A DNA stretch of 60,226 nt, counting the filler, from Jimgerdemannia flammicorona (lineage: Eukaryota), in NCBI GenBank assembly GCA_003990765.1. It is 3 parts of 3 records of this genome, joined end to end, with 100 filler letters (N's around TTAATTAATTAA, not from the genome) between each part and the next. Parts side by side here need not be neighbours in the genome. Positions count along the whole stretch, not along the records: positions 1 to 20,015 come from RBNJ01001780.1; 2 more parts are not named here. One strand, given 5' to 3'. Position numbers and translations under genes: made by a program. The number at the start of each line of letters is the position of its first letter. Positions within the stretch are counted from its first letter, which is position 1. Below are positions 1-60,226 of the stretch, piece after piece. Below the pieces are notes generated by a model. That model did no database searches. It worked only from the letters and a program-made list of their open reading frames with translations, and was not told the DNA's origin.

Positions 1-118
1 TATCTATAAAAAAAAAAAAAAAATTATAAAATTTTATATTAAATATTAAGTTGAAAAAAAATTTAAAAATATAAATTTTTTTATAGACAAATTTATCTAT
101 AACTAATTATAATATAGG
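1..118. mobile_element. Partial, degraded copy of the ~190-bp MITE family (see 20963-21150, 31492-31684)
   Basis: Ends ttatagacaaatttatctataactaattataatatagg, matching the terminus of the other two copies; cut by the contig start. Confidence 0.55.
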
Positions 119-308
119 ATAGTCTTATTTTCTATATATTCTCTTATCTATATAATGATGTTATATATTAATATACTTTGTTCTAACATAATGTACTAGA
201 TTCTTTACTATTACTATAGTTGGTTGTTTGTTCTGATAGATAAGTATAGTACTTCTAATTAAAGCTAAGCTCTTTTAATAGCTGGAATAGCTAAATAACT
301 TTCTTTAT

Positions 309-799
309 TTAGGAATATGAATCAAGAGAATTAGATATTTGATTATAGTATCTAAATCTAATTTCTAATATAGTATAGTCTTATAAATAGCAGTCATTGT
401 TATTTTGCAATTATTAAAGTTTTCATAAATGTTAAACTCTTTACAGATGTTGAAGATTTTGTAGATGTTAAACTTTTGACAATTATTAAAGTTTTAGCAA
501 ATATTAAAAGATTTAATACTTGTAAAAAGTAACTCATAAGAAATATAGTCATAACTTAGCCACCTTATAGCTAGCAAACTTATATAAATATTCCAGTATC
601 TAGAGTAAATAAACCTCAGATTGAAATAGTTAAAAAAAAAAAAAAAAAAAAAAGCAAAGGAACTAGTAAGTCTGTAGGCAGATACACTTCAAACTCACTC
701 ACTTCTATATTCTGAGAACTCTGCAGAGTCAAAGAAGATTAAGTTTCCAAGATACAGAAATCTGACATACTTCTATAGTTATATGTCCACTATATTACA
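309..799 (+). repeat. Gy-A 5' LTR (first ~18 bp missing)
   Basis: Aligns with 6521-7004; ends ...ttaCA at 799; TATA-like tatataaata at 581 and aataaa near 608; followed by a decayed PBS (tagtattcattgac, compare tggtgcccattggc in Gy-B). Confidence 0.9.
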
Positions 800-912
800 A
801 CTTAGTATTCATTGACTGATAATTTAAGACAAATCTCTCACTTTCAAGCTAAATAATAAACAATCATTATCACTTGAACAACCATATAAATTAAATCAGA
901 TATCTAGACAAG

Positions 913-3900
913 ATGGATATGAGATTACCAGTATTCTACAAATATACTTCAGATGAATCAATCATCATCTTTATTAATAATTTTGAGTAGTATGCTGTTA
1001 TAAGAACCTTGACAATAATATAACAAATAGTCCTTATGCCCTTCAGTCTCTGAGGTCCAGCAAGAGCAGCATTTGTAGCTATAATCTATGTGGAAAATAA
1101 TGACAATACAGTGCTAGTAGTATAAAAGATCTGGCTTCAAGCCACCTACTATATAGATGAGATCAAGCAAGCTCTAAAGAATTAACTCAATACAATCTGC
1201 TAAGGAATTAGTGAGGATCCAAATACATTCTATACCAGAATCTAATATCAGATAATTCTTGCAAATTATACTGACACTATCTAAGATCAAGTAGCTAAGA
1301 TAACTTTCATAAAAAAAGTCTACTCAGAAATAGTCTTAGCCATCTGCTCATTACCAATAGTCCTGAATTTACTACAAAAGATTACCTATGCCCAGTAATA
1401 CTAGATAGCCAGACACTCATAAGACTATATAATAAAAAGAGTTACTGAAGTTAGAATCAAAGTACTCAAGGCAACCAGTATAATCTCTACTATAGTGATC
1501 AATTAAAATACTCCTTAGTCAAGAGCTACTGAGTAGCAGAGGAATAGCAATTCTATAGAAGAACTTGCCAAGAAGTTCACTGAAATGACAGCCCACCTAA
1601 GAGATGTGATAAAGGAAATTAAAAAAAGAGACTGGTGCTCAGTTCAGAAATTTGCCACCACCTTAGACAAGAAGAGAGGTATTTGCTACACTTGTGGAGA
1701 AGAAGACCACTACTCATATAAATGTATAAGTGAAACCAAGTATAAGGTCTAGCCAAGCAATACTACTTGAAATAAGGAACAGGCCAATACTATCACCTTT
1801 GAGGAGATTGGAGAATCAGATGAAGAAGAATAGAAAGTCTACTCTACTGAGACTATCAAAAAAGATATCTGCAAGCAACCCTATAAGAGATCACCAGAGA
1901 GACCCAAGAAGAACTCTGTAGAAAAGCAGATAGAGACTGCTACAGAAAGTCAAGATAAAGAAACAGATCAAGATATAGAGCTAGAACAGGCTGTCCAGGA
2001 TATCATTTAAGGAACTACTCTAGCCAGTAAAAGAGAAAAGAAGAAAAAGCTTCACAAAACCAAGATCTTCAAGTATGATATTTTCAAGGACCTCAGCCAA
2101 TAAAAGCTCAATACAACCTTTGGCCAGCTGGCAGAAATACCTACATTTAGACAGCAAATAGATATAGACTTGCTGAGACAACCAAGGAGTAAGGTGAGAA
2201 GATAACTAAGGCCAATAATATTCAAAAAGACTTAGGAGAAGAGAGTGAAGACAATTGCAAGATCTCTGTCTATGTAATCTGTCAGATTGAAGATAGAATC
2301 TTTGAGGCCATCATTGATATAGAAGCAGAAGAATGTCTTCTCAGTAAGAAAGTAGCAGACTGCCTAAGTTGGAAGATTGAAGAAGCAACCAAGCTGATGT
2401 TTGTCACAGCAGATAGTATAAGAGCCACACCTCTGAGAAAGATCTGAGATATTTCTATTAAGTTTAGAGGAGTTACTATTTCAGTAGATGTGATCATGAT
2501 CAATACCACCAACTATGACATCCTCATTGGTAATTAGTGACTTTATAAAGCTAAGGCAATAATCAATCTGAATGCTCAGAAGATGCAGATTATCTACTGA
2601 GGTCAGAAAGTGTGAATTTTCATTAATGTCAATAAAGAAGTACTGCCTGAGATGGAGAAAGAAGAAAGTGAGCAAGAAGAAGCCTATATGATAATTACTA
2701 AAAAAAGAAGAAAAAAGTCAGATAGATTAGTAAAGAAGACTGGTGCAAGAAGATTGTAGAAGAATATATACCATAAAGAGTCTGTCTCCATAGAATCAAG
2801 ATGTATGTACTATAGTGAGAATATTAATGACTACTACTAATGTAGCATTGATATTAGAAAGATCTACTAGAAAAGAAGACAGAAGACTCTTGAAAAGCAG
2901 AAAGAGGAGGAGGAGAAAGAGGATAATGAACCACCAGCTCTCCTAGAAGACAGTGATAATGAAGAAGAAATTATGGTCAAGATTTGGAGGATCTACTCTG
3001 ATACAGTTCTACCAGAATATAAGTCAGAGAATATAATCAGAATGGATATTATCACAGTAGAAGAAACTATATGACAACTACCCTACTTACAACTGGTCTG
3101 GAGATGACTATTCTAAAGGACTATATCAGAATTCTCAAGACAAGAAGTAGCCTGGCTAGGAGTGAAATCACAATTGAAAGAGAAGTTATCAATTCAGATT
3201 ATATTGAAGAAATACTACTTATTACTAGGAACTATAATCCTATAATTCTATTTCCAATTAAGAAGAAGGACTGACTGGCACAGATGTTGATCTTTCCAGT
3301 TCTTTAGCCAAGGATATGGAAGTCAAGAAGTTGGAGAAAACAGAAAGAGAAAGGAAAGAATTTGGATCTATAAGAAGAGGAGTATTTATCAGTACTAAGA
3401 TTACTGAACTGGATCACAAGAAGGAGGAAACTATGAACAAGCATAGCTACACTATTGAAAATGAATTCCCACTCAAGAAGAAACTCAAGAAGATACTCTA
3501 TGAATTTAAGGATGTCCTAGTCACAGATTTCAAGAATATTAAAAGAAAGATTCTATACTACTATTATGATATAGACACAAGAGACACTGAACTAATCTAC
3601 TAAAAAACAAGGTCAATACTACTAATCTACTGTGAATAGCTTAGAGAAAAAATCAAGCAGATAGAAGAAGCCAGTATTATTAAAGAAGCCAGTAGCCCCT
3701 GGGCTTCACCAGTTGTATTAGTATCAAAAAAAGGAAGCAAGTCAGAAAAATTCACCCCAAGACTCTGTACTAATTACAGAAAGCTCAACTTAATTACCAA
3801 GAAAAATTGCCAACCATTATTCCTTATCAGTGACATTCTCATAATCTTGAGAGATAAAGTACAGTACTATAGAATTTTGGACTTATACTCAGGATTCTAC

Positions 3901-4900
3901 CAAATTGGCCTCACTGAAGCAGCAAGTGAAAAGTCAGCCTTCATCACTCCAGATGGAACCTATGTCTATCTGCAAATACTATTCAGAATGTACAATATCT
4001 CTATAAGCTTCTAGTAAATGATGAACAAAATCTTCTATTATAATATAGAAAGATGGATAATGGTTTATGTAGATGATGTTACATATCATCTATAGAAAGA
4101 TAGCTGAAGAACATCTGCAGTATATCCAGTAGATGATAGAAAAGCTAAGACAATATAGTCTTTATATCAAGCTCAAGAAGTGTAAGTTTGTGGAAATTAA
4201 GATTATCTATCTTGACCATATCATTAATTGAGATAGAACACACACAGACTCCCTCAAGATTCAAGCAGTAGCAGTATATCTAAGGCTCACCACAATTACT
4301 GAAGCCTAAGCCTTTATAGAACTCACCTCATACTACTAAAGATTTATCAGAGGATTCTCCAATATTGTAGGTCCAATCTACAAACTCAATAAGAAAGATA
4401 TCAAGTTTCAATAGACTGGCAGACAACAAAAAGCATTTAATGAACTTAAGGTCAGACTGACCCAGGCACCCATCCTCAGAAGACCTGATTGGACTCAAAA
4501 ATTCATCCTACAGACAGATATAAGTACTCAAGGACTAGGAGCAGTCTTGGCTCAGAAAAAAAACAAGGTAGAATATGTTATTACATATCTAAGCTGAGGA
4601 ATCTGAGGAGCTAAAAAAGAGTATAAATTTTATAAGTTGGAATATCTTATAGTTATCTAGACTGTAGAGAAGTTCCACTACTATCTGGTAAGAAAACACT
4701 TTACCATTCAGATGGACCACTCAGCTCTTACTTGACTACTGACCACTGAGTAACCCAAATGAATCTATGCTAGATAGATAATAAAGTTGCAAGCCTATGA
4801 TATAACTATTGTGCACTACCCAGAAAGAACCAATGCTAATGTAAATACTCTCTCATAGATACTCCAAAGGACTTCCAACCAATAAATCAATTATAAATAA
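913..4900 (+). pseudogene. Gy-A gag-protease-dUTPase-RT-RNase H polyprotein pseudogene
   Basis: CCHC knuckle CYTCGEEDHYSYKC ~1684; decayed protease IID(TG)A ~2310; dUTPase KTRSSLARSE ~3135; RT SPWASPVVLV and YVDD ~4066; RNase H FILQTD ~4502; many stops. Confidence 0.9.
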
Positions 4901-6083
4901 GGAGTTCTACTATAGAATCATCACCTATCTGAGATAGCAAAAGATATCCCAATATCTAGAAGAATAGATACAAATAATTATCAATAGAACATGGAAACAA
5001 TTCAAGACTAATAGAGAGATACTGAAGAAAGGAAAACTATTAGTTATATTTAAATACAAGAAAAAGTAAGTAATGAAATCAGTATATGAACTTGGCTATC
5101 TAGGAGAAACAAATACATAAGATAAAGCAAGAATAATAATGTAGTAGCCAGAAATAGAGAAAGATATCAGACAATTTGTCAAGATCTATAACAAATATTA
5201 GAAATAGAAACAAAACTAGCGAAATCAGACCCCAGGATCAGTATACATAGAATCAGTACCATTTGTATATATTGCAATAGATGTAATTGGCTCTCTACCC
5301 TTAACTTTGATTAGCAACTAATATATTATAGTCATTGTAGACCTTTTCATAAAATGAATAGAGATAGGATTTCTCAAGAAAGCTAATATATAGTCAATTG
5401 CTGATTTTTTCTATAAAGAAATTATCTATCAATTTAAGACCCCAGTACAAGTAACTATAGACAGAAGAATAGAATTTGTAAACCAGTTCTTTGAAATTCT
5501 CTACAAGAAGTACAAGATCCAGTATATTTGGACTACAGTATACTACTCTTAAGGAAATAGATAAGCAGAAAGGACTAATAAAACTCTTAAGAATATCATT
5601 GCTAAGATCTGCAATAACTATAAAAATTGAGATCACTATCTGTCAATAGCATTATCTGCTCTTCAGAATATCCAATCACAAAGTACTCATTTTATCTCTT
5701 GAGAGATACTATTCAGAGAAGAAAGTTCTCAAGAAACTCTATTATTCAATAGAGATACTATATAGAAATATATAAATACAGAGATATGAAGACTACATCA
5801 AATTAGAAAGAATGCTGAGAATTATATAACTAAGGTACAGATACTACAATGGAATAATACAGAAAAGATTCACAAGTCTCTGAAGATTATTAAGATAGGA
5901 GATAAAGTCTTAGTATATCAGAATATAATAGAAGCTTTATAGTTACAAAAACTGGAGTCTAAGTGGGAAGGACCTTATCTGGTATAAGATATAAAAGGAA
6001 CCACCTTTTGGTTATGAAAACCCTTAGCCACAATCATCCCTACTACCATTCACTGAAACTAACTTAAGAAGTATCATGGCTAA
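4893..6083 (+). pseudogene. Gy-A integrase (separate +1 reading frame)
   Basis: Starts at ATA (ATG in Gy-B) NKEFYY; HHCC remnant, IAIDVIG and AERTN catalytic motifs, KWEGPY; ends KKYHG-TAA at 6083; no chromodomain. Confidence 0.85.
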
Positions 6084-6507
6084 CTAATAGAATACTGCCA
6101 CAGCTCTCAAGATCATCAGTACTATACAGTGAGCTATAGAAAGACAATAGTATACTACTGAGCCACTGAATGGAAGAATCCTTTGATAGTATATAGAGTA
6201 TAGTTCAGATATACTTATCATAAATACATATCACACTTTAAAGCCTATCAGAACCAAATTGTACTAGGTCTCTTATGCTCAGATCATAATTACTGAATAA
6301 GTAGTCAATAAGATATTTAAGAATAATGAGTCAGCTCTAGCCCATCTTTGTAGAGTAGTTCCAGGAGACTTTGGATATATCAAAAGATACTACTGGGAAT
6401 ATGTAATGATACAAATTATATAGTACAAGGAGATACAAATTATAGAAGCTTAGAAGTTTGAATAGGATATTTCAGAGATGAATAATCTATTCAGAAGGAA
6501 GTTGTGA
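6076..6507 (+). pseudogene. Gy-A accessory ORF3 remnant (~143 codons), unknown function
   Basis: ATG overlaps the integrase stop; one frame to the LTR edge with only transition-type stops; contains VVNKIFKNNESALAHLCRVVPGDF, similar to the Gy-B LTR ORF. Confidence 0.65.
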
Positions 6508-7004
6508 TGGTTGATCAGAATTAGGAATATGAATCAGGAGAATTAGATATTTGATCACAATACCTAAATTCAATTTCTGATATAGTATAGTCTTACAAAT
6601 AGCAGTTATTATTATTTCACAATTATTAAAGTTTTTGCAAATATTAAACTCTTTGCAGATATTAAAGATTTCACAGATATTAAACTTTTGGCAATTATCA
6701 AAGTTTTAGCAAATATTAAAAGGTTTAATACTTGTAAAAAGTGACTTATAAGAAATATAGTTATAACTTAGCTATCTTATAGCTAGTAAACTTATATAAA
6801 TACTCTAGTATCTAAAGTGAATAAATCTCAGATTGAAATAGTTCAAAGCAAAAAGAAAGTAAAGGAACTAGTAAGCCTGTCGGCAGATATACTTTGAACT
6901 CACTCACTCCTATATTCTAAAGACTCTGTAGAGTCAAAGAAGATCAAGTTTTCAAGATATAGAAATCTGATGTACTTCTACAGTTATGTGTCTGCTACAT
7001 TATA
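6503..7004 (+). repeat. Gy-A 3' LTR
   Basis: Starts TG after purine tract agaaggaag; direct repeat of 309-799; terminal CA decayed to TA. Confidence 0.9.
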
Positions 7005-7254
7005 TTATATAGTGTAATAGTGACTCCAGAATGATGACATCAGCACAGGAGACAGCCTTTTCTTGCAAGTCACCAGATTGGAGCACAAGAAGATCATATG
7101 GCATACAAGATGAGCAATGATAACCAACTGTGAGTTATTGTGACCACAGTACAAGCATCTTGAAGAATATAAAAGAAGGATCAAGAAACTGCAGTAGCAG
7201 CAACCAACAAGAACCATCAATCCCAAAATAGCTCAAAGACTTACCATAAACAAA

Positions 7255-8073
7255 ATGCCTGCTGCCTGCCAAACCTCAAGATCAAGGAATTACCAAGGTA
7301 TCTCAGTCAAGGAAAGAATGTTCCAAGACATCAGGAGAGCCATGGAGACCCACTCAAGAAGGACTCCTAGTGTCAACCTGAGTACTACAGACCCTTATCA
7401 CTTCATTCTCTACTGCCATGAAATAGAAACAAGGATCACCATCGCTACCAAATACCTCCAAATGTGGCAGGAGTACAAAATAGGAAACCTCCTCTGTCAA
7501 GAGTTCCCACAGGCCAGTACCCAAGAGCTACAAGATGCCACTCCCATAGATATATGTAAAATAAGGACAGCTAAGAAGATTTATCAGATCTTCAGACATG
7601 CATCATGGTCGATCCCCAACTTGGAGTATATTAGAATCTCAGACTTCAGAGACCTGTCATCTTGCTGTATTAATGCACTAAAAGCCAGGGTGGCTACAGA
7701 AGTCCAGTTCACTATCACTCTCAACAGTGAAGAAGTAGAAGACTTCTGGCACCCTATCCTTCAGGACAACTCAGACCAATTCCTACAAGGATTGATCTCA
7801 GTATTCCAAGGCCCAAGCATCCAGGTTAGACCTCCCCAAGACCCCACATTTGTTCCCTATTTTGTGGAAGAGAACCTTATAGACTGGAGAGCTCCAGATC
7901 TTGTTCCTAATTTCCCCGCCACAGCCATATGTGATGACATCATCAGCGATGATGTCATCCCATGTGACATTGAAGTATGCGAAACGTGCAACCTACATGA
8001 CAAGTTTGCAGATCTCATCTCCTTCAGTGATGATGATGATAAAGCCCCTATGATCGTGAACTTTCTGCTCTAA
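7255..8073 (+). CDS. 272-aa accessory protein of unknown function inside the putative LTR U3
   Basis: Uninterrupted ORF; the same frame continues upstream to the LTR edge through transition-type stops; similar to ORF3 remnants of Gy-A, Gy-C and Gy-D; acidic C-terminus. Confidence 0.7.
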   Translation: MPAACQTSRSRNYQGISVKERMFQDIRRAMETHSRRTPSVNLSTTDPYHFILYCHEIETRITIATKYLQMWQEYKIGNLLCQEFPQASTQELQDATPIDICKIRTAKKIYQIFRHASWSIPNLEYIRISDFRDLSSCCINALKARVATEVQFTITLNSEEVEDFWHPILQDNSDQFLQGLISVFQGPSIQVRPPQDPTFVPYFVEENLIDWRAPDLVPNFPATAICDDIISDDVIPCDIEVCETCNLHDKFADLISFSDDDDKAPMIVNFLL

Positions 8074-8085
8074 AAGTTCTTTGTT

Positions 8086-8215
8086 ACACTGGATAATGCC
8101 AGCACTGGTATTCTTATATAACACTAGATAATGTCAGCACTGGTATTCTGAGGTGATGCAAAATTATTCCAGCACCGGTATTTTGATGTGACACTAAATA
8201 ATGCCAGCATCCTGA
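8086..8215 (+). repeat. About four degenerate tandem copies of acactggataatgccagcactggtattc upstream of the TATA box
   Basis: Directly visible; enhancer-like position in the LTR. Confidence 0.75.
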
Positions 8216-8557
8216 ACCTATACAACCATCAGTGCCAGTCCTGGAACTTAGTAGTTTTAGTTATTGGAATTTATATTTAACTTTATATCTTAGCAACTAT
8301 TAAATTATATTTTATATAAATACCCCTCTTATTTCCTCTGAAATAAAGTCAGTTCCTCTCAGTACAATATACACACTTCCTTGTAAGCAATCTAAGAGAT
8401 AACAAGACAGTTAAAGATAAGAAGTTTGAGGACTATAAGACCTTAGGAAGGTACTCTAATAAGAACTTGCTTATAACAAACTTAAGTTAGTCTAAGAGAT
8501 ATACCTTGAAGAGAATCTGGTATATTTGAAGGACTCAGCGACTACTACATGACAACT

Positions 8558-8571
8558 TGGTGCCCATTGGC
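8558..8571 (+). promoter_or_regulatory. Gy-B primer binding site (tRNA not assigned)
   Basis: tggtgcccattggc 3 nt after the terminal CA; TGG pairs with tRNA CCA. Confidence 0.7.
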
Positions 8572-8674
8572 TAGTGATTCAAGATGAATCCCTCACTTTC
8601 AAGCTGAAAAATGAACAACCCCCACAACAACTACCCTGACTACAAAAGTCACCCCTGCAAGAATTCAAGACAAG

Positions 8675-11600
8675 ATAGAAATGTATCCCCCCACATTCTA
8701 TGGATATACTACTGAAGAGTCAATCCTGACCTTCATTGAAGACTTTGAACAATTTGCTGCTATATGAGCCCTTGGTGTGGATGCTCAATTGGCCCTTCTA
8801 CCAGTTAGCCTCAGAGGACCTGCTAGAGATAAGTTCAATACAGCCACCATTGCTGATGCTGGTGCAGCTAAACTTACCAATATGAAGGTCTTCCTCAGAA
8901 AAATATATTATACTGAAGAGATCAAGTAAGCTCTCAAGGATCAACACAATATTATCTGCCAGAGACTTAGTGAAGATCTCAACTTATTCTATACCCGAAT
9001 TTGCCACCAGATTGTCTTGGCTGGCTATGATGACTGCCTCAAGGAACAAATAGTGGATTCAACCTTCCTCAAAGGAATTCACCCTGAAATTACCCTAGCA
9101 ATCTGGTCTACTCTAGCTGCACTGACCTTTGATCAGAAAGTGGTCTTTGCACAGAGATATTGGACTACCAGACATCCTGCCGAACACTCAATAGAGAAAA
9201 TAACTGGTATCAAGATGAAGCCATCAAAGCCAACTAGTATCTTATCTACCACAGTCATAAACAGACAACCAACTCCACCTACCCCCAAGATAGCCAAAGT
9301 TGATCCAGTGGAAGAACTCACCAAGCAGTTTGCCAAGATGACTGTACACCTTGGTGATGTTGTCAGAGAAGTCCAAAGCACTAACAGGAGACCAGTGCAG
9401 AGATTTGCAGCTACTACAGAAGAATACAATATCACATACTTCAGATGTGGAGAAGAAGGCCACTATGCAAAGAGTTGCATAACTAAAATAAGATACAAAG
9501 CCCAACCAAGCAATGCTAGCAGAACCAGAGAACAAACCAATGCAGTAGTCATTGAGGAGATTGGTGACACTAATGATAAAGAATACTATGAGGAGCTCAA
9601 ATTCTACCCTGCTACTGAAGGTACCAGAACCTGGTCCAAGCCCTATGACAAGAAGAGCAACAGCAAGCCAGTTGGAAGACCAAAGAAGACCCCAGCTGTC
9701 ACTATTCAAAGTAAGACCTAATCTGAGGAGATTGATCAAGACATGGAGTTAGACGAAGCTGCCCACCAAATTATTGAAGGCACTACTCCAGTCTCAAGAG
9801 AAAGCAAAAGCAAGAAGGAACAGAAGCTGCATAAGACCAAGATCCACCAGTATGATATCTACAAGGACCTCAAGGAACAGAAGGTCAATGCCACTTTTGG
9901 ACAGCTAGCTGAAGTCCCTGCCTTCAGATAGTAGTTGAGAGTAGGACTTGCAACTACTGCTAAGAATCAAGAGTACAAGATTGTAAAAGCTCACAATGCA
10001 CAAGAAGAATCTGAGAACTCAGGTGAAGAATCTGAAGATTAGTGCAAGACATCAGCCTATACCCCCTACCAGATCGAAGACTATATCTTTGATGCCATCA
10101 TTGATACTGGTGCTGGAGGATGCCTCATGAGTAAGAAGGTAATTGACTATCTAGGTTGGAATATTGAAGAGTCCACCAAGATGGTCTATGTTACAGCAGA
10201 TGGTATATGAGCTACCCCCCTTGGTAAAATCTGAGAAGTCTCTATCAAGATAGGAGGAGCTACCATCCCAGTAGATGTGATTGTTACAAGCACCACCAAC
10301 TATGACATCCTCATTGACAACCAATGGCTTCACAAGGCCAAGGCCATTATTGACCTCAATGCCCAGAAGATGCAGATCAACTACAGAGGAAGAAAGGTAC
10401 AAGTCTCTATCAATGTCCACAAAGGAGTCCTATCAGATATGGAGGAAGGAGATGAAGATACAGAGGTCTTCATGCACTCAGTGAACAAGAACAAGAGCAA
10501 GACACCCAAGCTCACAGATGAGCAGTGGTATAACAAGATCATTGATGGGTATGCCCCTCAAGGAAGATGCCCCCATGGTACTAGGATGTACTACTCTGAA
10601 CACCTGAATGACTGCTGGCTCTGTATCAGTGAAGTCAGGAAAATCTGCCAATAGAAACATGAGCAAGAAGCTGCTGAAGCAAAAAGGAAAGCCAAAGAAG
10701 ATGGCCAGCCTCCAGAGCTTCAAGCTAACAGTGACAATGAGGAGGAACAAGAATCAGACATCACCCTCAAGGTCAAGAAGTTTCACCCTGAAGCCAAGAT
10801 CCCAGAATATAAGACTGAAGGAGCTATAGAAATGGACCTTGCCAGCATTCAAGATGCTACCCTCAAACTACAGACCACCACCCTACTTGGCACTGGAATT
10901 GGAGTCAAGTTACCAGAAAACCATACTGGAATTATCAAGACCAGGAGCAGTCTGTCCAAAAGTGAAATCTCAGTTGAAGGAGGAGTAATTGACCCTGATT
11001 ACACTAGCGAGATCTTCCTCATAGTCAGAAATCACAACCACACCACCCCCTTTGAAGTCAAGAAGCATGACAGAATTGGCCAGATACTGATCCATGAAAT
11101 CAAGAAGCCCAAGATCATAGAAGCCATCAAACTTATCAAGACCAAGAGAGGAGAACAAGGCTTTGGATCTACTGGAAGAGGAGCCTATGCCGCAACTAAG
11201 ATTACTGAACTTGAGCACAAGAAAGACAAGGACCAGAACAAGCACACATATATCATTGGAGAAAACTTTCCCCTGGAGGAACAACTTCTCAAGATCCTGT
11301 ACCAGAACAAAGGAGTACTTACTACAGACTTCAGGAATATCCACAATCAAGAACCCAAGTACTACTATGAAGTTGATACTGGCGATACCAAGCCCATCTA
11401 CCAGAAAGCTAGACCCATACCACCTGCCTACAGAGAGTGGCTGCAAGCCAAACTCAAGGAAATAGAAGAAGCTGGAATCATCAAGCAAGCTATCAGCCCC
11501 TGGGCCTCGCCCATTGTCCTAGCCCCAAAGAAAGGAAGCAAGCCTGGAGAGTTTGCACTAAGACTCTGTATTGACTATAGGAAGCTCAATGCTATCACCA

Positions 11601-12697
11601 AGAAGAATAGGCAGCCCTTGCTGAATATTCAAGAAATCCTTACCACCCTTGGAAGCAAAGCCAAATACTACACCACCTTGGATCTATTCTCAGGCTTCCA
11701 TCAGATCAGTCTCACTCAAGATGCCAGTGAGAAATCAGTCTTCATCACACCTGATACCACTTATATCTATCTGCAAATGCCATTTGGAATGTGCAATGCC
11801 CCAGCAAGTTTTTAGTGAATGATGAACAGAGTCTTCAGTAATGAGATTGGAAAATAGCTCTTTATCTATGTTGATGATGTGATCATCTTCAGCAACACTG
11901 CATGAGAACATATCAATCATATACAACTAGCCCTCAAGAGGCTCAAGGAGCATGACCTCTACATCAAGCCCAAGAAATGTAAGTTTGTAGCTCAAGAAAT
12001 TGCCTACCTAGGACACCTCATCAACCAGACCAGATTTCACACAGACCCCATGAAGATCAAGGCTGTTGTAGTCTACCTGAGACCCAGAATAACCACAGAA
12101 GTCTATGCCTTCCTTGGACTGGCCAGCTACTACAGAAGGTTTATCAAAGGATACTCCAACATTGCAGCATCTATTTACAAGCTACTGAAGAAGGAGACCA
12201 AATTTGAATGGACCAAGGAGTGCCAAGAAACCTTCAATAAACTCAAGACCAGATTGACCCAAGCACCTATCCTCAGAAGACCAGACTGGAACCTAGAATT
12301 CATCCTGCAGACAGATGCGAATGCTATAGGACTTGGAGCAGTCCTAGCTCAGAAGAAAGATGGACATGAATATGTCATCTCCTATGTAAGCTGAGATACC
12401 TGCAGAGCAGAACAGAACTATGAGTTATGCAAGCTTGAATACTTAGCAGTAGTCTGGGCAGTAGACAAGTTCCACTACTACCTAGCTGGAAAACACTTCA
12501 CCATTCAAACAGACTATTCTGCTCTTATCTGGCTATTCCACACTCTGAACCCCAAAGGAATATATGCCAGATAGATCTATAGGCTGCAAGAGTATGACTG
12601 TACTGTCAAGCACCACTCAGGAAAGACCAATACCAATGCCGATGCACTCTCAAGGATACCCCGAAACACCCCCATCAAGATTATTCAACATGAATAA
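8675..12697 (+). pseudogene. Gy-B single-frame gag-protease-Cys/His module-dUTPase-RT-RNase H polyprotein
   Basis: ORF pieces 9017, 9743, 10277, 10832 and 12050 share one frame; knuckle FRCGEEGHYAKSC; IIDTGAGG; SPWASPIV, LDLFSGFHQI, MPFGMCNAPASF, YVDD; FILQTDA, NADALSR. Confidence 0.93.
10768..11175 (+). other. dUTPase domain between protease and RT (Gy-B)
   Basis: Five trimeric dUTPase motifs: (A)xxMDL, RSSL, GGVIDPDYTSEI, DRIGQ, RGEQGFGSTG. Confidence 0.92.
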
Positions 12698-13172
12698 GGA
12701 GCTATACTATGGATTAATCAGCTATCTTGAGCAGCAGAAGATGCCCAATCACCTCAAACCCTGGACAATCACCATCATCAACCAGACTTAGAAACAGTTT
12801 GAATTAGATAACACTATACTCAGAAAAGGAGAAAAGCTAGTAATACCCAAACACAAGAAGTATCAAGTAATAAAGGAAGTATACAAGCAAGGACACTTAG
12901 AAGGAACCAACACATATGATAAGGTAAGAAGAACCATGTGGTGGCCCAAGATGGAAGAAGACCTGTGCCAATTTGTCAAAGGGTGTGATAAGTACCAAAA
13001 ACAGAAACAAGATCAGCAAGACCAGACATCTGGGTCATCAAGAATTGAGCCTATTTTCTTCCACCACATCACAATAGATATCATTGGACCACTACCAGTA
13101 ACACTATCAGGAAACCACTATATTATAGTTATTGTAGACCTCTTCACCAAATGGATAGAGGCAGGAGCATTA
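12690..13172 (+). pseudogene. Gy-B integrase N-terminal part (separate +1 frame, own ATG)
   Basis: MNKELYYGLISYL; WWPKMEEDLCQFVKGCDK; ITIDIIGPLP; VDLFTKWIEA; then LINE sequence. Confidence 0.88.
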
Positions 13173-16100
13173 GTGTATCTTTCTCCAGTAACATTCAGAT
13201 TATACAACCTTTGGAAGACACTTACAACATCATTTTTGGAGAAAAGAGACTAACAACATGGCAACTGACAGACAATCTGAGGTGTGTACTGGGCAGGGTG
13301 GCACAAGCGCTTTCAAATGGCAGCAGATAAGGAGGGGCCCAGGCCTGGGGGGGAGCATGAGGGGGCTGCTGGCAGGAGGATGTGGAAGAGAAGAGTCTGG
13401 GAGAGCAAGCTTTGTGGAGATGGTGAAGGGGAGACAGCAGGTATCAGGGCTGGAGGCCTGGCTGAGAAGGGGCAAGGAGACTGAGAAGGTGGTAGTGCAT
13501 GGTAGAGTAGCCCTTGGAAAGGGGGGCAGTAGAGCTGAGGGAGTAGTGGCTGGGGGGAGTGTGACTGCTGATGGTGATGGAACTGCTAATTTGGAAAAAA
13601 ATCCAGATATGATAACTGTTAGTAAGGCTAAGCAGCTGAGGCTTAGAAGACAAGGAGATTTGGCGGATGGCATGACAGGCCTGGTGGTGGCCCCATTACT
13701 CAAAAAATTGATCTCAACATTCATGGTTACACTATACTTCTGGGGCTTAGTAGTGATGGTGAAAATGGTACTAGGGCTTATTACTAAGTAGATAGCAGGA
13801 GCCATGTCAGTGAAGTTTTTGAAGGGACTGGAGGGTGTGGAGGTGGGTTTTGAGGAGGCTGAGCCACTGGAGGAGGCATTGAAGGTCGGGTTGGTGGTTG
13901 GGGAGGTGTGTGTTCTGATGGCACAGTATCTGAAATGGAATCCGAGGGTGGTCCAGCTGCTGGTGAAAGGAGTGTCCATGGTGACAGCAATAGAGACAAG
14001 AAAGAGAGTTGAGGATGTCATAGCTGAGTATAGAGAGGTAGTGGATATTGGATTCAGGGTCTGGGAAGGGACCTCACTTAGGACTGGGGATATAGATGTG
14101 AGGATTCAGCTGGCTGGGAAAGAAGCTACTGGGAAGGCAAGGGACTGGCCTTTGGTGATGGTCTGGAGAGTAATCTTATATAAGGTGACAAGGGTGAAAG
14201 GAAGTGAAAAGGAGGAAGAGGATTTATTGGAAGCACTGAAAGAATTGGATGGTGCCATGGAGTAGCGAGCAAAGGCTTAGAAGGCTTTCATGGAGTCGAT
14301 GCACCTGGTGGTGGTGGATGGAAAGAGGATTCGAGTGGACAAGGTGCAGTGAGAAAGGGCTCAGGGGCATAAGCGACAGAAAGATCTGCTGGCTAAATTG
14401 GAGACCAGACCACAGGAGGATGTGAGCAAGATGATGGGTGCAGAAGGGGCCAAAGCGAGTATCTGGGCTAGTGAGAGGAGTGGAAATGCCAGGGAGGAGA
14501 CAGGGAAGGCAAAGGAGGTGAAGATTGTTGACCTATATGCTAATAGCACCTTGGAGGTTTGGGATGAGGTCTGGGAGGATTCTCCCACTCTCTCTCCTCT
14601 TATCAGGCAAGGCCCAGCTTCCAGGAACAAGATAGTGGAGAATGTGACAATGCTGGGGACTCATTGGGTAAAATTCAGCATTCCAGAGGTAATGGATGGG
14701 GAACATGTGGTGGTAGCTGGGGAGGAGGAACTGGTGGATATCCCAGAGGTATAGGATGAGGCTACGAGTGCTGGAGCCAACACTACAATGCTGGAGAGTG
14801 GGAGGCCAGTGACCCCTGGAGGGAAGGAGGTGGGGAACCTTCTTTGGATGTGTAGGATGATGAATAACCTGGTGGCAGAAGAGTTGGGAGAGGTGGACTT
14901 GCAAGTGATGGGTGATAAGCACTGGGTGCAGATTTTGCAGGGGGATAGAGTGATGATGGCACTGAAGGCAGAAATTCTCATGGTGTATCTGGAGGAAGAA
15001 GGGTATGAGGTGGACAAGGAGCAGGAGGTGGAGATGGCCATTGTCGCTGGAGAGAGAGCTGAGTACTGTTGGAACAAGTATCATAGATTGCAGCTTTGGC
15101 AGGAGACTTGCATTGAGTACCAGGAGGAGTTTGAGGAGAAGGCGGATGGGGAGATGAATGAGCTGTTGGCTGGTTTGGAGGCTCAGAGGGCTGAAGAGGA
15201 GGAGGTGATGGCAGAACATAATCTGAATATGGCATAAGAGGAGATGAGCATAGAGCAGTAGAGATCAACTGATAACAAATCGTATTTCATTATGAACAGT
15301 ACAACTAATATTTTTTTTATGAATGTGAATGGGCTATGGAGCACTATTAGACATAGGAACATTTTTATTTGGCTGAAGGGATTGGAGGCCAATCTCTTCC
15401 TCTTGCAGGATATCAGGTGCAAGAATGACAATGATAGGATAGAATAGACAAAGGAATGGGGTGGCATGGTGATTTGGAATGGCAAGATCAGGATTCTGGT
15501 CTGGAAAGGCAGAGAGGAGATTAGAGATGTGAGAAGTTGGGAGAAGAGGCTGGTCTGGGGTAAATGGATTCGTGCAGGCTGGGAGCTAGTTACAGTTGGC
15601 TCCTATTACTGCCCTGCCATCAGGGGGGAGTGGGTAGATTGGGTAAAGAGTCTCTAGGAGAGTGGGATCCTGGCAGAGGCTGGAGTAGATATGCTTGGGG
15701 GAGATTTCAATATGGTTCAGGATGTACAGATGGACAGAACTGATGGAGAATGGGGTGCTGAAAGCAGGAGTGGGGGGCTGGTGATATGGAAGGAAGTCAA
15801 AAGACTAGGAGCACTGGTGAATGCTAGTAGGGAGTACTGGGGGGATAGGAGGATATATATGCATTGGGCTGAAGGCCTGGGGACAAGGATTGACTGGGTT
15901 CTGATGGCCACTTATTGGGGCCGAGATGTTTAGAAGTCACTGGAGGTGGAATGGTGTCTATGGTCGGATCACTGGAGTCTTTTGAGACAGGGGTACTTTG
16001 GGGGAAGTGGGGATGGGCCTGGACATTAGCACCTAAATTTCTCTTTGTTAGATGATGAGTCTCGGTGGGAGGAGTGGGCTAAAGACATTCAGCTGAGGGT

Positions 16101-17173
16101 GGAGAACTGGTGGCAGGAAGGTGCCTCAATTGGGGTTCAGTGGATGAGGATGAAAGAGATGGCCAGAATGTACTGGAGTGAGGCTGGCAAGATGGCAGGG
16201 AAGCAGCAATGGCAGAGAGTGTACTGGGCTTCTACTAAACTGGCTAGGCTTCTGGATAAATGGGCAAGACTGGTGATAGTGGAGGGAGAGGAAGACTGGA
16301 GAGTAATGAGGGCAAAGATAGAGGTTGGGGAACTACAACAGGTGCTGCAGGAAGAGGAAGAGGTGAGGGTGCAAGGCTTAGTGGCATGGCTTTGTTGGCA
16401 GAGGCTGGAAGAAGGGGAGAGGCCTTCCAAGTTTCTCTTGAGGACTCTTAGGGTGAGAAGAGTATAGCAATGGTGGGAAGGGGTACTTGACTCTGATGGT
16501 GTACTAGTACATGGTATACAGGATATTCTCAGATCACTGAAGGAGTGATGGAGTGGATTGTGGAGTGAGGAGGAGGGTGGAGTGGATGATACTACCATTG
16601 ACCAAATATTGGAGGATTGGCACCCACTATAAGTTGCAGGACTAGGTGACCTGGTGATGCCTGTAAAGGAGGATGAGATCCACTAGGTTCTTGCCACAAC
16701 AATCTTGGGAACAGCACCTGGGGAGGATGGCCTACCCTGGGACTTCTGGAAGTAAATGGTTGGAGTCCCAGGTGTGATGGGGGAGTTAATGGTATTGTGT
16801 AACTCTATATTGCAGACAGGGAGATGGGTGGGAGAGCAGGATCTTGGGCTGGTGATACTGCTTTATAAGAACAAAGGAAGGCAAGAGAATTGGAAGAACT
16901 GGTGGCTGATAATGTTGTTAGATATGGACAGAAAGTTGGTAACTAAGGTGGTAGTCATGAGGCTACAGAAGGTAGCCCAGCAGATTGTAGGGGTTGAGAA
17001 GAGGGGATTTGTGGGTGGTCAGCTCATTAGGGATAGCATAGCCTGGGTACATGGAGTTATTGAAGGGGCTAGAGCCTGTGGACTGGATGGGCAACTAGTC
17101 TTCTTGGACTAGGAGAAGGCTTATGACTGAGTGCAATGAGTCTGGCTGGTGAAAGTATTGGATAGAATGGGAG
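13173..17173 (+). mobile_element. LINE copy A (L1/Tx1-like): intact 5' end, ORF1, APE endonuclease and start of RT; interrupted by hAT
   Basis: 5' motif atctttctccagtaacattcag shared with other copies; ORF1 from ATG 13258; ORF2 from MNSTTNIF at 15292; LGGDFN, SDH, APGEDG, LD*EKAYD. Confidence 0.92.
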
Positions 17174-17269
17174 TAGTGCTCTGAATGAGTCAATTCAAAT
17201 CAAATCTGGATTTGATTCATCACATGACAGTTTGATTTGAATCTCAAATCCAAAGCCATCCAAATCAAC

Positions 17270-17610
17270 TCAGATTTAATCCGAATCACCCCATCCAAAT
17301 CGCCCCATCTGAATCACCCATCCGAACCACTCCAATCTGAATTACTCAATCTGAATCACTCAATCTGAATTGCCCCATCTGAATTGCCCCATCTGAATCA
17401 CCTATCTGAATCACCCATCCAAACCACCCCAATCTGAATCACTCAATTTGAATCACTCAATCCAAATCACTCAATCTGAATCACTCAATTCGAATCCTCT
17501 AATTCGAATCCTCCAATTTGAATCCTCCAATTTGAATCCTCCAATTTGAATCCTTCAATCTGAATCCTCATCTGAATCCTTCAACTAAATTCTCCAATCC
17601 AAATCCTCCA
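17270..17610 (+). repeat. Tandem ~13-bp subterminal repeats (ccatctgaatcac / tcaatctgaatcac / ccaatttgaatcct)
   Basis: More than 20 degenerate units directly visible. Confidence 0.9.
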
Positions 17611-17633
17611 CATGACTCATATGCTGGATGCAT

Positions 17634-17745
17634 CCACAACACAACATACACACATGTATACATATACACATATATACATGCACACACAAACATGCAAACA
17701 CACACACATATACACATGCACATACAAACATGCAAACACACATGT
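17634..17745 (+). repeat. Degenerate (CA/TA)n microsatellite
   Basis: cacacatgtatacatatacaca-type run. Confidence 0.85.
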
Positions 17746-17829
17746 CAACAGATCAGTCTTCAACAGTTCACAGTACCGATGATGCTTCAAGTCAAATATC
17801 CCTGATAGTTCCACACCTTCTATACAATC

Positions 17830-19215
17830 CTTGCTCTGAAATCTGGCAACATTGTGCTAAGATAGGAGATGATGTTATTTGTAATTATTGCAGGTAAAAA
17901 ATTAAGATGTATCTATTGACACTTTGTTTTGACACACACATGATATTGTTTCATCCATCCTCATGAACTGTACCAGCCAGAAGTTCAAAATGCTTGGGGG
18001 TATGACTTCGAACATGAATCAACACATAAAAGACAAGTACTCTGACAAAATCAAAAAGAACATGGAGACAAACAAAATTGACATCCAAGCTGTGGTGGGT
18101 ACGTTTATCCGATTGCCTGACCATTTCTATACCAACAATGCCATTTAATCAAAAATATTTAGCCATACTCTTCAACAGAATTTTGAAATCGGCTCATTCA
18201 CTGGATTGTGTACACAGACCAGCCATTCACAACCATCAAGAGTGATCAATTGTATAGCATCTTTGGTCTCCTCAAGTATGATTTATATTTGCCAAGTGCC
18301 AATACTATTCGCAAAGATATCCTGAAGGCCTATAGGAAGGAGCACGATGATCTCTACCAGACACTTCAGGTAAAATAAGGGCAGCACCATGACTTTTGCA
18401 AGCTGAATTATATAAAAGAGCTCACCAATTTAACCTCACATTTAATAAGCAGAATTCAGCAGGCAAAATTTCATTTACGATCAACACATGGACATCCCCC
18501 AATGCAATTTCATTTCTGGACATTACCGGTCATTAGATTGACCTCAATTGGCAGCTTAAATCTCTCACCCTTGACTTTGTCAAACTTGCTGGCCCTTATT
18601 CTGGAGACAACATCGCAGATGCTTTTATTAGTTACATATATCTGGGAGCTTGGAATCACCACCAAGGTAAAAAAGGGGGGCTTGCCATCAGGTTGGCATT
18701 TTGAGGGAGGTCCTAAACCAAACCAGATTTTATTGGTTATTTATTTTCACATAAATTTGTTAACCAAATATTTCAAGTACAGATTTTGGCCATTATGACA
18801 GATAATGCCACAAACAACTCAACATTTTTCCAAGTTTTAGTGGCCAGCCTCAAACAGGAAAATGTGGCCTTCAGTACAGAAAGCTGCCATATATGATGCC
18901 AGGCCCACGTACTGAACCTTGCTGTTCAGGACTATCTTATGTATGTAGACAAAACATCCGAGAGAGGAGGGGCCCTGAGTATAATTTCCAAGCTACGCAA
19001 ACTGGTTGTGTCGGTCCAATCGTCCCCACAACGACAAGACAAATTTGCTACATAGTGTAGAGCAATTAGTTTAGCCCCGAAAGAGCTTATATTGGATGTC
19101 TGTATATATTGGAACTCAACATTTGCAATGATCCAGCACATGCTGGAGTTTGCTGTGGTATGCATTCTTTTTTTCTTTGGTTGACTGAAGTAACTATTTT
19201 GGATGATGGAAGATT

Positions 19216-19249
<34 letters not shown>

Positions 19250-19842
19250 CAATAGATTCAATGATGGCTGCTGATAAGGAAATATGGGCCAAGGCTCTAG
19301 GTGAAAGCAAGTGGGACATACTTAGGAATGTTGTCAGAGTTTTGAAAGTAAGTAGTGATGCTCTGGCTCTATATTTATTTTGTCTACCTCTGCATAATGC
19401 AATATCTCACCACATATAACTGCCAGTGTTTTGACAATTGTATGAAGGATATAGTCAAACAAATGATCCCAACAATAAGCTCTGTGATACCAGTATACAA
19501 CCTTCTGATTGACCAGCTAGAGGACAAGCTCGAGGACAGGCTGGAGAGTTGCGGTGATTTATGGTTAAGCCTAGATCAGAGAGATGCTGTGGAGGTTGCT
19601 CTAAGCAAGCTTAGGAAATACTACTCCCAAACAGATACCACCATATACTCAATTAGTACAGGTATGTCAATGTTGGCATATGGTCATTGCCCCTTCCAAA
19701 ACAGAGGAAACCCTGCAAAAACTCACTCTCCTTTTCTTTGAACAGTGCTGGACTCATGCTTAAAGCTACAATACTATAAAGATCAGGGCTGGGAGCAGTA
19801 CTTCATTGAGAGAACCAAGTAGGCTATAATCGAAGTATACAG
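17830..19842 (+). pseudogene. Spliced hAT transposase pseudogene with BED zinc finger, about 7-8 short introns
   Basis: SEIWQH..VICNYC / TSNMNQH (BED); TINTWTS, TDNATNN, C.AHVLNLAVQ, WNSTFAMI, PTISSVIP, KLRKYY; GT..AG introns near 17894-17976, 18095-18162, 18370-18449, 18667-18782, 19158-19248, 19349-19425, 19662-19745 (approximate). Confidence 0.85.
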
Positions 19843-20015
19843 TATGTTTCAAAACTGAACCAATGTTTTATTAAATTTTATATTTTAATTATTTAAATAA
19901 AAATACTCTAAATAAATATATTTTATATTATAATATATTATAGTTTTATATTAGAGATATTTAAAAATATTAAATTTATTGTTTTTAAATTTTTATTTTA
20001 TCTTTAAAAAAAAAT

Positions 20016-20115
20016 NNNNNNNNNNNNNNNNNNNNNNNNNNNNNNNNNNNNNNNNNNNNTTAATTAATTAANNNNNNNNNNNNNNNNNNNNNNNNNNNNN
20101 NNNNNNNNNNNNNNN
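20016..20115. other. Artificial contig spacer (N run with TTAATTAATTAA)
   Basis: Exactly 100 nt with a six-frame stop linker. Confidence 0.98.
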
Positions 20116-20736
20116 GCGCGTTGTTCGAAAACGAACAACCCAGTAATGCTAAGCACTCAAAGGGGGAGCTATCCTTCTGGGGGATCTGTAGGGATGGAGG
20201 GGAAATAGAAGAGATGGCAAGAAACGTTGAAAATTTTGGTGGGTTTATTGACTGCATCAAACTGTGACGTCACTATAAAATATATACAATTCTGACCACA
20301 ATTGTTGTTTTGAAATATTAATATATTCTTTATTAATTTTATATTGTTTTATTTAATGTATTATAATAGAAATATTATTATTTTATCTTTCTTATTTTTA
20401 ATAATTATCCTATTATAAATTTTTTTTATTTTCAATTTCTTTAGATTGAATGCTTCATTACTTTTAATATTCTAATCAATATTAATATTTTAATTATTAT
20501 TCTTACTATTATCTTTTATATTATTTTTCAAACAATTATTACATCTTAATAATAATAGTGAAGATAAAATATTAGAAATTAATTTTGAAGCTTCAAGAGA
20601 TAATAATAAAATATATCTACTTTAAAGATATATATAAATAAAATTATTACTAAACTATATAACTCTAATTAAATATCTTATATATTAATGTTTCTTAAAT
20701 GTTTCTAACAATATATCTCTATTAGTTAATATGTAT

Positions 20737-21388
20737 TGTAATATAGCAAATGTGTAACTGTGTAGTATATCAGATTTCTATATCTTAAAAACTTGATCTT
20801 CTTTGAATCTATAGAGTTCTTGGGATAAAGGGGTGGATATGTATGAAGTATATCTGTCTGCAGACTTACTAGTTCTCTTGCTTTCTCTTTGCTTTGAACT
20901 ATTTTGATCTTAGATTTATTCACTCTGAATACTGAAGATATTTATATAAGTTTACTAGATATCTTTTATATTAATTTGCAGTCAAATTTATTTGCAAAAA
21001 AAATTGAATTAAAATTCATTTTTATTATCAAATATTATGTCAGAAAAAAATTAAAATACTATAATTTTTGAGATTTATAACAAAGATAATTTTTAAAAAT
21101 ATTAAATCTTTTGCAGACAAATTTACTTATATCTGATTAAAATATAAGAGATAGAGAGACTAAGTTATAATGATGTTTTCTGTGAATCTCTTTTCATCTT
21201 TTAACATCTACAGAAGATTTTGATAATTGCAAGAATTATAATATCTACAGAATCTTTGGCAGTTACCAAAGTTTTTTATATTTGCAAAATATAACTACTA
21301 CTTATATGGCTAAGCTATATTTGGGAATTGGATTCAGATATTGTAATCTAATATCTATTTTTCTAATTTATATTTCTATTTCATAACA
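20737..21388 (-). repeat. Solo LTR related to the Gy-A LTR, split by a MITE
   Basis: Reverse complement aligns with 6503-7004 on both sides of 20963-21150; TG...CA ends. Confidence 0.8.
20963..21150. mobile_element. ~190-bp AT-rich MITE
   Basis: Termini cttttatat...atataagag; inverted subterminal gcagacaaattt motifs; interrupts the solo LTR; reverse complement of 31492-31684. Confidence 0.75.
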
Positions 21389-21605
21389 TATGTTACAAAT
21401 ATATAAATAAAAATCTCAGCAAGCTATAACATTAAATGCTGTTTAGAGAAAAATTATCTTAATGCCTACTTTAATTATAATAACTTTTAAGATAATAAAA
21501 TAATATAAATAATATTCAATTTAATTATTAATTTTACCTATTATAACAGTTAAATTATATAAATAATATATATATATAAATGTAATCATTTTATTTGAAA
21601 TTTTC

Positions 21606-21692
21606 CAACCTAACTTCAATATAACTTAACCTAACTCTATCAATAGCTACCCTAACCCTAAACCTAGCTCCCAACCCTAAACCTAATCTAAC
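21606..21692 (+). repeat. Degenerate CCCTAA-like (telomere-like) tract
   Basis: ccctaaccctaaacctagctcccaaccctaaacctaatctaac. Confidence 0.6.
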
Positions 21693-22414
21693 TTATATAT
21701 ATTTATTTGTTACTATTTATAAAATCTAATATGTATAATATATAGTACTAATATTTATTATTTTAATTATAATTTATATTATACTAAATAAAAATAAATA
21801 AAAAATTATTATTATTAATATTTATAAATTTTAGTTTTTTCAGATTTATATATAATAACTTAAGATCTCTTATATGAGAGATCAGATAGTCTTAAATTAA
21901 AATATTTGACAATCATAAGTTTAGAGTAAAAGGTCTTAAATTAGAAATATCAGAAAACCTTTAAGTGGCTATTATAAAAAGAGATAATTTTATTGAAGTT
22001 ATATAGATCACATATTTATATATTACTAATAAATAATATAAAACTAATAAAATAGCATATATTATATACTAATATATTGAGTTATCATTTCAATACTATC
22101 AATGAATAAGAATATATAACTTAAAAAAAAGCTGCAATTATATAGTAAAAATACAAACTAGAGTATAAAGTAATACAATACATATAAGCAAAAAACTAGA
22201 ACTATATATAACTTAGAATTATGTATATCTATAAAGGAATTTTCAAATGTTAAAAAGTGTTCTAAAATATCTGTAATATCTGAAATACTCACAAAAGGCA
22301 ATATATATAATCTGCTCATAGATAAAGATATATAATATATTAAGAGAGACTTTTTACAGCTTTAAATATATTCTAAATTATCTGAATACTGGCATACTAT
22401 ATGTGAAATCCATT

Positions 22415-25400
22415 TTTATTTTTAGTTTTTTTTTTTATTTTATTTTTTTTTTTTTAATTTAATTTTTTTTTTTTAGTAACTTGGACTTTGCTATTTATTA
22501 CTAGTCTATTAATATGGTTACAGTATTATCTCCTACTACCTAATCCCCATAAGACAGCCCCCACTTACCTTTTCACAGATGAAGACCACTTTCTCACCCA
22601 CTACCCCAACTCTCTCTCTACTCTGGCTATAGATTTTCTCTACTAAGTAATGCTTCTGACTACTCTGCAAACCCCAACCATACCACTAGCCCATTATAGT
22701 GTCTTTCATAAGCCCTTGCCATCTCAACAGCCATACCCCCAATCCCAATCTCCTTCCATCCTCAAAAACAAATAACCAGCAATCTGTTAGCCTCACTCAA
22801 ATTGCCAAAACTCAACCTAAGGTAAACCACTCCTTCTCCACCCCCCTGACCAATCTATCCCTCAAATCCTCCCACCAACCCCATGCACCATCCTCTCTAT
22901 ACACTATATCCAATCAATCCACAACAGCTCTCCAAAAGTCACTAAGTACCTTATACTCTTTAAGCCAATATTCAGGTACTGCATATATCCCTCTTGCTGC
23001 CCTACATTGTGATACTCCTTACAGTCAAAGCATCCTCTCTCAATAAGATGACTCAAGTGGAATTTAAGCATAACATTCCTCTGCAGTATATGCCACCAGA
23101 CCACTCAGTACTTTGGTGGCAGCCACCTCCTTACCTCAGTACTCCAGGCCCAGACTTCATGCTAGTTCCACTCCTCTCTGATATCTATCAACTGCTATCT
23201 GCTGGGCCACAGATTCTGGCCTGGCCCCCTCTGATATTTGATCCCATCACCAATATTGAATTCAACTAAGAGGATGCCCCCTAACAACACTTGGTTCCAT
23301 CTCCACATTACTGGGCCCTAAGGCACCTCTTCTTCATTTCTCTGTCAGCATATTCCAATATAGTGTACTCCCTTCACTATTTTCCACCAGATGCCTTTGT
23401 ACATACAGTGTTCCAAAGCCTAACTAAGGATGGTAAATCTCTTGTAGAGCCTCTTGGTGAGGACCTTATCTCCCAGACCTTCTGTAACAGAGAAATCCAG
23501 CCACCCCCTCTCAGCTCTACTGCTCTCTTTAATCACCATACTCTCAAGCAGCACAGTCTCTTTAAAAAGTCAACCAGCTCAAGGCCTCCTCTTAACATCA
23601 GTAAGGACAAGACCTCCCAGCTGATCTGACTCCTTCTCTCAGCCCAGATCTACCCCTTGGTCAGTTTCATTAGTCTCTTCACCACCCAGGCTGGAAAGTC
23701 CAGGTAATAGGCCAGATACCACAACTTGGGCAACCAGCAGATGTTCAAAATCAAAACATGTCCCATTAAAGACATGTGGTGACCACCTCAACTCTACAAG
23801 GTTTCCTCCCAGATCACTACTCTCTGTTCTCACAAAAGTTTTGGTAGGACTGACCTATATACTGACAAATAGATACCCAAGTACTGCACTGCCTCTCCAG
23901 TAGAGACAATTGTTCCAATGACATCCCCTCACACCAGACTATTGTCTAACACTATTGTTTCATACTTATGCTAATTGAGTTTAGCCCCTGAGTTCACTTA
24001 ATACCACTCCATATCTTCTTGAGCTCCTTTACATCAGCAATGGATCCCAGGCTGACCACTATATCATCTGCAAAGGCACCAACTTTCCACCCAATTCCAA
24101 AGACTGATAGCCCCACTATCTTCTATCTAATCCTATCTATTCAAGGTTCTAGAGAAAGAGTATACAGAATAGGGGACAATGGGTCCCACTGGGGCACACC
24201 TCTACCCAGAGAAAATGCTATCCCCCTATGCCCATTATATATGAGTGCCACCTGACTCTATTTCAGTAGACTAACCATTACTGACTAGAACTAGTGAGGG
24301 ACTCTAATCCTATTCAATACCTTTGCCAACCAGACTCATCTCACCCAGTCATACACCTTCTCCTGATCTAGGAAGACCAGTTGCCCATCCAGTCTACAAG
24401 CTTATGCCCCTTCAATTACTCTATGAACCCAGGCTATATTATCCCTAATAAGCTGGCCCCCTACAAAGCCCCTCTGTTTAACACCCAATACTTGCTAGAC
24501 CACCTTCTGTAGCCTTGCAACCACTACCTTAGTTACCAATTTCCTGTCCATGTCTAGTAGTATCATTGATCACCAGTTTCTCCAGTCCTCTCTCCTTCTC
24601 TTGTCCTTATAAAGCAGCATCATCATCTCCAGATCCTGCTCTCCCACCCATCTCCCTAACTGTAGTATCAAATCACACAAAGCCATCAACTCACCCAGTA
24701 CCTCCAGAACTCCCACCATCTTCTTCCAGAAGTCCCAGAGCAGACCATCCTCCTCAGGTACTATGCCCAGCTTTGTTGCAGCAAGAACCTGGTGGATCTC
24801 CTCCTCTTGGACTGGCAATACTCAGCCACCCAACCCTTTTATCTATGGGGGATACCAATCCTCCAATTTCTGGTCAATGGTAGCAACATCTGCCCACCCT
24901 CCTCCTCACTCCATAAATCACTCCATCACTCCTTTAACAATCCAAGAATACCTTGTATACTATACACCAGCATATCATCAGAGTCCAGTACTTCCTCCCA
25001 CCTATGCTTCACTCTCCTTGCCTGAAGGGCCCTTGTGAGATACTTTGAGGGTCTTTTCCCTTTCCCCAAATCTTGTCACTAAAGCCATACCAAGCTCTGC
25101 ACCCTTGCCTCCTCCTCTTCCTGCAATACCTGTTGTAGTTCCCCAACCTCTATTTTCGCCTACAATAATCTCCAATCCTCTCCTCTCTCTAGAGTCACTA
25201 GCCCTGCCCAATCTTCCAATAGTCTAGCCAGTCTACAGAAGCCCATCTCACTCTTTGCCTCCTGTATTTCTCAGCCTCCTTGCCAGCCTCACTCTAGTAG
25301 ACCCTGGTCATCTTCTTCATCCTCATCCAATAGACACCAACTGGGGCACTTCCTGACTCTAGCCTGTTACTCTCTGTTGAATGTCCTCAGCCCACTTATT

Positions 25401-28247
25401 CCACAGTACCCTATCATCTATAAAGAGGAGTTGGGGAGCCAATGTCCAGACCTGTCCCCACTCCCCCCAATATGTCCCTGTCCTAACAGCCCACAATAAT
25501 CCGACCATAGACACCACTCTACCTCTAGCAACTTCCAAGCATCCAAACCCCAGCAGCTTGCCATTAAAATCTAGTCAATCTTTGTATCCAGGCCCCCTGC
25601 CCAATGCATGTATACTCTCCTATCACCCCAAAACTCTCTGTCAGTATCTGCCAGAGTGCTTAATCTTTCCACTTCCTCCCATACCACCAGTCCTCCACTC
25701 CTGTCCTCAGCTCCACATCCTCTGTCAGTTCGATCCACCAGCACATCCTGAACCATATTGAAGTCTCTACCAAGTATATCTACCCTGGCCTCTGTGAGGG
25801 CCCCACTCTTCTGGAGATGCTTCACTCAATCTGTATGCTCACCCCATATAGCAGGGCAGTAGCAAGAACCCACTGTAACTGGCTCCCAACCTGTATGTAT
25901 CCACTCTCCCCAGACCAATCTATCTCCCCAGCTCCTTATATTGAGTATCTCCCCTCTGCCTCTCCAGACCAGAATCCCAACCTTGCTCTTCCAAACTGCC
26001 TTACCTCTCCATTTCTTCATCTATTCCATCCTATCCAAATCATCCTCACATCTGACATCCTGCAAAAGGAAGAGATCAGCCTCCAATCCTATCAGCCAAG
26101 AAAAAATGTTCCTATATCGAGAAGAGCCCTGAAACCCTTTCACATTCAAAGAAAAAATATTGGTTGTGCTATTTATAAGGAAATACTGTGTATTGTAAGT
26201 CCATCCTCTACTGCTCTATGCTCATTGCTTCCTGCACTATGTCCAGATTGTGTTCTGCAGACTCCTCCTCTTCTTCAGTCCTCTTAGCCTCCAATCCAGC
26301 TAACAGATCATTCATCTCCCCATCTACCTACTCCTCAAACTCTTCCCAGTACTCCAGGCAGGACTCCTGTGAGAGCTGTAGTTCATGATGCTTAGTCCAG
26401 CAGTAGTTGGCCCTTTCACCAGCAACACCTGCCAGCTCCACCTCTCTCTCCTTATCCACTTTATACCCTTCCTCCTCTTGGTATACTGCAAGAATTTCTG
26501 CCTTCTATGCAACCACCACACTATCCTCTTGCAGGATCTATGCCCAATGCTCATCACTCATTACTCTAAGGTCCACCTCTCCCAACTCTTCAGCCACTAA
26601 GTTATTCATCATCCTGCATATCTAAATTAGGTTCCCCATCTCCTTCCCCTCTGGAGTCACTGGCCTCTCACTGTCTAGCATCATGGTGTCAGCCCCTGTA
26701 CTTGCAGACTCATCCCATATCTCTGGGACATTCACTAGTTCCTTCTGTTCAACCACCACTACCTGCCCCCCTTTTGCTACCTCCAGAACTCCAAATTATA
26801 CTTGCTGGGCCCCCTGCATGGGCACATCCTCTACCACCCTGCTTTGAGAAGCTGGACCTCACCTGATAAGAGGGGTAGGAGTAGGTGAGGCCTCTCAGTC
26901 CTCCTTTCAGACCTCAAATGTATTATCTGCATATGGGTCATTGCCACTCACCCCTCTGTTCCCTCTCTTCCCCTTCCCCTCAACTCCTCTACCCTCACCA
27001 GCCCAGATGCTCACTTTGGTACCCCCTACTTTCTCAATTCCACCTACATCCTTCTGTGGTCTACTCTCCAGTTTAGCCAGCAGCTCCTTCTGCCTCTTGC
27101 ATCTCTGGGCCCTTTCTCACTGCTCCTTATCTACTCAAATCTGCTTCCCAACCACTATCTCCAAATGTGTTAACTCCACAAATACCTTTCAAGCCTTCGC
27201 CCACCACTCTACTGCACCACTCAGTTCTTTCCCAGACCATCACTGAAGGCCAATCTCTTGCCTTCCCAGATACTTCCTTTCCTGCCAACCAAATCCTGAC
27301 ATGAACATTCCCAGTCCTGAATGAGGTCCCTTCCCAGACTCTGAATCTAACATTCACCACCTCTCTATACTCAACCATAACCTCTTTGACTCTCCTCCTC
27401 ATCTCTGCTGCCATCACCATAGGCACTTCTTTCACCAGCAGTTGCACACCCTGGGGTCCTATCTCAGACAACATGCCATTGGAACACACACCTCCCTAAC
27501 AGTCAGTCCAGCTTTCAGCACCTCCTCCAAAGGCCCAGCCTCCTCAAAGCCCACCTCCACCTCCTCCAATCCCTTCAGAAACTTCACTGATACTGCTCTA
27601 ACCACCTGCTTAGCAATTAGCCCCAGCACCATTTTGGCCATCACCACTAGGCCCCAGAAGTACAAGTGATCACAAACTCCAAGATCAACTTCTTGAGTAA
27701 TGGGCCACCACCAGGCCCATCACACCATCTACCAAATCCCTCTACCATCTAAGCCCCATCCTTTCAGCCCTACTATCAGCAGTTATATCTGGGTTTTTTC
27801 CAGATTAGCAGTCTCATTTCTATCAGCTATTACATTCACTCCAGCCACTACACCCCCAGCTCCACTGCTCCCACCACCAAGGGCTACTTTCCCATGTACT
27901 GCTGCCTTCCCCATCTCCTTGCCTTTTTTCACCAGCCCTCCAGCCCAGACACCTGCTGTCTCCTCTTCACTATCTCCACAAAGCTCACCCTCCCTGACCC
28001 CTGTCCTCTACTGCTGCTTCCTCCCCTTTCATGTCCTCCTGCCAGCAGACCCCTTATGTCTCTTCCCAGGTCCAGGCCTCTCTCTACATGCTGCCAGTCA
28101 AATGTACACTTGCCACCCTGCCCAGTATACACCTCAGATTACCTGTCAGTTGCCATGTTGCTAGTTTCTTTTCTCCAAAAACAATGTTTTAAGTGCTTTC
28201 CAAAGATTATATAACTCAAATAGTACTAGAGTGAGATGCCAATGTTC
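22415..28247 (-). mobile_element. LINE copy B, both ends present, degraded, with internal deletions
   Basis: Poly(T) 22415-22473; 13-bp TSD tgtgaaatccatt at 22402-22414 and 28248-28260; ORF1, APE and RT remnants colinear with copy D. Confidence 0.93.
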
Positions 28248-28310
28248 TGTGAAATCCATTACTTTAACACATTACATGAACTTTTGCTTTAGAAGAGCTT
28301 TTATTGGGAT

Positions 28311-28432
28311 GATAACTTAATATATCAATATATGACTTATGCTATTCCATTAGATTTATGTCATATATTAGTAATGTATAAAATATATAACTTTAAGAAC
28401 TTCAATAAACATCTCTCTCTCTCTTTTCACAA
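28311..28432 (+). repeat. Dispersed repeat, paralog of 31435-31752 lacking the MITE
   Basis: taacttaatatatcaatat...ctttaagaacttcaataaa...ctctctcttttcacaa at both loci. Confidence 0.8.
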
Positions 28433-28644
28433 TAAATATTATGAGCTCTACTAGTGACTGGGAAGCTGTATAGCTCAGTTAGTAAATACTAGTTAGTAGC
28501 TATAATATCTCTTATGCTGAGAAATATATCTGAGTCAGAGCACTAAGATGGGTATCTCTACAATAGACCCTGTTACAGAAAACACTGTCTTCACTATAAG
28601 TATAGTCAAAAGGACAATCTTAGATAAATTCAAGATAATAAACA

Positions 28645-29813
28645 CTCCCCTTTCTCTCTTACCTTACCAGTCACAATGGTTTGGTAGGCAACCTTCTGAG
28701 TCTACTTAATACAATTATTACTCCCTCTACCTCAGGTTGGTTTGCTGTACCTGTTACAGAGCAGTGGGAGGGAGGCAATGGTGATGAGTTGCCCCTTTAT
28801 CAGTGTCAGATCAGTGTCTTCTCTACTTTTTCATAATTTTTAGTACATTTGGCTGCATCTGGGGTGCATCTGTTTTGTTGCAGTGCCTTCTTCCTTTTGC
28901 CATAGCCAACAAGGTGCTGTCTCAGTGTGTCTTGGGCTATGTAGGGAGTCAGCTGACCTTGGGCATCAAGTGCTCAGTATTGGTTACCTGCAGGTCCTTG
29001 GTGCATGTGGTGGGGCCCTTTGGCTTTGGTGAGCTTCCCAGCAAGTGTGGTTCTGATATAGGTGACTGCTTTTCAGGTGTTGTCAGGATGGGAGGGGAGA
29101 TGGCCATCATGGATAGGAGGAAGGGTGATAATGGTGAACCAGTAGGGTGCCAGGCTGGGGATAGTTATTGGGGCTGGGGTGGGTACTGCTTTGGTGGGGT
29201 CTTTTGATTGGTGTGGTGTAGTTAGGTGGTAGGTGTCACTTTTGGCTTCTTTTGGCGATTTGGCGGATTGGGCCCTGGTCATCAGAGGGGTCAGGGGGCC
29301 CAAGGTTACCCATTTCAGGCATCTTGGCTGCACTCAACTGGAACTGGGAGCTGACATGGCAATGTGATCAAGGCCCACAGACTTGAGTAGTGGGATATTG
29401 GGGGTCTCCTCCCACCTCACATATAAGTCCTTTACTCACCTCGACTTAGAGAACTAGGCCCTACCCACCGTGTTGTGCTTTGATGAGAGTTTTTCTTTGC
29501 CTATCATTCTCTTTGGGGTGGCAAAGGCTATTCTATTTGGCTCAGGCATAGCCTTGTACATATATTGGGTTCTCAGGCATGTGCTTTCAGTCGTTGGCAT
29601 ATGGCTGGGTTTCCCCTGGTGGTAGGGAGAGCATGGTACACAGAATAAGGTATGGGCCACTATAGGCCCTGCTGTGCCTGGCATGGTCGAGCTGCTGGAC
29701 GCTAGCTAGCCTAGATTAATAGGGGGGTAGTGCTTGATGGGTGGTGGGAGAGGGTTTTGGCCTATATAGTCTAGGTTCCCTTCCAATAAAAATCTGTAGG
29801 ACATTGAGTCCAT

Positions 29814-29859
<46 letters not shown>
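28645..29859 (+). mobile_element. ~1.2-kb non-autonomous poly(A) retroposon, copy 1
   Basis: Long poly(A) tail; 15-bp TSD tcaagataataaaca at 28630-28644 and 29865-29879; end-to-end match to 41540-42893; no RT or other recognisable domain. Confidence 0.88.
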
Positions 29860-29861
<2 letters not shown>

Positions 29862-30100
29862 AAATCAAGATAATAAACATAGTCATTACCAACTCAGATA
29901 TGATTGATACAGCAAATGAGATCAGGGACATCACTAGCAATAAGACATAGCAATATGGTCAGTAATGAGATACAGTAATATAGTCAGCAATGAGGTACAG
30001 CAACATGGCCAGCAATGAGACAAACTAGCTGATGACAGTCAGTATATATGAGACCTGCAATAAGATCAATGGGGACAAATTCAAACCCAAGGTCAAAAGT

Positions 30101-30199
30101 ACAGACAAGGCAAAGGCCAACAAGGTCCAAAGTGCAGATAAGATAAAAGCCAATAAGGTACAAAGTGCAGATAAGGCAAAAGCCAATAAGGTTCAAAGT
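30101..30199 (+). repeat. Three tandem 33-bp units (gcagacaaggcaaaggccaacaaggtccaaagt) in unassigned degraded sequence
   Basis: Directly visible; translates as repeated ADKAKANKVQS. Confidence 0.8.
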
Positions 30200-31491
30200 A
30201 CAAACAACAATAATAATAATAGAGATAAACCCAAACTTAAGCTAAGCATAAGTACTGTCAATCTAGCTAATAATAATACCAATGTCTGCTTAATGGATTT
30301 TAGTAAAATACAGCATATGATGCTACGTTATATATAATAGGAACAATAACAGCTAGCACCAATAATAATATATATTCTAAAGATATAATGATATATAACA
30401 GCCAAAGGCAACTAATGATAGTATTAAAAAAAGAGCAACTTTTATATAATTAATAGTATATCTATTCACCAATATACTATATATCAGATATATATAAATA
30501 TAACAATTATATCAATATCTCCAGAACAATACATACCATCCACCAGCATACAAATTTGACAACTATGTTGACCCCAAATGTTATCTATATCTGGGCGAAT
30601 TTGATAACTATATCAAGTAACATCTATATCTATTATCATTGGCTTAGACATATTTAGCAACAACTGACAATTATGTATCCAGCAGTCAATATTAATTAAA
30701 TAGAGCAATAACCAGTATAACATCTAGTGTAAATGATAGTAACATCTGTCAATAGCTCTAATGGTAATTTCTTTGGGACAATAACATCCAGTATAAGTAG
30801 CACTAGTAGTGCAATAACCAGCATTAATGCCAGTTAAACAACCTGTGACAAATCTAGATAATAGTAATATTTAATCACTGAAATGGCAACTGTCAAAAGA
30901 GCTGAAAAAGTAAATACCAAAACAACAACTGTTGACCAGAAATAACATCCATATCTAGTAATAACATCTGCTACAATATCTACAATATTGGATTAAGTGG
31001 GAGCATATGGTTATCTAACTCTTACAATACTAACTAGTAATCTCAAAAAATGGCCACCTAGAATACATCCCTTATAATCAAAGCAGTTAATCATAGGACA
31101 GTTTTCAGATACTTAAAAGTCTCTCATATGTACCACATATATATTTGACATTTACATTACTCCTATAATTGTATTATTAATATATACATTTCTTATATTC
31201 TTATCATATTTCTTATCTATGAGTAGATTTTGTAAGTATTTTATATATTTCATATATTTCAGATGTATTTCAGACTACTTTTGAACCTACAAAAATTTCT
31301 TAAATATAGGATTATGAATTCTTTTGAGTTATTTATAGTTCTAATTATTTAAATATATAACATTGCTTTTTTTACTCTAGTTTACATTCTTCTTCTTTTT
31401 GTATTATATATCTTATTGGATTGGAGTATGGAGATGGTAACTTAATATATCAATATGTGACTTAAGCCATTTTATCAGATTTATATCATAT

Positions 31492-31684
31492 CCCTTATAT
31501 CATAATTAGATATAAGCAAATTTGTCTGCAAAGAAATTAATATTTTTTAATATATTTATAATACTGAAAATTATATTTTTTATATTTTATTTTGACATAA
31601 TATTCAATATAAAATTTTTGATAAATCTGATTTTTTATTTAATTTTTTTTTGTAGACAAATTTGCCTATAAATCAATATAAGAG
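31492..31684. mobile_element. ~190-bp MITE, best-preserved copy
   Basis: cccttatat...atataagag termini; gcaaatttgtctgcaaa / tttgtagacaaatttgc inverted motifs; absent from the paralog at 28363-28368. Confidence 0.85.
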
Positions 31685-31758
31685 ATATTAGTGATAGATA
31701 AAATACATGCCTTTAAGAACTTCAATAAATGTCTCTCTCTCTCTTTTCACAAAGCTTT

Positions 31759-34700
31759 TATAAGAGAATTAGTAAGTATATACTCCATAAAGATATATTC
31801 TAAGTATATATTGTGCTAAGCAAATAGTATAATATAGTCAGATGATATAAACTCTTAGTATAGTATAGTTACTCATACCTACCACACTTATAATTAGCCA
31901 GGATACTGTTAATCTGTGTTCTGAAGATATACCTGTATCTGGCAGATATACTCATGTCCTGTAGACACACTCAAACATTACCAGAAATAGTAAATTTATA
32001 ATTATCCAGATAGTAACCAGATAGTAATCACAATATATAAAATACCCCAGAGACAAGCATGAATAAACTTCAGTCTGAAATATAAACCAAAGTAAAGGCC
32101 AATTGTCTGGTATACTTAGAAGGAGAAACTTATCAATATGCCATTGCTAAGTATTTGTGAGCTTGGTTCCCTTTCTACTCTCAATCACTTTCCAATATAA
32201 AGAATGATTCTGTTTTTGATTTACTTTCCAGATAAGCCTGAAGAAATCTGCCAAGTTCAAGGAAGAACTTTGCTATCATTTAAGTCATCCACTGTTTTTC
32301 AGTTATTTACTGTTATTCTCAAAGTGCCTACTATTCTTGTCACAAGCCAGCCTTCTGATTTAACTTTGTAGTAGAGTCAGTCTACAATATAACTCCATGC
32401 AAATGAAGCCAGTCTTTGATATAACTTGCTAAAATCCACCATCTGAGCTACCCAAGTTATCTGAGTTATTGAATTATCTGTCATCTAAGTTATCTGAGTT
32501 ATTAAGTTATTCAATATTCCCAGAAGAGCTGATTAGGAAGAATCTGCATTAACTGGGTAATCCACACTATCTGAGTTATTTCCCAGAACCCTGCTGATTT
32601 AGAGAGAATCCACAACATCTGAGCTATCTAAGTTATCTAAATTATATGCTACCTGAGTTATTCATCCATTCCCAGTGAGCGCGATTTAGAAGAATCCATA
32701 CTACCCTCAATAACCAGAAAGTTCAATTCAGAAGTATCTATGCTAAATCAAGTTATCTACCAAATCTGCATATGGAATATCTCCAAGATTATCATACTAA
32801 GATCATCACCCAGAAAGCATCATGCTATATAGAGGTCATCATGCAGAAATTGCATATGGAAACTGCTAATTTGCCAGATGGCCTGTACTATACTCCAAAT
32901 CGCTGCTATACCCAAGAAACCATCCCAATAAGGAAATTGCCAAAATCACTTGCAGATATCCAGCTTTGACTATTATACCACTAAACACTAAGGGCCTCAG
33001 GAATCTTACAACATTTTGTTGCTTTTTGACAAAGTAACTAGTGACTCAAGGCAAATAACATCAACTCCCAACCTTGTAATTTGTCCACATTGAGTTGGGT
33101 ATGTTACATTTAGGGGCTCAACTGGGAAGATTTTAAAATCAATATGATTTTTTAGCTTACAAGAACCTATAGTTAAACTGGATACATTTGATACAACATC
33201 AATCTCTATCACTTCAGGAGAACTGATTATCATCAGAGAGAGAAGTAATTACTTCAAGACTTGCCAACTACCCAGCATCAGAAGGATCCCAACCAGAAGC
33301 CAGTACTATACACAATCCTCAACTAGTACTGACAGACTTATTACAGGACCAACCAGATCAACCAGATTATATAGGTAGCTCTGCCAGAGTTTTTGATGAG
33401 CTAGCACATCAACTTAAAGATCTCATTGAACAAGCTCAATTTCCCACAAGAGACCCACCAATCTCACCCATTGATCCCCTACCACTAGCTGTCATAAAAC
33501 AGAAAGATCAAGAAATAGCTCCATCAAGGATACCAGACCTATCCTATCTCATCTACAATCTCCTACACCATCCTTGGGATATCCAAGTATCTCTAACTCC
33601 AGCAAAAACTCAGAAAGCAAATCAGAATCAGTACTAGAATTAGAATCAGAATCAGAATCAGATTCAGCACCAAGATCAGAACCAGAACTAGAACCAGAAG
33701 ACAGTGACAACAAAATGGCCACCCTATTGCCAACCTTTGCAGGATACTCTGAAGAAGATCCAAGAGAATTTCTGGATGGAATAGAGAAATCACACCTCTA
33801 AAAATCTTACCCCTAAAAGGAAAATCACCATCTACAAGGCCAAACTCAGAGAACTAGGCAAAGAAATCTTCATCTGAGTAAGCAATGATCCAAACTCAGA
33901 TCTTGGAGCAGCCATTATTGTAGCAATCACTTGGCTAGCAGAGTATTGAGTCATGACTCACTGGTATATCAAGAAGTATGCAGGAAATTCGACCTGCCAC
34001 AAGGCTCAAGAATCCATCATAGAAATGAAGATGAATCTTGGAGAATTCCCCAGGGCATTCTTCACAAGAATCCAGAAGAGAATATATGTAGCTGAGTTCA
34101 ATGCCACCAACCAAGTCATCAAAGGTCCAATGACCTTCATGAACAGAATTCTCCCAAAATATTGCCCAGTATGTCCACACCCTAGGTATCAGAATGTCTA
34201 AAGAATAAGTAGATATAGTCCAGGAATTCATTAATATTAGATAAGGAATTACCTGGAGTGACTATGACAAGAAGGATGACAATGAAGATATCCTGGTCAA
34301 AGCTCTGCGAGGACTCCTCTAAGGAGAGGAAAGATCTGAAGAAAGAAGTCCAACCAAAGAAGAGAAGAAGGATAGGAGCAAAATTCAAGACCTTAGTTCC
34401 AAGTTGGACTGATTGGTTAGATAAATTGAAAAACTTGGCATATATAATAATTGGAGTAATCAAGACAACAGAGGATATCCACCACAGAGGAACCAAGGTT
34501 ATCCACCTAGAGATAACTAGAGCTACCAATAAAAAGAAAGAAGATACCCTATCCAAGACAGAACCTAAGTCCAATACTTCCACTGTAGACAATTTGGACA
34601 CTATGCTACTGAATATGACAACAAAAGAAGTGAGTGAAGAGACTCAGAACCACCAAACCAAAGGAATGAAATCCAGTACAAGAAGACTGAAGCCTATTCT

Positions 34701-36704
34701 GTCAAAGAATTTGCAGAAGAAAGCAATAGTGAAGACTATAGTGACCTGGACTTGTACTCAGCCAAAGTCATCACCCAAAAGACAGTTTATCAGTAGAGAA
34801 AAGGAGGAGACCTATAGAAAGGCCATCCAGGAATACCAGCAGAAGAATTCAAGAGAAAGATAAAGAACATAAAGAGGAGTAAGTAGAAATACCTCCCCAG
34901 TCTCCTTCACTCTTTGTTTCTAAGACAAATGAGCTATCTCTAGAGAATGAAGAAATAAAGTAAAAAGAATAAAACCTGCTGCCCCAAGCCCAAGAAGAAG
35001 TATACCCCAAAGACCATGCCTAGAGATATCTACAATAAAGCCTGACAAAGATTCCAGGAGCCAAGATAGAAGTTCCTCTCCTATAGTTCCCATAACTAAT
35101 ATTAGCTGGAGTTCAAAATATATTACTGAGGCCCACCAGGTCTAGTACTAGCCAAGTTCCAATCCCACAGTAAGAGCTAGCTCCCACCCCTATCTAAGCT
35201 ACAGAGAGATATGTCAGCACCTATCTATATGGAGAATATTGGAGGACAAAAGATAAAAATTCTCATAGATACAGGAGCAGCAATCTGTATTATTGCCAAA
35301 TGATTTCTGGACACCCTCCAATGGCCCATTGATGGACCATCCAACCTCAGCATTATAGTAGCAGATGGAGTCCAAACTCAACCCCTTGGAGAAGTATGAA
35401 ATATCACCATCTCTCTTGGACACATTCAGTTCTCTATCCTGAAGGCTGTTGTCACTGATGCTGTCATCTATGACATGATTCTTGGCCCCAACTAGATGAA
35501 GGAAATAAATGCAGTTGTTGATATTGGTCAATAAGAACTTAAGTTTGACTACTGAGATAAGAAGCACAGAGTTAAGGTGACCAGCTATGAGCTATCAAAG
35601 AAGAAGAAGAAGGTCACTATTCAGGAAGAATTTACTAGCAGCAAAGAATCTACCATAGAAGAGGAAGAAGAATCTGAAGATGGAAATGATCCCAGACTAA
35701 ATCTCTGAATCAATCTGATAGATGATAGGCCAGAAGACAATGTATGGGCTAAGAACACCATCCCCATCACCATTGGAGCCATTGTAGGAGAAATCAAAAG
35801 ATGCCCCACCTGTCTCAAGAGACACAAGTGCTCAGAGCACTTCTCTAAGATCATTGGGACAAGGAATTTGCCTGGCACAGCCTGCCCCAAGTGCAGAAGG
35901 AAGAAGAACAAATGCAGACATGTTCCAGAAAACCTATAGCTGAAGCTGCAGAAGTACAAGCAATCTGGGGTCAAGAATCATCTGAGAAAGAAGAAATTCC
36001 TAAACAAGAGGTTCCCAAACAAGATGTACCTGAAGAAGAAGAGGTCTCTGAACATATCCCCTAGGATGATCCTCACCAGACACTACCCAAAGCTAATGAC
36101 CCATGGAATATAGAAGAAGGGCCCAGCACAATCCCTAATATTCCAAAGTAAGAAACTCACCTTGAAAGAGCCTTTCAGCTAGAAAGATGTCTATATCAAA
36201 TGGTCTTCCACTCTCCCCAAGACCACTGCTATCAGTACCATATACTGAAACAATAAGAAAGACAGAGACATAGATGATAAGGACTCTCAACCATAGTTAC
36301 ACAGTCAACTACCTTTCAAGAAGTTACATAAAGTTGCAAAGTCAATTTTGAGGACAAGGTCTCTTTACCTGAACAGAAGTATATCCCTAGGCCACCCTTC
36401 CCCCAACCTATGACGAAGATGGATACTGATTTTCAAAGCAGCAAGAAATCAACAACTGGGAATAACATTTTTGAGCAATGGGAGATTGTAGCCATAGTAG
36501 ACACTCAGATGGTTGAGACTGCAGACACCAGAAGATTCACCTCAGCCATGATATTGCAATTTACATCTTAAAGAGAGGAGATAACAGAGGTCCAATCTGA
36601 AAAAGCCAGACTAAGAAACCAGAAAGAAGTACCCTCAACATCTATAATTTGAAAGAAGACATCCTAGATCATCAGATATACAATCTGCTAAGGATGGATA
36701 GAAG
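31759..36704 (+). mobile_element. Gy-D copy 1: LTR (~31759-33010), gag, protease and post-protease region; interrupted by LINE C
   Basis: LTR ends tataaga / tcttaca; TATA ~32034 and aataaa ~32062; MATLLPTFAGYSEEDPREFLDGIE at 33715; knuckle FHCRQFGHYATE ~34578; ILIDTGAAIC ~35260. Confidence 0.82.
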
Positions 36705-39700
36705 ACATCTTTCTCCAGTAACATTCAGGTTACATAACTTTCTGGCAATACTTACAACACTATTTTTGGAGAAAAGATACTAGTATCATGGCAACCAATG
36801 AGCATTCTAAGGTGTGTGACCCTGGTGTATTTGACTGCAGTATGTGAGGAGGGGCCCCAGCTTGAGAAGAGGCATGAGGGGCCTACTGGCAGAAGGACAT
36901 GGTAGGGGAGAGGGCAGTGCTGACAGAGAGGGTGAGCTTCTTGGAGAAGGTGAAAGGGGGTCAGCAGAGAGTTGGGCTAGAGAGTTGGCTGAGGGGGGGT
37001 AAGGTGATGGGAGAGAGAGCCAGAGTAGTGAGACTGGTGGTGTAGTAGCTGAGAGGGTGACTGCTAATGGGAGTGTGATGGACAATCTGGAAAAAAATCC
37101 AGATGGGACTGCTGATAGTGTACTGAGTAGTGGGGTGGGCATGAGGCCTCTGATGGTATAATGGGACTGGTGGTGGTACTATTACTCAAGAAGTTGATCT
37201 CAAAATTCGCAGTCACCCTGTGCTTCAGGGGCTTAGTAGTGATGGTGAAAATGTTTCTGGGACTGATTGTGAAGCAGGTGGAAGACACAGCTTCAGTTAA
37301 GTTCTTGAAGGACCTGAAAGGGGTGGAGGTGGGCTTTGAGGAGGCAGGGCTACTAGAGAAGACACTGAAGGCTGGGTTGATAGTGAGGGAGGTATGTGTC
37401 CCAATAGCATGGTGCTTGAGATAGGACTCCAGAGTGGTGCAGTTCCTGGTGAAGGGAGTGTCTGCAGTGACTGCTGTGGAAACAAGGAGGAGAGTTGAGG
37501 AGGTCATGGCTGAATATAGAGAGATGGTCAATATAGAGTTTAGGGTCTGAGAAGGGACCACCTTTGGAACAGAGGATATTGATGTCCAGATTCAGCTGGC
37601 AGAGAGAGAGGCTACTGGCAGGGCATGTGATTGGCCTTCAGTGATAATGTGGGGAGCTTTTGTATGTAAGGTGATGAGAGTAAAGAGGAGTGAGGAGGAG
37701 GAGGAAGACCTGTTGGAGGTGCTGGAGGAGCTGAGTGATGTGGTAGAGTGAAGGGCAAAGTCTTGGAAGGTGTATGTGGAGTCAATATACTTCGAGATTA
37801 TTGATGGGAAGCAGGTCTGTATTGACAAGGGGCTGTGGAAGAGGACTCCAGGTCACAGAAGGCAGAGGGAGTTGCTGGTGAGTCTGGATGTAAAGAAGAT
37901 AAAGGCTGCTGATGGTAGTGAGGATGCTGAGGGAGCTTTGGCAAGTGTCTGGGCTGGGGGACAATGGGAGAATTTGGAGGTGGGTCTGGAGGAGGCCCAG
38001 AAGGCACTAAGCAAGGACTCATATAAAAAGTATGTTTGAAGTCTGGGAGCAATCTCCTACACCTTCCCCTCTGATGAGATGAGGACCAGCTGCAAGGGGC
38101 TAAGCAGCAGAGAATGTATTCATGTGTGGTATACTTTGGGATTCCTGAGGTGGTGAAAGGTGGACAAGTGGTGGCAGTTGGAGAGGAGGAACTGGTAGAT
38201 GTCCCAGAGGAGGGGTGGAATGAGACTGCAAGTGTGGGAGAGGCTATCTCAATGCTGAGTAGTAGATGGCCTGCGACCCCTGTGGGAAAGAAAGTGGGGA
38301 ATCTACTGTGAATGTGCCAGATGATAAATAATCTTATAGTGGAGGGGCTGGGAGAAGAGGACCTGAGAGTGATGAGTGATGAGCACTGGGTAAGGATCAT
38401 ATATGGTGATAGAGTGGTAGAGGTGTTGAGGGAGAGATACTGGTGGTTTTTCTGAAGGAGGAAGGGTATGAGCTGACCAAGGAGAGGGAGGCTGAGCTGG
38501 TGGTTATTGCTGGTGAGCAGGCCATTTACTGCTGGGGAAAGCATCATAGTTTACAGCTCTAGCAGGAGGCCTGCCTGGAGTATTGTGAGGATTTTGAGGA
38601 AAGGAGGATGGGGAAATGGCCGAGTTATTAGAGGGATTAGAAACCAAGAGGGCTGAGGAGAAGGTGGTGTCTGCTAAATACAACCTGGACTTGGTAAGAG
38701 AGGTGAGGGATATGGAGCAGTACAGGATGTGTTTTCAACTTTATAATATTTCTTATAAACAGTACAATCAACATTTTCTCTCTCAATATGAATAGGTGAT
38801 AGGGTTCATATCGGTGTCAGAACATTTTTGCTTGACTGAAGGAACTGGAGGCTGATCTCTTTCCTTTGCAGGATATCAGATGTGAGGATGATTTAGATAG
38901 ATAGGAGTGGACTAAGAAATGGTGAAGAGAGGCAGTATAGAAAGGCAAGATGGGGATTCTGGTGACTAGAGGGGGACTTGGGCTCATTGACTTCCTGAAG
39001 AAGTTGTACTGTCTGAGAGCATGGTGGCTGAAGAGGGCTGTTGAGCTAGAGGGTGGCAGCTGGGTTCCTCTGTTGAAGAAAGTCTGGAAGATGAGGTCCT
39101 CTTCAAGAGGATCCACAGGAGATCTACTATCCTGGTGAGGCTTCAGAATAATGAGCACATGTGGTATAAGGGCTTCTGGTGGGGAGTCACTGATGGGGTG
39201 CACTGCATAGACATTCATTGGCAGAGAGGTAAAGGAGAAAGGTATTGGGACCCAGTAATGTAGAGTGCTGCTGGGAGGTATTCAACTCAGAGACTTTGAT
39301 ATTAGTGCTAGGGTTGAGTGCTACAGTAAATTGGGGTAGGATCTGTTGCCTAGTAGATGGCAGTTGGTAGGTATTGGTGAAAAATGCAACTGGAACAGAA
39401 TATGGAACAGGAGTGCTGAGGTTCGGCAGTGGCTGCCCCCAAAGTATTAAGTGGTCTGGTGGTACATGTTGAGGAGAAATGTTATACTCAACTTTTGCAC
39501 TGGCCACCTAGTGGAAGGGAGAACATTTGACTGTGAGGAGTGCTATAATGTTGGACAGGAAGGGGGTTTTTTACAGATGTCTGAACATTGGCTAGGGGAG
39601 AGCAAGGTGCTCAGTGATTTCTAGATAGTGGTTGGGAAGAGATTTGATATTATGTGGAGGGGAGATGGTGTGAGGAATCAGTGGGAGGATTTGCCAGATA

Positions 39701-40125
39701 GATTGGTGGGAGGGAGTGGCAGACTTTAGGGAGGGTGTTGGCTGTATGGGTAGGGTTGGCAGGGCACTGGCTCTTTGTATTTGAGGATGGGAGACATCTG
39801 AGTTTAGAGGCATGACTGTTGCAATTGGATGGACTGATGGAGGATATTCTGAAGGGTTGGTGGCATGGGTGGAGACTGCAGGGTGGTTGGTGGCATTATT
39901 TCAGAGAAGATATGTAGACAGAGTGGGGGGAGAGTGGGGGTTATGGGAGATAGGGTGATTTTCAAGCACCAAGGGGTGGGGGGGAGGGGGTGGTTCTCTT
40001 AGGGAGATTAGGTAGCGGGAATATGGAGATTGGGTAGGGGGAGTATGGGGATTGGATAGTGTGAGGAAATAATGTAATCTAATATATAGACTGGTAATAA
40101 ATGAGGAGTCTTTAAAAAGAAAAAA
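36705..40125 (+). mobile_element. LINE copy C with a ~2.4-kb internal deletion removing RT
   Basis: Same 5' motif; ORF1 remnant; near 38960 the APE sequence GKMGILV joins directly to post-RT TRGGLGLIDF; A-rich tail at the contig end. Confidence 0.88.
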
Positions 40126-40225
40126 NNNNNNNNNNNNNNNNNNNNNNNNNNNNNNNNNNNNNNNNNNNNTTAATTAATTAANNNNNNNNNNNNNNNNNNN
40201 NNNNNNNNNNNNNNNNNNNNNNNNN
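40126..40225. other. Artificial contig spacer (N run with TTAATTAATTAA)
   Basis: Identical design to 20016-20115. Confidence 0.98.
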
Positions 40226-40256
<31 letters not shown>

Positions 40257-41539
40257 AAGACTGGAGAATAATTCAAGGTATATCTTTAGTGACTGAGCTA
40301 TTAAGTTAGTATATTATATAGCAGAGATCTCAAAAGAAACAGAAGTAAGCCTTTATAAGTATTCTTATATAACTTAACTATATACATATATTATGACAAG
40401 TAGCAGAAATTATACTACTAAAAAACATTATAACTATATATCATACTGAGTATATAAAAAACAGTCAAATATATCTGAGTATACAAAAAGACAATCAAAT
40501 ATATCTGAGCATACAAAAGACAGTCAAATATATTATATAATTAGCTAAACATATCAGAAAGAGTATCTATATAGAGTCTGAATACTTATATAGAATTAAA
40601 AATATCTTCTATAAATAGTCTTCTATAATTAGCCATATAGTAACTAGGTAGCAACCAACTTATATAAAATACCCCAGAGATAAGAGTGAATAAATCTTAG
40701 TTCAAAATTCAAAGTAAAAGATAAGTCTGCCTATCATACTTCAAGAGGAATTCTACAGCCACTGCTAGGAAATTGTGAGCTTACTTTCTACTCTGGTCCA
40801 CTTTTCAATACAAAGAAGAGTTTGTTATATTTTTAGTTCACTTGCTAGATAAGCCTGAAGAATCTGAGAAATCTACCAAGTTCAAGAAAGAACTTTGCTG
40901 TCATTTGAGAAGAATCTGCTATTTCTAGAAAAGTCTATATAAGAATCTTGTCACAAGCCAGTCTGTTGATGCAACTTTGCAATAGAGCCAGTCTATGATA
41001 TAACTCTGTGCAAATAAAGCTAGTCTTTGATATAACTTATCAAGAATCTACAATATTTAAGTTATCTAAGTTATCTACTATCTAAGTTATTTATCCATTC
41101 TTAGTGAGTCTAATTTAGAAGAATCTGTACTATTTGCTATTTTCAGAAAGCCACTAATTCAGAAGAATCCACACTCAAATTAAGTTAACTACTAAATTAA
41201 CAGACTATTATATATAAGAAAACTGCTATACTATATAAAAGATCATTATGTAGAAGATTATATACTTTTAGAAATATGATCATTATGTAGAAATTATATA
41301 CTTTTGGAGATCTCTATACTATATAGAAATTATTCATTAACCAAGAAGAAAAATATACAAAATCACTACTATACTCAAGAACTATCTCAATAAAGAAATC
41401 ACTTATAGATATTTAGCTTTGACTATTATACCACTAAATACCAAGAACCTCAGAAATTATAGAACATTTAATTACTTTTTGATAAAGTAACTGAGGGTTC
41501 AAGCCAAACTATATCAATCCCCAATCTTGTAATTTACCT

Positions 41540-42893
41540 TTATTTATTTATTTTATTTTATTTTATTTTTTTTAATGGACTCAATGTCTCACAGATTTTT
41601 ATTGGAAGGGAACCTAGACTATATAGGTCAAAACTCTCCCCCACTACTCATCAAGCACTGCTCCCTCATTAACCTAGGCTAGCTATTGTCCAGCAGCTTG
41701 ACCTAGTACTCTCAACAAATTGAATTGAATCAAATTTGGCCCAAACTCGATTCGATTCAATCGAATCAAGGGTCCAATTCGATTCGACTCATTTAACCCT
41801 CAATTCGATTTGATTTGAATTGATTTGACTCGTTTGAGAGCACTAGCTTGACCATATCAGGTGCAGCAGGGCCTATATTGGCCTGTACCTCATTCTATAT
41901 ACCATACTCTTCCTACTATCAGGAGGAATCCAGCCATATGCCAACAACTGAAAGCATATGTCCAAGACCCCAATGCATATATAAGACCATGCTCAAGCCA
42001 AATAGAATAGTCCCTGCCACCTCAAAGAGAATGATAGATAAAGAAAAAACTCTCATCAAAGTATATCATAGTGGATAGAGCCTAGTTCTCTCAGTTGAGA
42101 TAAGTAAAGAACTTATATGTGAGGTGAGAGAAGACCCCCAATATCCCACTACTCAAGCTTGTAGACCTTGATCATATTGCCATATCAGCTCCCAGTTTCA
42201 GTTGAGTGTAGCTAAGACACCTAAAATGGGTAGCCTCAGGCCCCCTGACCCCCTCCAATGACCAGGGCCTAATCTGCCAAATCACTAAAAGAAGCCAAGA
42301 GTGATACCTACTATCTAACTACTCTACATCAATCAAAAGGCCCCACTGAAGCAGTACCTACCCCAACCCCAATAACTGCCCCCAGCCTGGTACCCTACTG
42401 GTTCACCATAATTACCCTTCCTCCTATCTGTAATGACTATCTCTCCTCCCATTCTGACAACACCCAAAAAGCAGTCACCTATGTCAGAATTATGCTCACT
42501 GGGAAGCTTGCCAAAGCCAGAGGGCTCTACTATAGGTACTGAGGACCTGCAGATAACCTATACTGAGCACTTGATACCCAAGGTCAGCCAACTCTCTATG
42601 TATTCTGTGATACACCAAGACAGCACCTTGTTGGTGATGGCAAAAAGAAGAAGGCATTACATTAAAATAGATATACTTCAGATATAGCTGAAGGCACTAG
42701 AAACTATAAAAAAAGTGGAGAAGACACTGATCTGATACTGATAAAGGGGCAACTCATCACTATTGTCTTCCCCCGACTCTTACAATAGATACAGCAAACT
42801 AACCTGAGATAGAGAGAGTAATAGTTGTGGAAAGTAGACTCAGAAGGTTGCCTATCAAACTATTGTGCCTGGTAAGATAGCAGAGAAAGGGCA
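41540..42893 (-). mobile_element. ~1.2-kb non-autonomous poly(A) retroposon, copy 2 (carries a hAT MITE)
   Basis: T-rich tail at 41540; 11-bp TSD gtaatttacct / gtaatttatct; empty site in Gy-D copy 1 near 33076. Confidence 0.88.
41704..41845. mobile_element. 142-bp hAT MITE
   Basis: TIRs tagtactctcaa / ttgagagcacta; perfect 8-bp TSD gcttgacc; ttcga/ttga subterminal repeats; empty site in copy 1 near 29685. Confidence 0.95.
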
Positions 42894-43889
42894 GTAATTT
42901 ATCTCTATTGAGCTAGGTATACATATTATATTTGAAGGCTCAACTGGAAAGATTTCAAAATTGACAAGACTTTTCAGCTCACAAGAACTCACAGTCAAAC
43001 TGGATATATTTTATATAATACCAATCTCTGTCACTACAAGAGAACCAGTTGTCACTAGCATTTGGATAAAAAGAAAAGTAATTACTTCAAGACTTGCCAA
43101 CTACCCAGCATTAGAAGGATCCCAACCAGATACTAGTATAGCCTGAAATCCTCAATCAGATCAACTAGATAATATAGGTAGCTCTGTTGAAAACTTTGAA
43201 GAGCTTACACAAGAACTAGAAGATCTCATTACATGAGTTCAGTATCCTATAGCCAGATACCCCACAGAGGCCTCACTAATCTCACTCATTGAACCTTTAC
43301 CACCAGCTCTTGCAGAATTAGAAGTAGCTTCTTTAAGAATATCTAGGCTCATTCTACTTTATCTGAGGTCCATAATACCATTCTTAAGATACCCAAGCAC
43401 TCCCATCTCCAGTAATAGTTCAGAAAATGAACCAGAGTCAAAATCTGAATCAGAATCTGGACCAGAACCAGAATTAAAAGAAAGTGACAATAAAATGACC
43501 ACCCTATTGCCAATCTTTACAGAATATCCAGAGGAAGATCCTAGAGAATTCCTTGATAGAATTGAGGGAATTATAGCCCTGAGGAATCTTTCAGATAAAA
43601 GAAAAATTACTATCTATAAGGCCCAGCTCAGAGAACCAGTTAGAGGAATTTTCCACTGAGTAACAAATGACCAATATTTAGAACTTATAATAGAAATACA
43701 AGCAGCAGTATCTTATCAACTAGAATATATAGCCATGGTCTACTGACTTATTGAAAAATATACAGGAAATGAAACCTACCACAAGGCTCAATAGAAATAA
43801 AGATGAATATCAGAGAATTACCCAGAGAATTTTTTATCAGAATCCAGAAGAGAATATATACAATAGGATTTAGTGCTGCTAACCAAAAC

Positions 43890-44590
43890 TATAAGTGCAC
43901 AACCTCTAAGCCACCAAAATCGCATGGCATCCTCAGAACTAATTTGAAAACCACATGTGAGACTACAAAACAAGAGATCATCTGGTTACACGAAATATGC
44001 CAGCAAGCACAAGAACCCACTGCCAAGATACAAGAATACTAGAAAAAGTACTACAACCATAAGACTGACTCTGAACTGCTATAACTAGTTTGGTATACTA
44101 TACTATTACAAAAGGAAACCGAAAGTACCAAACTCAAATTGAGACAAGAAGAACTCTATCTCATCTACCAAAAGGTTCACGAACAGCACTTATCAACTCA
44201 AGACCAAGATATACTGTAAGACCTCATTACTTAGCAGAAGTAAAATGCATTTGAATAACTCTATTTGCTCTATCTGTATCACCTCCATTGGAGAGTGACA
44301 GATGCTTCATCTGAACTCAAGAAAGCCAACAACATTGAAACCAATCTCAAGCCATCCATGTCACAGATATTACTACTAGAAATTGTCTTGGATTACAGAA
44401 AATATCATTTCCAAAAGATTCGAACCCCCAGCCGTGACATTGAGAGCCCTCGCCCTAGATGAGAATGGCCAGTCCTTATAAATGTGCCAACAGACCAAAA
44501 AAAAAGAGAACCAAGACCTGTTACTCTTGTACAACCACCACCACCAAGAACAGCCTTAATCTTACAAGAGATAGAAGTGACGACACCTTG
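43890..44590 (+). pseudogene. Accessory ORF remnant within Gy-C U3 (also present in the 3' LTR)
   Basis: One frame from the first LTR base; stops at 44217, 44256 and 44460 are CAA in the 3' LTR; contains EELYLIYQKVHEQHLSTQDQDIL; 3' end approximate. Confidence 0.65.
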
Positions 44591-45348
44591 AAACTAATGA
44601 TGTCAGAAGTCAGAAAACTGCTCAGACTTTGCCAGTGATGATGTCATCAATAGTGATGTCATCAAAGACTACCCAGACAGTGCCTAAACCTATAAATAGC
44701 CTAAAACAGTCATAGTATAGTTAGATTAGCCTTGTACGATGTAACTGTGAACTGACTCAGCAGTCAGACAATCTCTTGACATATCAGATCACACTTGTAC
44801 TACATGACTGCATTCCAACTCAGCAAAGCACTTAGTGCTACATCCATATCTAGCATAGTCCAGATAGCCCCTCACTAGTATAAATACCCACTCCCCCAGA
44901 TCTAAACAGACTCAAATATATAAGAACATTTCTAAATACTTTCCTACAATATCCCTTCACATAACTACATATCATGAATAGCAAATAAACCTATTTAATA
45001 ACTCACAAATCACCCTTAAGTAAATCCACTACCCATTAGGTCCCACTCCTAACCCTGTCACGAAATTTCCTAATTGGGTATTGTCTGCAGCAAATATGCC
45101 AATTCAACTAAGCTGGTCTTAGTTTCTTGAACCTCCTGAAATATGGAAAATCCTAAACATCCAGAACTAGTCCGAAAAAGGACTTTGGTTGAGACGTCAA
45201 CCCGATCTTGAAATCAATAAGCATAGAGGACATACTCTATATGAAATTGATCTTAACCATAAGAAAACAGTCTTCCAGAATATCCAGAACCTCCAGAAAA
45301 CCTTTCCAGAACTATGTAATGGTTACCCTAAAAAGCAACCCTCTTACA
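43890..45348 (+). repeat. Gy-C 5' LTR
   Basis: Direct repeat of 48742-50201; TA (decayed TG)...CA; TATA-like boxes near 44691 and 44879. Confidence 0.95.
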
Positions 45349-45351
45349 ACT

Positions 45352-45360
45352 TGGTAGCAG
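45352..45360 (+). promoter_or_regulatory. Gy-C primer binding site, initiator-Met tRNA type
   Basis: tggtagcag 3 nt after the LTR; TGGTAGC is the usual iMet PBS start. Confidence 0.8.
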
Positions 45361-48300
45361 CAGTTTACAATCCAATTCCACTTCAAGATGCTTTCTCACC
45401 CCACTACAAACCCTTCTGAGAATTCCTACAAGTTGGTATAAAGCCCAACCTCTGAACTGAAATTTATCCTGAACTATCTAACAATCTGAAGAGAATTGAA
45501 CCTAATGTACAAGGACAATTTGACCTCCACATCTATAACAAGTGGGATAAACTTCATTCAAAGAAAGAAGTACTCCGGTTAAACCAGCAAATAGGTGAAA
45601 CCCTATTCACCGAACTCCTTGCACTACACCCAGCAAGTTAAGACGAAGAAGGTCTTATTGAAGCCTTTTTTACTCTTCTCAATAAGAGTTTTGTTAGCTC
45701 TACAAACCCGAGTGACCTAGGACAACCAGCAGCAGTCTTTCTAGCCTTAGTTCCTCATGAAGCCCAAGCCTCTGTAGCCAAGTGGCTCAACTCTACCGAT
45801 TTTCACCATACTAGGACCAAGACTGCATTATACTACTAATTCCAGAACAGCAAGGCCTGCCATATTCTTAAGGAAGAAGTAAGAGAAACCCTTCATCAAC
45901 TACCTGACCCCGAATCTGAAGCAGGCCCTGCTACAGCCCTATCTGAATCTGAAACCAATACTGAACCTGAACTTGACTTTGAATTAAGTCCATCTGAAAT
46001 CAGATATATAACTGATTCCATCTACTTTAATGCTGAGCAAACCCAATTACATGAGGACCAAACTGAAGAAGAGGAGGAGTATCTCAGTGGATTCAATCCT
46101 AGATACACCACTGAAGGAGAAGCACCTTCATCAGGATAGAATATACCTACACAGCAATAAATAGCTATCTATCAAGCCCTCACTCCAGACCCACAACTAC
46201 TATTCCAGCAACTTACACAGACCCAAAGAACTCTATCACACTCTGCACCAGTACCTCAAGTAGTACCAGTAACACTACTACTAGCAGCCCATCCACCTCT
46301 AGTAAACAACATGGCAAACCAACAGATTCTAGACCTCACAGCCCAGGTAGCCATAATGGCAGCAACCATTACTGTCTTAGCTGAACAGACCCAACCTACC
46401 AAAAATCTGAGTCTATCTACCTTCAATAGTACTACACAAGAAGTCCAAAGCTTCATTAGTATAGTTGACACCAACTTCGAAGCCAATCAATGGATCAATG
46501 AGCAAGTTGCTGACTGCATTCTGACAAACAATCAAGACCATACTCTGGAACAACTCTTTGCTACAACTACAGCCTATGTCTGCTGAGTTGTTACATTCTT
46601 CCAAGGACCTGCCAAAGAATAGTGGCAAACCCTTCCTGAAAAACCCCTCACATGGGATACCCGATCTGCAGTAGTTGCTCAGAATGCAGCAAACAATGCC
46701 CCAGGATATGGAGCCCATCCTGCAGCCCCTAGACTTAAATAACTCATGATTGCTCAATACTGCAGTGAAACCATGATTGCCAAATCTCGAGTAAAACTCT
46801 GCAACCTCAAATTTGATGTATATGGCAAAGAAGAATTTGAAACCTTCTGTACAAAACTTGAGTCACTCCTGAACACTGTTGGTCTAGGATATATTGCCAA
46901 TGATAAAGCATGAAATTGTACAAGAGCAGACCATTTATTCGATGCCCTGCCCAAATGGCTTATTAGAAAAATCTGAGAACAAGGCCACCCAGTTGGTTGT
47001 GATCACCAACAATGGTGCCTAGCAAGAATCAAGACCATGGTCAAGTGAATCCTAACAGCTGGACCAATTCTGCCCTAAAGACAATTCAACAATAAGGAAA
47101 AGACTTGGACCAAGAAAGAAGAACCCAAACATGAAGTATCCCAAGCTCCCTCCACATCCACCTCTTGGACACCCAGAAATCATGAGCCCACTCAACCGAG
47201 TACCTCCAAGAAACTTACTGAAGGCGAAAAGAATGAACTTTGAAGAAGCAGAGTATGCTTCTATTGCCAAAAGACAGGACATATGGCCAGTGCCTGCCCT
47301 AACCAAAAACCCCAAACAGCAACAAGAGCAACTGTTACTACTCTGCACCACCTCAACAACCTGACCACCAGAACACTAGACTTTGTGAAGTTAAGATAAA
47401 CTGCTAAGGCCCCAACCAAAGGAAGCCAAAAAGCAGCTGGATATGACCTGTATACAGCCGAAGAAGCTATAGTTTCCAACCGAGAAGTCAAACAAGTCTA
47501 CACAGAAATCAGTATCCAAATCTCTGAAGGATATGTTAGAAGAATATGCTGTTGCAGCAGCCTAGCATTGAAAGGACTCTCAGTAGAAGGAGGAGTCATT
47601 GATGAGGATTACACAGACGAAATTATTATCCTCATCCGAAACCACAGTTAGATACCCTTCAAGATCCCTATTGGTTTCTGCATCACCCAGATCCTATTTG
47701 AAAAAATTGAGTCAACCCTGACAGTCAAGGAAGTCCCTGAACTACTGCCCACCATCTGAGGATCCAAAGGATTTGGCTCATCAAACAAGGCCCCAGCCCA
47801 ACCTACCATGAGCAAAGAAGAATAATTCTATAAGAAGATCGAAGATGGATATGTACCAAGTGGCTGATGCCCTCATAGCATTGGAATGTACTCTTCTCGA
47901 ATGATTGATGATTGCTTCTCTTGTATCAATGAACTGGCACAAAGAAGAACCAATAGAAGGAAAGCTTCTACAACTGAAATCACCACCATTGGATCAGACA
48001 AACTGCTCACACTTAAGGCTTTTGTCAACCGAGCACCTGTCAAGATTATGATAGACAGTAGTGCCTCAGGCAACTTCATCAGTGAAGAGACAGCCAACAG
48101 ATTTAAGGTCTTCACCTCTCCAGTATAACAAACTCAAGCAGTTGCTACAGCTGATGGAACCTCACATGTTATTAGCAAAGAAGTCTGCAATCTACCCTTC
48201 TGAATTGGTGACTACCAAGTACATGTTACCCTCCAGATTGTACCACTTCCTGACAACAAAATCATCCTTAGAACCCCATGGTTAAAACAAGAGAACCTCA

Positions 48301-48727
48301 TGATCGATTGGATAAACTATTCTCTGACCATCAAGAAAGGATGCCATAACTTCAAACTACAAGATGAAAAGGACCCACTTAATTCTGGTGACCCTAGACC
48401 AAAGATCACCCTTATCAACAAGCTACAACTCAAGAAATTGGCCAAGAAATGCCCTCTCTTCACCATCTCCATCTGCCCATCCAAAGGAGAACCTGAGAAC
48501 TCTGAAGAAGATTTTTCCAAAGTTGACAGCCATGTCAGACCACTACTCCAGAAAGCCCAAGACACATTTCTGAACCGAACCACAGAATCACCTATATCTG
48601 TCATTATTAATGACTAAGAAGAATACAAAGTTGAACAAATCCTCAACAAACACAGCCACAAGAACCATCCAAATGGTACAATAACACCAGAACAAATTAG
48701 AAGGCCCTGATGAGGATATCGAAAGCT

Positions 48728-48741
48728 AAGAAGGGGAGAGT
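48728..48741 (+). promoter_or_regulatory. Gy-C polypurine tract
   Basis: aagaaggggagagt immediately before the 3' LTR TG. Confidence 0.88.
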
Positions 48742-50201
48742 TGTAAGCACACAACCTCTAAGCCACCAAAATCGCATGGTATCCTTAGAACTAATTTGGA
48801 AACCATATGCGAGACTACAAAACAAGAGATCATCTGGTTACATGAAATATGCCAGCAAGCACAAGAACTCACTACCAAGATACAAGAATACTAGAAGAAG
48901 TACTACAACCATAAGACTGACTCTGAACTGCTATAACTAGTTTGGTATACTGTACTATTACAAAAGAAAACTGAAAGTACCAAACTCAAATTGAGACAAG
49001 AAGAACCCTATCTCATCTACCAAAAGGTTCATGAATAGTACTTATCAACTCAAGACCAAGATATACTGCAAGACCTCATTACTTAATAGAAGTAAAACAC
49101 ATTTGAACAACTCTGTTCACTCTATCTGTGTCACCTCCGTTAGAGAGTGACAGATGCTTTATCTGAACTCAAGAAAGCCAACAATGTCGAAACCAATCTC
49201 AAGCCATCTACATGACAGATATTACACTAGAAATTGCCTCAGATTATAGAAAATATCATTTCTGAGAGGTTCGAACCCCCAGCCATGATATTGGGAGCCC
49301 TCACTCTAGACAAGAATGGCCAGTCCTCACAAATGTGCTAGCAGACCAAAAAAAAAGAGAACTAAGACCTGTTACCCTTATACAACCACCACCACCAAGG
49401 ATAGCCTTAATCTTACAAGAGATAGAAGTGATGACACCTTGAAACTAATGATGTCAGAAGTCAGAAAACTGCTCAGACTTTGCCAGCAATGATGTCATCA
49501 ATAGTGATGTCATCGAAGACTACCCAGACAGTGCCTAAACCTATAAATAGCCTAAAGCAGTCATAGTATAGTTAGATTAGCCTTGTATGACAGACTATGA
49601 ACTGACTCAGCAGTCAGACAATCTCTTGACATATTAGATCATACTTATACTACATAACTGCATTCTGACTCAGCAAAGCACTTAGTGCTACATCTATATC
49701 TAGCATAGTCCAGATAGCCTCTCACTAGTATATGTAAATACCCCCTCTCCCAGACCTGAACAGACTCGAACACATAAGAACATTCCTGAATACTTCTCTA
49801 CAATATCCCTTCATATAACTACATATCATGAATAGCAAATAAACCTATTCAATAACCCACAAACCACCCTTAAGTAAATCCACTACCTGTTAGGTCCCAC
49901 TCCTAACCCCATCACGAAATTTCCTAATTAGGTATTGTCTGCAGCAATACGCCGATTCAACTAAGCTGGTCTTAGTTTCTTGAACTTCCTGAAATACAGA
50001 AAATCCTAAACATCCAGAACTAGTCCGAAAAAGGACTTTGGTTGAGATGTCAACCCGATCTTGAAATCAATAAGCATAGAGGACATACTCCATATGAAAT
50101 TGATCTTGACCATAAGAAAACAGTCTTCCAGAATATCCAGAACCTCTAGAAAACCTTTTCAGAACTATGTAACAGTTACTCTAAAAAGCAACTCTCTTAC
50201 A
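48742..50201 (+). repeat. Gy-C 3' LTR
   Basis: tgtaag...cttaca inverted termini; followed by the TSD. Confidence 0.95.
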
Positions 50202-51501
50202 AAAACATTATAGGTCTAATGATCTTTATGAATGGAATTCTCCTGAATATTGCCCAGTATGTCTGTACTCTAGATATCAGAAGATCTGAGGAATAAGTAG
50301 ATATAGTCTAAGGATTCTTTGATATCAGATAAGGAACTACCTGGAGTGATTATAACAAGAAGGATGACAAAAAAGACATCCTGGTCAAAGCCCTGCAAGG
50401 ACTCCTCCAAGGACAGAAGAGATCTGAAGAAAGAAGACCAGCCAAAGAAAGAAAGAAGGACAGAAGTGAAATTCAAAACTTCAGCTCTAAGTTGGATCAA
50501 TTGGTTGGATAGATTAAAAAACTCACCACATGTAAAAATTGGAGTTATTAACAGAACAATAGAGGATATCTACTACAGAGCAACCAAGGTTATCTACTAA
50601 GAGATAATAGGAACTATCAGTAAGAAGAAAGAAGATACTCTATCAGAAACAGAGCCCAAGTCTAATGCTTTTACTGTGGACAATTAGGACACTATATCAC
50701 TGAATGTAACAACAAAAGAAGTGATCAAAGAGACTCAGAACCACCAAACTGAAGGAATGAAACCCAGTACAAGAAGACTGAAGCTCACCCTGTTGAAGAA
50801 TTTAAGGAAGTGACCTAGACTTATACTCAGCCAAAGTCAGCACTCAAAAGATAGTTTACCCAGTAGAGAAGAGAAAGAGACCTATAGGAAGGCCATCCAG
50901 AAATACTAGCAGAAGAATTTAAGAGAAAGATGAAGAACATAAAGAGGAGTAAGTAGAAATACCTCTCCAGTCTCTCTTATCTTTTATCTCTAAGATAAAT
51001 GAGCTGCCCCCAGAGGATGAAGAAATAGAGCAAAAAGAATGGGAACCTACTACCCCAAAACTCAAGAAGAAGTATATCCCAAAGATCATATCTAGAGATA
51101 TCTATAATAAAGTCTGGCAAAAGATTCAAGAAGTCAAGATGGAAGTTCCTCTCCTGTAGTTCCTGCAACTGATACCAGCTAGAGTCTAAAATAAATTATT
51201 GAGAACTACCAGATCTAGTACTGGTCAAGTACCAATTCTACAGCAAGAACCAGCTCCCACTCCTATCCAAGCTATAGAGAGACATGACAGCACCTACCTA
51301 CATAGATATATTGGAGGACAAAAGGTGAAAATCCTCATAGATATAGGAGTAGCTATCTGTATCATTGCCAAATAATTCCTGGATATCCTCTAATGGCTCA
51401 TTGATGGACCATCCAATCTCAGCATCATAGTAGCAGATAGAGCCTGAACTCAACCTCTTGGAAAAGTATGAAACATCACTATCTCCCTTGGATACATTTA
51501 G

Positions 51502-51578
<77 letters not shown>

Positions 51579-51677
51579 GTCTCTTGGACTCCGTCTTTAT
51601 TATCAGTCTATGAATAAGTATACAATATAACCACCCACTAACCAATCCCCATTGGGGGGCCCCACCCCACCTCCTCA

Positions 51678-54600
51678 CATATAAAGACCACCCTCTCACC
51701 AACAACTCCAACTCTCCCACCACTCTGACCACAGATTTTCACCACTAAGTGGCGCCTCCAACCCCCCAGCATCCCCCAGCCAAGCCACTATCCCATCAAG
51801 GTATCTTCCATAAGGAACTGCCACCTTGCTAACTGGCTCCCCAAGCTCTGTCGCTTCTCCTCCTCAAATACAAATAGCCAGTGTCCGGCCAGCCCAACCC
51901 AAATAGCCAATGTCCAGCCTAGCATAACCCACTCTTCCCCTACCCCTCCTATCAATCGATCCCTGAGGTCCTCCCACCTCCCCCATACATCATCACCCCT
52001 ACGCCTTACCCCCAAGCGGTTCCCAATGGCCTGCCAAAAGTCTCCCAACACCTCACACTCCCCTAGCCAATGTTCTGGCATCTGTACCAATCCCCCTTCC
52101 TGCCCTACATTATGGTACTCCTCGCAGTCAAAGCAGCCCCCAACAACAAGGTGTCCTGAGTGGAAGTTAAGCATTACATTCCTCCTCAGCACACGCCACC
52201 AGACTATCTAGTACTTCGGCGGTATCCAGTTTTTCACTGTGGCACTCCAGTTCCAAACCCCATGCCAGTCCTACTCCTCACCAATTCCAACTCTTTGCCA
52301 ACCGCTAGGCCACAGATCCTGGCCCGGTCCCCTTTGGCATTCGATGCCATCACTTATGCTGAACTCCAGTAAAGGCACGCCTCCCAGAAGAATGCTATCC
52401 CATCTCTACATCGCCGGGCCCCAAGCCCTCTCCCTCTCATCCCCTCGCTAGCGAATACCAATGCGGTGTGCCCCCTCAGCTATACCCCACCAGAAGCCTT
52501 TATATCTCAGTTGCACAGTGTTCTGAAGCCCAACCAATGAAAGAAGATCGCCAGTCAAGCCTCTAGGTGATGTCCTCCCCTCCCATATCTTCTGCAGCAA
52601 GGGGACCCAGCCCCCTCCATGCAACTCCATCGCCCTCCTCAGCCACCAAGCCCGCAAGTAGTGTAGTCTTTTGGGGAAGTCCACCAGCCCAAGACCACCT
52701 CTAGTCACTGGTAGAGACAGAGTCTCCCAACCAATCTGACTCTGTCTGCCAGCCCAAATCCATCCCTTGGCCACCTTCACCAATCTCTTCACCACCCAGG
52801 CTGGGAAGTCCAGATGATAGGCCAAATACCACAGCTTCGGTAGCCAGTAAACATTCAAAATCGAGATCCTTCCTGCCAGAGAGAAGTGTCTACCTCCCCA
52901 ACCCCGCAGGTCTTCCTCCCAAATTCTAATCCTCTGCTCCCACCACAGCCTGGGCAAAACAGACCCATAGACCAACAAATAGATGCCCAAGTACTGCACT
53001 ACCTCTCCAGTGGGGACAATTGTCCCAATAACTTCCCCACCCACCAAGCCATTGCCCAGCACCATTGTCTCACACTTGTGCCAATTCAGCTTTGCCCTAG
53101 AGTTCGCCTCATACCACTCCACTGTCTTCTGGAGCTCCTTGACATCCGCAGTCACCCCCAAACTGACCACCATGTCATCTACAAAGGCTCCAACCTTCCA
53201 GCCAATTCCATAGATAGATAGCCCCACGATCCTCTGCCGAATCCTGTCCATGAGAGGTTCCAAGGAAAGAGCATACAAAATGGGGGACAGTGGGTCCCCC
53301 TGGGGCACTCCCTTGCCCAGAGGGAAGGCTACCCCTCGATGTCCATTGTACACCAGCACAGCCCTACTCCTTTCCAGTAGACTGACCATTGCTGACCGAA
53401 ATGAGGCTGGAACTCCAATCCTATCCAATACTTTCACCAGCCAGACCCACCATACCCGGTCATAAGCCTTCTCCTGATCCAAGAAGACAAGATGCCCATC
53501 TAGTCCACAGGCTCGAGCACCTTCAATAACTCCATATACCCAGGCCGTGCCATCTCTGATGAGCCGACCCCCGATGAAGCCCCTCTGTTCAACACCCACA
53601 ATCTGCTGGGCCACCTTCTGTAGCCTCACGACTACCACCTTAGTCACCAACTTCCTGTCCATATCTAACAGCATTATCGGCTGCCAGTTCCTCCAATCCT
53701 CTCGCCTTCCCTTGTTCTTATAGAGCAGTGTCACCAGTCCAAGGTCTTGCTCCCCCACCCATCTCCCTGACTGCAATATAGAGTCACACAGTGCTGTCAA
53801 CTCCCCCAATATGCCCGGGACTCCAACCATTCGCTTCCAGAAATCCCAGGGGAGGCCATCCTCCCAGCACCGTGCCCGAGGCTGTCGCGGCAAAAACCTG
53901 GTGGATCTCATCCTCCTCTACTGGCATCACCAGATCACCTAGTCCCTCAGCTTACGGTGGGTGCCAATCTTCTAATGTTTGTTCAATGGCTGTAGCATCT
54001 GCCCCACCCTCCTCCTCACTCCACAATCCACTCCATCGTGCCTTCAGCATTCCAAGGATATCCTGTACACCATGCACTAGTACATCATCTGAGTCAAGTA
54101 CCCCTTCCCACCACTGCTGTACCCTTCTCGCCCGAAGTATCCTTGTGAGAAACTTGGAAGGCCTCTCCCCTTCCTCCACCCCCTGCTAGCAAAGCCGAGC
54201 CACCAGGCCCCGCACCCTTGACTCTTCCTCTTCCCGCAGCACCTGTTGCAGTTCCCCAACCTCCATCCTTACCCTCGTAATTCTCCAATCCTCTTCTCCC
54301 TCTACTGCAGCCAGTCTCGCCCACTCCTCCAGAAGCCTAGCCAATCTAGTAGAAGCCCAATGTACTTTCTGCCTTCGCTGCTTCCCAGCCACTCTGCCAA
54401 CCTCACTCCAATACATCCTGGCCATCTCTTTCATCCTCATCCACCGAACCCCAATCACTGCCCCTTCCTGCTGCCAATTTGCCACCTTCAGCTGAATGTC
54501 TTTCGCCCACTCCTCCCATCAGACCTCATCATCCAACAAGGAGGAATTCAGGTGCCAATGTCCAGGCCCATCTCTACTTCCCCCAAAAAACCCCTGTCCC

Positions 54601-55292
54601 AAGAGACCCCAGTGATCCGACCATGGGCACCATTCAACCTCTAACACCTTCCAGACATCTTGGCCCCAACAGTCGGCCGTCAGAATCCAGTCAATCCTTG
54701 TCCCCAGACCTCCAGCCCAATGCGTATATACTCTCCTGTCCCCCCAGTGCTCCCTACCAGCATCCACCAGTGCTCCTAGCCTTTCAACCTCCTCCCACGT
54801 CACTAACCCCCCACTCCTGCTCTCCGCACCCCGTCCTCCATCAGTTCTATCCAGTCGTACATCCCAAACCATATTGAAATCTCCTCCAAGCATGTCCAAC
54901 CCAGCTTCAGCAAGGATCCCACTCTCCTGTAGCCCTTTCACCCAATCCACATGCTCCCCCTGCACCGCAGGGCAGTAACAGGAGCCAACTGTGACTGGCT
55001 CCCAACCTGCTCGAATCCACTCACCTCAGACCAGTCTCTCCCCCCAGCTCCTCACATCCTTTATCTCCCCTCTGCCTTTCTGAACCAGAATCCCAACCTT
55101 GCTGTTCCAAATTACCATGCTACCCCATTCCTTAGTCCATTCTATCCTATCAGCATCATCCTCGCACCTGACATCCTGCAAGAGGAAGAGATCGGCCTCC
55201 AATCCCTTCAACCAAAGAAAAATGTTCCTGTGTCTAGCTGCGCCCCTAAGCCCATTCACGTTCAAAGAAAAAATGTTGGTTGTACTGTTCAT
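51678..55292 (-). pseudogene. LINE D ORF2: APE endonuclease, reverse transcriptase, C-terminal Cys/His motif
   Basis: SLNVNGL, LLQD, GGDFN, RIDWI, SDH; DQEKAYDRV, GVPQGDPLSP, FVDD, YLG; CFDC...EHWLGEC; several transition stops and one frameshift near 53865; 3' end approximate. Confidence 0.92.
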
Positions 55293-55322
55293 ATTAAAAT
55301 ATGGTTTGTTCCTGATCAATCC

Positions 55323-57353
55323 CTACTGCTCCATGCCCCTCTCCTCCTGTGCCATGTCCAGATTATGTTCAGCCATCACCTCCTCCTCTTCGGCCCTCTG
55401 AGCCTCCAGTCTAGCCAACAGCTCATTCATTTCCTCATCAGCCTTCTTCTCAAACTCCTCATGGTACTCGATGCAAGCCTCCTGCCAAAGTTGCAACCCA
55501 TGACACCTGTTCCAACAGTACTCAGCCTTCTCCCCAGCCACCACTGCCAACTCTGCCTCCCTCTCCTTATCCACCTCATACCCTTCCTCCACCAGGTACA
55601 CCGCGAGAATTTCCGCCTTCAGCACCATCACCACCCCTTCCCCCTGCAAAATTCTCATCCAATGCTCATCACCCATCCCATGCAAGTCCATCTCCCCCAG
55701 CTCGTCTGCCGCCAGGTTATTCATCATCTGGCACATCCAAAGTAGGTTCCCCACCTCCTTACCACCAGGGGTCGCCAGCCTCCCTCCATCCAGCATCATG
55801 GTGTCTGCTCCCGCACTCACGTTCTCATCCCACACCTCTGGGACATCTACCAGTTCCTCCTCTCCTGCTGCCCCCACTTGGTCCCCATCCGACACCTCCA
55901 GGACACTGAATTTCACCTGCTGGGTTCCCAGCATCATCACGTTCTCCCCAGGCCTGTTCCTGGAGGCCGGGCCATGCCTGATTAGAGGGGAAGGGGAGGG
56001 GGAGTTCTCCCAGCTGGCATCCCAAATCTCCAAGGTGCCGTCAGTATATAGGTCTCTAATCTCCACCTCCTTAGCCTTTCCGGACCCTGCCCCTTCATTC
56101 CCACTCCTCTCACCAGCCCAGACACTCGCTCTGGCCCCTTCTGTACCCGTCTTCGTGCTCGCATCCTTCTGATGACCACCCCCCAGCTTGGCCAGCAAAT
56201 CCTTCTGCCTCTTCCACCCTTGAGCCCTTTCCCACTGCACCTTGTCCACTCGAATCCTCTTTCCATCCACCACCTCCAGGAGCGTCAACTCCTTGAAAGC
56301 CTTCCAGGCCTTAGCTCGCCATTCCACAGCCCCATCCAGCTCCTCCAGTGCTTCCAATAAATCCTCCTCCTCTTCTTCACTCCCTTTCACCCACGTCACC
56401 TTGTACAGGAAAGCCCCCCAGACCAACACCGAAGGCCAGTCCCTCGTCTTCACGGTAGCCTCTTTCCCAGCTAGCCGAATCCTTACATCCACATCCCCAG
56501 TCCTGAGCGTGGTCCCTTCCCAGACCCTGAATCTGATATCCACCACCTCGCCATACTCCGCCATGACATCCTCCACTCTCTTCCTCGTCTCCATCGCCGT
56601 CACTGTGGGTACTCCTTTCACCAGCAATTGGACCACCCTCGGATCCCATTTCAAACACCTTGCCATCGAAACATACACCTCCCCAACCACTAACCCAACC
56701 TTCAGTGCCTCCTCCAGTGGTTTCACCTCCTCAAATCCCACCTCCACCCCCTCCAGTCCCTTCAGAAACTTCACCGAAGCCGCTCCTGCCACCTGCTTAG
56801 CAATAAGCCCCAACACCATTTTTGCCGTAACTGCTAAGCCCCGGAAGCACAGCATGACTGCGAATGCTGAGATCGACTTCTTGAGTAACGGAGCCACTGC
56901 CAGTCCCGTCACACCATCTGCCAGGTCCCCGGGCCTCGTGCCCTTCCCACTGCTCAGCTCACCATCAGCAGTCCCATCTAGATTTTTTTCCAGATCACCC
57001 GTCACACCCCCATCAGCAGTCTCCACCCCAGCCGCTATTCCCCCAGCTCCACTCCTATGGCCCTCTAGAGAGGCACCTCCAAGTGATTGCTGCCTGGAAG
57101 CCACCACCGGTACCTTCCCCCCTCTCAGCCAGCTCTCTAGTCCAGCTCCCTGTCGACCCCCCTTCACCTTCTCCGCAAAGCTCACTCTGCTGGACCCTTG
57201 ACCTCCAGCTCCACCCCCTCTTCCACCGCGGCCCCCTGCCAGCAGGCCCCTCATACTTCCCCCCAAGCCGGGACCTCTCCCCACTTGCTGCTATTCAAAC
57301 GCTCCAGGGCCACCCTGCCCAGTATGCACCTCCAGATGCTCGTTGGTCGCCAT
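55323..57353 (-). pseudogene. LINE D ORF1 (~676 codons, one TGG>TAG stop at codon 21)
   Basis: ATG 57353 matches ORF1 starts of other copies; 653-codon open stretch; RRM-like segment VVQLLVKGVP...YGEVVDIRF; acidic C-terminus. Confidence 0.85.
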
Positions 57354-57436
57354 GATACTAGTAGCTTTTCTCCAGAAACTGTGTCGAAAGTGTTGCCAAA
57401 GGGTTGTGTAACCTGAATGTTACCGGAGAAAGGTGG

Positions 57437-58916
57437 TGGTATCATAGATTCTTCCTGAATCAGTAGGCTTCTGGGAATAATAACTCAGCAGTTCTTCTGA
57501 GAATAGTAGATGGTGCAGATTCTTCTAAATCAGCTCACTAGGAACAAACTAATAACTTAGATAGCATAGATTCTTAGCAAGTTACATCAAAGACTGGTTT
57601 CATTTGTGCAGAGTTACATCATTAGACTGGCTCTACTGTGAAGTTGCATTAACAGACTAGCTTGTAGCAAGTAAGGCAGACTTTCTAGAAATATGGTGAA
57701 TAACTCAAAGAGTAGCAAAGTTCTTTCTTAAACTTGGCAGATTTCTCAGATTCTTCAGGCTTATCTGATAAGTGAACCAAAAACATAACAAACTCTTCTT
57801 TATATTAGAAAGTGGACTAAAGTAGAAAGGAATACTTTGCTCACAATCTCCTAGCAGTGACTGTAGAGTTTCTCTCAAGGTAAACAGACTTGACTTTTGC
57901 TTTGGATTCAATTCAGACTAAGGTTTATTCATTCTTATCTCTAGGGTATTTTATACAGTTGTGGTTGCTACTGGTTACTACATTGCTAACTATAGATTGC
58001 TAACTATGGCAAGTATTCCTTGAGAGTACAGTATATCTTGAGAGTATGGTATATCTTGAGGGTATAGTGTATCTGGAGAGTATAGATAAACATACTGTTT
58101 CTGGTATCTCTGGCTAAATATACAGGTTGGTGCAGTAAAGCAGTCTTAGTTACTTAGTATACTAGATATAGTATATGGCTAATTTATGATTTCAGCAATA
58201 CAATTCTGTTGCTCATCACATCAGCTCCCACTAAAGGATAGTCTACCCTCAGATAATCCTTTAGTCATCATCTCAATGTGCATAAGCATCTTCAGTATCA
58301 ATATCTGAATCAGTATCTTCATTTGAATCAGAGTCACTCCATTCAACAGATTCTTCTTCTTTCTTTAGAAACAGGATCTCAACATGGTTGATTATGCTCT
58401 AGTAGATAATAGGATTCATGTTTTGAATATTATTCAGGAGGAATTGTGCCTGTATCAATACTGGCACATTTTATTTGTAGATTGTATATAATCTGTCTGC
58501 AGCAGTAGTATTTTTCTGGGTGAGGCCAATGGAGTTTCTGATGTAGGTTAGGTCTGTTGCTGAGAGGTTCTGCAACTATTCTCTAATTACATAGTAGGCC
58601 TGTAGCTGGTGGACTTGTAGTAAACATCTGACCAAGGTGAGGTTCTCTTGATGGGTCTGGATTTACTGAAGGGGATTTCTGTTGGCTTGTTGGAATTGTG
58701 GAAGGGAAACTGGGAGTGATTGGAATGAACTCAGAATAAAAGTCTAGAGGTACTGGGTTTATGATGAGAGAGATATATCTTGAAGCAGTTGATGTATACT
58801 AGTATTCTGAGGGTCTATCCATTCATGCTTTTTAAATAGATGCTGGTTCCTCTGATATTGTGTACAAGATAAGGTCCTTTCCATTTGGGCTCTAGTTTGG
58901 CAGCAAAATTTATCTC
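57437..58916 (-). mobile_element. Gy-D copy 3, 3' fragment: integrase tail, accessory ORF and 3' LTR (starts 58220)
   Basis: 57437-57980 is the reverse complement of Gy-D LTR sequence; TG start at 58220; AAKLEPKWKGPY near 58900. Confidence 0.8.
58261..58740 (-). pseudogene. Gy-D accessory ORF remnant (~160 codons)
   Basis: One frame: NPLQ*IQTHQENLT...QLQAYYVIRE*LQNLSATD...TQKNTTAADRLYTIY, then an Asp/Glu-rich tail. Confidence 0.65.
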
Positions 58917-60212
58917 TTTTTTTTATTTTTTTATTTTATAGTCACTTGGACTCCTTTCTTTATTAATACAGCCATCTATTCTATATATAATATACTAAGC
59001 CCACCCCTCCCCTTCTCACTTTCTCTCGATTAAAGACCACTAGGCCATTAATCACCTCCACCTGCTCACCACTTTGTCCACAAATCTCTTCTACCAAATA
59101 GCAGCAATGTCTATCCTGGAGACTCCATCCAACCCACCACCCTGTCAGTATATCTCCCACCAATCTCTCTCATCTTAACAACCTCTCCTGCAGCCCCAGC
59201 TATTGCCTCTCTTTAAAAATGAAGAGCCAATATCCAGCTAGCCCTACCTATACAGCTAAAACCCACTCTATAGTGAGCCATTCATTGCTCACCCCACCCA
59301 CTAACCTAGTTCTCAAATCTTCCCAACAACCCCTCTCCCCCTCTGGTCTTCTCTTTACATCCAGCTAGTCTCCTACTGCTATCCAAAAGTCCCCCAGAAC
59401 CTCACACTCTCTCAACCAATGTTCTGACATCTGTACAAATCTCCCAACTTGTCTGATATTGTAGCATGCTTCATATTCCAGTAGGCCACCATCTATCAGA
59501 TGTCCAGTATAGAAATTTAACATGATATTCCTCTATAACATCTGCCACTATACTACTCAGTACTTGTGAGGAAGCCATCTCCACATCTCAGCACTCTATG
59601 TCCAGACTACTGCCTAATTCCAGTTCTTGCCAATCCTCACTGCTTGCCAACTGCTAGGCCAAAGATTCTGACCAAGTCCCCTCTGATACTCCACTCTATC
59701 ACCAATATCAAATCTACTAAAAGGAGTACCCTCCAGAAGCAATCTGTCCTATCTCTATATAGCTGGTTCCCACAGTATCTCTCCTTCATTACTATAACAG
59801 CACAAGCCAATATAGTATGCTCCATCTGCTACCCCCTACTAGAAGCCTTTATACTACAGCTATTAGCTTCTACCCAGGTTCACTAGGGAAAGAAAATTCC
59901 CCAAAGACCCTCTTGGGGAGAATCTCATCTCCCATATCTTCTATATGAGCAGCACCCATCCTCCTCCCCTCAGTTCCACAGCCTGCTTCAACCACCAAGC
60001 TCTCAGACAGTGCAGCCTTTTAGGAAAGTCCACCAGTCCTAGTCCCCCTTGAACTACTAGTATTGAAAGAGTTTTCCAACTGATCTGAGACTGCCTTCCA
60101 GCCCAAATCTAGTCCCTAGCCAGCTTCATCAGTCTCTTCACCACCCAAGCTGGAAAATTCAAGTGATAGGCAATATACTACAGCTTAGGGAATCAGTAGA
60201 CATTCAGAATTG
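58917..60212 (-). mobile_element. LINE copy E, 3' fragment of a diverged subfamily
   Basis: T-rich tail at 58917; 3' end tatagtcacttggactcc like copy D; GGLGLVDF / PKL.Y region; cut at a second poly(T) at the contig end. Confidence 0.85.
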
Positions 60213-60226
60213 TTTTTTTTTTTTTT

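Follow-up and report, generated by a model that had tools for sequence, protein, structure and literature searches.

The two gypsy-type elements Gy-A and Gy-B, which lie in a 60,226-nucleotide stretch of DNA from Jimgerdemannia flammicorona (GCA_003990765.1; hereafter the window), are decayed members of a dUTPase-bearing Ty3/gypsy lineage in which the integrase (IN) forms a separate cistron that is probably translated by coupled termination-reinitiation. LTR retrotransposons and retroviruses make their Pol enzymes as one polyprotein, and enzyme dosage is set at gag/pol by frameshifting, readthrough or degradation; standard Ty3/gypsy elements are expressed from a single Gag-Pol ORF or with a frameshift or readthrough between gag and pol. 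The elements described here resemble the standard type in the PR-RT-RNase H-IN order, the LTRs, the Gag zinc knuckle and the single ORF from Gag to RNase H, but the break is found at RNase H/IN instead of gag/pol, which leaves IN outside the polyprotein. At the level of sequence comparison, three points can be regarded as established: the anatomy of this junction, the fact that a diverged clade with intact ORFs has conserved it, and the freedom of the arrangement from any one reading frame.

Two decayed elements with the same junction

In case of Gy-B, the domain order is PR-RT-RNase H-IN with an HHCC integrase, as in the related loci L004 and L025 (Pfam), which is the arrangement that defines Ty3/gypsy elements (Metaviridae). 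PR, dUTPase, RVT_1 and RNase H were all detected by Pfam in frame 2 (10235-12697; Table 1), and the protein P0016 aligns to 8798-12670 in a single frame (tblastn). The earlier note had described gag to RNase H as one frame, and one frame it is, albeit not an open one, as it contains 15 in-frame stops including the terminal TAA. ORF1 closes with ...NADALSRIPRNTPIKIIQHE and the TAA at 12695-12697, and IN opens in frame 0 at the ATG at 12690, reading MNKELYYGLISYL..., which gives the junction cATGaaTAA with an offset of +1. The IN frame (12690-13268) contains an Integrase_H2C2 domain (PF17921, E=7e-14) and shares 85% identity with the intact 433-aa IN protein P0001 and 83% with P0007 (tblastn). 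It is broken at 13177 by a nested LINE-like element that is foreign to the gypsy element, and as this insertion truncates Gy-B, no LTR pair of Gy-B was found in the window; other contigs carry the IN sequence on beyond 13166 without the interruption. Further copies of the nested element lie at 28237-24301(-), 36707-38963(+) and 57432-53412(-), and in a LINE-like copy at 51476-53926(-), RVT_1 is accompanied by a run of lysines coded by poly(A).

Table 1. Features of Gy-A and Gy-B in the window.
Feature	Position	Strand	Basis and remarks
Gy-A 5' LTR	309..797	+	direct repeat of 6521-7002, 86% identity over 489 nt
Gy-A RT-RNase H end	4088..4900	+	frame 2; tblastn of P0016 residues 992-1258; 15 in-frame stops
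Gy-A integrase frame	4893..6083	+	+1 relative to RNase H; start decayed to ATA 4893; 24 in-frame stops
Gy-A IN-to-3' LTR region ("ORF3" of the earlier note)	6076..6520	+	without coding signal
Gy-A 3' LTR	6521..7002	+	direct repeat of 309..797
Gy-B ORF1 frame	8768..12697	+	gag, PR, dUTPase, RT and RNase H share frame 2; Pfam, tblastn with P0016
Gy-B zf-CCHC (gag), weak	near 9440-9478	+	Pfam
Gy-B PR	10067-10378	+	
Gy-B dUTPase, between PR and RT	10790..11176	+	PF00692, E=1e-24, residues 186-314 of the 10235-12697 translation
Gy-B reverse transcriptase	11549..12016	+	PF00078, E=5.6e-31
Gy-B RNase H	12209..12595	+	PF17919, E=1e-32; PF17917, E=1e-28
Gy-B stop/start overlap ATGAATAA	12690..12697	+	IN ATG 12690-12692, ORF1 stop TAA 12695-12697
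Gy-B integrase N-terminal 162 codons	12690..13176	+	HHCC zinc finger 12843-13010, then core start; one in-frame TAG
Nested LINE-like element	13177..17174	+	breaks Gy-B IN

Gy-A is flanked by a pair of long terminal repeats, as expected for a Ty3/gypsy element. Its RNase H is in frame 2 and its IN in frame 0 (tblastn), P0007 residues 1-427 match 4797-6077 in one frame with 54% identity, and Pfam gives a weak rve match. The alignment of the two junctions spans 321 columns and is gap-free save for three end-gap columns; it places the TAA at 4898-4900 of Gy-A at the position homologous to the ORF1 stop of Gy-B, with Gy-A reading ATAaaTAA (4893-4900). The previously noted junction with its +1 offset is thus present in both copies according to Pfam, tblastn and gapless alignment, with the ATG in Gy-B and an ATA in Gy-A. 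The two differ by 64 transitions and 56 transversions over this stretch; judged by their alignment, they are diverged relatives rather than mutated twins. Classical RIP was rejected as the cause of decay, as the dinucleotide indices do not fit in the window copies (TpA/ApT 0.81-1.03; (CpA+TpG)/(ApC+GpT) 1.23-1.54). A ciliate code with TAA/TAG read as Gln was likewise rejected: with table 6 the ORFs come out no cleaner, and the standard code is enough to read relatives as intact.

A third coupled cistron, which had been postulated to start over the IN stop of Gy-A with the same geometry, was not recovered. The letters cATGgcTAA are indeed there (6076-6083), but the IN frame has 24 stops, of which the TAA at 6081 is just one (others are at 6054 and 6060), and the claimed ORF3 frame has 12 stops in the 148 codons of 6076-6519, compared with 14 and 11 when the two remaining frames are read. 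The region has no Pfam match, its Smith-Waterman scores against the ORF3 of relatives lie inside the shuffle range, and a profile built from that ORF3 had no match in the window, whichever frame was read. The stop-free frame 7198-8073 was rejected as ORF3 (hhalign probability 0.2%); it is also without a Pfam family.

A conserved separate integrase cistron in relatives

By themselves, Gy-A and Gy-B prove little, as both are decayed (15 stops in the ORF1 frame of Gy-B, at least 24 in Gy-A), and it is the comparison with relatives that reveals a separate, coupled IN cistron. A scan of metagenomes yielded 38 loci, 28 of which span the RNase H end and IN; together with L005, L018 and L024 they give 31 readable junctions. 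None of the 31 shows an RNase H-IN fusion, and no open RNase H-IN frame exists in the 28. Release of IN from a Pol polyprotein, the usual though not strictly defining state of Ty3/gypsy elements, is hence not what is seen here: in the window as in 28/28 relatives, IN has a frame or an ORF to itself. Its frame relative to ORF1 is -1 in 20 loci, +1 in four and 0 in four, and the tblastn match begins at the Met of the query in 25 of the 28.

The conserved IN N-terminus is opened, at 23 of the 31 junctions (18 distinct sequences), by an ATG positioned -7..+5 nt from the ORF1 stop, the background rate being 4.4% for an ATG at this distance from any stop trinucleotide that opens at least 90 codons. 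The close spacing or overlap of stop and AUG that marks termination-reinitiation systems is therefore found in Gy-B as well as in these 23 relatives. The layouts include ATGA, TAATG/TGATG, ATGnnTAR and TAGATG, and L013 and L025 share the layout of Gy-B with a TAG in place of the TAA (ATGAATAG). Between the RNase H motif ADALSR and the end of ORF1 there are anywhere from 3 to about 45 residues, and the stop nevertheless follows the IN ATG. Eight junctions fall outside the tight pattern: the ATG is at +33 from the stop in L016/L017, spacers of 220-370 nt separate stop and ATG in L020, L033 and L038, the junction of L034 is decayed, and L024 and L028 carry ATA where ATG is expected. Of the three coupled cistrons claimed earlier, what stands is a separate, stop/start-coupled IN; the third cistron in Gy-A does not.

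Several relatives have intact ORFs. L004 is intact, with an ORF1 of 1595 aa and an IN of 418 aa, L025 has an ORF1 of 1484 aa, the ORF1 frame of L029 comprises 1823 codons with one stop near the 5' end, and IN ORFs of 409-445 aa are present in L006, L009, L013, L014, L017, L021 and L027. A dUTPase between PR and RT was found in 6/6 loci that extend far enough upstream (L004, L025, L006, L021, L029, L010). In the IN tree, two fused outgroups stand apart from the split clade (support 95/95); an RT-RH alignment search of viral contigs gave just two distant fused elements, which were taken as outgroups. Junction types are mixed within the clade, with the ATGnnTAR (+1) sister to the ATGA (-1) group, and with L030 (TGATG, -1) adjoining L031 (TAGATG, frame 0).

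Protein databases give a similar picture. Among the 120 RT-RNase H relatives listed, an IN domain occurs in 0/8 Pol proteins with a dUTPase and in 54/112 without one, the latter and L001 and L002 being in the usual fused state. All eight dUTPase-bearing Pols terminate 3-45 residues past ADALSR, and six of them sit on contigs 6.6-11.9 kb long. For the family of the window, public data contain the intact IN proteins P0001, P0006 (415 aa, beginning MNKELYY) and P0007 (447 aa), which form one 90%-identity cluster. The N-terminal extensions of P0001 and P0007 are not RNase H but what results when the RNase H region is read in the IN frame, and the same offset must therefore be present in undecayed copies. 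Searches of viral and genome contigs with P0007 found no undecayed DNA copies of the same family. The closest lead to a named taxon for this IN is Mucoromycota, which is a lead only.

Could the break simply be a product of decay, i.e. an indel in a dead ancestor of Gy-A and Gy-B, with the TAA a mutated CAA? Both copies are heavily mutated, and the differences between Gy-B and other copies are nearly all transitions (contig pieces, 4 runs), which would agree with such an origin. However, the break is shared by relatives whose RNase H is 34-62% identical and whose ORF1 and IN are intact ORFs, the IN proteins just mentioned are intact, and fused RNase H-IN forms occur only outside the clade (L001, L002). 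The doubt about a mutated CAA is moreover irrelevant, because frame 2 of Gy-B reaches a TGA ten codons later anyway. The proposed check of the offset across copies came out in its favour: in 975 contig pieces (4 runs) with at least 82% identity, the single indel listed for 12300-13170 is a 3-nt deletion at 12736 in one contig, and none that alters or restores the frame is listed. Decay as the cause of the junction is thus hardly credible.

Mechanism of integrase translation

The proposed mechanism is as follows. ORF1 would be translated into one polyprotein, Gag-PR-dUTPase-RT-RNase H, and IN would be a separate downstream cistron with a conserved Met to start from (consensus M-[N/D]-x-E-L-Y-Y-x-L-[I/V]-x-Y-L), whose start overlaps or abuts the ORF1 stop in the form of AUGnnUAA/UAG in the sub-lineage of the window and of AUGA, UAAUG/UGAUG, UAGAUG and similar arrangements in relatives. 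The ribosome or 40S subunit that finishes ORF1 would then restart at the neighbouring AUG of the full-length RNA. Free IN would likely be produced below the amount of Gag-Pol, and it would need to reach the particle or the cDNA in trans.

What alternatives exist? A programmed frameshift, +1 in the family of the window and -1 in most relatives, would generate a Gag-Pol-IN fusion that is cleaved by PR. Counted back from the ORF1 stop, the IN frame does stay open for 149 nt in Gy-B and for 152 nt in L025, and +1 shifts have precedents, as they occur at a stop codon in antizyme and RF2 and at the gag/pol boundary in Ty1. According to the available text of PMC5911963, Ty3 uses a +1 shift at the same boundary. 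Among -1 loci, a canonical slippery heptamer lies inside the overlap in 5/19 (CCCTTTC in the close relatives L021, L027, L029 and L032, GGGAAAT in L012), and frameshifting may occur in the CCCTTTC sub-group of four; in the other 14 the heptamer is missing, and the overlap can be as short as 7 nt (L011), 19 nt (L022) or 25 nt (L030). A conserved shift site together with one frame relation, by which programmed frameshifting would be recognized, was not found, as close relatives show three frame relations including in-frame stops (L031, L016/L017), and a fusion protein would have no use for a conserved initiator Met. As the coupling is indifferent to the frame, termination-reinitiation is favoured over +1 frameshifting, and general frameshifting appears improbable. 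The earlier note had left stop-restart, +1 frameshifting and subgenomic RNA side by side; the first is now preferred over the second, and the +1 offset is not general, most relatives being -1 and some 0.

It is also conceivable, though rather unlikely, that IN is a separate cistron with its own RNA, spliced or subgenomic like retroviral env, or with internal ribosome entry, and that the adjacency of stop and start merely reflects tight gene packing. A conserved Met start fits this equally well, and so do the gaps of 30-370 nt between stop and ATG in L016/L017, L020, L033 and L038. Restart after an ORF of 4.5-5.4 kb, moreover, normally requires an upstream cis-element, and no such element common to the loci was found by motif and folding comparisons, which counts against restart here. 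The earlier note had proposed a search for TURBS-like motifs or pseudoknots upstream. The TURBS core TGGGA occurs in 3/20 loci and is not enriched near the junctions, the background being 0.15 per 100 nt, and in 14 loci the 110 nt that surround the junction have no greater folding stability than shuffled sequences (z -1.4 to +1.4). A hairpin with compensatory changes at 6/10 pairs exists in one sub-clade only and is absent from the family of the window.

A further point for this alternative comes from ORF3, which is conserved in relatives and would need another expression route as well, since its start precedes the IN stop by 26-122 nt in the four loci that are readable for both. In two other loci it starts about 80-124 nt downstream of that stop. 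This ORF3 has no Pfam match, a word-based protein search recovered its own cluster alone, and its AlphaFold model is helical (pLDDT 67) without a PDB match at E <= 0.001. Against a separate RNA or internal entry, neither predicts that the stop should track the ATG within -7..+5 nt at 23/31 junctions despite a tail variation of some 40 residues and changes of frame, and the pressure for compactness on LTR retrotransposons is presumably small. Coupled termination-reinitiation therefore remains the preferred reading of the junction.

Comparison with known restart systems

In the calicivirus RHDV, an AUGnnUGA overlap drives termination-reinitiation. Like the junctions described here, calicivirus and influenza B restart sites combine a long upstream ORF with a stop that overlaps or nears the next AUG (UAAUG, AUGA). 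They differ in that short 3' ORFs on subgenomic viral RNAs are translated with the help of UGGGA pairing to 18S rRNA, whereas UGGGA is not enriched at the gypsy junctions and the downstream gene is a retrotransposon enzyme of 410-450 aa. For the viral systems, the available text of two sources gives overlaps of 1-14 nt and puts the yield of the downstream product at between a few and about 20% of that of the upstream product (PMC5972666, PMC10275272).

A fungal host may be shared with the victorivirus HvV190S (AUGA) and the hypovirus CHV1 (UAAUG), for which the accessible parts of the sources describe fungal stop/restart after a long ORF without motif 1. It relies on the sequence or structure of about 32 nt lying upstream, or else on the protein of the upstream ORF (PMC5972666, PMC2699510). 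Overlapping stop and start after a long ORF and a fungal host are common features, the latter as far as the Mucoromycota lead goes; the differences are that these are RNA viruses with CP/RdRp or p69/ORF B, and that a junction hairpin is limited to one sub-clade of the gypsy elements. Among retrotransposons, the restart reviews name, in their available text, only the non-LTR elements SART1 (UAAUG) and LINE-1, which restart a second ORF at or near the ORF1 stop (PMC5972666, PMC10275272). There, the break lies between an RNA-binding ORF1 and the whole enzymatic ORF2, whereas the gypsy break divides the usual Pol of an LTR element, separating RNase H from IN.

Foamy viruses make Pol apart from Gag via a spliced mRNA, and the Dictyostelium element Skipper has a separate pro ORF. 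In both, as probably here, a retroelement enzyme is not fused to Gag and must be packaged in trans, but another gene is concerned, and in foamy viruses the mechanism differs as well. As to the dUTPase, PosPlaTy3-5 of Postia placenta and elements of Phanerochaete and Tuber also carry it between PR and RT, and compared by domain order alone they agree with Gy-B; the available text describes such elements as one ORF or two (gag, pol) and does not mention a separate IN ORF (PMC2864245).

Implications

In the literature searched, which included few subscription journals and not Repbase, no description of a separately initiated integrase in an LTR retrotransposon was found, nor a paper that combines termination-reinitiation with such an integrase. 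The comparisons point, with slightly better than even chances, to a Metaviridae-type clade in which translational control has shifted from the gag/pol boundary to RNase H/IN, and in which termination-reinitiation releases a free IN that has to join the particle or the cDNA in trans. This clade would apparently be common in soil eukaryotes, perhaps Mucoromycota, and together with the conserved helical ORF3 its elements would be polycistronic, with the dosage of IN set by the efficiency of restart.

If this is true, termination-reinitiation joins the expression strategies of LTR elements, and the question arises how a free integrase gets to the virus-like particle or pre-integration complex. The natural series of stop/start arrangements (ATGA, TAATG, ATGnnTAR, TAGATG, and spacers of 30-370 nt) would offer a view of restart after very long eukaryotic ORFs, and annotation pipelines that assume a fused Pol would mis-score such elements as defective.

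The integrase frame in the window and in undecayed copies

Two gypsy-type elements, Gy-A and Gy-B, lie in the first 20 kb of the window. Gy-B matches Gy-A in five blocks of 66-77% nucleotide identity at an offset of about 7755-7800 nt, and both are dead copies: in-frame stops number 15 in ORF1 of Gy-B (the Gag-PR-dUTPase-RT-RNase H frame), 15 in the RNase H of Gy-A and 24 in its integrase (IN), so that on their own they are no proof of a functional arrangement. Around the RNase H/IN junction the two differ, over an alignment of 321 columns, by 64 transitions and by 56 transversions, which makes them diverged relatives. The earlier note had described IN as a separate ORF joined to ORF1 by an ATGnnTAA overlap, and the Gy-B junction does read in this way: frame 2 is ...NADALSRIPRNTPIKIIQHE, followed by TAA at 12695-12697, and frame 0 from the ATG at 12690 is MNKELYYGLISYL... 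The alignment of both elements is gapless across the junction, where Gy-A has ATAaaTAA (4893-4900), and tblastn recovers the same +1 offset in each when the intact proteins P0016 (Pol) and P0007 (IN) are the queries.

The frame break is also present in clean copies. With the Gy-B IN fragment as query, a protein search detected P0001, an intact IN of 433 aa with 85% identity, which clusters with P0006 (415 aa, starting MNKELYY) and P0007 (447 aa). P0001 and P0007 are extended at the N-terminus by residues that come from reading the 3' end of RNase H in the IN frame and are not RNase H sequence, which means that the gene callers met the same break there; the extension is as long as in the window. 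Contigs aligned to 12300-13170 at 82% identity or more gave 975 pieces from four public runs (soil metagenomes and a coded organism). These pieces differ from the window nearly throughout by transitions, the single indel listed, in one contig, deletes 3 nt at 12736, none that changes the frame is listed at the junction, and no variant falls within 12690-12697 among the 40 best-supported ones (184 further ones exist). The runs that contain the sequence are mainly soil metagenomes; as no more than a lead to the host, stand-alone integrases of the closest Atlas cluster occur most often in Mucoromycota. In soil-metagenome run X1, 101 pieces are at least 99% identical to the decayed Gy-B copy over 12300-13170, and the same organism or a close strain was therefore present in that sample.

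Coordinates of features in the window and in related metagenome loci (L)
Feature	Position	Remarks
Gy-A LTRs	309-797 and 6521-7002	86% identical to each other
Gy-B	~8768 to 13176	
Gy-B Gag zinc knuckle (weak) and PR	within 8768-10210	frame 2; Pfam
Gy-B PR, dUTPase, RT, RNase H	within 10235-12697	frame 2; Pfam
Gy-B dUTPase, between PR and RT	10790-11176	PF00692, E=1e-24
Gy-B Integrase_H2C2	from 12690	frame 0; Pfam
LINE-like element, four copies	13177-17174; 28237-24301(-); 36707-38963(+); 57432-53412(-)	67-80% identity
RVT_1 and poly(A)-coded lysine run	51476-53926(-)	in LINE-like copy
ORF3	L004:6467-7159; L025:6567-7082; L026:3063-3782; L027:1678-2271; L021:4017-4373; L009:2436-3121	
Hairpin	L021:2760-2795, L026:1800-1835 and relatives	few nt 5' of TAATG/TGATG

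A clade with a separate integrase

Among the best 120 RT-RNase H relatives, eight bear a dUTPase. An IN domain is found in none of these eight versus 54 of the other 112, and all eight stop 3-45 residues past the ADALSR motif near the RNase H end, six of them on contigs of 6.6-11.9 kb. Two further gypsy Pol proteins (P0035, P0125), which have a NUDIX domain (PF00293) upstream of PR, also end shortly past RNase H, and judging from these ends the split may reach beyond the dUTPase clade.

When JGI metagenome contigs were scanned with an alignment of the RNase H C-termini of the dUTPase-bearing relatives, 38 loci of 34-62% identity were obtained, and in 28 of them both the RNase H end and IN are present (tblastn). 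None of the 28 has one open RNase H-IN frame, in agreement with the separate integrase claimed for the window, and decay as the source of the frame break appears very improbable. Relative to ORF1, IN lies in frame -1 in 20 loci, in +1 in four and in frame 0 after an in-frame stop in four, and in 25 of the 28 the tblastn match begins at the query Met. Two more distant viral-contig elements (L001, L002), serving as ordinary controls, have a single open RNase H-IN frame. The dUTPase was found in all six loci that extend far enough upstream. L004 is intact, with an ORF1 of 1595 aa (zinc knuckle, PR, dUTPase, RT, RNase H), an IN of 418 aa and an ORF3 of 230 aa; ORF1 of L025 has 1484 aa, that of L029 is a frame of 1823 codons with one stop near the 5' end, and an IN ORF of 409-445 aa is present in another seven loci. 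The ends of the L004 contig (1-140 and 8087-8226) repeat each other at 99% identity, a pattern consistent with a unit of 8086 nt that was assembled from LTR to LTR or is circular or tandemly repeated.

Coupling of stop and start codons and the possible route of integrase expression

Readable junctions number 31, namely the 28 loci and L005, L018 and L024, which have a short downstream stretch. In 23 of these (18 distinct sequences), an ATG lies at -7 to +5 nt, counted from where the ORF1 stop begins. As background, an ATG in that range that opens at least 90 codons accompanies 4.4% of the stop trinucleotides present in these loci. The coupled ATG opens the conserved IN N-terminus M-[N/D]-x-E-L-Y-Y-x-L-[I/V]-x-Y-L. 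The layouts are ATGA (nine loci), TAATG or TGATG (nine), ATGnnTAG (two; Gy-B has ATGnnTAA), and ATGn4TAG, TGAnnATG and TAGATG (one each). The remaining eight junctions fall outside this tight pattern: L024 and L028 have ATA in place of their relatives' ATG, in L016 and L017 an in-frame TAA precedes the ATG by 33 nt, the L034 junction is decayed, and L020, L033 and L038 have stop-to-IN spacers of 220-370 nt. In the sub-group of L019, L020 and L033, the ORF1 stop comes after ...ADFLSRLGY; in L020 and L033, IN is then reached across about 330-370 nt of AT-rich spacer, and the L019 contig runs out 37 nt past the stop. This arrangement is either a different solution or decay.

The ORF1 tail past ADALSR is poorly conserved, with lengths between 3 and about 45 residues, and still the stop tracks the IN ATG. 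In a tree of IN N-termini, the split clade stands apart from fused outgroups (95/95 support), and the junction types are intermixed within it: an ATGA group is the sister of the +1 pair with ATGnnTAR, made up of L025 and the Gy-B family, and L030 (TGATG, -1) stands beside L031 (TAGATG, in frame). Selection for termination-reinitiation would be expected to leave a conserved initiator Met and a juxtaposition that is kept despite changes of frame and tail length, as seen here, and we consider it moderately likely that the IN cistron would be expressed in this way, by restart at the ATG adjoining the ORF1 stop. A separate IN mRNA or internal entry, the main rival, would account equally for the conserved Met but leaves the tracking of the ATG by the stop unexplained, and we regard it as unlikely. 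Frameshifting that joins ORF1 and IN fits poorly and is more doubtful still, as the frame relation differs among loci, the overlap lacks a canonical slippery heptamer in 14 of the 19 loci in frame -1, and it is short (7 nt in the decayed copy L011, 19 nt in L022, 25 nt in L030). A CCCTTTC heptamer in four close relatives makes frameshifting possible for that sub-group only.

The stop-restart coupling proposed in the earlier note is thus favoured by the tracking of stop and start across frames, but a restart-promoting element common to the clade did not emerge. TURBS-like motifs were not borne out, the core UGGGA being not enriched (3 of 20 loci), and folding energies around the junction do not stand apart from those of shuffles. 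The missing UGGGA is not decisive, since, according to PMC5972666, motif 1 is absent where fungal victoriviruses and the hypovirus CHV1 restart at stop and start codons that overlap. In one sub-clade (L021, L026-L029, L022, L030), a hairpin with compensatory changes at six of ten pairs ends just 5' of the stop/start and is a candidate restart element; it is absent from the window's own family. The compensatory changes alter encoded residues too (G/P paired with F/W).

A third cistron in relatives

In relatives, IN is followed by a conserved ORF of about 170-240 aa (ORF3), which overlaps the IN 3' end where readable. It is homologous among L004, L025, L009, L021, L026 and L027 (blastp E 4e-5 to 1e-28, small database), gave no Pfam hit, matches nothing in the PDB at E <= 0.001, and is predicted by AlphaFold to be all-helical (pLDDT 67). 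Its start lies upstream of the IN stop by 26 nt in L004, 68 in L027, 71 in L021 and 122 in L009, so that the family does not share the tight geometry claimed for Gy-A. L017 and L013 have a downstream ORF, a candidate homologue of ORF3, about 80-124 nt past the IN stop. In Gy-A itself, stops are as frequent in the proposed ORF3 (6076-6520) as in the other two frames, and the region does not resemble the ORF3 of relatives, so that the three-cistron organization holds for relatives and is unsupported for this window copy.

Neighbouring repeats

Gy-B is interrupted at 13177 by a LINE-like repeat with three more copies in the window. The copy at 13177-17174 is nested in the Gy-B IN, as confirmed by contig loose ends at 13166 that carry on the IN sequence. 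GC skew in the LINE-like copies is very strong and strand-asymmetric (up to +/-0.48), in keeping with C-to-T decay on one strand. Directly after the nested copy lies a tandem array of about 20 imperfect 14-nt units (17276-17567). Between the Gy-A 3' LTR and the Gy-B gag, a stop-free frame of 291 codons (7198-8073, +) has no Pfam family and is unrelated to ORF3. Gy-A LTR-like fragments in reverse orientation (20730-21382, -), in a region of 20% GC, are probably a solo or partial LTR.

Relation to known systems

A dUTPase between PR and RT is known in fungal gypsy elements, which the available text of PMC2864245 describes as having one ORF, or two (gag and pol), in contrast to the separate IN seen here. 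The mechanisms closest to the IN stop/start are the restarts of calicivirus and influenza B and of fungal victorivirus (AUGA) and hypovirus (UAAUG), and, among retrotransposons, those of SART1 and LINE-1. The literature searched, with subscription journals and Repbase outside it, contained no joint report of termination-reinitiation, an LTR retrotransposon and integrase. These elements represent a Ty3/gypsy lineage in which integrase is a separately initiated cistron, probably with expression by restart.

Follow-up and report, generated by a model that had tools for sequence, protein, structure and literature searches.

The window analysed here is the whole 60,226-nucleotide stretch of Jimgerdemannia flammicorona DNA (assembly GCA_003990765.1, filler included). 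Self-comparison and Pfam scans revealed that the window is a nest of retroelements, and Rfam and tRNA scans across it returned no matches. The LTR elements Gy-A to Gy-D and their principal parts are located as follows:

about 310-7004: Gy-A, a complete element with 490-nt LTRs (309-797 and 6521-7002) that are 85.7% identical
7013..8554, + strand: LTR-B, the 5′ LTR of Gy-B, which extends over about 1.54 kb from TGTAATAG to TGACA, with TG..CA ends
8555..8576, + strand: primer-binding-site-like ACTTGGTGCCCATTGGCTAGTG, directly after LTR-B
8577..13176, + strand: Gy-B internal region with gag (CCHC), protease, dUTPase, RT, RNase H and integrase zinc finger
43890-50201, + strand: Gy-C, with 1.46-kb LTRs (91.7% identical), the target-site duplication AAAAC and the polypurine tract AAGAAGGGGAGAG
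43890..45348, + strand: Gy-C 5′ LTR (partner LTR at 48742-50201)
57436-58905, - strand: Gy-D remnant, which starts with a C-terminal integrase motif and has LINEs on both flanks
58264..58755, - strand: ORF-D, a broken copy of a separate 172-aa ORF family, with in-frame stops

Gy-B lies directly 3′ of Gy-A. Between 8930 and 13250, Pfam matches in Gy-B were found in the order zf-CCHC (E 0.0039, below the cut-off), RVP_2, dUTPase (3.7e-25), RVT_1, RT_RNaseH_2 and Integrase_H2C2, and this domain order, gag-PR-(dUTPase)-RT-RNase H-IN, matches that of dUTPase-bearing Ty3/gypsy elements (Metaviridae). The internal region carries about 17 stops or shifts, and a LINE (endonuclease and RT) truncates the element at 13177, so that the 3′ LTR of Gy-B and its target-site duplication are absent from the window. 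In Gy-C, dUTPase precedes protease, and RT and integrase are absent.

The boundaries of LTR-B were assessed with flanking sequence and with other copies of Gy-B on soil-metagenome contigs. At the 3′ boundary, 8554 is immediately followed by ACTTGGTGCCCATTGG, which differs from the sequence following the Gy-A 5′ LTR by transitions only, and similarity to contigs of run X3 is also lost at about 8555; furthermore, joints in run X5 contigs fuse a Gy-A-type LTR end to 8545-8552. At the 5′ boundary, similarity to the other copies stops exactly at 7013, and the sequence preceding this point is purine-rich and polypurine-tract-like (four contigs of run X5 and two of run X2), as predicted for a polypurine tract that precedes a 3′ LTR. 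The contigs of run X3 lie on the LTR and none lies on gag; none of the 15 runs found was listed as RNA, and that X3 represents RNA is a guess, from which nothing was concluded here. Because self-comparison found no second copy of LTR-B in the window, we infer the LTR status of 7013-8554 from these boundaries, and the assignment appears well supported.

Within LTR-B, the following features were located:

7168..7175, + strand: candidate TATA box TATAAAAG, a putative promoter element about 80 nt 5′ of the ORF-B ATG
7235..7254, + strand: 20-nt leader AAAGACTTACCATAAACAAA, abutting the ORF-B ATG
7255..8073, + strand: ORF-B, 272 aa, intact, with ATG at 7255 and stop at 8073 (291 codons from stop to stop)
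7932..7960, + strand: pair of TGATG[AT]CATC palindromes in the C-terminal coding region of ORF-B, read DDIISDDVIP (a third copy lies at 7032-7042)
8093..8209, + strand: 35-nt unit in 3.3 tandem copies, enhancer-like, located 3′ of ORF-B and 5′ of the second TATA box
8315..8347, + strand: TATAAATACCCC followed about 16 nt on by AATAAA (at 8342), which presumably form the main promoter and the poly(A) signal of the LTR

ORF-B thus corresponds to the intact 272-aa version that the original prediction had placed here. It is situated 3′ of the LTR start (7013) and 5′ of the putative TATA/poly(A) core (8315-8347), which would place the U3/R boundary downstream of it; being 5′ of the LTR core promoter, ORF-B lies wholly inside LTR-B on the U3 side. 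From this location it would also occupy the 3′ end of the element, which agrees with the proposed nef-like position. Similar layouts of TATAAAATACCC and AATAAA occur in D-type LTRs at 57944-57955 (- strand), 32036 and 40663. The LTRs of the four families had been described as unrelated, and this was too strong: the last roughly 475 nt of LTR-B are weakly collinear with LTR-A (E 0.015), the Gy-D region matches LTR-A at E 1.4e-8, and LTR-B and LTR-C have a paired palindrome in common. The LTRs therefore are not wholly unrelated, and LTR-B looks composite, with an ordinary, Gy-A-like LTR of roughly 475 nt apparently carrying an ORF module of roughly 1 kb at its 5′ edge.

The palindrome TGATG[AT]CATCA has nine matches in the window compared to 2.0 expected, and none of 100 shuffles reached nine. 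Its sites are the start of LTR-B, the pair in the sequence coding for the ORF-B tail, and a pair 5′ of a TATA box in both Gy-C LTRs; the pairs of LTR-B and LTR-C stand in the same reading frame (DDVI). The palindrome is a candidate cis-element. Decay of the elements was also examined, and Neurospora-type RIP was rejected as its mode (CpG observed/expected 0.00-0.19; (CpA+TpG)/(ApC+GpT) 1.2-1.5); the decay is CpG deamination.

The ORF-B protein consists of a basic N-terminus, helices, a conserved core at about residues 140-215 and an acidic-hydrophobic tail. Lysine and arginine number 8-10 in the first 45 residues of the window protein (winB), P0002 and P0001, seven in the protein of the metagenome locus L001, and four in P0010. 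In the last 60 residues, 14-19 D/E stand against 2-4 K/R in winB, P0002, P0001 and L001, and 15-21 residues are hydrophobic or aromatic in the six B-family proteins tabulated, F, L, I and W being scattered through the tail. In five proteins, Kyte-Doolittle means over 19 residues peak at 0.64-0.94, confirming that ORF-B lacks both a signal peptide and a membrane anchor; env-like features were not found, as a hydrophobic segment is absent and no Pfam env family was matched. Searches of the ORF-B family against Pfam gave no family at E <=5 except a sub-threshold match to ATG5_HBR in 3 of 10 members, the B profile had no matches in a PDB sequence search, and ESM Atlas returned only generic matches (<=0.90) for ORF-B and ORF-D alike. 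The AF2 model of ORF-B consists of helices, and a fold cannot be assigned from it because confidence is low (mean pLDDT 45.8). With relatives absent from Pfam and PDB, function is argued from composition. Nuclear regulators that contain acidic activation domains are built in a similar way, with a basic N-terminus, helices and an acidic-hydrophobic tail; this composition would fit a regulatory accessory protein, and a transactivator is plausible on the same basis.

Relatives of ORF-B were found at several levels of divergence. A word-sharing search returned 5 of 172 candidates at E <0.01 with 61-83% identity, among which P0002 (271 aa) aligns with ORF-B from the MPAA start to the NFLL end. When 1.84 billion representatives, of any length, were searched with HMMER, six proteins were returned at E <=0.001, including proteins with 39%, 33% and 28% identity; relatives longer than 342 aa, with a known domain or of cellular origin were not found among these representatives. 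One of the six, P0011 (E 9e-5), is a low-complexity repeat protein and was left out of alignment A3. A single locus was found in the search of metagenome contigs, L001, which contains an intact ORF of 291 aa with 36% identity to ORF-B, and viral contigs yielded no relatives. These relatives from databases were predicted by gene callers on contigs of only 720-2375 nt, and broken copies are therefore under-sampled.

The comparison of the window copy with L001 provided further evidence for a gene. The reading frame, the MPA start and the LNFL end are kept in relatives down to about 30-36% identity. Between the window ORF-B and L001, pN is 0.44 and pS is 0.76 (saturated), and the differences at the three codon positions number 140, 100 and 155, the second position changing least. 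The TATAAAAG octamer is located 73-80 nt 5′ of the ATG in L001, as in the window, and the 20-nt leader is nearly identical in the two, compared to only 59% identity of the ORF DNA. The L001 contig includes neither LTR ends nor gag-pol, so an LTR setting is supported for Gy-B and only conceivable for the distant relatives; a 27-nt match between the L001 upstream region and LTR-C is the sole hint of an LTR context. The intactness of the window copy itself is mild evidence only, because 272 codons would stay open with a probability of about 0.04 if disrupted as often as gag-pol (about 17 disruptions in 1446 codons), and this copy may be non-functional, as it carries many transition changes relative to its relatives. 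Altogether, conservation among relatives indicates that ORF-B is a real, conserved protein-coding gene of an orphan family. The description of a conserved helical accessory protein is consistent with the relatives, the AF2 helices and the hydropathy, which together characterize ORF-B as a genuine, conserved ORF of an LTR element with a mostly helical, non-membrane product.

The original prediction went further and held that this gene is common to all four LTR families. All seven of the peptide strings quoted for it were recovered at their places by six-frame translation:

6295-6318, + strand: A block, in the 430 nt that separate the integrase end (about 6090) from the 3′ LTR (6521)
7390-7494 and 7567-7593, + strand: B blocks
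44073-44177 and 44247-44273, + strand: C blocks, within the Gy-C 5′ LTR
58677-58573 and 58503-58477, - strand: D blocks

The similarity seen by eye among these blocks was not above chance for C and A. In ungapped comparison, the first B and C blocks are identical at 4 of 35 positions and score -5 with BLOSUM62, which is reached or exceeded by 761 of 119,339 other 35-mers of the window; the first D and C blocks have 3 of 35 identities (score -28), and the first B and D blocks have 8 of 35 (score 7, with 60 of the 119,339 other 35-mers scoring at least as high). The best non-self match in a tblastn search of the window with ORF-B had an E of 0.28 and was at none of the quoted sites. Smith-Waterman comparisons, each set against 500 shuffles, gave no significant result (the observed score was reached by 201 shuffles for the B-family and C, by 70 for B and D, and by 76 for D and C). 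Reciprocal profile similarity was not observed either: over the six frames of the window, the B-family profile found itself at 8e-138 and one sub-threshold stretch, 58605-58474, which is the quoted D block (E 6, score -6.4), and nothing in A or C, and the D profile found its own site only. The lack of such similarity had been named beforehand as an outcome that would refute the shared gene, and the four-family claim is not supported. For Gy-C, the translated frame had no relatives among 202 candidates and contains 11-12 in-frame stops, compared to 9 in another frame of the same LTR, and each of the three frames has 9-19 stops; no ORF is supported in the Gy-C 5′ LTR. The Gy-A block was rejected as a homologue and is a chance match, given the tblastn and B-profile results and its position in 430 stop-riddled nucleotides. 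Frame-preserving selection, which had been proposed as a check, is seen for B and, in other copies, for D, and is not seen for C.

ORF-D begins at the integrase end, in another frame, and stops shortly before the LTR start that is predicted from similarity to LTR-A, although this LTR start is only guessed. Since it lies between the integrase end and the predicted LTR, ORF-D is a classical post-pol ORF3, outside any demonstrable LTR. Three intact relatives (137-172 aa, 60-68% identity) maintain its frame. Similar to ORF-B, the protein has helices followed by an acidic tail (17-20 D/E) and no hydrophobic segment; the mean pLDDT of its AF2 model is 52.8, and the D profile had four PDB matches, only at E 0.3-3. 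When the B and D profiles were aligned with hhalign, the probability was 0.76% and P was 0.073, or 0.04 with intact members only, and 5 of 300 column shuffles reached the observed score. Secondary-structure strings from the AF2 models agreed best at an offset of +14, which is the hhalign register, with 87% of 142 residues in agreement against a background of 50% (mean; standard deviation 13%; 151 offsets). In contrast, adding the AF2-derived secondary structure to hhalign did not raise the B-D score (P 0.29; 76 of 150 block shuffles equalled it), and pairwise comparisons of four B-family proteins with the D-family protein P0015 were not significant (70-325 of 500 shuffles reached the observed score). 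The evidence for homology of B and D is thus marginal, and we would give it a chance of about one in five to one in four; the ORF of Gy-D appears to be a different ORF3 from ORF-B and, on this marginal evidence, at best a very distant relative.

Three other explanations were weighed against a genuine LTR-borne gene. If ORF-B were a passenger, either a captured fragment of a host gene or a frame open by chance in the LTR and functionless for the element, then the lack of a known domain, the poor structure confidence, the mutated window copy and a probability of openness that is not extreme would all be accounted for; however, length, start, core and tail are kept in relatives at 28-39% identity, pN is below pS, the TATA box and leader are conserved, and neither longer nor cellular relatives exist among the 1.84 billion representatives, all of which makes a passenger very unlikely. 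It is equally improbable that A, B, C and D descend from one ancient helical accessory gene that decayed in three of the families. The spacing of the two blocks is alike in B, D and C (24, 23 and 23 residues), the only sub-threshold match of the B profile in the window is the quoted D block, hhalign P values (0.04-0.07) and column shuffles lean the same way as the agreement of the AF2 strings, ORF-B and ORF-D both have acidic tails, and LTR-B and LTR-C share the in-frame palindrome pair; but the hhalign probability remains below 1%, structure-aided statistics and comparisons with P0015 are not significant, the D profile misses ORF-B, the C translation lacks relatives and is not in the fewest-stop frame, the A block falls in stop-riddled sequence beside an LTR of just 490 nt, and the D ORF precedes its presumed LTR whereas the B ORF is inside one.

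A narrower relationship, in which only B and D share descent, as very distant members of a single ORF3 family that was located between pol and the polypurine tract and was later absorbed by the LTR in the B lineage, is doubtful, though less so than the two preceding explanations. The marginal agreement in sequence and secondary structure speaks for it, both elements are dUTPase-type or related gypsy elements, and similarity to LTR-A is seen in the 3′ part of LTR-B as well as in the D region, so that the order from ORF to LTR is equal and only the LTR boundary differs. Against it, hhalign, the D profile search and the structure-aided statistics are not significant, ORF-B has an extra conserved core (residues 150-215) that is missing from D, and the start of the D LTR is a guess only.

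The reading that we prefer, with a probability of about 60%, is that ORF-B is a genuine orphan gene in the U3 region of an unusually long LTR (about 1.54 kb) in a dUTPase-bearing Ty3/gypsy lineage, that this LTR is composite, and that the product is a nuclear regulatory protein. The composite LTR-B may have arisen when the polypurine tract shifted upstream and the LTR thereby took in a post-pol ORF3. With a TATAAAAG box and a conserved leader of its own, the module would then yield a short mRNA from every LTR copy, ending at the LTR poly(A) signal, and the product would re-enter the nucleus as a regulatory accessory protein. It would most likely be a transcriptional activator that acts on the LTR and raises its transcription; an RNA-export factor of the Rev or CERV type, or a factor that counters silencing, would be less likely. 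The window copy is old and eroded by CpG deamination, and its open frame is perhaps partly luck. A more extensive version of this genuine-gene reading is quite unlikely: in it, LTR-B would be a self-contained gene whose TATA box, leader, ORF and poly(A) signal turn each LTR copy, solo LTRs included, into an expression unit, the regulator would feed back in trans, possibly via the paired TGATGNCATCA palindromes, and ORF-B and ORF-D would be the two surviving forms of a single ancient family of helical ORF3s in dUTPase-type gypsy elements, the gene having shifted into U3 from a place before the polypurine tract.

Taken together, these data describe an LTR-borne orphan accessory family, ORF-B, and a second orphan ORF3 family in Gy-D; for annotation, this means that two orphan protein families from soil metagenomes belong to retrotransposons. 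Solo LTRs are usually treated as dead remnants, and if the preferred reading is true, they can stay coding and possibly regulatory, and ORF-B is a candidate, and a tractable one, for a transactivator or anti-silencing factor encoded by a retrotransposon. Extra ORFs of LTR retrotransposons are known, and most are unexplained. To our knowledge, an ORF housed in an LTR is textbook material for mouse mammary tumor virus (MMTV) only; a literature phrase search for a retrotransposon ORF inside an LTR returned only an MMTV review and an unrelated paper on Tto1, and such ORFs may exist in print.

Several known systems can be compared to ORF-B. The "additional ORFs" of fungal chromoviruses and the ORF3s of bdelloid rotifers are described as family-specific and occur in dUTPase-bearing gypsy elements in which the dUTPase is placed between PR and RT or before PR; some of these ORFs are coiled-coil, TM or of unknown function, and they are gained and lost by lineage (PMC2864245, PMC5408684). 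In the parts of these accounts considered here, the extra ORFs are 3′ of pol in the internal region, like ORF-D, and none is described inside an LTR, unlike ORF-B (PMC2864245, PMC5408684). CERV, of the C. elegans gypsy-type element Cer1, is described as a novel non-enzymatic nuclear accessory protein that is needed for the handling of genomic RNA and is made from a spliced mRNA of the Cer1 internal region (PMC10309623). Going by that description, ORF-B may resemble CERV in its likely role as an element-encoded accessory protein, whereas it differs in being located in the LTR.

Among the retroviral transactivators, Tas/Bel1 of foamy viruses is a small non-membrane accessory protein that is encoded 3′ of pol, overlaps U3 and has an acidic C-terminal region resembling an activation domain. 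ORF-B is likewise small and non-membrane with an acidic C-terminal region, could similarly have a promoter of its own, and may resemble Tas in its likely role; however, neither sequence nor fold gives evidence of kinship between the two. In MMTV, the superantigen gene (sag) is a complete ORF in the U3 region of a long LTR (over 1.3 kb), so that both ends of the provirus carry it, as do solo LTRs, and Sag is a type II membrane glycoprotein. ORF-B is not a member of the Sag family, because it is non-membrane and matches no family: it has neither a hydrophobic segment nor a Pfam match, and its carrier is a gypsy-type element with dUTPase rather than a vertebrate retrovirus. By position, however, sag is the closest analogue, as ORF-B likewise lies wholly inside a long LTR on the U3 side.

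Sequence features recur in some of the long terminal repeats (LTRs) in the window. Three fragments of D-type LTRs share a core motif followed by AATAAA, and a corresponding stretch is located in the inferred 5' LTR of Gy-B (LTR-B):

32036-32047, D-type LTR fragment with TATAAAATACCC
40663-40674, D-type LTR fragment with TATAAAATACCC
57944-57955, minus strand, D-type LTR fragment with TATAAAATACCC
8315-8347, LTR-B, TATAAATACCCC and AATAAA

LTR-B and the D-type families seem to have one core-promoter design in common. The palindrome TGATG[AT]CATCA is enriched in the window (9 matches versus 2.0 expected), and is closely paired in LTR-B and in both LTRs of Gy-C:

7032-7042, palindrome site
7932-7960, palindrome sites
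44639-44664, palindrome sites
49490-49515, palindrome sites

The LTR-B pair lies within ORF-B, the 272-aa orphan reading frame inside this LTR, and is translated as DDIISDDVIP. In the protein alignment, variability among relatives of ORF-B is highest in the part encoding its acidic tail (7874-8007), and in-frame indels were also observed there. Furthermore, a near-identical stretch of 27 nt (L001:10-36 and window 44446-44472; E 1e-4 against the window) connects the region upstream of the ORF-B relative on the metagenome contig L001 with the U3 of the Gy-C LTR.

Gy-C itself (43890-50201; LTRs of 1.46 kb each; TSD AAAAC) is a non-autonomous deletion derivative, from which RT and integrase are both absent and in which the protease is preceded by dUTPase. 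Gy-C is inserted in another element, an uninterrupted copy of which is present at 33076-35435.

In both Gy-B and Gy-D, the integrase gene has been hit by an insertion of a LINE family that is represented in the window by at least five copies or fragments:

13177-17174, plus strand, LINE copy or fragment
22413-28238, minus strand, LINE copy or fragment
36706-39964, plus strand, LINE copy or fragment
51516-57435, minus strand, LINE copy or fragment
59051-60226, minus strand, LINE copy or fragment
58940-58910, A-rich tail noted with this family

The family encodes Exo_endo_phos and RVT_1 domains, its 655-aa ORF1 is without any Pfam match, and G versus C is strongly skewed on the LINE strands (GC skew up to about 0.48).

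Throughout the window, the LTR elements display CpG observed/expected ratios of 0.00-0.19 (e.g., 309-7002, 8555-13176 and 57436-58910) and an excess of TpG and CpA, and 65 of the 66 differences between the paired LTRs of Gy-C are transitions. Deamination of methyl-cytosine at CpG is the mode of decay of these elements, and it was in favor of this process that Neurospora-type RIP was rejected.

Follow-up and report, generated by a model that had tools for sequence, protein, structure and literature searches.

Gy-C element and its insertion site

The window, i.e. the whole analysed stretch of 60,226 nucleotides from Jimgerdemannia flammicorona (GCA_003990765.1), is composed of three contigs, which are separated by runs of N at about 20.0 and 40.1 kb, and is strongly depleted in CpG. 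The region 43890-44590, assigned in the initial annotation to an accessory ORF inside the U3 of an LTR, is the first part of the element Gy-C (43890-50201, 6.3 kb). The following features of Gy-C were located.

43885..43889, + strand: left copy of the TSD, AAAAC, 5 bp
43890..45348, + strand: 5' LTR, 1459 bp, defined by the pairwise LTR alignment and family copies
44691..44989, + strand: candidate promoter and polyA motifs of the LTR, TATA boxes at 44691 and 44879 and AATAAA at 44984, with putative function
45352..45363, + strand: PBS, after the 5' LTR
45351..48698, + strand: a single 1116-codon frame with 22 stops, comprising an N-terminal part without assignment, Gag with a CCHC knuckle, dUTPase, protease and a chromodomain remnant
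48730..48741, + strand: PPT, directly before the 3' LTR
48742..50201, + strand: 3' LTR, sharing an 8-nt deletion with the 5' LTR and having an extra 1-nt deletion at ~49225
50202..50206, + strand: right copy of the TSD, AAAAC

The TSD-bounded LTR pair reported earlier was thus confirmed, together with its PBS and PPT; the PBS is presumably of the initiator-tRNA type. The two LTRs were 91.7% identical, and 111 of the 115 substitutions separating them were transitions. The target of the insertion was a Gy-D-like element; a paralogue in the window (33076-34087 and 34117-35435) matched both flanks and was uninterrupted at the site. Since the TATA and AATAAA candidates are all situated downstream of 43890-44590, this stretch would belong to U3, as judged from the motifs alone.

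The family alignment included 81 distinct Gy-C copies, the best-scoring of some 2500 candidates. Of these, 51, obtained from 60 loci after the removal of 9 duplicate or partial ones, were those nearest to the window copy; the other 30 were nearest to an older copy and were heavily decayed. The LTR ends were identical in the 30 loci covering the end, with the PBS behind 5' LTRs and the PPT ahead of 3' LTRs. The 51 copies were sorted into 14 5' LTRs, 13 3' LTRs, 11 solo LTRs with a TSD and one unclear case, and the retrieved locus lacked the end in 12.

Downstream of a fixed stop at 45168, which lies within the LTR, the gag frame stayed open across the PBS (45170-46310). Its first ~320 codons had no conserved Met, yet the coding z of 45351-46100 was 5.7; the position-3 bias was weak (19, 20 and 25 variants at the three positions). 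A start at a non-AUG codon or by splicing is possible. The 3' end of the LTR as a coding part of this frame under selection was rejected, as no position-3 bias was detected there.

Reading frame at 43890-44590

The frame of the 5' LTR starting from 43893 contained seven internal stops (44040, 44082, 44217, 44232, 44241, 44256 and 44460), and its sole Met was located at 44358 with no earlier start codon. One further feature determined its continuity:

44216..44217, + strand: site of the 8-nt deletion, found in both LTRs of the window Gy-C only, 2 of 81 copies

As this deletion is private to the window insertion, the annotated frame is a fusion of two family frames. The stops at 44232 and 44361 were carried by 80 of the 81 copies. 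For 44040 and 44082 the counts were 61 and 70 of the 81, and many of the older copies lacked them (11 and 20 of 30). The longest stop-free run in Gy-C copies had a median of 70 and a maximum of 92 codons.

The initial annotation had referred to three stops of the 5' LTR (44217, 44256, 44460) being sense codons in the 3' LTR and had concluded that the ancestor was more open. The aligned sites in the 3' LTR are indeed not stops; the site of 44460, however, lies beyond the frameshift of the 3' LTR. Among the 51 copies these stops were present in 10, 7 and 15, respectively, which corresponds to ordinary decay. The 3' LTR was itself no more open: before its 1-nt deletion (aligned to 44374) it had eight stops compared with six in the 5' LTR, and four of the eight, all ahead of this frame-ending deletion, were its own.

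Frameshifting indels, which the initial annotation had named as refuting its ORF, were found in the 81-copy alignment. Of the 18 shared indel classes, some of them homopolymer slips, just 2 were multiples of three, as were 2 of the 29 single indels, and the 24 copies of the older subfamily shared 1-nt indels near 44088, 44122, 44170 and 44351. Codon position 3 contained 28 of the 97 shared non-CpG variants (p 0.85), and the distribution in the older subfamily was flat too. The codon usage of the two joined frames was weakly coding, with z values of 1.9 and 1.7 vs 3.6 and 6.0 for true ORFs. In database searches, none of 107 candidate public proteins matched the frame at E<=1, none of 114 metagenome stretches was confirmed, Pfam gave no family for Gy-C frames, and BLASTP gave no match between this frame and the Gy-B ORF described below. 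An antisense ORF was also considered and rejected due to 12-14 majority stops in each minus frame.

The stretch 43890-44590 is no maintained gene, and it was never selected as a protein after its capture. That it was a single accessory ORF, open in the family ancestor, is highly improbable. The protein-like character of the frame, the lack of stops 44040 and 44082 in many older copies and the polymorphism of the three cited stops are in accordance with such an ORF, but its continuity hangs on a deletion of two copies in 81, its shared indels rarely keep the frame, no start precedes 44358, its 5' half corresponds to integrase (see below) and no public homologue was found.

Autonomous parent family C2

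A sister family, C2, was found to have LTR ends, PBS and PPT of the Gy-C type and an LTR of 2.07 kb. One complete C2 element contained RT, RNase H, integrase, SH3 and a chromodomain. By the order of its domains (PR-RT-RH-IN) and its C-terminal chromodomain, C2 is a dUTPase-bearing chromovirus. The identity between C2 and Gy-C was 90.5% over 44633-48506, and no alignment was obtained over ~43990-44632. The shared parts of the LTR are the following.

43890..43990, + strand: LTR start common to Gy-C and C2, from nhmmer (homology reaching to LTR nt ~82-107) and blastn (nt 1-48 at 79-83%), right edge approximate
44633..44688, + strand: what remains of the C2 LTR gene, its last 19 codons, with which two CRE-like TGAYRTCA boxes (44639, 44654) overlap

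In Gy-C, RT, RNase H and integrase were deleted at ~48570-48573. Same-strand Gy-C LTR pairs within 10 kb were spaced 4.7-4.9 kb in 20 of 24 cases and never more than 6.1 kb, indicating that the family was amplified in the deleted form. Gy-C is a non-autonomous derivative with the LTR ends, PBS and PPT of the autonomous C2.

The gap in the alignment with Gy-C was occupied in C2 by a 365-codon ORF present in both LTRs. In the 30 C2 copies studied the ORF lay wholly inside the LTR; nine were 5' LTRs, nine 3' LTRs and eight solo LTRs with a TSD, and for four the end was not retrieved. No stop was common to more than 16 of the 30 copies, compared with 13 and 14 stops in at least 28 of 30 in the other two frames. 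Position 3 contained 134 of the 250 shared variants (p 4e-11). Pfam gave no family for the C2 ORF.

The leader ahead of the C2 ATG was rich in indels, unlike the ORF. Near the C2 LTR start (nt 18-113; L096-L125) a ~31-nt tandem duplication was observed that is lacking in Gy-C. A complete C2 element was also found inserted, with a 5-bp TSD, beside the AATAAA of an older Gy-C 3' LTR (L127 1-185, L126 5316-5500, L103 3232-3937), which means that Gy-C-type LTRs existed when C2 was still active.

Accessory genes of Gy-B, Gy-A and Gy-D

Three other Gypsy families of the window contained related ORFs, located as follows.

7013..8554, + strand: Gy-B 5' LTR, 1542 bp, with ends determined from 30 loci; full elements have LTR pairs 7.2 kb apart
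7168..7174, + strand: TATA-like box inside the LTR, found in 29 of 30 copies and situated 87 nt ahead of the ATG of Gy-B, a candidate promoter with putative function
7255..8073, + strand: accessory gene of 272 codons, intact and contained completely in the Gy-B LTR
6130..6507, + strand: relic of the Gy-A accessory ORF, located between integrase and LTR and ending where the latter starts, with an approximate left edge
58260..58770, - strand: relic of the Gy-D accessory ORF, immediately following the integrase tail and preceding the LTR, edges approximate

These positions agree with the layouts proposed in the initial annotation, i.e. an ORF within the LTR in Gy-B and ahead of the LTR in Gy-A and Gy-D. 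Two further proposals, that each insertion carries two copies of the gene and that solo LTRs retain it, hold for the LTR genes of Gy-B and C2, with selection detected in both, and fail for the Gy-C stretch.

In 30 Gy-B copies (12 5' LTRs, 9 3' LTRs, 7 unclear, 2 without a retrieved end) the ORF kept its frame length in 27 and its ATG in 27; eight copies were stop-free, and no stop occurred in more than six. Position 3 contained 68 of 117 shared variants (p 3e-8). The synonymous fraction of shared variants was 60/117 in Gy-B and 124/250 in C2, that of private variants 35/125 and 66/194, respectively (Fisher p 2e-4 and 1e-3). The LTR genes of Gy-B and C2 are under purifying selection.

TATA and AATAAA motifs were also found after the stop of the Gy-B ORF; an upstream TATA-like box as conserved as that of Gy-B was not seen in C2 (8 of 30 copies). 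As read from such motifs, the LTR gene is possibly expressed from its own promoter within the LTR, with the expression and the limits of U3 being predictions.

Five public proteins matched the Gy-B ORF at 61-83%. The profile search listed six representatives, one of which (P0018) is a likely repeat artefact, and accessory homologues persisted down to 24% identity. Neither the Gy-B ORF nor the distant homologue P0016 was assigned to a Pfam family, and the ESM Atlas gave only unnamed clusters at 0.85-0.91. The ORFs of Gy-A, Gy-B, C2 and Gy-D matched each other weakly over a core of ~110 residues; the E values of the Gy-B profile were 2e-5 with C2, 5e-4 with Gy-A and 1e-3 with Gy-D (Z=100), and some pairs were not significant. 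The maximal Kyte-Doolittle 19-mer of the accessory proteins was 0.59-1.05 in eight of eight, so that no hydrophobic or transmembrane segment is present and the env-like class does not apply to any of the eight. The Gy-B and C2 families had acidic tails with net charges of -7 to -39, and the AlphaFold model of the Gy-B ORF had a mean pLDDT of 37.9. The LTR genes of Gy-B and C2 are predicted to encode a soluble protein with a helical core of ~110 residues and an acidic tail.

Some minor features of these LTRs were also observed. CRE-like TGAYRTCA boxes (7035, 7935, 7950, 44598, 44639, 44654) were conserved in Gy-B, C2 and Gy-C LTRs and were coding at the ORF tails. The PPT was nearly identical in Gy-A and Gy-B, and the accessory frame of Gy-A crosses the PPT to terminate within the initial bases of the LTR (6490-6507). 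In Gy-D, the integrase frame continues open for a long distance, and the accessory ORF overlaps this continuation (58260-58800, - strand), a possible dual coding.

Integrase tail in the Gy-C LTR

The origin of the sequence occupying the place of the C2 gene in Gy-C was determined with profile searches, and it was divided into two segments.

43960..44250, + strand: decayed C-terminal tail (GPY/F region) of the integrase of a non-chromodomain Gypsy resembling Gy-D, edges approximate
44250..44632, + strand: segment absent from the C2 parent, without a match to the parent or to the accessory profiles (which are weak among true members), codon-usage z 1.7

The nhmmer DNA profile of the 81 Gy-C copies matched Gy-D loci at the end of integrase with LTR nt 116-288 (best E 8e-6). 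When 20 Gy-D integrase tails were combined into a protein profile, the window LTRs scored 17.6 and 24.2 bits in the annotated frame, and all 81 Gy-C copies exceeded the shuffled-null maximum of 3.6 bits. In the reverse test the older-subfamily profile matched over ~80 residues (E 2e-10; six frames, 132 loci). The median scores were 31.9 bits for Gy-D (20 tails), 14.3 for Gy-B (11), 13.7 for Gy-A (19) and 0.2 for the C2 parent (9), the last value ruling out the parent's own integrase as the source. The hhalign comparison of the Gy-C fragment with integrase tails resulted in 96.5% and E 7e-10.

The homologous tail of Gy-B was in frame with Pfam rve and H2C2. In the single Gy-D frame scanned, no upstream Pfam match was obtained and the tail itself was a weak match to MLVIN_C (E 0.006). 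The GPY/F motif is a hallmark of Gypsy integrase C-termini, according to the consulted parts of two papers (PMC2836005, PMC3601003). Pfam named no family for the decayed window fragment, and the integrase-tail alignment gave no match among 1276 in the longer-protein search and none confirmed among 598 metagenome stretches. As these public searches were empty, the assignment is based on profiles derived from the Jimgerdemannia sequences themselves. A search for the donor family was unsuccessful; Gy-D is the nearest of the families compared, and 48 more Gy-D-like LTR loci gave only Gy-D-type tails.

By these profile matches 43960-44250 is the C-terminal integrase tail of a Gy-D-like Gypsy, not an accessory gene. 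The initial annotation was right in so far as the stretch looks once-coding, but what it coded for was an integrase tail and not an accessory protein; the call at 43890-44590 is corrected to an integrase scrap. The following segment, 44250-44632, is probably donor sequence from behind integrase.

This segment might also be the donor's accessory ORF, captured together with the integrase tail and now dead, which would show the entry of a gene into an LTR and would leave the assignment of the 5' half unchanged. The ORFs of Gy-A and Gy-D sit right behind the integrase tail, and 44250-44632 has the matching position, about the matching length and the weak coding z. However, no frame of the 51 and 30 Gy-C copies scored above shuffled controls with the Gy-A, Gy-B, C2 and Gy-D ORF profiles (the same profiles being weak among true members, where three of six pairs reached only E 0.04-0.11, so that a remote relic may escape them), the stops at 44232 and 44361 are nearly fixed and position-3 bias is absent. 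A dead accessory gene is consequently considered possible but the less probable identity of the segment.

Origin of Gy-C and the role of the LTR gene

We propose, with a probability of about 85% for the reading as a whole, that Gy-C is a derivative of C2 which arose by a deletion in pol and by the replacement of the LTR gene with a piece of a Gy-D-like 3' end. One change was an internal deletion in a C2 ancestor that removed RT, RNase H and integrase. In the other, ~1.25 kb of the C2 LTR, including the gene except its last 19 codons, was swapped for ~0.65 kb of the 3' end of a Gy-D-like Gypsy. The most likely route of the swap may be a template switch between co-packaged RNAs in reverse transcription, and a single event in the 3' U3 would then reach both LTRs one round later. 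That the two LTRs of the window copy have the private 8-nt deletion in common suggests that one 3' U3 change was copied to both in such a manner. The captured piece would serve as filler, separating the promoter half from the LTR tip, which is required for integration.

A nested insertion of a Gy-D-like element into a C2 LTR, followed by two deletions leaving the integrase tail and flank, would give a similar result. Nesting is common here, as Gy-C resides in a Gy-D-like element and C2 in a Gy-C LTR, but this route requires three events and the same orientation, compared with one or two steps by template switching, and no donor LTR end or TSD was seen. It is therefore regarded as rather unlikely.

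Gy-C provides a natural experiment. This high-copy family lost the LTR gene yet spread to many copies, and thus does not require it in cis. Gy-C presumably borrows the LTR-gene protein, RT and integrase from C2. The LTR gene itself is a putative trans-acting helper, a role that we favour by a small margin, and it may act in RNA handling or against silencing in a heavily methylated genome. It is improbable that the LTR genes of Gy-B and C2, although real, have a function in cis or owe their maintenance solely to a second role of the sequence as enhancer: the ORF tails do overlap the conserved CRE-like boxes and precisely that part was kept in Gy-C, but the synonymous bias extends across the whole frame, the indels keep the frame and the homologues reach down to 24% identity.

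The integrase tail in U3 implies that coding sequence from the 3' end of another lineage can enter an LTR. A wider and speculative view, which we hold with less conviction than the helper role, is that the Gypsy U3 is an exchangeable cassette in this genome. The accessory family would reside behind integrase or in the LTR according to lineage, and Gy-C would be a snapshot of such a move. Gy-B solo LTRs, with their own TATA, start codon and polyA signal, might be stand-alone genes supplying a trans factor for anti-silencing or RNA export to defective elements. If expression from solo LTRs is true, such remnants would be protein-coding, contrary to the assumption in TE annotation.

Comparison with known elements

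Genes inside LTRs are better known from a few retroviruses. The sag of MMTV is an ORF in the 3' LTR, and Sag is described in the consulted parts of two papers as a type II membrane protein (PMC2191060, PMC2191119). Gy-B and C2, though not the annotated Gy-C stretch, resemble MMTV sag in having a protein gene inside the LTR which is duplicated with it. In contrast to MMTV, as far as covered by those parts, Gy-B and C2 are Ty3/Gypsy elements without env and their proteins are without a hydrophobic segment; the likeness concerns the layout only and no homology is claimed.

Sense accessory ORFs of LTR retrotransposons are placed in the internal region, between pol and the 3' LTR, by the consulted part of a review of such ORFs, and many are env-like with transmembrane segments (PMC7264820). 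Gy-A and Gy-D share exactly this layout and have a homologous core between them, whereas the genes of Gy-B and C2 lie inside the LTR. A gene wholly inside a Ty3/Gypsy LTR was found neither in the consulted part of this review nor in literature searches, which does not prove its absence from print.

PosPlaTy3-3 of Postia placenta, an example of the dUTPase-bearing fungal chromoviruses whose Pol has dUTPase on its N-terminal side and a chromodomain integrase, fits C2; in contrast to C2 and Gy-C, no LTR-internal gene or non-autonomous derivative is described in the consulted part of that paper (PMC2864245). The non-autonomous, Gag-only TR-GAG elements, according to the part of the source consulted, were amplified without RT and integrase and kept gag like Gy-C, but Gy-C additionally has dUTPase, protease, a chromodomain remnant, a length of 6.3 kb and a foreign LTR piece (PMC4350172). 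Two further systems are analogies only, each taken from part of its source: CERV of C. elegans Cer1, a non-env extra Gypsy protein acting on the element RNA (PMC10309623), and bdelloid elements, whose ORF3 types are common to distant lineages (PMC5408684). Unlike the genes of Gy-B and C2, neither is described there as LTR-internal.

Other repeats in the window

Strongly GC-skewed element copies with poly(T) ends, probably LINEs, interrupted the Gypsy elements at 13177-17174, 22413-28238, 36706-39964, 51516-57435 and 59051-60210; the copy at 51516-57435 was the richest in CpG and retained long ORFs. Another element with poly(T) ends, ~1.2-1.4 kb in length, was present as two inverted copies at 28644-29849 and 41539-42895 with 82-87% identity. 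An array of 14-bp units with an internal period of 7 bp was located at 17235-17580, and a similar short array was observed near 41740-41830.
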